NCBI GenBank assembly: GCA_030038895.1
Contig: JASHQX010000163.1
Coordinates: 1-48,805, forward strand
Length of the DNA stretch: 48,805 nucleotides
Direction: 5' to 3'
Source of the DNA: Thermoplasmata archaeon
GTDB taxonomy: Archaea > Thermoplasmatota > Thermoplasmata > Lutacidiplasmatales > UBA184
The notes under the pieces are model-generated. The model worked only from the letters and a program-made list of their open reading frames with translations, was not told the origin of the DNA and did not search any database. Of the stretch, positions 1 to 48,805 are shown piece by piece. Both the position numbers and the translations under genes were made by a program. The stretch's first letter is position 1, and every line of letters begins with the position of its first letter.

Positions 1-1
1 T

Positions 2-400
2 CAACAATCCCCGAGCAGCAGCGCGCCCGCCGCGAGCCGCTCGAGCCCCATGCAGGTAGATTGCCTCCGTGATCCCGAACCGCGCGTAGAACCGCGCGGC
101 CCTTCGCCAATCGGCCGCGAGAGTCTCCGCGAGCCCCGGCGTTGTCGCGACCACCGCCCTCGTGACCTTGACAGGAGACCGCCGCTCGCGCAGCCTCCGT
201 GCCTCCTCGCGCTCGTCCGCCTCGCGGGAGTCGTCGGGAAGACCGCTCGTGATCTCGAACGCTGCGAACTTCCGCGTGGGGGCCGCGATCTCCTCCGCGT
301 CCTTGTCCGCACCCGGAAACGCGATCCGCGCCTCGACCCGCGTCCGGGTCCCCGGGACGAAGGACCGGGGATGCGACGACCCCGAAGGGCTGGTCTGCAA
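2..400 (-). CDS. A1: repeat-family small protein, long copy; start tentative and no stop before the window edge
   Basis: The minus frame is open 2-400 and is absent from the ORF track. It reads ..RIAFPGADKDAEEIAAPTRKFAAFEITSGLPDDSREADEREEARRLRERRSPVKVTRAVVATTPGLAETLAADWRRAARFYARFGITEAIYLH.. The only in-frame start is TTG at 398-400. Confidence 0.5.
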   Translation of the reverse strand, partial: MQTSPSGSSHPRSFVPGTRTRVEARIAFPGADKDAEEIAAPTRKFAAFEITSGLPDDSREADEREEARRLRERRSPVKVTRAVVATTPGLAETLAADWRRAARFYARFGITEAIYLHGARAARGGRAAARGLL

Positions 401-599
401 GCTGTTGTGCGGGTGACGCGCGGGGTCGCGGTCGGGCAATGCGATCGTGGTGGAAAGCAGCGAGAGCCGCGCGGGCCGCGTCGGCGGGGCGGGAGTTCGG
501 ATCGGATTTGATATTCGAAAATCGGACTCGCTGCGTCTAAAGGAAATATCTGAGGAGTCCTATTGAGGCTGAGAGGATTCCTGACTCTCCTCCGCGGAG

Positions 600-1559
600 A
601 TGAGCGACGCGGGTTCCGCTGTTCGGTTCGGTCGTACGCGTCGGCCGTGGATTTATTCGTTCGCTGGGATTGCGGTTGCCCTCTTGATTGTAGTCGGATT
701 TGGCCCGACCGGGCTCCTTCTTCCTCGGAGTACCATCTGCCAAAAGGGAGACCTCGTCGGGACATACGCGATCTGGACTCCAGATACTCCCTTGAACAAA
801 CCAGAGGGAGTCAACGTCTCCGCGGCAGCCCAGATCGGGGGATGGAACTTCACCTTCTCATCCGGGTCGGTGATCGTGGGCAGTATTCACCCGTCGGAGT
901 TGGCCGCTGGCGGATGGGGTGACCGCGGCTCTGCGTCCGGAATCTCGATGCAGGGGGCGGAGGTCAACTGGTCCTTCTACAGCGTTCACAACACTTCTGT
1001 GATCGGGACTTCCTCGAATCCTTGCGTGCAGCCGTACGTTGCTGAAATGGAGTCTCCTCCAGTTCAACAGTGTGGTGGGTTCGTCACGATACCGCTCGTC
1101 GACAACACAAGCGATGTTGTGGAACCGCACGTCTGGAATGGCGAGCTGGGTGTGAACTCATCGTCGCCTGAACCTCCGAACTGTCCTCCCACGACCCCTG
1201 GCGCTTACATCTGGTTCGACATTTCTTTCCATGAAAATGCGACTGGGGCCGCTGCCCCAGTCCAGTGGAACCTCTGCAATTCCACGGGTACCTTTCCGCT
1301 GGTACTTCCCGGGGTTGCCGAGATCCCGGTTGTTGTCTATGCTCCCTATGAAGGTCGCGAAATTTCCGCGAGTGGCGCTCAAACATGGGTAGGCCTTCCT
1401 AACGGTGGAAATACTCCCCCTATTGAATTTTGGACCGCAAACTACAGCGTGCCGGGGGGTTGGCTCTGGATGCTCGCCCCGGTCGGACCCACGCCCGCAA
1501 CGATCAACCCGGAACTGCCGCTCCCATCCTTAGTCGCTTTCGAGCGGCTCGCTTGTTGA
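600..1559 (+). CDS. Cargo 1: membrane-anchored secreted protein, probable surface glycoprotein
   Basis: ATG at 600. N-terminal TM segment WIYSFAGIAVALLIVVGFGP, then a Cys-containing ectodomain with about nine N-x-S/T sequons (NVS, NFT, NWS, NTS, NSS, NAT, NST, NYS). Confidence 0.7.
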   Translation: MSDAGSAVRFGRTRRPWIYSFAGIAVALLIVVGFGPTGLLLPRSTICQKGDLVGTYAIWTPDTPLNKPEGVNVSAAAQIGGWNFTFSSGSVIVGSIHPSELAAGGWGDRGSASGISMQGAEVNWSFYSVHNTSVIGTSSNPCVQPYVAEMESPPVQQCGGFVTIPLVDNTSDVVEPHVWNGELGVNSSSPEPPNCPPTTPGAYIWFDISFHENATGAAAPVQWNLCNSTGTFPLVLPGVAEIPVVVYAPYEGREISASGAQTWVGLPNGGNTPPIEFWTANYSVPGGWLWMLAPVGPTPATINPELPLPSLVAFERLAC

Positions 1560-1576
1560 ACGAGCGGGCCTCGTGC

Positions 1577-1927
1577 CTAATCCGTGGTTTCATCGACGAT
1601 CTCGTGACGGAACATCTCCTCCGTGATCCCAAACCGCGCGTAGAATCGTGCCGCCCTCCGCCAGTCGCTCGCGAGGGTCTCGGCGAGCCCGGGCGTGCTC
1701 GACACGACCGCGCGGGCCCGCTTGACGCGAGCGCGAAGGTCGCAAAGTAGTCGCTCCTCGGCGCGTTCGTCCTCTTCTCGCAAGTCATCGGGCGGCCCGC
1801 TCGTGATCTCACAGAGGCTGAATCGTCGCGTCGGGGTCGCAATCTCCTCCGCGTCCTCGTCCGCGTGTGGGAATGCCAGACGGGACGCGAAGCGGGTACG
1901 CGCGAAATCTTGGGGGTGGGGGCACTT
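1577..1927 (-). CDS. A2: repeat-family small protein, full-length copy with its own stop; start codon unresolved
   Basis: Open frame reads ..TRFASRLAFPHADEDAEEIATPTRRFSLCEITSGPPDDLREEDERAEERLLCDLRARVKRARAVVSSTPGLAETLASDWRRAARFYARFGITEEMFRHEIVDETTD*. The ORF track lists only the TTG-1783 part. There is no in-frame ATG/GTG/TTG upstream of the AFP motif. The nearest GTG (1929-1931) is out of frame. Confidence 0.55.
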   Translation of the reverse strand, partial: KCPHPQDFARTRFASRLAFPHADEDAEEIATPTRRFSLCEITSGPPDDLREEDERAEERLLCDLRARVKRARAVVSSTPGLAETLASDWRRAARFYARFGITEEMFRHEIVDETTD

Positions 1928-2012
1928 TCACAGGAGGACTCGCGGTCGTGGGCTTTGCCGCTCTACCGGGAAAGATTATTCGGCGAAGTCACGAATCGTA
2001 GCATGGGCTCGG

Positions 2013-2609
2013 ATGCGTTCTGTGTTCGCGCAACCCCGCAGACTGTCATCTGAAGCCCGTGCCGTCTTCGCACTAGCCGCCGCCATTGGCATATTCTTCA
2101 CAGCGACCGTCGCCGGGGTCTTCAATGTGGGAGTTTACGGTTGCCCGACCTGCACGACGAGCGATAACGGGCGACAAACGTCCTGCAACGGAAATGAACC
2201 GACCTACTGCGGCGGAGGTCTGCTCGCCCTCGGAGTCTCAATCTACCTTCTGAGCACCTTGAGCTTCCTCTTTGCGTGGAACTGGATGCTGGCATCTCGA
2301 CGGCCCTGGGAGACCAGTCAGGGTGCGTGGCGGGCCCGCCGTTCACTTGAAACGCCCGTCGTTAATCGGTTTCTGGCACTCACCCTTCTCGCCAACGGGG
2401 GCGGCCTGATATGGCTGGGCCTTTGGACGACCCCGAACTTCTGTTTGCCTATCGAAGGGCCGTGCGGGATTCTGCGCTACGTTCTCACGGGTGTTCCCCT
2501 CATACTAGTGCTCGTCGGATGGGCCGCGTTTGCTCTCGGAATCGCATTCTATCTGCCGGGATTGATTCGCGCGTTCAGGGAACCCCGCGCCGGAGCAGCT
2601 GCTCCGTAA
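2013..2609 (+). CDS. Cargo 2: 4-TM membrane protein with a Cys-rich loop
   Basis: Internal ATG at 2013 of ORF 1695..2609; the upstream part is antisense to A2. Hydrophobic segments AVFALAAAIGIFFTATVAGVF, LLALGVSIYLLSTLSFLFAW, FLALTLLANGGGLIWLGLW and LTGVPLILVLVGWAAFALGIAFYL. Loop GCPTCTTSDNGRQTSCNGNEPTYCGGG. Confidence 0.65.
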   Translation: MRSVFAQPRRLSSEARAVFALAAAIGIFFTATVAGVFNVGVYGCPTCTTSDNGRQTSCNGNEPTYCGGGLLALGVSIYLLSTLSFLFAWNWMLASRRPWETSQGAWRARRSLETPVVNRFLALTLLANGGGLIWLGLWTTPNFCLPIEGPCGILRYVLTGVPLILVLVGWAAFALGIAFYLPGLIRAFREPRAGAAAP

Positions 2610-2709
2610 TCCCAGACTGCGCGAAGAACCCTGGCGTCGGGGTCGCGATCTCCTCCGCGTCCTCGTCTGCGGACGGGAAGGCGAGCGAGGATTCGGAGGG
2701 GGTAATCAT
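2575..2709 (-). CDS. A3: internally deleted mini copy of the repeat family (44 codons, in-frame ATG)
   Basis: Reads MITPSESSLAFPSADEDAEEIATPTPGFFAQSGITEQLLRRGVP*. ATG at 2707-2709 lies 30 nt upstream of the TTC(F) codon. It overlaps the 3' end of cargo 2 in antisense by 35 nt. Confidence 0.4.
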   Translation of the reverse strand: MITPSESSLAFPSADEDAEEIATPTPGFFAQSGITEQLLRRGVP

Positions 2710-2748
2710 ACGTCTGGCCCCGTCATTGCATTCCACGCCCAAACTAGC

Positions 2749-3276
2749 TCATAGGACCGGGATGCGGTATTGCGTGGATCCCCAGAAGCCAAGCCCCACC
2801 GTCGGCCCCGGACCGCAGGCCTTCAGCACTACGGTAATCTGGCCGTTGCCCGTCGTGAAGGTGCCGACGCCGGAGCCAGGACCCCCCGTAGATACGAAGG
2901 AGTAGGAAGCACCGGGGCCGAGAATCCACACGTTCACGGTCGCGTCGGATTCGTTTTGGGTCAAGTCATAGGTAACAACCCCGTTCGCCGGAAACGGGTG
3001 TGTGATCGTTACGTTCGACCCACACCCGAAGTATCCGTTGAAGTACGTCGTCCCCGTGGGTAGGTTCCGGGACAGATTGAACATCTGGGTCCTCGGGACC
3101 ACGGGCACGACAACGAGGGCGATCACCACACCCGCAACGACCACAACGGCGATGATCGCGAACAACAGCCTTCCTCGGTGACGCGGAGGTGGCGAGGGCG
3201 GAAATCCAGACACCGGGCTCGGCTGCTCTGCCCGATCTAGTCCGAGCGCCCCCGGGGGAGGCTGCCCGTCGGACAT
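2749..3276 (-). CDS. Cargo 3: membrane-anchored secreted protein
   Basis: ATG at 3274-3276. Pro-rich N-terminus, TM segment LLFAIIAVVVVAGVVIALVVVPVV, then a beta-rich ectodomain with NLS, NVT and NES sequons. Confidence 0.7.
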   Translation of the reverse strand: MSDGQPPPGALGLDRAEQPSPVSGFPPSPPPRHRGRLLFAIIAVVVVAGVVIALVVVPVVPRTQMFNLSRNLPTGTTYFNGYFGCGSNVTITHPFPANGVVTYDLTQNESDATVNVWILGPGASYSFVSTGGPGSGVGTFTTGNGQITVVLKACGPGPTVGLGFWGSTQYRIPVL

Positions 3277-3547
3277 TTCCAGTAGATACGCGGGTCAGGA
3301 TAGAGTCTTTTCGGACGGTCGGGCATCGTGTCCGACAGCCCCGACGCGACCCAATACTCGAGCGTCTCCTCGGTGACTCCGAACCGCGCGTAGAACATCG
3401 CCGCCCTCCGCCAGTCGCTCGGAGCGTCTCCGCCAGCCCGGGCGTGTTCGCGACCAGCGCGCGCGCGACTTTAACGCGCCCGCGCAGCTCGCCCAGCCGC
3501 CGCGCTTCCTCGCGCTCGTCCTCCTCGCGGAAGTCGTCGCAAAGGGC
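3237..3547 (-). pseudogene. A4: repeat-family copy lacking the N-terminal motif and carrying a 1-nt deletion
   Basis: Starts right after the stop of the upstream gene: NALCDDFREEDEREEARRLGELRGRVKVARALVANTPGLAETL. The frame then shifts at about 3417-3422 (gctcggag versus gctcgcgag in A2) into SDWRRAAMFYARFGVTEETLEYWVASGLSD.. Confidence 0.7.
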
Positions 3548-3548
3548 G

Positions 3549-4160
3549 TTACCCGTACCCCGTCCATCTGGTACGCTTCGGCATGGCGAGAATCTCCTCG
3601 ACCTTCATCCGCTTCTTGGGGTCTTCTCCAACCGCCTCCTCGAACCGCGAGGCCGTCATGACGATGGCTGAGTCTGCTCCCCAGCCCGTCCCGGCCATCG
3701 AGACGACCCGTTCTCCGGCTCGCACCACGCCGGCCTCGACGGCGACGAAGACGATCTCCACGGCCGTCCGGAAGCCATGCCCTCCGACACAGATCAGCGT
3801 CATCCAGAACAGGTCGGCGCTGGGACCGGGCAGGTGGACGGTCTTCTTCTCCCACCAATTCCGAAACGTCAGGCTTCGTGTCAACGGCTCAGGAACCGTG
3901 TCCACCACGATGATTCCTTGTTTCAGGAGTTCCTCCTTTCGCAACGCGGGCTTCTGATATTTACGGCGGGTCACGGGGTCGTAGGTCACACAGATGACCG
4001 AGACGGGAGCGAAAGTCTTCCCCAGCTCCAAAGCGAGTTTTCCGCTTTCTGATGCTACCAGGACCTTGTTGATGTCATTCTGACGAAGTCGGCGTTTGAC
4101 CGCCTGCACTACCTTCGCGGTGTTCTCCGCCCCCGGGCCTTCGAAGAAATAGATCGCCAT
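3549..4160 (-). CDS. Cargo 4: standalone pyruvate-kinase C-terminal (alpha/beta) domain-like protein
   Basis: Internal ATG at 4158-4160 of ORF 3549..4460. Reads MAIYFFEGPGAENTAKVV..VLVASESGKLA..GFRTAVEIVFVAVEAGVV..VVSMAGTGWGADSAIV, the pattern of small archaeal PK_C-like proteins. The first 100 codons of the tracked ORF belong to A5. Confidence 0.6.
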   Translation of the reverse strand: MAIYFFEGPGAENTAKVVQAVKRRLRQNDINKVLVASESGKLALELGKTFAPVSVICVTYDPVTRRKYQKPALRKEELLKQGIIVVDTVPEPLTRSLTFRNWWEKKTVHLPGPSADLFWMTLICVGGHGFRTAVEIVFVAVEAGVVRAGERVVSMAGTGWGADSAIVMTASRFEEAVGEDPKKRMKVEEILAMPKRTRWTGYG

Positions 4161-4333
4161 CCATCGAGTCACGCTCGCGGAAAACAATACCGTATCCGGC
4201 GGACGGGCTGTTTGAGTCCGCCCGTGCCTGCGATCCCTCTCAGAGGTACGAAGGAGCCCCCGTGGAATGGCAAAGCGAGTCACATTCCGACAAATCCCCA
4301 CATAGGGGGACTCCGAATCGAAGTTGCGCCTCC

Positions 4334-4482
4334 GTGTTCCAAATCGCGCGTAGAGCCGGGCGGCCTTCTTCCAGTCGGCCCGGAAGATCTCGGACAGACC
4401 CGGAGTGGTCGCGATTTCCTCCACGTCCTTGTCCTCGTCCGGGCCCGGGAACGCGACCAAGGGACCAATCCGCGTGTGTCAT
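4334..4482 (-). pseudogene. A5: internally deleted mini copy (N-end fused to C-end)
   Basis: Reads (TTG 4458-4460) LVAFPGPDEDKDVEEIATTPGLSEIFRADWKKAARLYARFGT. The homologous ATG (4480-4482) lies 31 nt upstream of TTC, so it is out of frame. The frame runs on without a stop into cargo 4. Confidence 0.55.
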
Positions 4483-4528
4483 CCAACTTACGGCACGTTC
4501 GGTCGCGTGGCTGCCAACAAACCGGACG

Positions 4529-4780
4529 CTAGAACGAACACCCCGACGCGTTTCCGAAAGAGACTCCGGCGACCACTAAGACCGCTACCACGATGAGGAG
4601 GAAGATCAGGAGAGCGTTGCCTTCATGGCCGGCCGCCACTCCACCGACCAACGCGATGGCCGCCCCGAAGACAATCAGTGAGAGTCCGCCGCCGCAGACA
4701 CGGAACGTCAAGATGCCCAGGACGAAGAGCGCTATGGAAACCGAGACCACCGCGATCGTCCCGATCCCTCGGGCGTTCAC
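4529..4780 (-). CDS. Cargo 5: 83-aa three-TM membrane protein
   Basis: GTG at 4778-4780. Reads MNARGIGTIAVVSVSIALFVLGIL..LSLIVFGAAIALVGGVAAG..ALLIFLLIVVAVLVVAGV. Confidence 0.55.
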   Translation of the reverse strand: MNARGIGTIAVVSVSIALFVLGILTFRVCGGGLSLIVFGAAIALVGGVAAGHEGNALLIFLLIVVAVLVVAGVSFGNASGCSF

Positions 4781-4802
4781 GCTCCTTCGATACCATCAGG
4801 GT

Positions 4803-4965
4803 TCATCTCGGTACGCAATTCGTCGCCCAGCAGCGGTCTAGAGCGCGGGGGACTCGGCCGACCCACCTGGACTCGTGCGAGGTGATCCCCTGCGACTCGG
4901 TAGCGTAATCCTCCGCGTCCTCGTCCGCGGACGGGAAGACGAGAAAGGACCCGGAGCGCGTTCAC
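4803..4965 (-). pseudogene. A6: degenerate mini copy
   Basis: The family frame reads TRSGSFLVFPSADEDAEDYATESQGITSHESRW..*, preceded by an in-frame TGA. GTG at 4963-4965 lies 28 nt upstream of TTC, so it is out of frame. The GTG-frame ORF ends in a TGA that overlaps the GTG start of cargo 5. Confidence 0.5.
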
Positions 4966-5007
4966 AACAGGTTCTAAGGCTTCGGAGTCATTAGTCCAAG
5001 CGAGGTT

Positions 5008-5289
5008 ATGGCTGATCTGAACACGGCGGCGGCAGATCAAACCATAATCTCTTCTTGGACACGCGATTATCGCCTCAGCCTCGCGCTTCTCGTGGCGGGT
5101 ATCGTCGTGGTTGTGGCCCTCTGCTCCTTCAGTTTCTGGGCGAACTCGACAGGAAACTACCCAACGTCATTTGGCGCCGGCCTTGCCATCGATCTCATCG
5201 GAACCGCCGGGGCAATGCTGATACTCCTAGCCGGGACCGTCGCTTACTTTCATTGGAGGGGTCTCCAACTAATCCGGGGCAACGCCTGA
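5008..5289 (+). CDS. Cargo 6: 93-aa two-TM membrane protein
   Basis: ATG at 5008. TM segments LSLALLVAGIVVVVALCSFSFW and AGLAIDLIGTAGAMLILLAGTVAYF. Confidence 0.55.
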   Translation: MADLNTAAADQTIISSWTRDYRLSLALLVAGIVVVVALCSFSFWANSTGNYPTSFGAGLAIDLIGTAGAMLILLAGTVAYFHWRGLQLIRGNA

Positions 5290-5473
5290 TCTGGCCCACG
5301 CGGGGAACCGCTTGAAGGGCGCCCCGTGCGAGCGGGCGTCCGCGGTCGGTCGCGCCGGCAGCCTTCACCCGCGCTCGCATCCCTCGCGGACGCTGAACCT
5401 CCGCGTCGGAGTGGCAATCTCCTCGTCGTCGGCGCCCGGGAACGCGATCCGCGACTCGCCCCGGATCCGCCAC
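5290..5473 (-). pseudogene. A7: degenerate repeat-family copy
   Basis: The family frame reads ESRIAFPGADDEEIATPTRRFSVREGCERG* (stop 5365-5367). A residual RVKAAGA.. match sits in another frame. GTG at 5471-5473 lies 31 nt upstream of TTC. Confidence 0.5.
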
Positions 5474-5507
5474 TGGTCGCGGGGAGGGCGGCGCGCGGGA
5501 CTGCGAG

Positions 5508-5885
5508 CTAGGGGCTCCGAGACTGCCCCGGTGCCTCTGGGGTTGAGGAGGGAGGCGTCTTCGAACGCAGGCTCGGACCGTAATCATACTCCGCCCACTT
5601 TGGCCACCCTCGGGGCTCCAAATCTAGCTCAGCCCACACGCCGTACAGGAGTCCGAGAGCCAAGAAGAGGACGCCGCCAAAAACGAAGAGGTCCGCTGCA
5701 AACAGGTGGGGAAAGACACATCCGGTCGTTTGGCCCCCCTCTACTACCGGAATGCAGTATGTGTACAGGAAGATCGCACTAACAAAGGCCGCTGCCGACA
5801 CGATGAAGCAGACGATCGTGAGCAGGGCATGCCGAAGGAAGTTGATCGGCGGCCAACGGTCCGACGGTGCACTCGTGTTCGCCAT
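5508..5885 (-). CDS. Cargo 7: 125-aa membrane protein
   Basis: ATG at 5883-5885. TM segments LLTIVCFIVSAAAFVSAIFLYTY and LFVFGGVLFLALGLLYGVW, with a Pro/Ser-rich tail. Confidence 0.6.
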   Translation of the reverse strand: MANTSAPSDRWPPINFLRHALLTIVCFIVSAAAFVSAIFLYTYCIPVVEGGQTTGCVFPHLFAADLFVFGGVLFLALGLLYGVWAELDLEPRGWPKWAEYDYGPSLRSKTPPSSTPEAPGQSRSP

Positions 5886-6046
5886 GCCCGTGGGCAGCGT
5901 GAAGGGAAGCAGGACAGACGTATCAGCTTCGTCAAGCGCGTTTTACACGCTCACGGGCCCCGGAAAACTGCCTGGGGCGTAGGAGATGCCCGCTTCATCC
6001 CTTCAGGACCGGGGGATCCTTTCCCGAAACATATTCTCGCTAATCC

Positions 6047-6339
6047 CTACCGTGAGTAGAATCGCGCCGCCCTCCTCCAGCCGCTCGCAAGAATCTCCGG
6101 AACCTCCGGTGTAATCGCGACGAGTACCCTCGCCGCTTTCACGTGGCCTCGTAGTCCGCGAAGTCGCCGCGCGCCGACTCGAATTGCCCCGCGTCGAAGA
6201 CGAGCCGACCGATTGCCCGGACTCGGCCCGCCTCGAGGCTTGCGGCGGCCTCGGCATTTTCGTGCACGACCTCGACCGGAGGGCGCGGCGCGGGTGGGGA
6301 CTTCGGCCACTCGGGTGGCGGAAGCTCGCTCGCGGTCAC
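6047..6339 (-). pseudogene. A8: divergent copy with a novel N-terminal part and the family C-end in the -1 frame
   Basis: Frame a (GTG 6337-6339) reads VTASELPPPEWPKSPPAPRPPVEVVHENAEAAASLEAGRVRAIGRLVFDAGQFESARGDFADYEAT*. Frame c reads ARRLRGLRGHVKAARVLVAITPEVPEILASGWRRAARFYSR* and aligns codon-for-codon with A4. The junction is a GTGA stop/start overlap at 6139-6142. Confidence 0.5.
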
Positions 6340-6345
6340 CCCCGT

Positions 6346-7125
6346 CTATCGTCCTGCGAACGTGGGTGTGCGCTTCTCGAAGAACGCCCGAATTCCCTCC
6401 TTGTAATCCTCGCTATCGTAAATCTGCCGACGAATCGCCTGAAGGCGCTCGAACGTACCGGCGCTCAGAGGCCGGGCGGCGGCTAGCTCTCGGAGCTCCT
6501 GCTTGAGCAACGAGATGACAAGGGGAGAGTTCCGACCGATGTCGGCGGCGACCTCCGAAAGTGCCGCATCGAGCGCAGCGGCCGGAACGACGCGATTCAC
6601 CACCCCCGCTTGAAGCGCCCGTTCCGCCGATATCGGCTGGGCGCCGAAGAGCATCTCCTTGATGAGAACCATGCTCACAGACTGCATCAGATTCAGGACG
6701 CCGACGACGTCGTACGGCAGTCCAATCCTCGCCGGGGTGATCGCGAACGTGGCGGAGTCCGCCGCAAGGACCATGTCGCAGGCGGTGATCAGCTCGAACG
6801 CGCCTCCCCAAACCCCGCCTTCCACGAGCGCGATCACTGGCCCGGGGAATTCCTGAACCTGACGAATCAAACTCCGCATCGGGTCGCCGTAGGTGAGAGG
6901 GTCCCTGCCTCCCTTTGGCAGCTCGCGGACATCGTGTCCCGAGGACCACGTCTTCGCTCCCGCGCGAGCACGAATGACCACCAACCTCACACGGTGTTCC
7001 TGCAGCTGGCCCAGCCCTTTGGCGAGCTCCCCCACCAGAGCAGAACTCAACGCGTTCCGGGTGGCGGGGTCATTCAGGGTGAGGGTTCCAGTTCCTCTGC
7101 TTTCCGAGATTTCGACAAGGGCCAT
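6346..7125 (-). CDS. scpB: Methylmalonyl-CoA decarboxylase-like enoyl-CoA hydratase/isomerase family protein
   Basis: Close motif match to E. coli YgfG/ScpB: SSGHDVRELPKGGRDPLTYGDPMR, EGGVWGGAFE, IYDSEDYKEGIRAFFEKRTPTF. Start set at the internal ATG 7123-7125 (MALVEIS..). Confidence 0.8.
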   Translation of the reverse strand: MALVEISESRGTGTLTLNDPATRNALSSALVGELAKGLGQLQEHRVRLVVIRARAGAKTWSSGHDVRELPKGGRDPLTYGDPMRSLIRQVQEFPGPVIALVEGGVWGGAFELITACDMVLAADSATFAITPARIGLPYDVVGVLNLMQSVSMVLIKEMLFGAQPISAERALQAGVVNRVVPAAALDAALSEVAADIGRNSPLVISLLKQELRELAAARPLSAGTFERLQAIRRQIYDSEDYKEGIRAFFEKRTPTFAGR

Positions 7126-7646
7126 GGCGAGCAAGAATGCAATTCCTGCCATAAGCGGCGCCCAACTCGTCGCTCGATGGGCAACGGGTGCCCCTCTCCG
7201 CAACAGGTGATCCCTCGCAAAAGGCGGATTCGTCATTTCAACGGGCTGCGGCTGAGGGAAATGAGCATGAGGGTCGGGAGTCCCCCCCGGAGCGCAGAAA
7301 CGGTTGGCTCCGATCGTTTCGGTGGAGGACCGAGCGACCTCGGAGTACGAGGACTCGGCTAGCCGGGCGAACGAGCGCTATAAAGCCGTCTCAGGGGCCC
7401 AACCGAATCACCTTTCGCTCGGTACATTCGGATTTAGTGGCAGAACTTCTCGTGTCAACTCGGTTTGAGGCGACCGCCTCGCACCCTCAGACCCGGGAGG
7501 AGGAGCGTGATGGTCGCAAGCACTCGGACGGGCTAGTCCTCCGGCGCACCGGCTTTCACCTCGCCGCCGCCCGTTTCACTCTCCACCCTGTCCAGAGACT
7601 TCACTCTCGGGCTCGGAGGAGACCGACCGCCTCTTTGGGCATGGGT

Positions 7647-8393
7647 TCATCCGGGCGTCGTCACGCTGGCGTGTGCAAGCTTTTCTTCGACCAACGCGAG
7701 AGACCGGGAGACAGCCGACTTCGATCGGCCGAGTTTCTTGGCGAACGCAGTGAGTGTTATTCGGCGAGGGACGTCAAAATATCCATCCGCGAGCGCCTGA
7801 TGCAAGAGGGCGTATTCCCGAGACGTGAGACTGGGTGGGCAAGCAGACAGCCGGGCGCGGCCGAACCTGACGACCTTTACGCCGTGAGCGATCTTCCCGA
7901 GGTCCTCAATAAGCCGCCGTAACTGGGAGATCGTTGCGGCGACCTCCACCGTGTGCACCCCGTCGCGGACGATTCGGGGGTACCGAAGAAGAGCTCCCAA
8001 TCGACGCGTGAGGTCGACGTAGTCGGGACGCACATTGATGACCATTTGATACCGGGACCTCGGTCCGACCGGAGTAAGCAGGATAACTGATACCACGCCC
8101 GGTTCGTGAGCAATCTCCTGTGTGAAGTCCCGGGGGGCAGACGTGGTAATCTCGAACTCGACAATGAATCGGTCCGGGGGTAGTTGCTGAATCGCAGTCA
8201 TGCTTACTGCGATCTCGGGGTGGGAACGAGACAAGTCCCTCAGTGGCAAGTCTTGAACGGTTTCGAAGCGGAGCCGAACGATTGCGAAGCGATCCTGTTC
8301 TTGGGGTGAAAAGCGGGCGCCTCCGAGGATGGAGATCTCTTCGGCATCCGGAACCTTACGACCATGCGATCGATCGAACGGAAGCTCGACCAC
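7647..8393 (-). CDS. HTH_10 (bacterio-opsin activator-type) transcriptional regulator
   Basis: C-terminal region LTSREYALLHQALADGYFDVPRRITLTAFAKKLGRSKSAVSRSLALVEEKL. GTG start at 8391-8393. Confidence 0.75.
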   Translation of the reverse strand: MVELPFDRSHGRKVPDAEEISILGGARFSPQEQDRFAIVRLRFETVQDLPLRDLSRSHPEIAVSMTAIQQLPPDRFIVEFEITTSAPRDFTQEIAHEPGVVSVILLTPVGPRSRYQMVINVRPDYVDLTRRLGALLRYPRIVRDGVHTVEVAATISQLRRLIEDLGKIAHGVKVVRFGRARLSACPPSLTSREYALLHQALADGYFDVPRRITLTAFAKKLGRSKSAVSRSLALVEEKLAHASVTTPG

Positions 8394-8718
8394 GGACGCT
8401 GGGGGTACCCGGCGATACGGACACGCCGCCTAAAGATTGGCATCGGCGCAGGGGTACGACAAGCGACCGAGGGCGGCGACTAAATCCTCGACCTGTGCCG
8501 ACGACTTACGTGGCCCTGCAGCCAATTGACCGTAGTCACTTTCACAGAGTCCAAACCCGCCCTGGACTGAATTCCCCTTGTCCACTCCTTCCCCCGAACG
8601 TCCTCGGTCGAAGCGAGCGGGGAAACGCGCCGCATGCGACCACCTCGAAAACGTCGTCCGGGCGATGGTCCTCATTCAACCGCATCCGGAGATAGTAAAG
8701 GGCCGGACCTGCTAGTCC

Positions 8719-9015
8719 TTGAGGATGGATTCACCCAAAGTCGAGCGCGTGCACCGATACCGGCTCGGGGCCGGGACGTTGGTTTGGGCGGCGGTCACCT
8801 TGGGTATCGCACTCGTTCTTGCCGGGTTCTTCCGCGGAACCTACCTTGCGGTCGTCGGTGAGTTGCTGGTCGTTCTGGGCGCTCTCCGGCCGTGGCCCTT
8901 CGACCTCGTCCCGGGGGAGGTGATTGCGGCGCGATTGGGGGACCGGGATCGCTTGGCTCGAGCCTGGGCGGGTCAGTCACATTCTCCCTCGGGACCCTCG
9001 CCACCGGCCCGGTGA
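8719..9015 (+). CDS. Small two-TM membrane protein (hypothetical)
   Basis: TM segments LVWAAVTLGIALVLAGFF and LAVVGELLVVLGAL. No recognisable family. Confidence 0.35.
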   Translation: MRMDSPKVERVHRYRLGAGTLVWAAVTLGIALVLAGFFRGTYLAVVGELLVVLGALRPWPFDLVPGEVIAARLGDRDRLARAWAGQSHSPSGPSPPAR

Positions 9016-9107
9016 TAGGTCGGGACTGCTGACGCAATGACCGCCAGATTCACCGACCGATTCAGGAAAGTATTGTCGCCGGACCGCGAGTCGTTTCGGA
9101 GGAACCG

Positions 9108-10199
9108 ATGGCGTCCACTCTAGCGCGGATCCGCCGGGTGATTGCTGCCGTCCCTCGTGGGAAGGTCATCACGTACGGCCATGCCGCCGCGGCCGCCGGC
9201 TTCCCCGGGGCGCCGCGCCTCACCGTCCGGGCGCTCCAGAACGCCGAGGGACTTCCGTGGCACCGTGTGGTGGGCGCAGGGGGCCGCATTGCGCTGCCAG
9301 GAGAGGACGGACGAGAACAGCGGCTGCGGCTGAAGATGGAAGGGGTCACCTTCCGCGGAAATCGAGTCCGAATGGACCTCCACGACTGGGTCCCGAAAGC
9401 GCGCAGAGGTACTGAACACCCTGCTTCTCGTCCCTCGGTGAGAGTTACCAGATATAGGGACAGGTACGGTTCTCCGCCGAACTCTCTCTTGACCGACGAA
9501 TGGGTGGAGTGGCACCAGAGATACTCGAACGACCGACTTCTGGTCGAACGCCTCGAAGAGGTACGCCGACAGATCCGAAAGGCGTTGGATGGCAGCCCCC
9601 CCGGTTCGATCCGAGCGATCAGCATGTGCTCGGGGGACGGGCGCGACCTTCTCGGGGTCCTCGCCGATCACCGGCGGGCGAACGACGTCTCGGCGCGGTT
9701 CGTGGATCTCAGTCCGGAGCTCGTCGCCGCCGGTCGCGAGCAGATTCGACGTCTGCGACTTCCCCGAGCGGAGTTCGTGCTGGGGGATGCGGGGACGACG
9801 ACCGCATATGCGGGAGCGGTTCCGGCGAACCTGGTCCTTGCCTGCGGCGTCTTCGGTAACATCCGCAACGAGGACATACGGAGGACCATCGATACCCTTC
9901 CCGAGCTCTGCGCCCGAGATGCGACGGTAGTCTGGACGCGCGGCACGTTCGAGCCGGACCTCACCCCGGCCATTCGGGACTGGTTTCGGGACGCGGGCTT
10001 CACCGAAATTTCGTTCCGCAGGATCCCGGGAACAACCGCATCAGTCGGGACTCATCGTCTTACAAAACGCGCACGGCGGTTCCGTAGCGGGGTGCGCCTG
10101 TTCACGTTCCTTCCGAGGAACGAGCGGCCGTCCTCCCGTGCGGCTCGGACCCGGAGCGAAAGCTCGTCCATCGGCCCGCGTCGGCAGATTCCCCCCTAG
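9108..10199 (+). CDS. Alkyltransferase-like (ATL, Cys-less MGMT DNA-binding domain) fused to a class I SAM-dependent methyltransferase
   Basis: N-terminal region VPRGKVITYGHAAAAAGFPGAPRLTVRAL..GLPWHRVVGAGGRI, with PWHRV replacing PCHRV. C-terminal region ISMCSGDGRDLL..FVDLSPELV..VLACGVFGNI, a Rossmann methyltransferase pattern. Confidence 0.7.
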   Translation: MASTLARIRRVIAAVPRGKVITYGHAAAAAGFPGAPRLTVRALQNAEGLPWHRVVGAGGRIALPGEDGREQRLRLKMEGVTFRGNRVRMDLHDWVPKARRGTEHPASRPSVRVTRYRDRYGSPPNSLLTDEWVEWHQRYSNDRLLVERLEEVRRQIRKALDGSPPGSIRAISMCSGDGRDLLGVLADHRRANDVSARFVDLSPELVAAGREQIRRLRLPRAEFVLGDAGTTTAYAGAVPANLVLACGVFGNIRNEDIRRTIDTLPELCARDATVVWTRGTFEPDLTPAIRDWFRDAGFTEISFRRIPGTTASVGTHRLTKRARRFRSGVRLFTFLPRNERPSSRAARTRSESSSIGPRRQIPP

Positions 10200-10240
10200 T
10201 CCCCCAGGAGGGGGTGGAGCCGGTACGAGCGAAGCCTTGA

Positions 10241-11014
10241 ATGGGTCTCCACCCGTCCTCGAAGAGGATGGACCGGGGGCTGGTTAAGGCCTATCGGACA
10301 GCCGAAGATTACCAGCGGTACGTCGTGGGGAATCCGGACCGAACCCGTGCGCTAACGGAATTCTACCAACGACACCGCCGACACTTCGGTCGCAGCATCC
10401 TAGACCTGGCGTGTGGCGGAGGGATCCTTGGTTCGGTCCTTGAACCGACGGGAAGGCGCTACCTCGGCATCGATTTCAACCACGACATGATCCGCGAAGC
10501 GCGAAACGCGGCCGCCGCGCGTGGGTCTCGTCAGCGGTTCCTGCTGGGCGACGCCGTGAGCGCCCGCATTCCGGGCCAGTTCGATACGCTTACTCTGCTT
10601 GGGAATGCGCTGGGGCATCTCACCGCCTCCGATATGGATACGCTCCTCCGGCATCGCGCAGCCAACGCAAAAGAGGGGAGCACGTTCCTGATCGACTACC
10701 GTGACGTGGTCGGGATGTTCTGGCGGGGAAGCTGGAGCCATGGTCCCTATATCGAGACCCACAAGCGTGGCAAGACCGTGCATCGGACCCGAAGAGTCGA
10801 CCTTCGCCGAGGCGTGATCCTCATTCGGGCCCGCTCGGCCTCCCGGAAATGGTCGGTGGATCTCACGCACACGATATGGTCGCCCTTCATTCTCGAGGCT
10901 GTGATGCGCGCGCGAGGGTGGAAGCTCATCCGCCGCTCGCTTGGACGCCCGGGACCGGGCGCTCGACCGACAATCGATTACTGGGAGGACGTGTACCGAT
11001 TCACCGGCGCGTGA
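10241..11014 (+). CDS. Class I SAM-dependent methyltransferase
   Basis: Motif I ILDLACGGGILG, then YLGIDFNHDMI and TLTLLGNALGHL. Confidence 0.75.
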   Translation: MGLHPSSKRMDRGLVKAYRTAEDYQRYVVGNPDRTRALTEFYQRHRRHFGRSILDLACGGGILGSVLEPTGRRYLGIDFNHDMIREARNAAAARGSRQRFLLGDAVSARIPGQFDTLTLLGNALGHLTASDMDTLLRHRAANAKEGSTFLIDYRDVVGMFWRGSWSHGPYIETHKRGKTVHRTRRVDLRRGVILIRARSASRKWSVDLTHTIWSPFILEAVMRARGWKLIRRSLGRPGPGARPTIDYWEDVYRFTGA

Positions 11015-11110
11015 CGCGGGAGAGGCCGGTCGGACGGAAGCCGATCCGTGGGTTCGATTTCGAAAAACTCAAACCTTGGGTTCTTTTCCTCGAGAATTGG
11101 AGACCCGCAA

Positions 11111-11917
11111 ATGGTGGAGCAGGAAGTCAAGATTCCAAGCCAAGGCCGAGAGCTGGACTGTTACATTGCGTATCCGCCTCGACGGGCCGGGAAGTCTCCG
11201 GCCCTTGTGGTGATCCACGAGATATTCGGACCGGAGGCCCACATCCGTGGCGTCGCCCGGCGGTTCGCGGCGGAGGGGTACGTCAGCGCAGCCCCGAACC
11301 TGTTTACGGGTGAACTCCAGCGTCTCCTGACCCCACAGAACATCGCCTACGCGATGCAGGCGTTCGCCCAGGCTCCGCCGGACCTACGCCGAAACCCGGC
11401 GAAGCTTGCCGAGTTCGCCGCCTCTCAACCTGCGGAACGGAGACCGGTCTTGGAAGCGTTCGGAAAGATCTCGACTCCCCCCGTCCAGGCGAGCTTTGCG
11501 CAGGACCTGAAGGCGGTCACCCGGTACCTTGCCACGCTCCCGGAGGTGGCGGCGGATCGGATCGGATCGGTGGGGTTCTGCTTTGGGGGCGCGATGTCCG
11601 GCCGGCTTGCGACGGTCGACCCCGATCTCCGCGCGGCGGTCATCTTCTACGGACAGAACCCGCCCCTTGCGGACGTGCCCCGGATCCGCGCGAGGGTCCT
11701 CGGTCTCTATGGGAGCGAGGACCCGGGGATCACGAGTACCGTCCCCGAGCTCGCCGAGGCGATGCGCCAGGCTGGCAACCGCTTCGACTATCACGTCTAC
11801 CCCGGCGCCAAGCACGCGTTCTTCAACGACACTCGGCCGAACTACCACAAGGAGAGCGCCGAGGACGCCTGGAACCGGGTGACGCGGTTCTTCGCGGAGA
11901 CGCTCGGGTCGGCCTGA
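11111..11917 (+). CDS. Dienelactone hydrolase family protein
   Basis: PALVVIHEIFG, nucleophile elbow VGFCFGG, and C-terminal GAKHAFFND. ATG at 11111 preferred over GTG at 11048. Confidence 0.8.
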   Translation: MVEQEVKIPSQGRELDCYIAYPPRRAGKSPALVVIHEIFGPEAHIRGVARRFAAEGYVSAAPNLFTGELQRLLTPQNIAYAMQAFAQAPPDLRRNPAKLAEFAASQPAERRPVLEAFGKISTPPVQASFAQDLKAVTRYLATLPEVAADRIGSVGFCFGGAMSGRLATVDPDLRAAVIFYGQNPPLADVPRIRARVLGLYGSEDPGITSTVPELAEAMRQAGNRFDYHVYPGAKHAFFNDTRPNYHKESAEDAWNRVTRFFAETLGSA

Positions 11918-11944
11918 CTCGCGACGCGTTCAGACCGCCTGGTC

Positions 11945-12415
11945 CTAAGCGCCGGCGACCGTCACTTCCACGATCCGCACCGGCGTCCGGGGTCGATCAT
12001 TCTGATCGCGCGGGACGGCCGCGATCTTCTCGACGACCTCCTGCCCGGAACGGACCCGGCCGAACACCGCGTGCTTACGGTCGAGCCATGGGGTCGGCGC
12101 GAGGGTGATGAAGAACTGGCTGCCACCGGTATTCGGCCCCCGGTTTGCCATCGACAGGACTCCGGGCCCGTCGTGTCGCAGGGTCGGATGGAACTCGTCC
12201 GAGATCTCGTAGCCCGGATCGCCTGTGCCGTCGCCCTTCGGGCAACCCCCCTGGATCATAAACCCGGGGATCACGCGGTGGAACGTGAGGCCGGTGTAGA
12301 ATCCCTTTCGGGTGAGCGTGACGAAGTTCTCGACCGTCTTCGGCGCACGGTCTCGGAAGAGCTCAATGCGGATGTCGCCCAGGGTCGTGCGGAGCGTTGC
12401 GGTGGGGTTCGCCAT
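11945..12415 (-). CDS. Cyclophilin-type peptidyl-prolyl cis-trans isomerase
   Basis: [45 protein letters not shown] at 12413-12415. Confidence 0.9.
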
Positions 12416-12531
12416 GGCGTCGCCAGAAGTCGCGGGCGTAAAAGGGTCGGGGGCTCGCGACTCCTCCAACCGTTTTATGTGGAAGCAATCGGCTAATCGA
12501 AGACCGGACGGAGGGCGACGGGTCCCGTTCG

Positions 12532-13053
12532 ATGAACCGTTCGATCGTACTGGTGGGAGTAGGAATCATCCTCGCCGGACTCGCGCTGGTCGCATCGCCG
12601 ATCGTTCTGACGGGAACCGAGGTCTTCACGATTGAGCAAGAGGCGGGAATCTTCCTCACCCCGGTCGGCCTCCTCGTGATCATGATCGGCGCGGTCCAGG
12701 CCAACCCCGCGATCACCACGGTCGGGGGGACGTTCGGAAACCCGGACATGACCCCGAAGCGGCCGGCGGCCCAGCCGTCAGCGACGGTCATCCGGACCAC
12801 CCCGCTCGGGTACAATCCACGCGAGCCAGTGAACTGCCGGCACTGCGGCTCGGTGATCACGTTCGACCTCGCCTTCTGCCCGAGGTGCGCCCGCCCCCGC
12901 GAGTGTCGCGGATGCGGGCGACCATTGGGGATGGCGGAGGACCGGACCGATTGTCCAGGGTGTCACCGGGTCGAGGCGTTCTGCAACTGCCCGCGCCTCG
13001 CCCGTCCGCGAGGAGCCTACACCTCGACGACGGTTCGGACCCGCCGTTCCTAG
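12532..13053 (+). CDS. Membrane protein with a C-terminal multi-CxxC zinc-ribbon tail
   Basis: Two N-terminal TM segments, then CRHCGS..CPRC..CRGCG..CPGC. Confidence 0.6.
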
Positions 13054-13063
13054 GGGGCGGTTT

Positions 13064-13606
13064 GTGGAAGACCGGGACCTACCGCGCGGCGTGGCGACCG
13101 TGAGCGGCCCGGTCACCGTCCATTTTGACGGGGCGTGCGAGCCCCCGCGAGGGGGAGGGATCGCCACCTTCGGCTTCCATCTCGAGGGGGGTGGTTTCCT
13201 CCACGAGGACCGCGGACTCGCGGTCGCCCCGAAGTCGCCCCACTCGACGAACAACGTTGCAGAGTACTCGGGTGCGATCCACGCGCTTGCGTGGTTGGCG
13301 GCTCACGGCTACGCCGGTCCGGTTCGCCTATTCGGGGATAGCCAGCTCGTGATCCGCCAGATGAAAGGGGAGTACGAGGTCCGGGCGGAGCACCTCAAGG
13401 CCTACCACCACCACCTTTCCCAACTGGCCGCCCGGTTCGAGCGAGTGGAGTACGAGTGGGTCCCCCGCGAATCGAACGCCCGGGCCGATGCTCTCTCGAA
13501 ACAGGCGCTGCGCGAGGCGATGGCCGACCTCGGTAGGCGGGTGGTGGGTCGCCGTACCAAAGAAGTCTCGAACGACTCCAGTCAAGACGAATCGCAGGAT
13601 CCCTAG
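13064..13606 (+). CDS. rnhA: Ribonuclease HI
   Basis: FDGAC..GGGIATFGF, NNVAEYSGAIHAL, FGDSQLVIRQMKGEY, WVPRESNARADALS. GTG start is tentative. Confidence 0.8.
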   Translation: MEDRDLPRGVATVSGPVTVHFDGACEPPRGGGIATFGFHLEGGGFLHEDRGLAVAPKSPHSTNNVAEYSGAIHALAWLAAHGYAGPVRLFGDSQLVIRQMKGEYEVRAEHLKAYHHHLSQLAARFERVEYEWVPRESNARADALSKQALREAMADLGRRVVGRRTKEVSNDSSQDESQDP

Positions 13607-14156
13607 CTCCAGCGTACGGTGTAGATCAGAGTTCGACCCTCGATCGCCGCCCGGGCACGAGCGGAGTCGACGTACGTCGCGAACGCCGCGGCCGCCTCCG
13701 GCGAGAGCTTCGGTCGAACCCCGTAGCCCCGCGGGCTGCCCTCCCCCAAGACCGGGGGGACCAATGGAGCGAGGATTACCGTAGGCGGCAGGGAGGGTTT
13801 CCGGCCCTCGCTCGCGCTCACGAATCCTCGCCGAACGTAGGAAAGCGACCCGTGAGATGGCCGACTACACAGGGCAGTACCGCCAGCGGGCAAGCCGGAG
13901 CGTCGAACGAAACGAGATCGAGCGGTGCCGCCGCGAGCGATGTCGGCCGCTCGTATCCGTCCGACATGGTATCCCAACGGTTGTCAGACGTACGTCATAC
14001 ATAAAGACGCATCCTCGATTGGAAATACGGGCACGGGGTTTCTTACCCGACAGAAGCCGATGGCGGACATCCGGCAGACCCGGTCGAGTCCCCAATGGTC
14101 GTGAGCCCCTTCTTATGGGGGCGACTCGGCTCTTCTTCCCCGAGGGAAGGGACTGA

Positions 14157-15890
14157 ATGGACGAACCGGAGATCGCTCCCGGTCCATTTCTCGAGGCGGC
14201 CGAGGCGCGACTCCTCGAGACCTCCACGGATGCGAACCGGGCGGACTGGGTCTATCAGACTCACATCACGGAGGATACCGAGCAGCTGTCCGCGCGGGCC
14301 CTGGCTCGGCTGATTGCCGAGACGACCGATCTCGCGAGACGGTCGACTCACTTCCGTTCCGAAGATCTCTCCCCAGTCGAGTCGCGGAAGTTCCGACTGC
14401 TCCGGCTCTCCCTTCCGCTCGTCGCACCGGGCGACCCACACGACTCCGAGGAGCTGACCCGAAGAACGATCGCCATGTCAAGCACCTTCGCAAGGGGCCG
14501 GTACGCCCCCCACGGAACTTCCGATCCGCTCGATCTCCAGGCCCTCTCCCGAATTCTCGAGGAAAACCGAAATCCGACGGTCCTCGAGGATGTCTGGACC
14601 GGCTGGCACCGGATCGGTCGCGCGATCCGACCGGATTTCCAGCGGTATGTCGAGCTCGCGAACCGCGGTGCCCGCGAGCTCGGATTCTCTGACCTGGGCG
14701 CGATGTGGCGATCGAAGTACGATATGCCACCGGACGAGTTCGCCCGCGAAACCGACCGGCTCTGGAAGGACGTCGAACCCCTCTACCGATCCCTCCACGC
14801 CTATGTCCGGCGGAGACTCCGAGAGGCGTACGGCCCGGACCGGGTTCCCGACAAAGAGCCGATCCCGGCGTACCTTCTCGGCAACATGTGGGCTCAGTCG
14901 TGGGAGGCGATCCTGCCGTGGCTCGCCCGCGACTTGGGGGAACCCACCTACGACCTGACCCAGCTATTGCGCGACCACCACGTTAGCCCCGCCGAGATAG
15001 TCCGGTTCGGGGAACGGTTCTTCGTCTCGATCGGGTTCGACCCGCTGCCGACCACGTTCTGGACCCGGTCGATGTTCACACGTCCGGCGGGCCGGGACGT
15101 GGTCTGCCACGCGAGCGCGTGGGACGTCGATTTCGACGACGATCTTCGCCTGAAGATGTGCCTAGAGATCACGGGCGAGGACTTCATGGTCGTCCACCAC
15201 GAGCTCGGCCACAACTACTACCAGCGGGCGTACCGTCGCCAACCATTCCTCTTCCGCGAGAGCGCTCATGACGGTTTTCACGAAGCCGTGGGGGACACGA
15301 TCGCGCTGTCGATCACTCCGGAGTACCTGAGGGAGATCGGGCTCCTCTCCGAGTCACCCGAGTCCGGAGGCGACATCGCCCTCCTGCTGCGGCGGGCACT
15401 CGAGAAGGTAGCCTTCCTCCCTTTCGGCCTCGTCGTCGATGAGTGGCGATGGCGCGTCTTCTCCGGCGAGGTGGGCCCGGCCGAGTACAATCGATCCTGG
15501 TGGGAGATGCGCGAGGCGCGGCAGGGTGTCGCGCCGCCCCCGGGCCGGGACGAGGTGGAGTTCGACGCGGGAGCGAAGTACCACGTGCCCGCGAACGTCC
15601 CCTACATGCGGTACTTTCTCGCGCACATCCTGCAGTTCCAATTCCACCAAGCCCTAGTCCGAGCAGCGGGCCTCTCTGGCCCTCTCCACCGTTCTTCAAT
15701 CTATGGTTCGGCCGCCGCCGGGGCCCGGCTCCGCGCGATGCTTGAGATGGGCGAGAGCCGCGAATGGCCCGACGCGCTCGAAACGCTCACCGGAAGCCGG
15801 CGGATGGACGCGGGGCCCCTCCTCGAGTATTTTGCTCCGCTCCGAAGGTGGTTGGACGAGCAGAATCGGGGTACGACGCTCGGTTGGTGA
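14157..15890 (+). CDS. M2 family (angiotensin-converting-enzyme-like) peptidyl-dipeptidase, no signal peptide
   Basis: HHELGHNYY zinc motif plus a downstream FHEAVGDTIALS third ligand. 577 aa. Confidence 0.8.
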   Translation: MDEPEIAPGPFLEAAEARLLETSTDANRADWVYQTHITEDTEQLSARALARLIAETTDLARRSTHFRSEDLSPVESRKFRLLRLSLPLVAPGDPHDSEELTRRTIAMSSTFARGRYAPHGTSDPLDLQALSRILEENRNPTVLEDVWTGWHRIGRAIRPDFQRYVELANRGARELGFSDLGAMWRSKYDMPPDEFARETDRLWKDVEPLYRSLHAYVRRRLREAYGPDRVPDKEPIPAYLLGNMWAQSWEAILPWLARDLGEPTYDLTQLLRDHHVSPAEIVRFGERFFVSIGFDPLPTTFWTRSMFTRPAGRDVVCHASAWDVDFDDDLRLKMCLEITGEDFMVVHHELGHNYYQRAYRRQPFLFRESAHDGFHEAVGDTIALSITPEYLREIGLLSESPESGGDIALLLRRALEKVAFLPFGLVVDEWRWRVFSGEVGPAEYNRSWWEMREARQGVAPPPGRDEVEFDAGAKYHVPANVPYMRYFLAHILQFQFHQALVRAAGLSGPLHRSSIYGSAAAGARLRAMLEMGESREWPDALETLTGSRRMDAGPLLEYFAPLRRWLDEQNRGTTLGW

Positions 15891-15985
15891 TCCAGAGCTC
15901 TTCCGGGGACTCTAGGCCCCCGGCCTTTGCTAGCGCGCGTGCTCCGACGACTGTAAGAACCTCGGGCGAGATAGTCTGACCGGCG

Positions 15986-16456
15986 ATGCTCCTTCTGCCG
16001 GGCGAGCGGACGATCCGGACCGCCTACGCCGTTCTTGGCGCCGAGTTCCGCCCGATCGGTGTTCGGGGTCCCGGGGTCCTTTATCTCACGAGCCAGCGAC
16101 TCGCGTTCGAGGCCCCCGCATCGCGCGGAAGGGTCCGCGACTACCTCAAGGGTCGCGACACCGAGCTTGTCGTCAGTCGCTCACTCCACGAGATCGTCAA
16201 CGCCACGGTCCGCCGAGGCCGAATCGGCCGACCATGGTTGGTCGTCCACGTACCGAACGGGCGGGTAGCGTTCGACGTCCTGGAGCCCGAGGCCTGGGTG
16301 GGTGCGATTGCCCAGGCGAAACGAGTGTTCGCACCGCCGACCAGCGAGGTGCCGACAATCATCGAGCGCCAGGTGGTCAAGATTCGCTGTCGGTACTGCG
16401 GCAGCCTTTCAAACGAGGTCGACGGGCGATGCCCGAACTGCGGCGCCGCGCTCTAA
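15986..16456 (+). CDS. PH/GRAM-like domain protein with a C-terminal zinc ribbon
   Basis: GVLYLTSQRLAFE..LVVHVPNGRVAFDV, then CRYCGS..CPNCG. Confidence 0.55.
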   Translation: MLLLPGERTIRTAYAVLGAEFRPIGVRGPGVLYLTSQRLAFEAPASRGRVRDYLKGRDTELVVSRSLHEIVNATVRRGRIGRPWLVVHVPNGRVAFDVLEPEAWVGAIAQAKRVFAPPTSEVPTIIERQVVKIRCRYCGSLSNEVDGRCPNCGAAL

Positions 16457-16475
16457 TGGCCCTCGGGTCCGTGGT

Positions 16476-18080
16476 CTAGAAGGGCAGCTGTCGGAAGAGC
16501 TGGTCGAACCCGGTGCGAGCGAGGTAGAGCGCAAGGCCTCCCGCGAGCAAGGCGGCCGTCACCGCCCAAGCTCCGAGGGAAAGCACGAACGCCGACGACG
16601 CCGGGGCGAGGAAGACGAATGCGGCGGGCAGGTAGATCGAAAAGAGGATCACCATGCCGGATCCGAGCGCAGCGAGCATCGCCCCCGGCCGTAAGTACTG
16701 CGGTCGGGGACGATCCTGGAAGTCGGAGAACCTCGCCGCGAAGGCAAGGCCCCAGAACGAGAGTACAATCGCCGCGGTCAAGCTCGCGGCAATGAATCCG
16801 AAGGTCTCCACGGCCGGGAGCCGGAACAGCGCGGCGACCGCGACCGGCATGCCGACCGCAGCGATGAGCGCCGGGAAAAGGACGCCGGCCGCCTTCGCGC
16901 GCAACACGTTGCGCCCGGTGATCGGGCAGGCATAGAGCGCTTGGAGGGAGCGTCGCTCCTGTCCGATCGAGGTGAGGGATAGGAGCAGCGCGAAGAATCC
17001 GACGACCCACCCGACCCAGACGATCGACCCGAACCCACCGAACATCCCCCCCTCGACCACGAGGAGAAGGACGAGGACGATCGGAATGACGAGGGTCGGG
17101 AGCATCTCGCGCCGACGGACGTAGCCGCGCAGGTCCTTCGAAACGATCGCCGCCTCCGGTCCGGAGAGGCCGATCGCGGTGAGGTACGGGTGACCGGACC
17201 GGACCGAGGGCGCGACGACGTGGACTTCGCCCGGGCTCGGAACCCACCAGCGCTGGCGAAGCTGGCCGGCGAGGTAGACGAGGAGACCGAGAAAGGCGAC
17301 TTGCCCTGCGGTAAACGCCAGGGCGACGACCGAATCTCCGGTGACCCACGCCTTCAGCGCCTGAGTGGACCAGACGAAAGGAATCGCCGCCGTGACCCAC
17401 TCGAAGGAACTGACCGCCCCGACGAGGCCGAGGACCACCGCCGGATTGAACGCGAGATCGAAGATCAGGATCAGCACGATGAGAAGGAGAGCGCGGAGCA
17501 CGATGCTCAGGCGCGCATGGCGTCCCGAGCCGATCGTGCTCGTCCGCTGGGTGACGGCGCGGACCATCTCCACGAGCGCGGCACCTTCAACGAGTCCGAC
17601 GGCGACGAGCGCGGCGGCGAGGACATAGGTCGGCAGGAGACCGGCCGCGAGCGCAATGGGAAGGAGGCCCCCGAGGACGAGCGCGACGCCGGGAGAGTAG
17701 GAATACGCGATTGCGGTCGCCGAGGCGGCGACGTACTCGGTCGGGGTAATTGGGAGCCAGTTGGCGGCGTCACTGCCGGAGAACTTCGTAGTCGTGGTCA
17801 GCTCGAACATCACGCCGGCGATGATGACCCCTGCGACCGACACGATCGGGAGGAGGGGAGCAAACTCGTTGACGAGGAGAGCGTACGTCGACGTTCGTAC
17901 CGAGGAGACGGCCACGACGAATTCGACAAGGCCGAACGCGGCGAGAAACGCCCCCGTGTCGGCGAGGGCGATCACGATCCCGCGACCAAGCAGGCTCCGC
18001 GGGTCGGAGGTGCTGCGGCCGGATCGGAGCTGGGACGCGACGAGGATCTCGGCGAGCCTTCGAACACGATGCAGCTCCAT
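16476..18080 (-). CDS. ABC exporter permease (polytopic, about 12 TM)
   Basis: 534-aa highly hydrophobic ORF lying 9 nt downstream of the ATPase gene. Confidence 0.75.
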   Translation of the reverse strand: MELHRVRRLAEILVASQLRSGRSTSDPRSLLGRGIVIALADTGAFLAAFGLVEFVVAVSSVRTSTYALLVNEFAPLLPIVSVAGVIIAGVMFELTTTTKFSGSDAANWLPITPTEYVAASATAIAYSYSPGVALVLGGLLPIALAAGLLPTYVLAAALVAVGLVEGAALVEMVRAVTQRTSTIGSGRHARLSIVLRALLLIVLILIFDLAFNPAVVLGLVGAVSSFEWVTAAIPFVWSTQALKAWVTGDSVVALAFTAGQVAFLGLLVYLAGQLRQRWWVPSPGEVHVVAPSVRSGHPYLTAIGLSGPEAAIVSKDLRGYVRRREMLPTLVIPIVLVLLLVVEGGMFGGFGSIVWVGWVVGFFALLLSLTSIGQERRSLQALYACPITGRNVLRAKAAGVLFPALIAAVGMPVAVAALFRLPAVETFGFIAASLTAAIVLSFWGLAFAARFSDFQDRPRPQYLRPGAMLAALGSGMVILFSIYLPAAFVFLAPASSAFVLSLGAWAVTAALLAGGLALYLARTGFDQLFRQLPF

Positions 18081-18089
18081 CGGCCCTCC

Positions 18090-18944
18090 TCAATGCGTGA
18101 GCGCAGCCACCACTTCGCTGAGATCCCCCGTGCCGGTGAGGGAGAGGAAAACCTCCTCGAGCCCGGAGCCCGCAAGGCCGGCCCGCTCCCGAAGGGCCTC
18201 CACGGTCCCCGAAGCGACGACCTCCCCGCGGTTGAGGATAACGACGCGATCGCAGATCGCCTCGGCGATCTCGAGGACGTGAGTACTGAACAGTACCCCG
18301 ACCCCCTCGCGGTCGGCGAGGTTCCGGAGGAGTTCCTTCGTCACTCGCGCCGACCGGGGATCGAGACCGTTCAACGGCTCGTCCAGAACGAGCAGACGCG
18401 GCCGGTGGGCGAGTGCCGCGGTGAGCGCGATCTTCTGTTTCATCCCCTGGGAATAGCTGCTAATCAGGGAATTCTCGTGGCCGGCGAGCTCGAAGCCAGC
18501 GAGAAACTGGGCGACCCGTTCGGCTCGAACCGTCGGTGGAAGGCCGTACATGTCCCCTACAAAATCGAGGTACTCCGCCCCTGTAAGGAACTCATAGAGC
18601 GAAGGAGACTCCGGAACGTACCCGACGATCCGTTTGATTGAGACCGGATCGGCTTGGACATCCCGGCCGAACACGACCACCTGTCCCGCGTCCGGGCGCA
18701 CGAGGCCGAGAATCGACTTCATCATCGTCGACTTTCCCGCGCCGTTTGGTCCCAAGAGCCCCACAATTTGTCCCGAAGGAAGCGTGAAACTGACCTGGTT
18801 CAACGCCCGGACGGGGCCGTAGAACTTCGAGACCGATCGCGCCTCCAACGCGAACGTCGAACTCCGCTCGCCGCCCGCGACGGACGAGTTCGAGGTGGGC
18901 AGCGGAACGGCAGACGGCCGCGCGGAGCCCGGCGACTCGTTCAT
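18090..18944 (-). CDS. ABC transporter ATP-binding protein
   Basis: Walker A GPNGAGKST, signature SYSQGMKQK, Walker B LLVLDEP. Confidence 0.9.
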   Translation of the reverse strand: MNESPGSARPSAVPLPTSNSSVAGGERSSTFALEARSVSKFYGPVRALNQVSFTLPSGQIVGLLGPNGAGKSTMMKSILGLVRPDAGQVVVFGRDVQADPVSIKRIVGYVPESPSLYEFLTGAEYLDFVGDMYGLPPTVRAERVAQFLAGFELAGHENSLISSYSQGMKQKIALTAALAHRPRLLVLDEPLNGLDPRSARVTKELLRNLADREGVGVLFSTHVLEIAEAICDRVVILNRGEVVASGTVEALRERAGLAGSGLEEVFLSLTGTGDLSEVVAALTH

Positions 18945-18990
18945 TCTTCGACCTCCTATGAGCTTGTAGACAGGGCGACCGTCTTAAGGC

Positions 18991-20727
18991 GTGTCACCCT
19001 TCCTGTGCCGGGAGAGGGCCCGTGCACGGGCTGTCGGTCCGAACGATGTCCCCGACAACGGACCCGGTACCGAAGTGATCTCCGCGATCGTCCTCGCCGC
19101 CGGGAGTTCCTCTCGCATGGGTGAGCCGAAGCCCCTCGTCAACCTCGACGGCGAGCCGCTTCTGTCGCGGGTGCTCAAGGCGATTGCCGGCTCGCGTGTC
19201 GGGGAGACCGTGGTCGTCCTGGGCGCCGCGGCGGAGCAAGTTCGCGCGGGGGTACGCCTCAACGGAGCTCGGACGGTCGAGAACCCGAGGTTCCGGGAGG
19301 GAATGAGCTCCTCGTTGCGGGCCGGAGTCGCCGCGCTCGCTCCGGATTCGGAGGCGTTCTTCGTGGTCCTCGGCGACGAACCCTTCGTCCGATCCGACAC
19401 GTACGATGCGCTGATCGCTGCGCGGGAGCGCACGCACGCTCGGATCGTGCTGCCGGTCTTCGCGGGAGTTCGGGGAAATCCGGTCCTGATCGACCGGAGC
19501 GTTGCCGGAGAGGTCGACGAGCTCGTGGGGGACCGGGGGTGCCGGGCTCTTCGGCTCCGTCACCCAGAAGAGACGGTGGAAGTCCCGGTAGACGATCCGG
19601 GAGTCATCATCGATCTCGACACTCCCGAGGATTTCCAACGAGTCCGGGAAGCTCGCGCCACCGGTGCGCCGATGGAGAGGATCGCCCAGCAACTCGCCCT
19701 TGGCGAGCACCCGCTCGCGGCGAGGAACCGATCGTCCCCTCCCCGAACTCGGGGCCGTCCGGACATCCTCGGGCTCGCCGCGGAGCTGGAGCGAAGGCGG
19801 GAACCGTTCTGTCTCGCGGTAGTGACTCACGTCCTCGCCCCGACCTCGGGGAAGCCGGGGTTCAAAGCGATCGTCCGTTCGGACGGGTCGATCGTCGGCT
19901 GGATCGGAGGGACGTGTTCTCGCCACGCCCTCCTCACGGAGGCCCACCGGGCGCTCGACGAAGGGGAACCCCGGGTCCTCCGCCTTTGGCCGGTGGACGA
20001 GGCCTGTCCGCCGGCCGCCCCCGGCGTCGTCGATCGCGTGATGGAATGTCAGAGTGGAGGTTCGATGGAGATCTACCTGGAGCCGCACCCGCCCGCGCCG
20101 CAACTCGTCGTAGTGGGAGATTCGCCCGTCGCCGAGACCCTCGCCACGCTAGGCCGCCTTCTCGGTTATCGGGTGATCGCCGCCGGGCTCGATCTCGATC
20201 CGGCGCGGTTCGCAGATGCAGACGAGATCGTCTCGGATCTCGCCTCGCTTTCGACTCGACTCGACCCGGAGAGCTACGGCGTGGTAGCGACGATGGCACA
20301 ATACGACGCGATGGGCCTCGAGGCACTCGTCCGTTCTAGGGCCGAATACGTCGCGTTGGTCGCCAGCCGACGCCGCGCGGAATTCCTGTTCGAGGACCTG
20401 CGGGGTCGTGGCCTACTCGCCAAGGAAATCGCCCGGATCCGCAACCCCGCGGGCCTCGATCTCGGGGGCCGCACGCCGGAAGAGATCGCGGTCAGTATTC
20501 TCGCGGAGATCATTCAGGTGCGTCGTTCCCGGCGGCTTTCTCCTCCCGTCGAGTCCGCAGCCACCGCAACGTCGGCCCCTGCCGTCGTAGTCGACCCGGT
20601 CTGCCATATGGAGGTCGATCCCGCGACGACCCCGCTCCACGCTTCGCACGGCGGGACGACCTACTACTTCTGTTCGGAGAGTTGCCTTCGCCGGTTCGAA
20701 GCGAACCCGGTGGCGTTCCTCCCCTGA
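18991..20727 (+). CDS. Triple fusion: MocA-like molybdenum cofactor cytidylyltransferase + XdhC/CoxI accessory + C-terminal YHS metal-binding domain
   Basis: AIVLAAGSSSRMGEPKPL..VLGDEP (MobA/MocA). PFCLAVVTHV..IGGTCS and PQLVVVGDSPVAETL..NPAGLDLGGRTPEEIAVSILAEI (XdhC). DPVCHMEV..TTYYFCSESCLRRFEANP (YHS). An alternative GTG start lies at 19075. Confidence 0.75.
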   Translation: MSPFLCRERARARAVGPNDVPDNGPGTEVISAIVLAAGSSSRMGEPKPLVNLDGEPLLSRVLKAIAGSRVGETVVVLGAAAEQVRAGVRLNGARTVENPRFREGMSSSLRAGVAALAPDSEAFFVVLGDEPFVRSDTYDALIAARERTHARIVLPVFAGVRGNPVLIDRSVAGEVDELVGDRGCRALRLRHPEETVEVPVDDPGVIIDLDTPEDFQRVREARATGAPMERIAQQLALGEHPLAARNRSSPPRTRGRPDILGLAAELERRREPFCLAVVTHVLAPTSGKPGFKAIVRSDGSIVGWIGGTCSRHALLTEAHRALDEGEPRVLRLWPVDEACPPAAPGVVDRVMECQSGGSMEIYLEPHPPAPQLVVVGDSPVAETLATLGRLLGYRVIAAGLDLDPARFADADEIVSDLASLSTRLDPESYGVVATMAQYDAMGLEALVRSRAEYVALVASRRRAEFLFEDLRGRGLLAKEIARIRNPAGLDLGGRTPEEIAVSILAEIIQVRRSRRLSPPVESAATATSAPAVVVDPVCHMEVDPATTPLHASHGGTTYYFCSESCLRRFEANPVAFLP

Positions 20728-20742
20728 GCCGGGGCCCCTCGA

Positions 20743-21357
20743 TCAGTTCTCTGGACGCCAGTCCGCCAAGAGTGTATTCGGGGCGGCGAAGAACGTGACG
20801 GATCCGTTCGCCGGCGCCGTCGGCCGGAGCGCGTCCACCGCGTGGACCAAGAGCTCGTACGCTGCATCGTCCGCGTCGCTCGAAACGCCGGCGGGATCGG
20901 CCGGCACGTAGACCTTCAGTCGTCCCCGGTCGATCCCTAGGAGTACGTAGTCGGAACCGTCCCGACGAGCCCACGCGAGGAGGCGCTCTTCGGGCCGTTC
21001 GACCACCCCGACCCACCGCAGCGAACCGAACCATCGACCGGTGAGACGGGCGAGCAGCACCTCCGGCGGCGTAGCAACCGGCAGGTCGATCGCCGCGATC
21101 GACCTCAGATCTCGCGCGAGTGCCGGCGGCGCCGAACCGGCCCCGACGAGCGCCCGGTAGCCACCGTCGACGCGCTCGACGAGGCCCTCGCGCTCGAGGC
21201 GGCGGAGGGCGCGTGCCAAGGACTCGGGGTGCGCTCTGAGGACCCGCCGAAGTCCGCTGAACGCGACCCGCCCGGGTAGGCCCTGAAGCGCCGTGAGGAC
21301 GCGCTCGTCGAGCCGCGAGGGCTCGAAGCCCGGGGACTCGACCGGATCGGACGCCAT
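20743..21357 (-). CDS. Winged-helix transcriptional regulator with an unknown C-terminal domain
   Basis: VLTALQGLPGRVAFSGLRRVLRAHPESLARALRRLEREGLVERV. Confidence 0.6.
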   Translation of the reverse strand: MASDPVESPGFEPSRLDERVLTALQGLPGRVAFSGLRRVLRAHPESLARALRRLEREGLVERVDGGYRALVGAGSAPPALARDLRSIAAIDLPVATPPEVLLARLTGRWFGSLRWVGVVERPEERLLAWARRDGSDYVLLGIDRGRLKVYVPADPAGVSSDADDAAYELLVHAVDALRPTAPANGSVTFFAAPNTLLADWRPEN

Positions 21358-21380
21358 CGCACGAGGAACCGTACTGCGGC

Positions 21381-21386
21381 TTTTAG
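21381..21386 (-). promoter_or_regulatory. Weak TATA-like box (CTAAAA on the minus strand) upstream of the winged-helix regulator
   Basis: Its centre is about 27 nt upstream of ATG 21357. Confidence 0.3.
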
Positions 21387-21557
21387 CAGGTCGGTTACGC
21401 GGCCGTTATCTTGTACCGCCGGGTGGGACGGTTCGCAGACTCGCCGACCGGTGAGTGCAGATTTCCCCAGGATGTGACCGGTCCCTCGGTGACCCGGTCA
21501 ATATCCTCCTCCGGCGGGTATCGTAGCTCGGAATCCAGCATTCCGAGGTAAGAAACG

Positions 21558-21812
21558 ATGCCCGAAAGTGAGAACGAATGCGGCGATGGAAACGTGCACT
21601 ACGGCCCGTGGGTCTGGACAGCGTACCGCGCGTACAACGAGCTGCTCCGAGAGAAGATCAAGAAGCGGTTCGACACGCAGGAGGGACCGTGGATGGACAA
21701 GGTCGCTGACGTACTGGTCGATATCGTGAACGCCCGGTGGGAAGGCGGCCGCAAGAAGGAAAAGGAGGCCGAGGAGCTGTTCGAGAAGCTCGAGAAGCTC
21801 CTCGAGGAGTGA
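21558..21812 (+). CDS. Small K/E-rich hypothetical protein upstream of the HtrA-like protease
   Basis: GAGGT lies 8 nt upstream of the ATG. Composition is non-shadow and no competing ORF is plausible. Confidence 0.5.
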   Translation: MPESENECGDGNVHYGPWVWTAYRAYNELLREKIKKRFDTQEGPWMDKVADVLVDIVNARWEGGRKKEKEAEELFEKLEKLLEE

Positions 21813-21932
21813 GGCGGATGATCACCCCCGGTTCGCCGATGCCCGCCCCACCCACGGGACCCCAGCCAATCCTCCCGTGGCCAGGTTCGAGAGCCACCGT
21901 CCTCTGAGACCGAGGGTTTCGGGAGGTCGGGG

Positions 21933-22892
21933 ATGGGGCTCAGCGAGCTTGAGGATCGAATCGTCGCTGCGGTCGACGCGATCGGCCCAAGTGTAGCGAG
22001 CGTGGAGAGCCTCAAGGTAGGCCGCTGGAGGGGCCCGAGTCCGTTCGCGACTCCGGGCCAGGCGACGGCCATCGTCTGGGAGCGGAGCGGATACCTCCTG
22101 ACGAACCAGCACGTCGTCGACGGTGCGACGGCGCTGCGCGTCCATCTCGCCGATGGCCGCGAACTTCCCGGGGAGGTCGTCGGTGGGGACGCGGTCACGG
22201 ACGTGGCGCTGGTGAAGGTCGACGGAGTCGAGATCCCTCCGGCCCGCCTCGGGGACTCCGACAAGCTCAGGGTCGGTCAGGTCGTCCTTGCCGTCGGCCA
22301 TGCGCTCGGGCTCCCCGGCGGGCCGACCGTTTCGACTGGCGTGGTAAGTGCGCTCGGCCGCCCACTCCTCGGGTCCGATTTCATCTTCGAGGGACTCGTG
22401 CAGACCGACGCAGCGATCAACCCGGGGAACAGCGGCGGGCCCCTCCTCGACCTCTCCGGCTCGGTGATTGGGATCAACACCGCGATGATGCCGTACGCCC
22501 AGGGGGTCGGATTCGCAATCCCGATCCACGCAGCCCAGCGGATCACAGACGAGCTGCGTCGCCGGGGTCGAGTGATCCGCCCGTGGGTGGGCGTCCAGGT
22601 CGCCGAGCTCAGCCCGGAGCTCGCGCGGACACACGGGCTCGTCCCCGGCTCGGGGCTCCTGATTGCCGAGGTCGTGCCCCGCTCGCCCGCGCACCGCGCG
22701 GGATTGCGTCCGGGGGACGTCCTCACGCGCATCGGGCCGTTCGAGGTGCATCGCGTCCGCGAGCTCATCGAGTCCCTCTCGAAGTTCCCGGTCGGTTCGG
22801 ACGTCACCGTGGGCGTCCAACGCCGGGGCCATCGGTTCGACGCCACGGTCCCGCTCGAGGAGACCCCCGAGGTGCCCGTGGCGCGGCGCTAA
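21933..22892 (+). CDS. HtrA/DegP-family trypsin-like serine protease with a PDZ domain
   Basis: TNQHVV, DVALVKV, GNSGGPLLD catalytic motifs; C-terminal PDZ (GLLIAEVVPRSPAHRAGLRPGDVL). GGAGGT precedes the ATG. Confidence 0.9.
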   Translation: MGLSELEDRIVAAVDAIGPSVASVESLKVGRWRGPSPFATPGQATAIVWERSGYLLTNQHVVDGATALRVHLADGRELPGEVVGGDAVTDVALVKVDGVEIPPARLGDSDKLRVGQVVLAVGHALGLPGGPTVSTGVVSALGRPLLGSDFIFEGLVQTDAAINPGNSGGPLLDLSGSVIGINTAMMPYAQGVGFAIPIHAAQRITDELRRRGRVIRPWVGVQVAELSPELARTHGLVPGSGLLIAEVVPRSPAHRAGLRPGDVLTRIGPFEVHRVRELIESLSKFPVGSDVTVGVQRRGHRFDATVPLEETPEVPVARR

Positions 22893-22928
22893 GCGGGCGG
22901 GCAGAGCGAATAGACCCCGACTGGCTCG

Positions 22929-25286
22929 CTACTTTGCCTTCGCCTCGGCGCCGTGGAGGATCTGCCAGACCTTCCACGGGTGGACCGGGATATCGATGTG
23001 CTCGACGCCGTACGGCTGGAGCGCGTCGACGATCGCGTTGACGATCGCGGGCGGCGCCCCGACCGTCGCCGACTCGCCGACCCCCTTCGCCCCGATCGGG
23101 TGGTGCGGGCTTGGCGTGACCGTCTTCGCGGTCTCCCACTTCGGAGTCTCGACGGCGCTCGGGAGCAGGTAGTCGGTGAACGACCCGCCCCGGATGTTGC
23201 CGTTCTCGTCGTACTGGATCTCCTCGAGGAGCGCGGGTGCGAACCCCATCGTCAAGCCGCCGTGGATCTGGCCGTCGACGATCATCGGGTTGATGATCGT
23301 CCCGCAATCGTCGACCGCGACGAACCGTCGGACGTGGATCTGGCCGGTTTCCTTGTCGATATCGACGACGCAGATGTAACTCCCGAACGGGTACGTCATG
23401 TTCGGCGGGTCGTAGTAGTCGACCGCCTCTAGACCGGACTCAATCCCTCTCGGGTGGTTCGTGTACGCGGCGAACGCGACCTCCTGCATCGTCTTCGACT
23501 TGGACGGAACGCCCTTGACCCGGAAGGCGTAGTCCTTCCACTCCACGTCGTCCGGGCTCACCTCCAGAAGGTGAGCGGCGATCTTCTGGGCCTTTTCGCG
23601 GATCCTTCGCGCGGCGACCGCGGCGGCCGCGCCGGCCGTCGGGGTGCTTCGGCTCGCGTACGTTCCGAGTCCGTAGGGAGCGGTGTCGGTGTCCCCCTCC
23701 TCGACGCGGATGTCGTCGGCTGGGATCCCGAGCTCCTCGGCGAGGATCTGGGCGTACGTCGTCTCATGGCCCTGGCCCTGGGACTTCGTTCCGAACCGGG
23801 CGATGACCTTGCCGGTCGGATGGATCCGCACCTCCGCCGAATCGAACATCTTGATCCCGAGGATGTCGAACTTCTCCGACGGGCCGGCGCCGACGATTTC
23901 GGTGAAGCTCGAAATGCCAATCCCCATTAGCTCGCCCCGCCGACGCTTCTCCGCCTGCTCGCGCCGGAGGCCGGCGTAGTCGATGATCTGCATCGCCTTC
24001 TGGAGCGCGCCGGCGTAGTTCCCACTGTCATAGGTCCATCCGAGCGCACTCGAGTACGGGAACGCCTCTGGCGGGATGAAGTTCTTGAGGCGGAACTCGG
24101 CCGGGTCGATCTTCAGCCGGTGGGCCAGGATATCCATCATCCGCTCGATCGTGTAGACCGCCTCGGTGACACGGAACGAGCACCGGTAAGCGATTCCGCC
24201 CGGGGGCTTGTTCGTGTAGGCGGCGTCGACCTCAACGAATGCCTTCGCGAACGGGTACGAGCCCGTGATGATGTGGAAGAGCCCGGCCGGGAACTTCGAT
24301 GGGTTGGCGGCAGCGTCGGTGTAGCCATGGTCGGCGAGGGTCTTCACCCGGAGCGCCGTGACCTTCCCGTCCGCCGTCGCTCCGACCTCCGCGTGGATGT
24401 GGTAGTCCCGGGCGAACGAGTCGGCCTGCAGGTTCTCGGACCGGTCCTCGATCCACTTGACGGGATGGCCGGTCTTGATCGACGCGACCGCGGCGAGGAC
24501 GTAGCCGGGGTAGACGGGTACCTTTCCCCCGAACCCGCCCCCGATGTCGGGGGAGATGACCCGGATGTTCTGTTCGGGAAGGCCGGCGACCAGCGCGAAC
24601 ACTGTGCGGATCGCATGCGGTGCCTGGGTCGTCATGTAGATCGTGAACCGGCCGGTGACCGAGTCCATATGCGCGACGCACCCGCACGTTTCCATGGACG
24701 AGACGTGGATCCGTGGGATGTAGAGGTCCTGCTCGACTCGGACCGGGGAACTCGTGAGGAGCTGGTCTGTCCCGCTCTTGTCGCCGGTCTCCCAATGCCA
24801 GATGTGATTCGACTTCTCCGACCGGTCCGTCCGGATGACGGGGGCCCCCGGCTCGAGCGCCTTGAATGGGTCCGTCACGACCGGCAACGGTTCGTAATCG
24901 ACCTCGACCGCGGCCGCGCCGTCCGCCGCCGCGTAGCGGCTATCGGCGACGACTGCCGCGACCTCCTGCGCCTGGTACATGACGGTGTCCGTCGGCAGCA
25001 CCATCTGCTTGTCCGACATCAGGGTCGGCATCCAGGCGAGGCCGGCGGCTTCGAGATCCTTGCCCGTGATGACTGCGAGGACCCCGGGGACCTTGAGCGC
25101 CCGCTCGGTCCGGATCGCCGTGATCTTTGCATGGGCGTACGGGCTGCGGGTGATGTCGAGGTAGAGCATCCCGGGCAGCTTGACGTCGTCGACGTAGTTG
25201 CCCTTCCCGCGGACAAAACGGGCGTCCTCTTTCCGAAGGATTGACTGACCGATTCCGCCTTTGATGTGGGGGGGCGCGGCGCTCAT
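22929..25286 (-). CDS. coxL: Form I aerobic carbon-monoxide dehydrogenase large (molybdopterin) subunit
   Basis: Contains the form I active-site loop AYRCSFR. Start at the internal ATG 25284-25286 ([24 protein letters not shown]), overlapping the coxS stop by 4 nt. Confidence 0.85.
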
Positions 25287-25834
25287 GCTTTCCCTCCCGT
25301 CCCCGCCGCGGACTGCATCTTCTGGCCAGCCGACTGGATCGCCTTGACGATGTTCACATAGCCGGTGCACCGGCATAGGTTCCCGCGGATTGCGTCGCGG
25401 ATCTCCGCCTCGGTCGGGTTCGCGGTCTTCGCGAGGAGCGCGGTCGCGCTCATCATCATCCCCGGCGTGCAAAACCCGCACTGGAGCCCGTGGCACTCGA
25501 TAAACGCCTCCTGCACCGGCGAGAGCTTCCCGCCGACCTCGAGGCTCTCCACGGTGCGGACCTCGCGACCGTCGGTCTGGACCGCGAGCACGGTACAGGA
25601 CTTGACCGCCTTGCCGTCGAGGAGGACGGTGCACGCCCCGCAGTGCGACGTGTCGCAGCCAATGTGGGTCCCGGTCAGTCCCAGGACCTCGCGCAGGAAA
25701 TGGACGAGGAGCGTCCGCGGCTCGATCTCGGCGACGACCGCCTGTCCGTTGACCGTGACCCGGATGCGGGCGTTCGTGCCCCCCGCCGATGTGAGGGAGG
25801 CAGCTGGGCTTACGGCGTGCGCCGCGGCGGACAT
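25283..25834 (-). CDS. coxS: CO dehydrogenase small (2x[2Fe-2S]) subunit
   Basis: [12 protein letters not shown] and [14 protein letters not shown] cysteine motifs. Confidence 0.9.
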
Positions 25835-25835
25835 C

Positions 25836-26711
25836 CTACCCACCTCCTCGGGCTCGGGCGAGAGCCTGATCGAGGACACGACGCGCAAGAACACCGGCCA
25901 TCGCGCGCTTGTACTCCATCGGCCCGCGCAGGTCGGACGCCGGCTGGGTGGCCTCCTGGGCGAGCTGAGAGGCGTGCGCCAAGTGGCTCTCATCTGGCAA
26001 TTGGCCTACGAGCGAGTTGCCCGCGCGTAGGGCAAGGATCGCCGTCGGGCCGACTCCAGTGAGGCCGATGCCCGCGCTCTCGACTCGACCCGCCGAGTCC
26101 AGCACGAGCGAGACGGCGGCGCCGGCCATCGCGAAGTCCCCCGCACGCTTCTCGATCTTGTGGTACGCACTTCCCTGACGGGCCCGGGCCTTCGGGATTT
26201 GGACCTCCACGAGAATCTCGGTAGGCTCGACCGCGGTGACGAATGTGTCCTTGTAGAAGGAAGAGGCTGGCACCGTCCGGGCTCCCTGCGGGCCCGCGAG
26301 CACCATCGCGGCGTCGAGTGCGAGCATGCAAGCGGGAAGGTCGTTCCCCGGATCGCCGTGGCAGACGTTGCCGCCCACCGTTCCGAGGTTACGGACGAGC
26401 GGGTCGGCGATCTCATGGGCGGCATCCGTCAGGATCGGATACGACCGGCGGAGGAGATCGGACTCGAGGAGGTCATTCGTCCGGGTCGTCGCCCCGATCT
26501 TGAGGTGGCCCGCTTCCTCCCGGATGTACGACAGGCCCGGGATCCGGTTGATATCGACCAGAACATGGGGCTCGGCCAGTCGCAACTTCATAAGCGGAAT
26601 CAGGCTGTGCCCACCGGCCAGCACTTTCGCTTCGCCGTCGAACCGCTGGAGGAGCGCGACGGCTTCGTCGACGGAATGGGGCGCGTAGTACTCGAACTGC
26701 GGCGGGATCAT
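25836..26711 (-). CDS. coxM: CO dehydrogenase medium (FAD-binding) subunit
   Basis: [33 protein letters not shown]. Gene order M-S-L as in form I loci. Confidence 0.85.
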
Positions 26712-26830
26712 CGACCACCTGGGGGCATTGCCCGACCGTCCGAGCATCTCCTCGGCTTTAGTCCTTGCGAAAGTGTATCATGCGGGTCCGGACCCGTGAG
26801 GCCGGGGTCTCCGTCGGCGCTGACCGCGAC

Positions 26831-26836
26831 TTTAAG
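26831..26836 (+). promoter_or_regulatory. TATA-like box (TTTAAG) upstream of moaA
   Basis: Its centre is about 29 nt upstream of ATG 26862. Confidence 0.35.
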
Positions 26837-26861
26837 GGGGGTGCGGAGTCTTCCGTCTTCC

Positions 26862-27836
26862 ATGCTGTCCGACGCCTTCGGACGCGAAGTGACTGATATC
26901 CGGGTCAGCGTGACGAAGCGCTGCAACTTCGGGTGCGTCTACTGCCACGACGAGGGCCTCGGACCTGTCGCCCGACCCCGTTCTCCGCATGGGGAAGAGA
27001 TGACGGTAGCAGAGATCGAGCGCCTCATCGGAGTCGCGCGCGAGTTCGGAATCCGATCGGTGAAGTTCACCGGTGGCGAGCCGCTCGTCCGCGACGACCT
27101 CGAGGAGATCATTTCCCGGTCGGTCGAGCAGATTCCGGACGTCTCCCTGACGACGAACGGATCCATGCTCGAGTACCGGGCCGAGGCACTGCGGGACGCG
27201 GGGTTGAAACGGGTCAACGTCTCGGTCGACTCGATCGACCCGGTGGCGTTCCGTTCGATCCGCAAGGGAGGTCTCGCGCCGGTGCTGCGGGGGATCCGGG
27301 AAGCGCTCCGGGTCGGCTTGAAGCCGGTCAAGCTAAACATGGTTGTCTTCCGGCCGACGCTCGATAACATCCCCCGGATGATCGACTACGTCGGGGCCAC
27401 GGACGGACTCAAGCTCCAACTCATCCAGTTCATGCCGGAGCTCGTGGCCCACCGGGAGTGGATGGTCGACATCGACGCGGTGCGGAAGTGGCTCGAAGAA
27501 CACGCGACCCGCGTGCTGATCCGCGAGATGCACCATCGCCATGTCTATTTCTTCCGTCACGTCGAGGTCGAACTGGTCGATCCGGTCTACAATGCCGAGT
27601 TCTGCTCGAACTGCCACCGGATCCGTGTCACCCACAAGGGAGAGCTCAAAGGGTGTCTCAACCGCACGGACGACCTCATTCCGACACGCGGGCTCGACGA
27701 CGACGGATTGCGTTCGGCCTTCCGTCAGGTCATCACCACGCGGATGCCGTACTACGGAGGATACGTTACGGACTACCCGTCCCGTTCGTCGCTCGGCTCG
27801 CTCTTGCCGATGGTCCCCGCCCGGCCGGGGGTATGA
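26862..27836 (+). CDS. moaA: GTP 3',8-cyclase (molybdenum cofactor biosynthesis radical-SAM enzyme)
   Basis: RVSVTKRCNFGCVYCH, KFTGGEPL, C-terminal CSNCHRIRVT. ATG at 26862 inside the tracked ORF 26160..27836. Confidence 0.85.
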   Translation: MLSDAFGREVTDIRVSVTKRCNFGCVYCHDEGLGPVARPRSPHGEEMTVAEIERLIGVAREFGIRSVKFTGGEPLVRDDLEEIISRSVEQIPDVSLTTNGSMLEYRAEALRDAGLKRVNVSVDSIDPVAFRSIRKGGLAPVLRGIREALRVGLKPVKLNMVVFRPTLDNIPRMIDYVGATDGLKLQLIQFMPELVAHREWMVDIDAVRKWLEEHATRVLIREMHHRHVYFFRHVEVELVDPVYNAEFCSNCHRIRVTHKGELKGCLNRTDDLIPTRGLDDDGLRSAFRQVITTRMPYYGGYVTDYPSRSSLGSLLPMVPARPGV

Positions 27837-28738
27837 CCGAGCCCGATAGTGTCCCCGCGATCGGCGCGTCGGTCGACGCGGTGATGGAGGCCCTGTCGCG
27901 CCAGCAGTACGTCATCGAGCGGGGCCTTGCAACCGCCGTCTATCTAGCGCTGCGGCTCGACAAACCGCTCCTCATCGAGGGAGAACCCGGGTGCGGGAAG
28001 ACCGAGATCGCGAAAGCGCTCTCGGCTGCCTCGGGCGGCGAGTTGATCCGGCTGCAGTGCTACGAGGGACTGGACGCAAGCGCGGCGCTCTACGAGTGGG
28101 ATTACCCCCGCCAGCTTCTCGAGATCCGGCTGCACGAACGCGACCGGACCACAGAGCAACTCGAGACCGAGATTTATTCCGAGCGGTTCCTTTTACGACG
28201 GCCGCTCCTCCGCGCGCTCGAAGGCTCCGGCCCGGTTCGACCGGTCCTCCTCATCGACGAGCTCGACCGCGCCGACGAGGAGTTCGAGGGGCTCCTCCTC
28301 GAGGTCCTCTCGGACTACCAGGTGACTATCCCCGAGCTCGGCACGATCCGCGCGCGTACCGTCCCGCTCGTGATCCTGACCTCGAACCGGACCCGCGAGC
28401 TGGGCGATGCGGTGAAGCGCCGGTGCCTGTATGCCTACATCGGCTACCCGAGCCCGGAGAAGGAGGTCGACATTCTCCGCCGGCGAATCCCCCAGCTGCC
28501 CGAGGGGTTCGCCCGAGAGATTGCCGCGTTCGTCCAGCGCCTGCGCGGACAAGAAGATCTTGCGAAGCGCCCTGGCGTTGCCGAGACACTCGACTGGGCC
28601 GCCGCGCTCCTCGCGCTCGGCGAAGGGTCGCTCCACTCGGCGCAGGTCGCCGAAACGCTCGGGTTGCTCCTCAAGGACGCGCGCGACCTCGAGACGTACC
28701 GTCGCGAACGCCTCGATTCGCTCCTCGCCGCGCCATGA
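27833..28738 (+). CDS. coxD: MoxR-type AAA+ ATPase (CoxD-like)
   Basis: Walker A GEPGCGKT, Walker B LLIDELDRA. ATGA overlap with the moaA stop. Confidence 0.8.
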   Translation: MTEPDSVPAIGASVDAVMEALSRQQYVIERGLATAVYLALRLDKPLLIEGEPGCGKTEIAKALSAASGGELIRLQCYEGLDASAALYEWDYPRQLLEIRLHERDRTTEQLETEIYSERFLLRRPLLRALEGSGPVRPVLLIDELDRADEEFEGLLLEVLSDYQVTIPELGTIRARTVPLVILTSNRTRELGDAVKRRCLYAYIGYPSPEKEVDILRRRIPQLPEGFAREIAAFVQRLRGQEDLAKRPGVAETLDWAAALLALGEGSLHSAQVAETLGLLLKDARDLETYRRERLDSLLAAP

Positions 28739-29901
28739 GCGAACCGTCTCCGGCGCCGGAAGGGCTCCGGTTTCTCCTGCGGGTCCAAGGCTTCTTGGAC
28801 CGGCTGCGCGAGGAGGGGGTCGTCGTCGGCGTGGGCGCCGGGCTTGATCTCGGCCGGGCGGCCGCCCTCATCTCGCCCTTAGACCGGTCCGCGTTCCGCG
28901 AAGCGTGTCGAGCCACGCTGGGAAAATCTCCGGACGACCTACGGACGATCAACCGGATCTTCGATGAGTACTGGTCGACGCTCGGGACCGTGCCGATCCC
29001 TCCTGCATCGGAAGAAGGGAAGGTCCCCCGACCGAGGGACCGACGAGGTACTCCGAGAAGGCTCCCACCGCACCGACGCGGGCCGGAGCCCCGGACCGTG
29101 ACGGCCAGTCTAGAGGGAAGGTATAGCACGCGGGCTCCCGACCCGAGCCATCCCACCCAGCTCGTCTCTCCATCGGAGTTGCGACGCTACAGGCTCGGGG
29201 CACGCCGATTCCGCCGTCGTGTCGCGACGCTCCCCGGTCGCGCTTGGCACCGATCCCCGTCCGGGTTCGTCGACTTTCGTCGCACGGCCGTGCGAAGCGC
29301 ACGCACGGGGGGAGAGTGGATCGAGCTATTCCGCCGGGACCGGCTCCCACGTCGCGCCGACCTGATCATCCTCTGGGATGTCAGCGGCTCGATGCGCGAA
29401 CACACGAGCTCTCTGTTCGCTCTGGTCCACTCGCTCCATCGCGTAATCCGACGGACGCGGGTCTTCGCCTTCGGGCATGCGATCGAGGAGATCACCGGTC
29501 TCTTCGAGGGCCAGTCGTACGCCCGTGCGCTCCCGGAGCTCTCGGGTCGTCTCGCCGGCACGGGCGGGGGCACGCAGATCGCCTACTGCCTCGCCGAGTT
29601 CTCTCGCCACTGGGGGTCGCTCCTGCGCGCGACAACGACCGTACTCATCGTAAGCGACGGATGGGACCTCGGGGATGTGAGCCGGTTGCGGCGGGAGCTC
29701 GAGCGGATCCGCAGGGCCGCCGGGAGGCTCGCATGGGTGAACCCCTACGCCGCCGAGAAGGGGTTTGCGCCCTCCACGGCCGCTCTCCGAACCGCCCTCC
29801 CGCTCCTCGACCTCTTCGCCAGCCCTGCCGACTTCCCTCGGCCCCATGGATCGCCCGGGACCCTCCCGCGACGCCCAGGTGGTCCCGGCCCGGTCCCTTA
29901 G
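28735..29901 (+). CDS. coxE: VWA-domain CoxE-like protein
   Basis: LIILWDVSGSM MIDAS motif and VLIVSDGWD. ATGA overlap with the coxD stop. Confidence 0.8.
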   Translation: MSEPSPAPEGLRFLLRVQGFLDRLREEGVVVGVGAGLDLGRAAALISPLDRSAFREACRATLGKSPDDLRTINRIFDEYWSTLGTVPIPPASEEGKVPRPRDRRGTPRRLPPHRRGPEPRTVTASLEGRYSTRAPDPSHPTQLVSPSELRRYRLGARRFRRRVATLPGRAWHRSPSGFVDFRRTAVRSARTGGEWIELFRRDRLPRRADLIILWDVSGSMREHTSSLFALVHSLHRVIRRTRVFAFGHAIEEITGLFEGQSYARALPELSGRLAGTGGGTQIAYCLAEFSRHWGSLLRATTTVLIVSDGWDLGDVSRLRRELERIRRAAGRLAWVNPYAAEKGFAPSTAALRTALPLLDLFASPADFPRPHGSPGTLPRRPGGPGPVP

Positions 29902-29983
29902 CGGTCGGAAAGTTCATCCTTCGGTCCCCTCCTCGTCCCCGGGCCGTAGAGGTCGCGAAACCCTCGGGGAATGGAGAGACGAG

Positions 29984-30430
29984 ATGCACGAGGAAGGTTC
30001 GTTCGAGGTCCGTAGAGATCGGGAGGCGGTCTACGCCTTCTTCACGGACGCGAAGCTGCTGGTCGACTGCCTCGACGACCCGCATACGGTCGAGGTGACC
30101 GACGAGTGGCACTTCACGGGCACCCTCACCACGGGAATCGGGTTCATCCGGGGCACGTTTCGGATGAACGGAGAGTACACCGAGCGCCACTCCCCCGATC
30201 GGGTCGCAGCCAAGATCCACGGCGGGGGACTCGGCAGCGGGGTCGACGGTCTGATTCGCACAGACCTGGGCGAGGCGGGGGGAGTCACGACCGTGCGTTG
30301 GACGGCGGACCTGACCTTCTCCGGGCCGGTCGCTACCCTCGGGGAGCGGATTATCCGCAGCACGATTGAGAAGAAGACTCAGGGACTGTTCGATCGCGCC
30401 CAACGGACGCTCGAGGGTCGACCGGCCTAA
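29984..30430 (+). CDS. coxG: CoxG-like SRPBCC protein
   Basis: 148 aa, MHEEGSFEVRRDREAVYAFFTD..GTFRMNGEY.. typical of CoxG/SRPBCC, located after coxE. Confidence 0.65.
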   Translation: MHEEGSFEVRRDREAVYAFFTDAKLLVDCLDDPHTVEVTDEWHFTGTLTTGIGFIRGTFRMNGEYTERHSPDRVAAKIHGGGLGSGVDGLIRTDLGEAGGVTTVRWTADLTFSGPVATLGERIIRSTIEKKTQGLFDRAQRTLEGRPA

Positions 30431-30486
30431 CGCCCCGACGACCGGTTCGAGGAACCGCGGTCGGGATGGTTCGAAACGACCGGGAT

Positions 30487-31446
30487 CTACCGAGGCGCGC
30501 GCGTGGAATCCGCCGCGGGGGCTAAGGACTTCGCGGAGATCTTGCCGTATTTCGCGGCCACCACTTCGGCCAAGATCGCTAGGGCGATCTCACTCGGCGA
30601 CCGGGCCCCGATGTCCAGGCCGATCGGTGCATGGAGTTCGGCGAGGAACTGCTCCGGGATCCCGCGCGATCGGAGTTCCTCCCGGTTCTTCGCCCATCGA
30701 TGGCGGCTTCCGAGCATCCCCACGTACCGCAGCGGGACCGTCGCGAGAGCGGAGAGGACGGCGAGATCCCGCTCTCCCCTCGTCAGCACGACGACCGAGT
30801 CCCGCTCGCCGAGACGCAGTGAGGCGAGGTCCGGAACGGGGGCCCGAAGGAGATGATGCGGTGACTCGGTGAGCTCAGGGTTCGGATCGACCACGGTCAC
30901 TTCGAAGTCGAGCGATCGGGCGAGCCGCACCAGCGCATCTTCGACATCGTCCCGGCCTCCCTGACCGATGAGGACCAGCCGCTCGCTCGGCAGGATCGGC
31001 TCCACGTGGACCTCCAGGATCCCCCCGCAGTCGGTCTCAACGAAGATCTCGTCCTCGGAGGGCGACTGCGCCATCCCTGCGAGTGCCGCCTTCGCGTCGA
31101 CGAGGTGGACCCGGACGACGCGGCTCTCCCCGTCGGCCATCGCTCGCTCGGCGATCGCGACGATCGGCCCCTCCGGGCAACCGCCTCCGAAGGTGCCGCC
31201 GGCGATCTTGCCTTCGCTAGAGATCAGGATCTTGAACCCCCGCTTCGCGAGGGTGGAACCCTCCGTTCGCACCACGGTCGCCATCGCGAACGGTCGATGC
31301 TCCGCCGCGAGCTCGCGGACCTTTTCGGCGAATTCGTGGGCGCGCACGCCTGAGGAACCGGCTCCCCTCGTAAGACCTTGTCGTCGCCGACCCCAGTCTC
31401 GGACTTCGGAGACCGGGGTCCACCGATCCCGTCTCCCCCCCGCCAC
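30487..31446 (-). CDS. XdhC/CoxF-family molybdoenzyme maturation protein
   Basis: PFAMATVVRTEGST, ERLVLIGQGGRDDVEDALVRLA, APIGLDIGARSPSEIALAILAEVV. An alternative GTG start lies at 31347. Confidence 0.8.
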   Translation of the reverse strand: MAGGRRDRWTPVSEVRDWGRRRQGLTRGAGSSGVRAHEFAEKVRELAAEHRPFAMATVVRTEGSTLAKRGFKILISSEGKIAGGTFGGGCPEGPIVAIAERAMADGESRVVRVHLVDAKAALAGMAQSPSEDEIFVETDCGGILEVHVEPILPSERLVLIGQGGRDDVEDALVRLARSLDFEVTVVDPNPELTESPHHLLRAPVPDLASLRLGERDSVVVLTRGERDLAVLSALATVPLRYVGMLGSRHRWAKNREELRSRGIPEQFLAELHAPIGLDIGARSPSEIALAILAEVVAAKYGKISAKSLAPAADSTRAPR

Positions 31447-31495
31447 CCGTCCGTTTCATGAAGGGTGAGCGCTTGTCCCCGAGATTGAGAGAGCC

Positions 31496-31948
31496 ATGAC
31501 CGTGGACTTTGCGTTCCGTCGAGCCCCGGCGTACCGGGTGGCGAGCATCTCGTGGAAGGGACCCTGGAGCGAATCGAAGATCCGATCGAACTTCGCGCGG
31601 ATCGTCGCGTGGGCCAAGAAGAACCGCCTTCGCACCGGCAAATGGATCTTCCGCGAGCCGGGCGAGCGGGCTTGGGAGGTCGCTATCGAGATCCGGGGCC
31701 GGGCCCGGTCGAGCGGAGGGATCCGCCTAAAGACCTTCCGGACCTCGCGCGTCGCGAGCGTCACGTTCGACCCCGACCTGGTTTCTCCGGCAGTGATCTA
31801 CCATGGCATCACCGACTGGCTGAGGTGGCGACGCAAGGAGAAGAAGATCCGATCGGTCGGCGCCTACCGCGAGGTCTACGACGGCGATCCGTGGTCCAGT
31901 TCGAAGGCGTGGGCCCGGACGAACGTGCAGGTCGTCGTCCGGCCCTAG
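31496..31948 (+). CDS. GyrI-like small-molecule-binding domain protein
   Basis: 150 aa with a repeated beta-alpha-beta-beta pattern (YRVASISWKGPW.. / RVASVTFDP..). Confidence 0.5.
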   Translation: MTVDFAFRRAPAYRVASISWKGPWSESKIRSNFARIVAWAKKNRLRTGKWIFREPGERAWEVAIEIRGRARSSGGIRLKTFRTSRVASVTFDPDLVSPAVIYHGITDWLRWRRKEKKIRSVGAYREVYDGDPWSSSKAWARTNVQVVVRP

Positions 31949-32538
31949 GCCCGACGGCGCAGCCGCCGCGAGTGGGTTGCCCGGTCGGGCACCCGCCCCG
32001 GGTGCGGGCCGTTCCCATCGACGACCTCTGAAAGAATTGCCAGCGCGATCTCCGACGGAGCCCGGAATCGCGAATCTCCCGCGACCGGCGCGTGCAGGCG
32101 GGCGAGGAACTCCGGGGAGACCCCTTGTTCGGCAAGTTCGGTTCGGTTCTTCTCGGCTCGGTCGCCATCGGACCATAGCCCGACGAATTGCAAGGGAATC
32201 CCGGCGATCGCACGGAGGATCTCGATGTCCCGTTCCCCCCGGGTCAAGAGCACGATTGAGTCTCGGGGGCCCAAGGCGAGTGCCTCCGGATCCGGGATCG
32301 CTTTCCGAACGAGTCGGTCGGGAGGCTCCGTGAGTTGGGGATCGGGGTCCACCACGACCACCTCGAAATCGAGAGCCTTCGCGATCCGGACGAGCGCGTC
32401 CTCGACTTCGTCCGGTCCCCCCTCGCTTACGAGGATGAGCCGTTCGTGGGTCGGAACGTCTCCGGCTCCGGTCCCGCCGTCTCCGAGGCGGCCGCCGGGC
32501 CGCGCACTACCGTGGGACTCGAGGCCGTGGGTTGCCAT
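31945..32538 (-). CDS. XdhC C-terminal (Rossmann) domain-only paralog, possibly degenerate
   Basis: ERLILVSEGGPDEVEDALVRIAKALDFEVVVVDP..APSEIALAILSEVV parallels 30487..31446, but GLDIGA is replaced by AGDSRF and the N-terminal domain is absent. Confidence 0.55.
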   Translation of the reverse strand: MATHGLESHGSARPGGRLGDGGTGAGDVPTHERLILVSEGGPDEVEDALVRIAKALDFEVVVVDPDPQLTEPPDRLVRKAIPDPEALALGPRDSIVLLTRGERDIEILRAIAGIPLQFVGLWSDGDRAEKNRTELAEQGVSPEFLARLHAPVAGDSRFRAPSEIALAILSEVVDGNGPHPGRVPDRATHSRRLRRRA

Positions 32539-32671
32539 GCCTCTCTGCCCGAAGGGGCGACCCGTCCTCCGCGTAAGAACTCTCTGTCAAGTTCTGTGAT
32601 TCCGGCCGAGTGGCCCAGGAGAGAGTAGATAACCCGGGCACAGGTGGGTCCGCGAACGGAGGGTCGTTAAG

Positions 32672-33397
32672 ATGGCGGACTCGGTCAGCGACCGCGAGCA
32701 GGACTCCAAGGGCGTATCTCGTCTGATCCTCGGCGCGTGGATCGGGCTTCTGGCCGCGGTAGTGGCGATCGTGATCCCCGTTCTCGCCCTGATGATCACG
32801 GCCCTTGCACCGAGCGGCTTTTTCTCCCTGGGGACCGGGCTGCTCCAGTTCTCCGGCACATTGGTCGTCGTCGGAGCGGTCCTCTACATCGTCTCGCTGT
32901 TCGCCTACCGCCGCGCCTTCGCCGCGTTGCGCAAGGCGGACGCGGAGTTCTGGTTCGCGTCGGTGCTCTGCCTCGTCGGATCGGTAGGCTTCCTCCTCAT
33001 CATCGTCGCAGCCGCTGTCCTTGCCGGGACCGCCTCCTCCGTGCTGACCTGCGTGCACGGTGCGCCCTCGCATGTGCTCGGATGCCTCGAATCCGGCCAG
33101 CCTCTCGGCGCGTACTCGGCGCTCGTCGGGTTCGCTTGCGCTTGGGTGGGCGGGGTCGGGGTCGTGCTGGGCCTGACGCTCTCGTCCGACCGGTTCGCCC
33201 GGCGGATGATCGCCTTCGGGGCCCTGATCTACCTGCTCTTCCTTTTCGCTCTCTTGATTCCGTTCGTTGAGCTGGTCGCGAAGCTTCCGGGAGTTGGATA
33301 CCTGCTGGTAATCCTTCCCGTCCTTTCTATCGTCGCTCCGTTACTGGTCCTCGCCGGAGCTCGGCCCGTTGCCCTCCGATTGGGGAGGTCGGCATGA
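32672..33397 (+). CDS. Polytopic membrane protein (about 6 TM), unknown function
   Basis: Hydrophobic throughout. The stop overlaps the msrA ATG (ATGA). Confidence 0.65.
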   Translation: MADSVSDREQDSKGVSRLILGAWIGLLAAVVAIVIPVLALMITALAPSGFFSLGTGLLQFSGTLVVVGAVLYIVSLFAYRRAFAALRKADAEFWFASVLCLVGSVGFLLIIVAAAVLAGTASSVLTCVHGAPSHVLGCLESGQPLGAYSALVGFACAWVGGVGVVLGLTLSSDRFARRMIAFGALIYLLFLFALLIPFVELVAKLPGVGYLLVILPVLSIVAPLLVLAGARPVALRLGRSA

Positions 33398-33948
33398 GCG
33401 CGGCTCAAGGAGGAATCGAGACCGCCGTCTTCGCCGGGGGGTGTTTCTGGTGCACCGAAGCGGTTTTCTCCGAACTCAAGGGAGTCGTCCATGTCCTCCC
33501 CGGCTACTCCGGCGGATCGGTCGCCAACCCGACGTACGAGCAGGTCTGCACGGGCAGGACGGGGCACGCTGAATCGGTCGAGATCACGTTCGACCCGGGC
33601 GTCGTGAGCTACCGGGACCTCCTCCGGATCTTCTTCACGACCCACGACCCGACCACGCTGAACCGGCAAGGGAACGACGTGGGCACGCAGTACCGCTCGG
33701 CGGTCTTCTACCGCGACGCATCGCAGAAGCGCGCCGCCGAGGAGGTGGTCGAGGAGATCACGTCCGCCAAAATCTGGCGGAAGAAGATCGTCACGGAGAT
33801 CACGCCGCTCACCGCGTTCTACCCGGCCGAAGAGTACCATCGGGACTACTTCCGCCGGAATCCGGAAAAGAGCTACTGCCAGATCGTGATCGCCCCGAAG
33901 GTCGCCAAGTTCCGTCAGAAGTACGCGGACCGGCTGCGGGCGGTCTAG
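33394..33948 (+). CDS. msrA: Peptide-methionine (S)-S-oxide reductase
   Basis: AVFAGGCFWCTE..GYSGG..NPTYEQVC.GRTGHAE..DPTTLNRQGNDVGTQYRS. Confidence 0.95.
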   Translation: MSAAQGGIETAVFAGGCFWCTEAVFSELKGVVHVLPGYSGGSVANPTYEQVCTGRTGHAESVEITFDPGVVSYRDLLRIFFTTHDPTTLNRQGNDVGTQYRSAVFYRDASQKRAAEEVVEEITSAKIWRKKIVTEITPLTAFYPAEEYHRDYFRRNPEKSYCQIVIAPKVAKFRQKYADRLRAV

Positions 33949-33951
33949 CCG

Positions 33952-34650
33952 GTGGCCGAAGCATCCCGGGGCTTCGCGCAACTGCGCGTCGACCCCGAGC
34001 TCCTCCTCGAGTTCCCGGGCCTCCATGCGATCGAGCTCCCTCTGGGTCCCCTGGTCGTCCGGCGAATCGATCCCCGGCTCGAGGCGCAAAAAGCCCGGAC
34101 CCTAGAGGAAGTGCGGAAATCGCGCGCAGGCCCAGAAGGAATCCGCGAAGAGCCAATTTTCCGCGCGTACCGGGACTTCTACTGGAAGATCGGCGTGGAT
34201 CCCACGAAGACGAGGCCGGCGGCGGAGGCTCTTACCCGTCGCTCCCTGGGGGGAAGGGAAATCCCCTGCATCAACACGCTCGTGGACGCGTGTAACCTCG
34301 TCTCTCTTCAGACCTCGATCTCGATCGCGGCGTTCGACGCGGACCGACTCCATCCGGAAGCCCTCGTGCTCCGCCGCGCCCGGTCAGGCGAGGAGTTCCG
34401 GGGAATCGGGATGAATCAGCCCATGACGCTCCGGGGGGTTGAAATAGTCATCGAAGACTCGACGGACCGGACGTTGGTCGCGAACTACCCCTACCGGGAC
34501 TCGGAACGAGCCAGGATCACCGAAGCGACCCGAAGGGCAGTCCTGTTCATGTGCGGCGTGCCGGGGATCGAGATCGAGCTCTTGGAGCGGGCCGGACGGC
34601 TCTGTCAGGAATTCGTGACGGAGTACTGCAAGGACGCCCCTCCCTCATAG
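33952..34650 (+). CDS. B3/B4 tRNA-binding-domain protein
   Basis: YRDFYWKIGVDPTKTRPAAEALTRR..IPCINTLVDACNLVSLQT. GTG start. Confidence 0.65.
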   Translation: MAEASRGFAQLRVDPELLLEFPGLHAIELPLGPLVVRRIDPRLEAQKARTLEEVRKSRAGPEGIREEPIFRAYRDFYWKIGVDPTKTRPAAEALTRRSLGGREIPCINTLVDACNLVSLQTSISIAAFDADRLHPEALVLRRARSGEEFRGIGMNQPMTLRGVEIVIEDSTDRTLVANYPYRDSERARITEATRRAVLFMCGVPGIEIELLERAGRLCQEFVTEYCKDAPPS

Positions 34651-34675
34651 GGCCGGTGTCGTCCGGGAATTCCGC

Positions 34676-35251
34676 TCAGGCCGCGAGCACCGCGAAGTAG
34701 ACCGCGAACGCGACCATGAGACCGGTCGAGACCCAGGTGACCGCCCGTTCGAGCCCGGGGTAGCGGCGGACCCCGGCGTGCATGCCGTACGGGAACACGA
34801 CGACCCACACCGCGATCGCCCCGAACAGGCCGACGAAGAGCACGAGCCCCCCCAGGTAGGCGAAGGCGAGCCCGGCGGTGAACCACCAGAGAATCTGGAA
34901 GGGGTTGGAGAGACCAATCCCAAGCGCGGTCGAGTACGTCGCGAGCTCGCCGGACTCCTTCGGGGCGACGGACGCCCGGGAGCGAAATATCCGGTAGGCT
35001 AGGAACGCCATTACGACGCATCCGAGGACGTAGATGTACCTCACCACCGAGGAGAGGTTCACCACGCTCTGGAGGAAGTAGACCGCGGCGGCGAGAACGA
35101 GGTCGGCGCTCATCGCGCCGAGTCCGGTGACGAAGCCCGCCCGGAACGATCGGACCGACCGGGCGGCCATCAGCGCATTCATCGGCCCCGGGGGTACGGT
35201 GAGCGTGAACCCAAGAACGATGCCGAACGCGAGGACAGAGAGGGCGGACAT
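34676..35251 (-). CDS. LysE/RhtB-family amino-acid exporter
   Basis: N-terminal PPGPMN motif; six hydrophobic segments; 191 aa. Confidence 0.75.
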   Translation of the reverse strand: MSALSVLAFGIVLGFTLTVPPGPMNALMAARSVRSFRAGFVTGLGAMSADLVLAAAVYFLQSVVNLSSVVRYIYVLGCVVMAFLAYRIFRSRASVAPKESGELATYSTALGIGLSNPFQILWWFTAGLAFAYLGGLVLFVGLFGAIAVWVVVFPYGMHAGVRRYPGLERAVTWVSTGLMVAFAVYFAVLAA

Positions 35252-35302
35252 CGGTTCGGTCCCCGGGACCTCCGGGCCTCGGCGGATCGCCTCCTCGGGA
35301 CG

Positions 35303-35674
35303 TTAAGAGGTCGTCCGGGCCTCGACCGTGATGACCCGGTTGGGAGGGGGTGGTCTCCAGCGGAGCGCGAGGATACCGCCGACGATCGTGAGGAGGAACC
35401 CCAAGAGGAAACCCCCCAGAGCGAAGGGGAGGCTCACGAGCGCGAAGAGAATGGCGAGGACGCCCCAGACCCCGTGGGCCGACGGGATCGCCACCATTAG
35501 GAGGCCGACGAGGCAGGTGAGGGCCCCGACGAGAAGCCCAATCAGCCAAAGGCCGCTGAAGAATCCAAGGAAGGCCGAGACGATCCCGCCAATGAGCGCG
35601 ACAATGGTCCCCCCAATCAAGATGAACAGGCCCCCAAGGATCGTCAGTATCCCCGCACCCACGGGTCGCGCCAT
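35303..35674 (-). CDS. Small Gly/Leu-rich 4-TM membrane protein
   Basis: ILTILGGLFILIGGTIVALIGGIV..; 123 aa. Confidence 0.6.
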   Translation of the reverse strand: MARPVGAGILTILGGLFILIGGTIVALIGGIVSAFLGFFSGLWLIGLLVGALTCLVGLLMVAIPSAHGVWGVLAILFALVSLPFALGGFLLGFLLTIVGGILALRWRPPPPNRVITVEARTTS

Positions 35675-35828
35675 GCACTCAACGGTCGGCAGAATGAAGG
35701 GAGCCCCTCATAAGTAGCGGCTCTCGCCCCCGGGAAACCCCTTGCCCTTCGAAGGAGAAGGAGGGTCCCGGTCCCCCGGGCGTCTTCTCGCGAAAGGTTG
35801 AAACCGTCTCGCAGGGCTACCGGGGACG

Positions 35829-36923
35829 GTGCAGCAGTACGCAGCGGGCGCGGGATCGGCGGCCGTCCTTCCTCCTTCGTCGGACTCCGTCCCTCCCCGA
35901 CGTGAGAGAACCCGCCGCCTTTGGCCCGTCCTCGTCGCCGTCGCCGTAGCCGTGCTGGTGGTGCTCGCGCTTTTCGCGACCGGTGTCCTTTCGACCTCTC
36001 ACGGGTCGAACGTAAACCCCGATGTGACCTACTCGAAGGCGTCCGCCCTTGCCGGATCGGCTGTGCGTTCGGTCCCGGGGGGACCATGGACCCTGCTGGT
36101 TGCTGTGGGGATCGATAGCATGGCGGGGTTCACGCTTGTCCTCGAGAACCTCTCGGCGGCGAACTGCTCGCTCGCCCTCGTCGGCTCCGCGAGCCCGACC
36201 CTCCGGGTGCCGACCGACGACCAGTTCTCCTCCGGGGCGAGCCCATGGTGGATCCTCCTCTACGTCAACCGGACCGCGCCGAGGATCCTCCTCGTCGACG
36301 TGGTCAACGGAACCGCCCAGCCGCTCGCGACGGGTACCGGTCTCTGCGCGACGTCCGTCGCCGGGCTTGACGCGGTATCCTCGAACGTCGTGGACAGCCC
36401 GGGCCCGGCGTCGGAGCTGTGGAGCGTCGGAGGGTCGTCGTTCGCCTCGGACCACAGCCAGATTCCACTGAACCTAATCATGGCCCTGACCGGCGGAGGA
36501 TCAATCTCGAATAGCACCGGAAGCTCGTTCGTGTTCGGCGCGACCTGGCTGCTCGTGCTGAGCCCATGCGGAAGCCCGTACGGCGGAAGTCCACCCGGGA
36601 AGCAACCGGTGTTCCTGGCCCCCTTCAACGCCACCTCCGGCCTGCTCGAGGGCGCCCCACTCTTTCCCGACACCACCACGACCACGTGCACGAACCTCAC
36701 TTCGCTCGTGCCGTCCGGATCCTCACAGGCACTGGACCTCCACGGTTCGGTCGCGGGTTCCCCACCGGACGGAGTTTCGACCGGAGTCCGCGCCGGGTGC
36801 GCTAACGCCGGGATCTCCGGAGCCTATGGGTCTCGGTCGCTGGGAGCCATCGCTCTGCGGGGACTTCGATCGGCAGATGGCTCGTCCCACTGGACGGGAC
36901 CGGAAGGCTCCTCGAACGGTTGA
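35829..36923 (+). CDS. Membrane-anchored secreted Ser/Gly-rich protein, probable glycoprotein
   Basis: TM segment LWPVLVAVAVAVLVVLALFATGVL, followed by about seven N-x-S/T sequons. GTG start. Confidence 0.6.
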   Translation: MQQYAAGAGSAAVLPPSSDSVPPRRERTRRLWPVLVAVAVAVLVVLALFATGVLSTSHGSNVNPDVTYSKASALAGSAVRSVPGGPWTLLVAVGIDSMAGFTLVLENLSAANCSLALVGSASPTLRVPTDDQFSSGASPWWILLYVNRTAPRILLVDVVNGTAQPLATGTGLCATSVAGLDAVSSNVVDSPGPASELWSVGGSSFASDHSQIPLNLIMALTGGGSISNSTGSSFVFGATWLLVLSPCGSPYGGSPPGKQPVFLAPFNATSGLLEGAPLFPDTTTTTCTNLTSLVPSGSSQALDLHGSVAGSPPDGVSTGVRAGCANAGISGAYGSRSLGAIALRGLRSADGSSHWTGPEGSSNG

Positions 36924-36958
36924 ATAAGCCGGACGTGTTTGGGACGGACCGTTCCTCG

Positions 36959-37447
36959 ATGTTCAACCGGATCCTGGTCGGGTTCGACGGTTCGGCGCCT
37001 GCCCGGCACGCAGTGCACGCCGCGACGGAGATTGCGGCGCGATTCCACGCCGCGCTCACGATCGCCTACGTCCGTCCGGCGAGCTCTGTCCCGAGGGATG
37101 CGCTGCTCGAGAGCCTAGTGCCGCTCGCGGACGAGGGCAAGGCGTTCGGCGCCGTGGTCGAGGAAGTCCGGGCGAAGGCGGTCGCTCAGGGAGCGGTCGC
37201 GGTCGAATCCGTGATGCTCGAGGGCGACGTCGTCGAGACGCTCCTTGCTTGGATCGACCATCACCACCAGGACCTCGTGATCGTTGGCTCCCGGGGACTG
37301 AGCCGCGGCCGACGATTGCTCTTGGGGAGCGTCTCCTCTGGCCTCGTCAACCGGGCGCCCTGTCCCGTTCTAGTCGTCCGAGCGGTCCGCGACCACCATG
37401 CGCGGGCGGAGGGCCATGCGGGGTCTACGGAGCGAGCCGGAATCTGA
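36959..37447 (+). CDS. Universal stress protein (UspA family)
   Basis: ILVGFDGS, DLVIVGSRGLS..LLGSVSSGLVNRAPCPVLVV. Confidence 0.85.
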   Translation: MFNRILVGFDGSAPARHAVHAATEIAARFHAALTIAYVRPASSVPRDALLESLVPLADEGKAFGAVVEEVRAKAVAQGAVAVESVMLEGDVVETLLAWIDHHHQDLVIVGSRGLSRGRRLLLGSVSSGLVNRAPCPVLVVRAVRDHHARAEGHAGSTERAGI

Positions 37448-37483
37448 AGGAGAGGGAATGCCTTGACCCCCCCTCGACGTTCG

Positions 37484-37488
37484 TTTTT
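37484..37488 (+). terminator. Oligo-T (T5) candidate archaeal terminator after the usp gene
   Basis: T5 run 37 nt downstream of the stop at 37447. Confidence 0.3.
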
Positions 37489-37521
37489 CGACTCCGCGTC
37501 TCCCGCGGAACCTGCTAATAC

Positions 37522-37800
37522 GTGAGCCGGGTTCTTAGAAGCGTGCGCGACGGGATGGCGATGTACGTCGCCGGTATGATGCTGGTCACCGCCGCCATCG
37601 AGCTCACGCTCGCCCTGTTCCTCGCGGTCCAAGGCAAACTGCCGGCCCCCTCGACGACGTTCCTAGGGTTCTACGCCGTGGTCGACATCGCCTTGTTCAC
37701 CTCCGGTGGGTGGCTCGTAACTCGTGGGTTCTCCCGGTTGCGATCAGGTAAGCCGTCGGTTCCGGCAAAGGCGTCACCGAGCGAACCTCCCGCTTCGTGA
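37522..37800 (+). CDS. Small two-TM membrane protein (hypothetical)
   Basis: MAMYVAGMMLVTAAIELTLALFLAV and FLGFYAVVDIALFTSGGWLV. Confidence 0.4.
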   Translation: MSRVLRSVRDGMAMYVAGMMLVTAAIELTLALFLAVQGKLPAPSTTFLGFYAVVDIALFTSGGWLVTRGFSRLRSGKPSVPAKASPSEPPAS

Positions 37801-37899
37801 CGAATCAGACCGTCGGGATCGAACCTGTGTCGCCTTCCCCATGTCGAGCGAGGGAGGCGATGAGCCCCCTCTACCTGAGAGTGTGCGATCTTATTCGAT

Positions 37900-37917
37900 G
37901 GATCTCTCGAGAGATCC
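37900..37917. repeat. Perfect 18-bp palindrome GGATCTCTCGAGAGATCC
   Basis: The self-complementarity was verified by hand. Confidence 0.9.
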
Positions 37918-38010
37918 GACGCACCCCGCGCAGCTCACTCCGATTATGATACCTGACAAACTGGTGAGATATGCTGGAAAAGTCACGGTCATCAGCGCCC
38001 CGGGTTCGAT

Positions 38011-38512
38011 TCACGACGCGTAACTGTTCGCGTTTTGCGACCCGACTACTCCCCTGTCCGGGTTGACGAACGTCGCCGTCAACCAGTCACGCCCGGGAAT
38101 CCCGAGGCTGGCGTTGGGGTACGTGATCCAGTGAGGGTACCATTCCGGCAGGTAGGTCAGGGTCCACTCGTTCACTCGAGTCCCGCTGGGTAGGAAAAGC
38201 GACTCGTTAGCCGGAGCATGAACGGTCAACTGCACCTGTACTGGATCGAGCGACGATGGCGTCTCGAACATCACGCAAGCGTTCACGTACGGTAGGGTGT
38301 ACGAGCTGTTGTTGAGCGAAATGTGCACTCGTCCGACTTCAAACGTCGGAAAACCACCCATTCAGAGACTCGGGACCGGTCTTGGGTTCGAGCACGAGGA
38401 AACCATACACCTCAACGCCCCCGATGACCGCCGCCGCCACTACGATAGCGGCCACCTCAAGCACCTGGCGCGACAGGTGCCACTTCATCGTCCCCTGCTT
38501 GTGGCTCGCCAT
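38011..38512 (-). pseudogene. Frameshifted gene for a membrane-anchored secreted protein
   Basis: A 57-codon ORF at 38339-38512 (MASHKQGTMKWHLSRQVLEVAAIVVAAAVIGGVEVYGFLVLEP.., a signal anchor) overlaps by 23 nt the 116-codon ORF at 38011-38361 (ectodomain with NSS, NES and NAS sequons). The two are in different frames around the A4 run at 38350-38353. Confidence 0.5.
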
Positions 38513-38621
38513 TTATGAAGCATGGAAAGGAGTTTCAGCTAACGGGAATCGTCCGAACCACGGCTCGGAACGACCTACCGAGCGGGTGATCCGCGGTCGA
38601 AACTCCTCTCTCTCACCGTGA

Positions 38622-39083
38622 TCAAGGAGTGACGGATTCGTTACCCCCGCCAGGACGTGACTCACGGCGGAACGGGGGGTCGGCCTGGTCCACAGGGGCC
38701 GGAATCCGCGAGAGGGGCTCGCGCCCACCGTACGCGTGCCACTCGGTAATGTGACCCTCGGACACTACCGCCCTCCACGCCGCAGGAATCGTCCATCGTC
38801 GATGCGCATCGGCCGACGCGGCCTCTACGCCGCTTGCTGTGCCGAACAGCGCGACCACCTGGCCGATCTCCACGTGCTCCCGAATCGCGATGCGGTACTC
38901 AGGAAACGCCTCGAAGAGGGCGGTCCATGCCTGGCACATCCGTTCGCGCCCCCTCGTCTCGTGTCCTTGGCTATCGACGTAACGAAAATCCGGAGCCATG
39001 AGAGAAGCTAGTGCCACGAGATCGTGTCGGTTGATCTCGTTCACGAACCGGATCGCGATGTGCCCCGACTCGATTTCCGACAC
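38622..39083 (-). CDS. SnoaL/NTF2-like fold protein
   Basis: IAIRFVNEINRHDLVALASLMAPDFRYVDSQGHE..FPEYRIAI. GTG start. Confidence 0.55.
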   Translation of the reverse strand: MSEIESGHIAIRFVNEINRHDLVALASLMAPDFRYVDSQGHETRGRERMCQAWTALFEAFPEYRIAIREHVEIGQVVALFGTASGVEAASADAHRRWTIPAAWRAVVSEGHITEWHAYGGREPLSRIPAPVDQADPPFRRESRPGGGNESVTP

Positions 39084-39402
39084 GGTCGGTCCCGGGCTCC
39101 CCGGCCCCCCGATACGGACGCCGCGAGGAATGACGAACTGAGATATCCACTATGTGCCCGACGAGGGAGATCACGGGTCCATCCCGCGCGGGGACCCCGG
39201 CCTTCGGTCCGATCCCGACGACGGTCCGGGACGTGCCTGCCGCGACCCACGGTTCCGCTGCCAACGTGGGGACACGTTCTCGCCGGCCGGCACCTCTCCT
39301 GCTGAAGGTGGTCGGTGAAGCGAGGTCAATTCCATTTGACTTGGCCGACATGTACTATCGGGAGATGGAGATTGTTCCGGGGACGCCGGGGGCCCGGAGT
39401 CC

Positions 39403-39870
39403 ATGGTTTCGGCGATCGTGGTGTTTGATCCCTGGTACGGGTGTACCCGGACCGTAGCCGAGGAGGTCGCGCGGGGCCTTTCCTTCGACGGCCGGGTCGC
39501 GACCGTCGTCTCGGCGGTGCGGGAGGTCTCCCCCGAACAGGTACTCGATCACGACATCATCGTGATCGGCTCGCCGAACCACCACGGAGGCCCGACGCCG
39601 TCGGTCGAGCGGATGCTCACCGTGCTTCGGACGCACGATCTCCGCGGCAAACGGTTCGCATTCTTCGACACGGGATTTGTCCGGGGGCACGGACGGGTCA
39701 CTGCCCGCATGGAATCGATATTGCGTTATCGAAATCCGTTCGTCAGCGCCCCGTTCCTTGGTCTCTCCGTCGTGGTGGAACGCCCTAGGGGTCCCTTGCT
39801 GCCCGGCGAGCTGTCGAAGTGCCACGAGCTGGGCCGGTCGATTCGGACCAGCGCACCGGTGCCGGCGTAG
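39403..39870 (+). CDS. Flavodoxin-like protein
   Basis: AIVVFDPWYGCTRTVAEEVA..IIVIGSPNHHGGP..RFAFFDTG. Confidence 0.6.
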   Translation: MVSAIVVFDPWYGCTRTVAEEVARGLSFDGRVATVVSAVREVSPEQVLDHDIIVIGSPNHHGGPTPSVERMLTVLRTHDLRGKRFAFFDTGFVRGHGRVTARMESILRYRNPFVSAPFLGLSVVVERPRGPLLPGELSKCHELGRSIRTSAPVPA

Positions 39871-39922
39871 AAGCCCCCGGACCGGAGTTACGACCGGACC
39901 CGCTCCGGGCCTGTGTGCGCTC

Positions 39923-41302
39923 TCACTTGGGCGCGAATCGCGCCGTGAAATGCGGTAGGCGCTCCGGACGGTACACCATCCGGACCCCCCGGACGGTGGA
40001 CCGCCGCTCGTAGACCCGCGCGACCACCTCGGCCACGTAGGCGAGGTGGCTCGCGGAGTAGACCCGGCGGGGGATAGCAAGACGCACGAGCTCGAGCCCC
40101 TTCGAGCCGGAACGTAGGGTTTCGCCGAACATGAGCGCCCCGACCTCAACCGTCCGGACCCCGCCCTCCCGGTAGAGCTCGACCGCGAGCGCCTGACCCG
40201 GTAGATCGTCATCCGAAAGGTGCGGGAGGAAGCGCCGGACGTCGAGGTAGATCCCGTGGCCTCCTACGGGGTGGAAAAACGGGACGCCCCGCGCCTCTAG
40301 GAGGGAGGCCAGATACCGGACCTGGCCGATCCGGTGAGCGAGGTAGTCGAGTTCGGTCGCCTCCGTGAGCCCGACGGCGATCGCTTCGAGGTCGCGACGG
40401 GCGAGGCCGCCGTACGTCGAGAATCCCTCGAAGAGGATCAGTGCCTCTCGGAGCCGGTCGAAGACAGATTCGTCCCGCGTCGCGACAAAGCCGCCAATGT
40501 TGACAATGCCGTCCTTCTTCGCGCTCATCGTCGCGCCGTCCGCGAGATCGAAGAATTCGCGGCCGATCTCGGGAATCGACCGACCCGCCTGGCCGGGTTC
40601 GCGCTCGCGCACGAGATAGGCATTCTCGGCCCATCGACACATGTCGAGGTAGAGGGGAACGCCGTGCGCTTTCGCGACACGCGCCACCTCGCGGAAGTTG
40701 GCGACCGAAACCGGCTGGCCCCCGCCCGTGTTGTTGGTAATCGTGACCATCACGAGCGGGACCTTCTCGCGTCCTTCCCTGTCGAGGAGCTTCGCGAGGG
40801 CGTCCACGTCGACGTTCCCCTTGAACGGCTCGGAACTGACCGGATCGTACGCCTCGGCGACAGCGAGATTGACCGGCTTCGCTCCCTGATGAAGGACGTG
40901 GGCCTGCGTCGTGTCGAAATGCATGTTGTTCGGAACGATCGAGCCGGGACGGCACAGGGTCGAGAACAAGAGGTTCTCGGCGGCCCGTCCCTGGTGGGTC
41001 GGGAGCACGAACGGGAATCCGGTGATCGATCGGACCACCGATTCGAAGTGGAAAAAGTTCCGGCTCCCGGCGTACGTTTCATCCCCCATCATGAGCGCGG
41101 CCCATTGGCGGTCGCTCATCGCGCCCGTCCCTGAATCGGTCAGGAGGTCGATCCGCACCTCATCGGATTTCAGGTTGAACAGATTGTAATTCGCGCGCTC
41201 GAGCGCCTTCTCCCGCTCCTCCCGAGACGGGTTCGGGATCCGCTCCACGACCTTCGTCTTGAACGGTTCGAACGGCAGCGAAGGGAAAGATTCCGCGGGC
41301 AT
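39923..41302 (-). CDS. PLP-dependent beta-eliminating lyase (tryptophanase / tyrosine phenol-lyase family)
   Basis: LLTDSGTGAMSDRQWAALM, PTHQGRAAE, PLP-lysine motif SAKKDGIVNIGGF. Confidence 0.85.
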   Translation of the reverse strand: MPAESFPSLPFEPFKTKVVERIPNPSREEREKALERANYNLFNLKSDEVRIDLLTDSGTGAMSDRQWAALMMGDETYAGSRNFFHFESVVRSITGFPFVLPTHQGRAAENLLFSTLCRPGSIVPNNMHFDTTQAHVLHQGAKPVNLAVAEAYDPVSSEPFKGNVDVDALAKLLDREGREKVPLVMVTITNNTGGGQPVSVANFREVARVAKAHGVPLYLDMCRWAENAYLVREREPGQAGRSIPEIGREFFDLADGATMSAKKDGIVNIGGFVATRDESVFDRLREALILFEGFSTYGGLARRDLEAIAVGLTEATELDYLAHRIGQVRYLASLLEARGVPFFHPVGGHGIYLDVRRFLPHLSDDDLPGQALAVELYREGGVRTVEVGALMFGETLRSGSKGLELVRLAIPRRVYSASHLAYVAEVVARVYERRSTVRGVRMVYRPERLPHFTARFAPK

Positions 41303-41323
41303 GTCGGGTCGACCCGGACCGGC

Positions 41324-41332
41324 TATTTATTT
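41324..41332 (-). promoter_or_regulatory. TATA-like box (AAATAAATA on the minus strand) for the beta-eliminating lyase gene
   Basis: Its centre is 26 nt upstream of ATG 41302. Confidence 0.45.
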
Positions 41333-41422
41333 CGGGCGCTCACGAGTCGATTCCGACCGAGGGGAATCCCTCGAGCCGGGGGAGTCGTCTTCCCGTCAAC
41401 GTCGGGGTTGCGGTCGAGGTCG

Positions 41423-43060
41423 CTACGGCGGACCGGATCGGATCGGGGCGGCAGGTCCACTCGCCGCGGTAAGGCCCTCGCGCAGCGTGAGCTTGGAGAT
41501 CTTGCCCGTGGACGTCTTCGGTAGCGACGGCACGAACCGGAACTCGTCGGGAATCCACCACTTCGGATACCGTTCGGCGAGCAAGGCACGCAACTCGTCG
41601 GCCGTCACGCGCGCCCCCTCCCTCACGACGACGAACGCGAGCGGACGCTCCCCCCACTTCGGGTCCGGGCGCGCGATCACAGCCGCCTCGCGGACCGATG
41701 GGTGGCCCACGAGCACATTCTCGAGCGCGACCGAACTGATCCACTCTCCACCGGATTTGACAAGGTCCTTCATCCGGTCGACGATTTGGATGAACCCCTC
41801 GGAGTCGATGGTGGCGACATCGCCCGTACGGAACCAGCCGTCCTCGGTCCATTTGCCGGCGGATTCGGGCTCGTCGAAGTACGACCGGGCGATCCAGGGG
41901 CCGCGCAACTGAAGCTCTCCGACCGCCTTCCCATCCCACGGCAGTTCGTCGTTCTCTGCACGAATCCGGACTTCGACAAACGGGAGCGAAAGACCGGTAC
42001 GGGCCTGTTGGGCGAACAGGCGGTCGGCATCCCAACTTCGCATCGACTCTTTTGGAATCGAGAGGGCGACCACGGGGGTCGTCTCGGTGAGGCCGTATCC
42101 TTGGATCGTCGAGATCCCGAAGACGGCGAACTGACGAGCCATCGCCTCCGGCATCGCGGCTCCGCCCACCACCATGCGCAACTGATGTGAGAGCTTCCAG
42201 CGCCCGGGGTTCTTTTCGAGCGCTTCTAGGATTCGTATCCACACCGAGGGCACTCCGGCGGCGACCGTCACGGTCTCTCGCTCGAGAAGGTCGAGGAGAT
42301 TCTCGGCGTCCAGGTGAGGCCCCGGGAGCACCTGTCGGCCGCCCAGCATGGTCATCGTGAACGGTAGGCCCCAGGCGTTGACATGGAACATAGGGACCAC
42401 CAGCAGCACCGAATCCGATTGGGAGAGCCCGAGCGCAAAGGCCTCGGCCATGGAGTGCAGCACCACCGAGCGATGGGAGTAGAGAACACCCTTGGGCCGG
42501 CCCGTCGTCCCCGAGGTGTAGCAAAGAAGCGCCGCGTCCGTTTCCCGGAGGCAGGGCAGGGTCGTCGCGGGTGGATGGCGAGCCAAGAGCCGTTCATAGT
42601 CCTCGAATTCTTTGGGCACGCCGTTGCCGGAAGTGGCAAAGACGACGACGCGTTCCGGGTGGATCCTCTCTCGAACCGACGCAAGAGTGGGGAGGAGGAC
42701 ATCGTCGACTAGGATCCATCGATCGTGCGCGTGATTGATCACGTACGCAAGGTCGTCGTGAGGAAGTCGAAGGTTGACCGTGTGGAGTACCGCGCCCGAC
42801 GCCGGTACCCCGAGGTAAGCCTCAAGGTGCGCCGCATGATTCCACATCAGGGTCGCGATCCGGTCGCCCGGACGAACTCCCTCGGCCAACAGCGCGGCTG
42901 CAAGTGATCGGGCCCTTGAAACCACGTGGGCATAGTCGGTTGCTCGGATCGAACGATCGGAGAGGCGTGAGGCGATCCGCACGGAGGGGAACAGGCGCTC
43001 CGCGCGGGCGAGCAAGGGCGTGATCGTGAGCGGGTAGTCGTCCATCATGAGACCTTCCAT
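41423..43060 (-). CDS. AMP-dependent acyl-CoA synthetase/ligase
   Basis: YTSGTTGRPKGV, GYGLTET, TGDVATID..KDLVKSGGEWIS. Start set at ATG 43058-43060. Confidence 0.9.
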   Translation of the reverse strand: MEGLMMDDYPLTITPLLARAERLFPSVRIASRLSDRSIRATDYAHVVSRARSLAAALLAEGVRPGDRIATLMWNHAAHLEAYLGVPASGAVLHTVNLRLPHDDLAYVINHAHDRWILVDDVLLPTLASVRERIHPERVVVFATSGNGVPKEFEDYERLLARHPPATTLPCLRETDAALLCYTSGTTGRPKGVLYSHRSVVLHSMAEAFALGLSQSDSVLLVVPMFHVNAWGLPFTMTMLGGRQVLPGPHLDAENLLDLLERETVTVAAGVPSVWIRILEALEKNPGRWKLSHQLRMVVGGAAMPEAMARQFAVFGISTIQGYGLTETTPVVALSIPKESMRSWDADRLFAQQARTGLSLPFVEVRIRAENDELPWDGKAVGELQLRGPWIARSYFDEPESAGKWTEDGWFRTGDVATIDSEGFIQIVDRMKDLVKSGGEWISSVALENVLVGHPSVREAAVIARPDPKWGERPLAFVVVREGARVTADELRALLAERYPKWWIPDEFRFVPSLPKTSTGKISKLTLREGLTAASGPAAPIRSGPP

Positions 43061-43216
43061 CGAACTCGTCCTCCGGGGGGTCGGAAACACCGACCTTTGT
43101 GCCCTCTCGATGCGCACGCCCGACTCGACCTTAATCGTTCGCGTCGCTCGCGTCGGTCGACTCCGTTCCCAACCTTCGGAGCCGACACGGGCGGACTTTC
43201 GAACGAGGAACCGAGC

Positions 43217-43591
43217 TCAGCTCTTCGGCGTGAAGACCATCGATATCGAGTTGACACAGTGACGAACGTTCCGCGGGGTGAAACCTTCGCCTTCGAATAC
43301 ATGGCCGAGGTGGGCCCCACAGCGGGCGCACTCGATCTCTATCCGCTCCCCATCAGGGTCGGGGAGGCGCTTAACGCTCCCCGGGATCTCCTGGTCGAAG
43401 CTCGGCCATCCGCAGCGAGCGTCGAACTTGTCTTCCGATCGATAGAGAGACGCGCCGCACCGTTTGCAAGAATAGGTCCCCGGCTGGAAGCTCGTCTCGT
43501 ACTCTCCTGAGAACGGCCGCTCTGTGCCCTTGTGCACAATCACGCGTTCCTCGGCGCGAGTCAGCTTCCTCCACTCCGGTGGGTCCGGCAT
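43217..43591 (-). CDS. msrB: Peptide-methionine (R)-S-oxide reductase
   Basis: CKRCGASL..CGWPSF..CARCGAHLGHVF..RHCVNS. Confidence 0.95.
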   Translation of the reverse strand: MPDPPEWRKLTRAEERVIVHKGTERPFSGEYETSFQPGTYSCKRCGASLYRSEDKFDARCGWPSFDQEIPGSVKRLPDPDGERIEIECARCGAHLGHVFEGEGFTPRNVRHCVNSISMVFTPKS

Positions 43592-43627
43592 CCCCGTGCC
43601 ATCCGCGGTCAGGTTCTAGTAGTTGAC

Positions 43628-43804
43628 GGGGGGGGAACCGAGCGACCAGACCGAAGCCGGAATCCCTCACCGGGAGCATTCGGACCGGCCCAATGACGCG
43701 AGGGGGGGCGCCGGGCCTACCCATCAGTCCGGCCAACGGTTCTATCCACCGGCGGTCCTCTGCCCGAGGGGGGCCCCCGGTCGGATTCCAATAGCCGAGG
43801 GGGG
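43628..43804 (+). repeat. Four G6-G8 runs, three within the motif CGAGGGGGG, in the msrB/ppk2 divergent spacer
   Basis: G8 at 43628-43635, G7 at 43702-43708, G6 at 43768-43773, G6 at 43799-43804. Confidence 0.85.
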
Positions 43805-43827
43805 TTCCGTCCCCAGGAAGGGTCTCG

Positions 43828-44631
43828 ATGATGAGCCTGCGGATTGCCCCGGGTAGCAAGGTGCGACTGGCCCGATTCGATCCCGCCGATACATCCGCGT
43901 TTGGGGGGACGAAGGCGCAAGCCCTTCGTGACTCCCAGCGACACCTCCAGCGGCTGAACCAGCTCCAGGAGCTGCTCTATGCGTGCCACGCCGACCCGGT
44001 GCTCGTGATCCTTCAAGCACTCGACACCGGCGGAAAGGACGGCACGATACGTCACGTCTTTCAGGGTCTGAACCCCCAAAGTGTGAAGGTCGCGAGATTC
44101 CGGGTCCCGACGCCGATCGAACTCGATCACGACTTCCTTTGGCGCGTCCACTCCGAGGTGCCCGGGAAGGGCGAGATTGCAATCTTCAATCGGAGCCAGT
44201 ATGAGGACGTCCTCGTTCCCCGGGTCCGCCATCTCGTGCCGAAGACGGTCTGGACGCGCCGGTACCGGTCGATCAATGAGTTCGAACGGACGCTCGCCCT
44301 CGCCGGGACGACCATCCTGAAGTTCTTCCTTCACATCAGCTCAGGGGAGCAACGGCGTCGGCTCCAGGAACGCCTCGACGATCCGACCAAGCACTGGAAG
44401 TTCAGCCCTGCGGACCTCGAGGAGCGTAGTCGGTGGCCGCTCTATACGCCCGCGATCGAGGAGATGCTCGAGCGGACGAGCACCCCATGGGCACCGTGGT
44501 ACCTCGTCCCGTCCGACAAGAAGTGGTTCCGTAACTGGGCGGTCGGTCGGATCCTGGTAGACGCGCTCGAGGCTCGCCAGTTCCAATGGCCCTCCCTACC
44601 GCCGGGCACAAAGGTGACTCGGATCCCGTGA
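43828..44631 (+). CDS. ppk2: Polyphosphate kinase 2 family protein
   Basis: LVILQALDTGGKDGTIRHV, FNRSQYEDVLV, FLHISSGEQRRRL, W.KFSPADLEER. Confidence 0.9.
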   Translation: MMSLRIAPGSKVRLARFDPADTSAFGGTKAQALRDSQRHLQRLNQLQELLYACHADPVLVILQALDTGGKDGTIRHVFQGLNPQSVKVARFRVPTPIELDHDFLWRVHSEVPGKGEIAIFNRSQYEDVLVPRVRHLVPKTVWTRRYRSINEFERTLALAGTTILKFFLHISSGEQRRRLQERLDDPTKHWKFSPADLEERSRWPLYTPAIEEMLERTSTPWAPWYLVPSDKKWFRNWAVGRILVDALEARQFQWPSLPPGTKVTRIP

Positions 44632-45860
44632 GGGAGTACCGACCGGACGCCCCCGTGGTGGTCAGCCGGTGGCCGTTCCGACGCATCGCCTACGTGCTCG
44701 GGGTCACGGCGTTCGGCGCCGGCATCCCAACCCCACTGTACGCCCTCTACGAGCAGCGGTACCACTTCACCGCCGGCGTGCTCGCGGCGGTCTTCGCTGC
44801 GTACACGGCCGGCGTGCTCGCGACGATGCTGTTCGTCGCACCGCTCTCCGACGCGATCGGACGCAAGCCGGTCCTCTATCTCGGGATGGGCTTGACCGCC
44901 GCGAGCGGGTTCGCGTTCATCGGCGCTTCGAGCGTCCTGACACTCGCTCTCGCGCGAATCGTCTCGGGCCTCGCAGTCGGCGCGACAACGAGCACCGCGA
45001 CCGCTTCGATGGCCAGCCTCGAGCCGCGGCACGACCAACACCACGTCGCTCGGGTGTCCGTCGCGGCGAACTTCGGAGGGGTTGCGACCGGGATCCTGTT
45101 CAGCGGGTTCCTAGTCGAGTACGCGCCTGCTCCCACCACCCTTGTCTTTGTGGTGCTCATCGTCGTAAGTCTTGTCGGGGCCCTCGCCGTCGTCCGGACC
45201 GCTGAGACGGTACTGCGCGAGCCGAAGGCGATCCGGCCGCGAGTCCAGCGCCTCTCGGTCCCGTCGGCCATTCGGCGGCCCTTCTGGGCGGCAGCGGGTT
45301 CGCTCGCCGCCTGCTATTCGATTTACGGGTTCTTTGCGGCGATCGGACCGACGTTCCTGCGGATCCGCCTCGATATTGCCAGCACGGCCGGGTCCGCGGC
45401 GGTCGTCGCGACGATGTTTGGTCTCGCCGCGATCTCCCAGCTGGGGCTCGGCCAGGTCCGAGACCGTCGCGCGCTCCTGGTGGGGTTCCCAATCATCCTG
45501 GCCGCGACGCTCGTTCTCACGGCCTCGGTACCGCTCTCCTCCCTCGGGTTTTTTGCGGTAGGCGACGGGGTCCTCGGCATCGGGGTCGGGTTCACTTACA
45601 TGGGCGCAGTCACGCTCGTCGACCGAGTGTCGCCGGCGGTAGAAAGGGGGGAGATTCTCTCCGCCTTTTTCCTGGTCGGGTACCTCGCGCTCGCCATCCC
45701 CACGATTGGAATCGGGGTCACGGTCGACCACTTCGGACTGTCGGTGGCCGCGACCTCGTTCGGGGTGGCCCTCGGGTTGTCCGTCGCGATCCTCTATCTC
45801 CTCACGTGGCGAACGCCGACCCCGCCGGGGGGAGGGGGCCGCCCTCGAGGTTCTACCTGA
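44628..45860 (+). CDS. MFS transporter
   Basis: 12 hydrophobic segments and the SDAIGRKPVL loop motif. GTG at 44628 overlaps the ppk2 stop (GTGA). Confidence 0.8.
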   Translation: MREYRPDAPVVVSRWPFRRIAYVLGVTAFGAGIPTPLYALYEQRYHFTAGVLAAVFAAYTAGVLATMLFVAPLSDAIGRKPVLYLGMGLTAASGFAFIGASSVLTLALARIVSGLAVGATTSTATASMASLEPRHDQHHVARVSVAANFGGVATGILFSGFLVEYAPAPTTLVFVVLIVVSLVGALAVVRTAETVLREPKAIRPRVQRLSVPSAIRRPFWAAAGSLAACYSIYGFFAAIGPTFLRIRLDIASTAGSAAVVATMFGLAAISQLGLGQVRDRRALLVGFPIILAATLVLTASVPLSSLGFFAVGDGVLGIGVGFTYMGAVTLVDRVSPAVERGEILSAFFLVGYLALAIPTIGIGVTVDHFGLSVAATSFGVALGLSVAILYLLTWRTPTPPGGGGRPRGST

Positions 45861-46035
45861 GGGCGTCGTGCCGCCAGCCGCCGACGCCCGTTGGTGGCGG
45901 CCGCGGGTCTGGCGCGATCCCTTCCTTCTCCCGAGGGTCACCACCGGACGCAGAGAAATTCTCGCTTCCAGTCCCGTTTGCAATCCCGACTTCGTAACGG
46001 AAGTTTCTCCTCCGGTCCTTCGGAGCCGCCGTCAG

Positions 46036-46042
46036 TTTTAAA
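46036..46042 (+). promoter_or_regulatory. TATA-like box (TTTTAAA) for a leaderless transcript starting near ATG 46067
   Basis: The only A/T-rich heptamer in a GC-rich spacer; its centre is 28 nt from the ATG. Confidence 0.45.
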
Positions 46043-46066
46043 CCCTCGATTTCGCAAGTCACACAC

Positions 46067-46798
46067 ATGGTTCGTTGGCCTGGGCTATCGCCCCGACGAA
46101 AGGAGGCCACGGACCCTGCCCCCGCGGCGTCCCCGGCTCATGCGGGTCTCCCGTCCTCTGACCCAGAGATGACGGTCTCGGCGGAGGACGCCCCGCGAGC
46201 CTGCTCCGTCTGTTCCGGTCCGCTCACGGTGGGCGAGCGGATGTTCTACTTCCTCGAGGGGGCCGAAGCCCGACCGATCTGCCGCGCCTGCTTGTCTCGC
46301 CAAGAACCGGCCGGAAGAGGGGCGGTCGACGATTGGTCGGGGGTGGAACCGCTCCACCTGGGGGTCCCCACCGACGAGGGGCTCGCCGGAGAGACGGCCC
46401 GGGAGCCTCGAAGGTTGACGGATGCCGTCCGCTCGTTGCTCATCGAGGAAGTCGATCGGGTCGACCTCGCCATCGAGCGTCTTCCCGAGCAGGACCCCGA
46501 TCTCCCGCTCGTCCGATCGATCGGGGAGGAGTTGCGGCACGCACTCTCCGCGAGCCACCTCGCCGAGGCGCTCGTCTCGCTTCGCGATCTCCGACGGATC
46601 CTCGCCGCGAAGAACGTCGGGCGGTCCCCCGGATCCCTCAGCGCGCCGTGGGACGAAAGCGTGGAGGAACTTTTCGACCGGGTGATGGCGCGCGCCCTGG
46701 CTATGTCGCGTAAGGCTTCCTTGTCCACCGACCAGGTCGAGAACCTGGACTCCCTCGCGATCCCGAGTCGGGTGCGGCCGAGTGGCGCGCCGTCGTAG
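46067..46798 (+). CDS. Hypothetical protein with an N-terminal CxxC..CxxC zinc ribbon
   Basis: CSVCSGPL..MFYF..ICRAC. ATG at 46067 sits 28 nt downstream of a TTTTAAA box. An alternative ATG lies at 46169. Confidence 0.55.
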   Translation: MVRWPGLSPRRKEATDPAPAASPAHAGLPSSDPEMTVSAEDAPRACSVCSGPLTVGERMFYFLEGAEARPICRACLSRQEPAGRGAVDDWSGVEPLHLGVPTDEGLAGETAREPRRLTDAVRSLLIEEVDRVDLAIERLPEQDPDLPLVRSIGEELRHALSASHLAEALVSLRDLRRILAAKNVGRSPGSLSAPWDESVEELFDRVMARALAMSRKASLSTDQVENLDSLAIPSRVRPSGAPS

Positions 46799-46905
46799 GC
46801 CCGTCGTGACGACCCGCAGCGACTTTTCTCCACTTTCGGCTCCCCGGGAGACGTCCCGGCTCATTCACCACGTCGCCGTCTCGCCTGGCCAAGTCGGAGG
46901 ATGAC

Positions 46906-48321
46906 GTGACCTCGTTTTTTTTCGAGGTGATGACCACTTGGGAACTCGCCGCGATCGTCGTGGTCCTCGTCATGAGCTCATACCTCATCTCCAACCTACT
47001 CGCTGCGATCCTCTACCCTCCCGCCAACCGCCGATACTCCCGACATCCCTCGTTCCCGATGGTCAGCGTCGTGCTACCGGTCTACAACGAGCCGATCGAG
47101 ATCGTCCTCGCGAGCATCGCCTCGTGGAAGGCGGTCCGGTACCCGGCGTTCGAGCTCATCCTGGCAGACGACTCCACTCCTCCCCTCGAGATCAACGACC
47201 CTACCGTCCGAATTATCCGCCGATCGAACCGGGAGGGGTTCAAGGGTGGGGCCCTACGCAACGTGTTCGACCAGCTCGACCCGAGGTCGGAATGGATGGT
47301 GATCTTCGACGCCGATTTCCTGGTAGACCCGGACGTGCTCGTCCGATTCTCGGAGCACTACCGATCGCGGGTCGGGGCGGTCCAGGGATTCCAGGCAATG
47401 GGGCGGAACGACCCTCCGACCTGGCTGAGCCGGTGGTCGGAGTCGTACCACGTCGTGGCCAATGTTCTCCTTGCCGGCCGGTATCAGATGCGGGGGTTCG
47501 TGGGGATCCAGGGAACGGTCGAGGCCTACCGTGTCGAGGCGATCCGCGAAATCGGTGGCATCGCCCCGTACTCCACGGCGAACGAGGACCTCGACACCAC
47601 CTTCCGGCTTCGAAAGGCAGGGTGGAAAATTGTCTACGATCCCCGTATCGTCGGACGGGGAATCGCCCCCAACCGGTACCGGGTCTTCTTCGTCCAGAAT
47701 ACCCGATGGACCTCGACCACGGTGCGCGAATACCGTCGGCACTGGTGGACGTACCTCGGAAACCGGACCATTCCTTGGTACGAGAAGGTCGACTCCGCCC
47801 TGTTCCTCTTGACCTGGACCAACTCGCTCGTCGTGACCCCGACCCTCGTGTTCCTGCCCTGGGCCCTGCTCAGTCTGCACCTCATTCCGCTCTGGCTCTC
47901 GATCCTGATCACTCTCCTGCCCCTCGCACTGTTCACGTTACCGATTATCACCGGGGCCTCGGTCCGCCTCGGGCTTACCGGGTGGCTGGGATACTACATC
48001 CTCCTCGTGCCCGGCTACTTCGTGATGTTTCGTGCGTCCCTGCTCGGCATCTTTACCGATCCGGGCTTCGCCCGGACGCTCAAGACCAGCACCGAGGTCC
48101 CGACGCCCGCGAGTGGACCCGCGGCTTCCGGGGTTACCCTAGCCGGGGCGGGATCGAGCCCGCTGCAACGTCTCGCGTGCCGTCGGTGCGGCACGCCACT
48201 TTCCCATCGCGAGGTGCTGTTCTATGCGGTCGCGGCGCCGGACGTACCCGACGTGACGTGCCGCAAGTGCGTCGCGGCCAGCGAACGGGTACAGTACCGG
48301 GGATTCGTAGCGCCGAGCTAG
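46906..48321 (+). CDS. Family 2 glycosyltransferase (processive type, membrane-embedded) with a C-terminal zinc ribbon
   Basis: VVLPVYNE, ILADDST, FDADF, NEDLDT, VQNTRW (QxxRW). C-terminal TM bundle, then CRRCGTPL..LFYA..CRKC. GGAGG lies 6 nt upstream of GTG 46906. An alternative ATG lies at 46930. Confidence 0.85.
   Translation: MTSFFFEVMTTWELAAIVVVLVMSSYLISNLLAAILYPPANRRYSRHPSFPMVSVVLPVYNEPIEIVLASIASWKAVRYPAFELILADDSTPPLEINDPTVRIIRRSNREGFKGGALRNVFDQLDPRSEWMVIFDADFLVDPDVLVRFSEHYRSRVGAVQGFQAMGRNDPPTWLSRWSESYHVVANVLLAGRYQMRGFVGIQGTVEAYRVEAIREIGGIAPYSTANEDLDTTFRLRKAGWKIVYDPRIVGRGIAPNRYRVFFVQNTRWTSTTVREYRRHWWTYLGNRTIPWYEKVDSALFLLTWTNSLVVTPTLVFLPWALLSLHLIPLWLSILITLLPLALFTLPIITGASVRLGLTGWLGYYILLVPGYFVMFRASLLGIFTDPGFARTLKTSTEVPTPASGPAASGVTLAGAGSSPLQRLACRRCGTPLSHREVLFYAVAAPDVPDVTCRKCVAASERVQYRGFVAPS
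46915..46922 (+). repeat. T8 homopolymer at the 5' end of the GT2 gene
   Basis: gtgacctcgTTTTTTTTcgaggtgatg; the longest T run I noticed in the window. Confidence 0.9.
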
Positions 48322-48674
48322 ACTCGGTCCCCTATCGCGCCTCGCGAGGCCGGGGTCGAGACCCCCTCGTTACGTTCGCTCGGACGATCTTCCTGGAGAG
48401 CTCTAGCATCAACTCGGACGCACGAACCCCGCCGTAGCTTCGCGACCGAGCCAGAGTCCGTCCGGCCGAAGATCGATGTCGGGTGCGGCCCTCTGTCCGC
48501 CGGGCACGAAGCGATCGGGTTGCCTGCGAAGGGCATCCACCGAGCCTCCCCCGGAGGTTGATGCCGCGGGCGACTGGGACATGATAAAACGTCACATGTA
48601 GCGCGCTCAGTTCGAACGGTTTTAAGAGGTGGAGCGGGTTGGTTCCATGGGAGGAAGCTCACCCGGGTGGTGTC

Positions 48675-48805
48675 CATGACCGACGCGGAGTCTCGCTATC
48701 TGCGCATCGAGGTGCCCGAGGAGCATCCCGAAGAGCGGATCACCGACTTCCGGGAAGTGCTCCACTCCTACACGCGGGAGGAAGCGATGCTCGAGGCACA
48801 GCGGT
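48675..48805 (+). CDS. 5' fragment of a glutamate synthase small-subunit-like NAD(P)H oxidoreductase (runs off the window)
   Basis: MTDAESRYLRIEVPEEHPEERITDFREVLHSYTREEAMLEAQR matches the typical GltD-family N-terminus. Confidence 0.5.

Follow-up and report, generated by a model that had tools for sequence, protein, structure and literature searches.

A chromosomal array of co-oriented A-family repeats and small genes in Thermoplasmata, a candidate platform for cassette exchange

We report that the first 6345 nt of a contig from a Thermoplasmata archaeon (JASHQX010000163.1; the window, i.e. the entire contig of 48,805 nt) carry eight copies of a repeat of coding origin, here called A, all on the minus strand and with exactly one ORF between every two adjacent copies. 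On balance, positions 1-6345 together with approximately 0.5 kb beyond them probably constitute a chromosomal, partly decayed cassette array, in which the blocks derived from A act as the junctions for recombination. The array appears to be a platform for cassette exchange, as yet undescribed, of Thermoplasmata from peat soil, because it is real and because inner genes have been swapped exactly at A copies in a related strain; no published description of such a Thermoplasmata-specific system was found. Specifically, co-oriented core blocks within the A copies would recombine such that the intervening DNA is inserted, deleted or replaced, and the exchanged unit would be a single small gene together with what is left of the neighbouring A copy. 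Recombination would most simply be homologous or driven by microhomology, with a dedicated site-specific enzyme as the alternative agent, and hybrid or truncated A copies would be the scars of each event. The repeat orientation would be fixed, and that of the cargo free, because the repeats must remain direct.

Layout of the array and state of the A copies

Searching the whole contig by tblastn with A1 and A2 as queries recovered the eight minus-strand copies within 1-6345 and none elsewhere, the best match in the remaining 42 kb being no better than E = 0.014. The chance of finding all eight copies on a single strand is ~0.8%, and the DNA repeat families D1-D7 are concordant with the tblastn and HMM picture. 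Both the same-strand arrangement and the strict alternation described in an earlier note on this DNA were thereby recovered, with one unrelated ORF per gap, and five of the seven cargo genes (c3-c7) are gene calls in public assemblies. Misassembly, a concern of the same note, is excluded because five independent assemblies (different samples and assemblers) give the same order; these are collinear, gap-free and 98.0-99.95% identical to the window over 3243-15022. Among assemblies at least 98% identical to the window no cassette variation was present, and exchange is therefore rare, or the sampling is dominated by one strain. The array is located at the contig end, and several sister contigs terminate in or beside A copies. 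One sister contig, L103, extends the array 514 nt to the left of the window edge and has an eighth cargo gene after A1.

The A-family HMM (174 positions, built from 70 database homologues) recovered seven of the eight copies, A6 falling below the scan cut-off. With A1 as tblastn query the E values were 4e-39 for A2, 1.8e-17 for A4, 3.5e-13 for A8 and 2.9e-9 for A5; with A1 and A2 as queries, respectively, they were 1.3e-5 and 1e-6 for A3, 3.2e-5 and 4e-7 for A7, and 0.05 and 3.6e-4 for A6, the weakest copy. As judged from HMM coverage, the family N-terminus is present in none of the eight. The earlier description of the punctuating units as ORFs of roughly 100 codons fits A1 and A2 alone, which are near-complete, while the other six are fragments of 25-70 codons with deletions, a frameshift or stops.

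A1 (1-439, HMM 24-155; HMM scan and L103) is the sole copy with an intact ORF, which has 159 codons and a TTG start at 437-439 and runs off the contig end, its stop being read from L103 at 41 nt left of the edge. A2 (1568-1963, HMM 30-161) retains a near-complete core with its stop at 1577-1579; ATG, GTG and TTG are absent ahead of the conserved N part, and its sole canonical ORF is 68 aa. In A3 (2578-2703; tblastn and HMM scan), which overlaps the 3' end of c2, the core block (HMM 52-77) is fused to about HMM 141-152 ('..EEIATPTPGFFAQSGITEQLLRRGVP*'). A4 (3339-3544; HMM scan) begins 2-5 nt past the c4 stop and comprises only the 3' part, HMM 86-127 and 126-154 in two frames, with a frameshift near 3420. 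A5 (4308-4478; HMM scan) is a hybrid of HMM 52-72 joined directly to 116-151, and some gene callers join it to c4 in one reading frame (a 303-aa call). A6 (4872-4961; tblastn and repeat families D2/D3) consists of the core block only, about HMM 52-75 ('FLVFPSADEDAEDYAT'). A7 (5330-5520; tblastn and HMM scan) covers HMM 34-81 including the core block, followed by a stop and a short out-of-frame piece ('RVKAAGAT', about HMM 106-116). Finally, A8 (5981-6178; HMM scan and tblastn) covers HMM 97-139 and then meets an in-frame stop at 6047-6049. An A8 reaching 6339, as had been proposed, was rejected, since 6180-6339 is not homologous to the A family; a separate 66-aa gene call lies at 6139-6339.

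The common denominator of these repeats, and the proposed recombination junction, is the core block, a nucleotide-conserved stretch of ~75-90 nt (repeat families D2/D3/D5) that encodes ..RTR(F/V)E(S/A)R.AFPG.DEDAEEIA.. at codons ~48-72. It lies on the minus strand at 254-343 in A1 and at 1808-1897, 2614-2703, 4380-4478, 4872-4961 and 5383-5469 in the other copies, and A3, A5, A6 and A7 keep little besides it. For HMM 44-85, which includes the block, dS was 0.25-0.55 vs ~1.08 for the 3' half. No conserved fold was detected in the block (consensus -4.3 kcal/mol and one compensatory pair in 24 sequences), in keeping with the previous view that the punctuating unit is derived from coding sequence and is not an attC-like hairpin.

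The A family comprises proteins of ~170 aa and at least 347 clusters, which is a lower bound (179 and 347 matches at 90% clustering; 515 clusters at 50%). Nearly all are labelled Thermoplasmata, as are 35 of 36 A loci in the genome collection, the remaining one being labelled only 'bacterium'. Pfam, NCBIfam, PHROG, PADLOC, PDB and Foldseek gave no match to the family, which the earlier note could not place either. AlphaFold2 predicts a disordered N-half, which is conserved although predicted disordered, followed by a long helical hairpin and a short helix. The MerR/excisionase-type HTH suggested for the C-terminus is unsupported, as this part is modelled as the helical hairpin and neither sequence nor fold searches found any resemblance to HTH or Xis proteins; nor do we see an ordinary regulator occurring singly, the family being multi-copy and arrayed. 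Truncated A copies have a dN/dS of ~0.2, equal to that of full copies, and some may be expressed in an unseen way.

Cargo genes and the replacement in a related strain

The cargo genes differ in type and orientation. On the plus strand, c1 (600-1559) encodes a 319-aa N-anchored surface protein rich in NxS/T sequons, c2 (2022-2609) is an ORF for a 195-aa membrane protein with four TM segments (gene call in L103 at 2536-3123), and c6 (5008-5289) is a public gene call for a 93-aa two-TM protein. On the minus strand, the public gene calls c3 (2749-3276) and c5 (4529-4780) encode a 175-aa protein with an N-terminal TM anchor and an 83-aa hydrophobic protein, respectively; c4 (3549-4160) encodes a 203-aa cytosolic protein with a pyruvate-kinase C-terminal-like domain (PK_C; Pfam PF02887, E = 3e-8); and c7 (5508-5885) encodes a 125-aa protein with three hydrophobic segments, which has no match in Pfam and is called as the exact protein in at least four public contigs. 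Compared with each other, the seven proteins show no mutual similarity. With six A copies reduced to fragments and A2 devoid of a start codon, A1 alone is still translatable. The genes at work in the array are therefore those of the cargo, which encode seven small proteins of the membrane or surface and one PK_C-like protein; at most, the A pieces are recombination scaffolds.

Exchange was observed in a related contig, L107, which matches the window at 96.7% over 4557-4407 and at 95-96% over 352-1 plus the leftward extension. Between these flanks L107 has one 686-aa cargo where the window has c4-A4-c3-A3-c2-A2-c1. The left breakpoint is at the A5 junction at about 4409, at '..EEIA' (HMM ~72), and the right one is in A1 at about 352, at 'GTRTRVEARI' (HMM ~48). 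The two positions mark the edges of the conserved ~75-nt block. This evidence for replacement comes from one contig pair (L107 vs the window and L103), of which L107 is a short-read contig. In sister species with 77-85% identical ECH the array is absent from the locus. The syntenic comparison proposed earlier thus revealed cassette gain, loss and replacement with breakpoints inside the repeat, and an identical fixed gene order in relatives holds only at 98% identity or above, L107 being different.

Related loci and competing explanations

The repeat-gene architecture recurs in other Thermoplasmata MAGs, and all 90 unique A matches in 40 related loci (L001-L043) are co-oriented within their loci. 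Typically, a full A copy is preceded by a ~165-nt covarying structured leader, an elaborate fold that pairs with the start codon, and is followed by 5'-truncated copies (23 of the 26 fragments downstream of a full copy), while 5' fragments accumulate upstream of the intact copy. The first ~60 nt of the leader, termed R60, punctuate single-gene arrays upstream of it. Truncated copies at these loci lack a start in frame and contain a conserved in-frame TGA, and the junction with this TGA is common to several MAGs. The window array has internal fragments and is devoid of a full head copy, leader and R60; it does not obey this polarity and could be a remnant in which recombination has ceased.

Cargo is shared as well. 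For c1 we found 29 homologues, those with names being labelled Thermoplasmata, and in other MAGs several of them are flanked by R60 or leader repeats; c6 shares 81% (nt) and 72% (aa) identity with a cassette that has an R60 repeat on either side in MAG CAVTJV (L013, 3951-4248). The families c1 and c6 and a gene like the cargo beyond A1 (cargo0) are also seen in other MAGs, within repeat-punctuated arrays and in differing contexts and orientations. With this recurrence and the replacement at repeats in L107, the resemblance to a cassette array noted at the outset has been borne out.

An ordinary tandem paralog cluster in decay, in which local [A + neighbour] duplications diverged and eroded with no cassette traffic, is unlikely. 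The earlier note had listed this option, and its claim of decay stands in that six of the eight copies are broken; strains at least 98% identical show no variation, and L041, with three paralogous cargos, has a tandem duplication of cargo + A units (10716-12317 vs 15178-16786, 77% nt identity). In the window, however, A1 and A2 are 70% identical (aa) to each other and each is more similar to copies from other MAGs (73-77% aa), with dS above 1. Since, in addition, the cargos are mutually unrelated, the A copies, judged by their sequences, are not recent local duplicates. Moreover, the L107 replacement breaks at the A block, c1 and c6 occur in differently punctuated arrays elsewhere, and sister species have no array at the locus.

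We give as little credence to functional two-gene modules, where each A would be, or have been until recently, a small regulator, antitoxin or chaperone that is expressed and acts on the adjacent cargo. The dN/dS of full and truncated copies alike, the intact A1 ORF, the leader pairing with the start codon elsewhere, which suggests regulated expression, and genes beginning within 5-10 nt after A in L001 and L002 are in its favour. In most window copies, however, the start codon is missing or there are stops, a frameshift or deletions within the copy, and truncated copies elsewhere share the TGA and the missing start. Cargo type and orientation are freely variable, and PADLOC and Pfam gave no similarity to toxin-antitoxin (TA) or regulator families.

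A classical integron-type array (CALIN), with attC sites inside the repeat and IntI encoded elsewhere, is very improbable and largely refuted, even though co-oriented repeats and single-gene cassettes give the same repeat-gene-repeat layout and archaeal MAGs are reported to contain integrons and CALINs (PMC9668308, the main text of which does not mention Thermoplasmat*). We consider that the array is not an integron because neither IntI nor an attC-like hairpin was found: the fold of the core block is not conserved, R''/R' core motifs were not seen on reading the sequences, and the repeats, 130-400 nt long, consist of coding sequence that is truncated at differing points. Neither the contig, nor the 514 nt added on the left, where the earlier note had suggested looking for one, nor four related arrays with Pfam annotation yielded an integrase, and no tyrosine recombinase turned up in any annotated locus. 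The only recurrent recombinase is IS110, which looks like a parasite of the repeats.

Finally, an artefact of repeats collapsed or chimeric at a contig end, to which the contig termini mentioned above might point, has next to no probability given the five concordant assemblies and A copies that, at 60-80% identity to one another, are too divergent for collapse.

Comparison with known systems

Like integrons and CALINs, the arrays consist of mostly single-gene, functionally unrelated cassettes parted by conserved co-oriented repeats, related strains differ in cassettes and break at the repeats, and repeat variants are mixed inside one array. Integron attC sites are colonised by IS1111-attC elements, and the repeats here by IS110-family elements. 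Unlike integrons, the A array has neither IntI nor another tyrosine recombinase that we could find, its repeat is made of part of a protein-coding gene, lacks a conserved hairpin and varies in its truncation points, its cargo lies on either strand, and related MAGs have the second punctuation, R60, polar around one full leader + A unit.

Tandem accretion at a target gene (tRNA-gene islands; elements carrying a replacement 3' end) is comparable in that, at related loci, 5'-truncated copies in the same orientation come after an intact one, unrelated DNA separates the copies, and a conserved junction sequence is common to several genomes. Here, in contrast, the inserts are single small genes with no integrase, the A copies are not exact att duplications, 5' fragments also occur upstream of the intact copy, and the window array has no intact head. 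CDI cdiA-CT/cdiI and Rhs orphan modules and pilS silent cassettes likewise have a full gene followed by 5'-truncated, start-less protein-like copies, which homologous recombination over a conserved stretch could swap in. The variable part of A is, however, a tail of only 10-40 aa, A adjoins membrane or enzyme genes that are unrelated and lie on either strand, not toxin/immunity pairs, and secretion-system context and PADLOC matches are absent.

REP/BIME and pdif compare with R60 of the related loci and not with the window itself. R60, which is not known to be linked to a RAYT (REP-associated tyrosine transposase) or Xer, is strictly co-oriented and clustered beside A genes, neither dispersed nor in inverted pairs as REP/BIME are. 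It shares with REP/BIME that short structured intergenic repeats are targeted by IS110-family elements, and with pdif modules the arrangement of genes flanked by recombination sites, which in pdif are served by host enzymes in trans.

Family A copies in the window and in sister contigs

ORF listing, repeat finding and translation revealed a minus-strand coding motif, ..R.AFP..DEDAEEIATPTR.F...EITSG.PDD.RE.DER.EE..L..LR.RVK.ARAVV..TPGLAETLA.DWRRAARFYARFGITE..., at eight places in the window (A1 to A8, numbered from the left edge, copies or fragments of gene family A). All eight were matched on the minus strand by tblastn with A1 and A2 as queries (E-values from 4e-39 to 3.6e-4), and with these queries the remaining 42 kb of the contig gave no comparable match. 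A family A HMM picks up seven of the eight, and each gap between adjacent copies holds exactly one ORF (the cargo genes c1 to c7), the seven being mutually unrelated. These three lines of evidence confirm the earlier note's observation that eight same-strand copies alternate with seven unrelated genes.

The copies differ in what they retain of the family profile. Specifically, A1 (HMM positions 24-155) and A2 (30-161) are near-complete. From the 5' side, A6 retains ~52-75 and A7 34-81 with a remnant of 106-116; from the 3' side, A4 retains 86-154 with a frameshift and A8 97-139, ended by a stop. A3 (52-77 and ~141-152) and A5 (52-72 and 116-151) are hybrids with an internal deletion. The note had extended A8 to position 6339; the stretch 6180-6339 is without homology to family A. 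Truncation points on the 5' side are scattered over HMM positions 24-97. The window array has for the most part decayed, with a single translatable copy and with no intact head copy, leader, R60 or truncated-copy junction of the kinds described below for related loci. Some pipelines call A5 together with c4 (window 3549-4460) as one protein of 303 or 291 aa, and in some contigs the A frame continues stop-free into the downstream cargo, as in P0172 (799 aa), in which A is joined to a large repeat-rich surface protein. Both read-throughs may be genuine fusions or may stem from faulty gene calling.

The window is a full contig of 48,805 nt. Over window 3243-15022 it is collinear, without gaps and at 98.0-99.95% identity, with five contigs assembled elsewhere (three NCBI MAG assemblies, one ENA assembly and one Logan assembly), which excludes misassembly of the array, collapsed or chimeric. 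To the left, the sister contig L103 corresponds to window 1-2994 with a further 514 nt, and shows that the A1 ORF begins with TTG, encodes 159 aa and terminates 41 nt past the window edge. Next after A1 in L103 is a further cargo gene, cargo0 (minus strand, L103 68-442), encoding a basic protein of 124 aa. This protein begins MPYKDPERRRQAARKW..., and a similar 'NPEKRREYYRRYR' ORF is present in an R60 cassette of the related locus L017 (~1360-1460). Beyond cargo0, L107, the contig of a related strain, reaches a gene for a proteasome subunit, so that housekeeping genes stand on both sides of the array.

L107 and the window-like contig L101 derive from one sample, and L107 also carries the closest relative of A1 (79% amino acid identity). 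Its positions 1-151 correspond to window 4557-4407, the first 115 nt being identical, and similarity ends at ..GAGGARATCGCG, i.e. 'EEIA', HMM ~72 of A5. Similarity begins again at GGGACSCGGACGCGGGTCGAGGCGCGGATC, i.e. HMM ~48 of A1, and L107 2949-3814 corresponds to window 352-1 and the L103 extension with 95-96% identity. Between these breakpoints L107 has the rest of a full-core A copy and one cargo of 686 aa, where the window has c4-A4-c3-A3-c2-A2-c1. The note had proposed to compare syntenic loci for gain, loss or permutation of cassettes; this comparison shows a replacement. On sequence comparison, both breakpoints lie at the edges of a conserved ~75-nt block inside A (about codons 48-72, here the core block), which is the outcome that recombination within the block would be expected to give. 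Moreover, L101 1732-1872 is the same as L107 1-141: the two contigs stem from one MEGAHIT assembly (k = 141) and share exactly 141 identical nt at the A5 core block. Such an overlap points to an assembly-graph branch, and hence to a possible polymorphism within the sample, at this repeat. Ends of sister contigs lie in or near A copies at window 3436, 5366, 4417 and 1. Approximately four to six of eight contig ends fall within A copies, which span ~28% of the array, an enrichment too weak for use.

Exchange at the repeats is further supported by comparisons beyond this strain, including the absence of the array in sister species described below. The c6 gene has 81% nucleotide identity to a cassette in MAG CAVTJV, homologues of c1 sit in arrays of other MAGs, and A1 and A2 are each nearer to foreign copies than to one another. 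The c1 product (window 600-1559), N-anchored and with numerous NxS/T sequons, resembles a surface glycoprotein.

The array is flanked by ECH, publicly called as a 268-aa gene and in our analysis a 296-aa ORF with a different start. Among 53 metagenome loci of sister species and relatives, with ECH 77-85% identical, the array is absent downstream of ECH; neither flank is conserved there, which indicates absence of the array and nothing more. A glycosyltransferase gene near the opposite end of the window (46906-48321) matches L047 288-1463 and L052 1-1154, and in sister species it sits 2-3.6 kb upstream of ECH, so that rearrangement has altered the surroundings of ECH between the lineages. Elsewhere the contig carries genes of ordinary metabolism and no recombinase. 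A plus-strand ORF of 577 aa (window 14157-15890) matches Peptidase_M2, the angiotensin-converting enzyme family, from end to end (E = 3e-204), which is unusual on an archaeal contig. A minus-strand gene of 180 aa (window ~13064-13606, equal to L098 1417-1959), 7 kb from the array, has RVT_3 and weak RNase H Pfam matches; no link between it and the array was seen.

Distribution and predicted structure of family A

Database searches matched 179 proteins with A2 and 347 with A1 (90% clustering), and a profile search gave 515 family A clusters at 50% identity. Named members belong to 'Thermoplasmata archaeon' MAGs from peat and soil, and the genome collection yielded 36 family A loci in about 15 MAGs. 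Full-length proteins are 160-190 aa with the N-terminus MTA(M/I)SA..ANPFPDLP. Long isoforms (e.g. P0166, P0184, P0133 and P0126; L039 9599-10342; L032; L036) have either an extra ~65-aa domain ('TY..R..L...GLRWDP..H.WHGT') or SLOG/YAcAr between the N-terminus and the core. The SLOG/YAcAr domain inserted in the P0166 fusion (PF10686, E = 1.8e-9) is the sole match of family A to Pfam, NCBIfam, PHROG or PADLOC, the core having none in these collections. The ~65-aa domain is without PDB or Pfam match; it may resemble DUF5710. PADLOC defence and toxin-antitoxin models did not match A2 or any of four family A members, and IMG/VR contained no relative of A, on which ground we rejected a viral origin.

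The earlier note had read a MerR/excisionase-type HTH into the C-terminus of A. This assignment finds no support, as neither an HTH or winged-helix fold nor a family match emerged from Pfam, NCBIfam, PHROGs, PDB, AlphaFold2 or Foldseek. Specifically, the best hit of a PDB profile search had E = 0.98, nothing meaningful. The AlphaFold2 model, based on a 27-sequence alignment (mean pLDDT 69), has residues 1-78 disordered, a confident helical hairpin at 89-139 and a short helix at 144-149, and Foldseek with this model gave 0 matches in PDB and a best E of 0.57 in BFVD. Given a mean pLDDT of only 69, the N-terminal half may harbour a cryptic fold.

Arrays, structured leader and IS110 elements in related loci

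Six-frame HMM scans of loci L001-L043 gave 90 unique A hits, all 90 on the strand of the query copy. Typically a full A copy comes first, followed by 5'-truncated copies 0.4-5 kb apart; 23 of the 26 fragments downstream of a full copy are of this kind. Many share a common junction, an in-frame TGA just ahead of ..RTRFESR (HMM ~48), and copies with this junction lack a start codon in frame. Whether the pairs compared are full, truncated or mixed, the 3' half (HMM 86-152) gives a dN/dS of ~0.2 with dS ~1.08, as against a dS of only 0.25-0.55 in codons 44-85. As judged from these substitution rates, codons 44-85 are conserved at the nucleotide level, and linked blocks of synonymous differences, seen on reading, suggest mosaicism among the copies. 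An overlapping ORF that begins with the ATG found in the junction of truncated copies was rejected as the cause of the synonymous conservation, the ORF being short and not conserved. RNAalifold on 24 diverse copies of the core block found no conserved fold (-4.3 kcal/mol, 1 compensatory pair), and no attC-like folding was found. The tRNA genes in 19 loci numbered only two and were unrelated; none flanks an array, so integration at a tRNA gene was discarded.

Directly upstream of full-length A genes lies an element of ~165 nt with strong covariation, the leader (L002 9835-10001, L005 9854-10001, L017 6992-7159 and 16 other loci in the alignment of leaders). Its structure has 48 predicted pairs with 96.8% of cells paired; 21 pairs have compensatory changes compared with 13.4 in shuffles, and none of 500 shuffles reached the observed value. 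Controls in which the 3' partner was slid by 1-3 columns scored at most 0.077 versus 0.306 for the structure. In the closing helix A codons 1-5 pair with a 15-mer, GCGCTSATYGCGGTC, that precedes the start codon by about 165 nt, and the helix covaries with the variants MTAMSA, MTAISA and MTATSA. Mismatches of the G-U and A-C types are equally rare, and RNA and single-stranded DNA forms are therefore indistinguishable. Rfam gave no match at the leaders of L002, L005 and L006 or in window 1-7000 (E <= 1). Elsewhere in L006 (12364-12438) there is a fluoride-riboswitch-like match with E = 1e-3 and 27.9 bits, below the gathering score of 34.

R60, the initial ~60 nt of the leader, recurs in nearly all intergenic gaps over as much as 10 kb ahead of full A genes (L005 3070-9854, L002 4336-9835, L026 451-9548, L013 1482-6516 and L105 136-10974). 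All 123 unique R60 copies are co-oriented, with the genes between them on either strand, and sequence variants are mixed inside single arrays and common to several MAGs. These arrays are a second repeat-gene-repeat type, which has cargo families in common with the window array.

No recombinase Pfam match was found in the large ORFs of the window, in the gene calls of window 3.4-15 kb or in four related arrays, and in the same searches inserted elements carried only IS110 transposases and no integrase. IS110-family transposase genes are the commonest other family in the related loci, with 9 loci carrying 11 copies between them. Their insertion points fall exactly within the repeats, namely R60 at GCGCTGATTG^CGGTC, the leader, and codon ~90 of A (L018 18293-19554, L016 203-1316, L023 6746-7915, L030 5371-6717, junctions in L034 and L038, and the leader of L019). 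The junction in A is identical in two MAGs, and L019 has an apparent footprint.

Interpretation and comparison with known systems

The best-supported reading is a cassette array in which A-derived conserved blocks are the junctions. Recombination between direct blocks, plain homologous or enzyme-directed, would account for fixed repeat orientation with free cargo orientation, for hybrid and truncated copies and for the strain difference. Four rivals were rated well below this reading, namely local duplication followed by decay, functional modules of A with its neighbouring gene, an assembly artefact and a classical integron. Beyond the main reading, we regard it as possible, if somewhat improbable, that the window array shows, in decayed form, one face of a so far unrecognised platform for gene capture in archaea. 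Its hub would be the covarying leader and the A gene, around which single-gene cassettes would gather with polarity, those upstream bearing the R60 mark and those downstream 5'-truncated A copies. Cassettes would move between arrays and genomes through recombination at the conserved blocks. The machinery may differ from integron integrases, with the A protein as a site-recognition factor or with an untraced recombinase, and the IS110 elements would parasitise the sites as specialists. The chance is substantial that leader, A and R60 together form a system more distinct than repeat-punctuated cassette arrays. Should the integron-like logic of the arrays be confirmed, they would add a structured nucleic-acid element and a protein family, both new and with roles open to testing. 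They would also generate surface-protein variation among uncultured archaea and offer IS110 (bridge-RNA) recombinases a natural set of targets.

Integrons are the textbook prokaryotic route for stockpiling and shuffling single genes. In the literature, canonical integrons in archaeal MAGs (PMC9668308) were the only archaeal precedent found, and nothing was found on family A. The present arrays resemble integrons and CALINs in their co-oriented repeats, single-gene cassettes and content that differs between strains (L107), and differ in that IntI was not found (window ORFs and 3.4-15 kb gene calls, four related arrays) and the core block lacks an attC hairpin. Site-specific tandem accretion at a target gene would leave an intact copy and partial copies that all start at one crossover point. 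In related loci many of the 5'-truncated downstream copies start at HMM ~48, with a conserved junction; the window has scattered truncations and no head copy, and no integrase was found on inserted elements in the loci searched. The arrays differ from the orphan modules of polymorphic toxins: the variable tails of A are only 10-40 aa and its neighbours are unrelated, on either strand and without toxin or immunity family matches. In its workings the system resembles integrons and accretion arrays, yet it fails the defining tests of both, having neither IntI or another integrase nor an attC hairpin. In a widespread group of peat and soil Thermoplasmata, integron-like logic is followed without the defining integron parts found. 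The repeats derive from an unknown gene and, in relatives, also from a structured element with strong covariation. Should this be confirmed, gene capture would here have been solved a second time, and independently.
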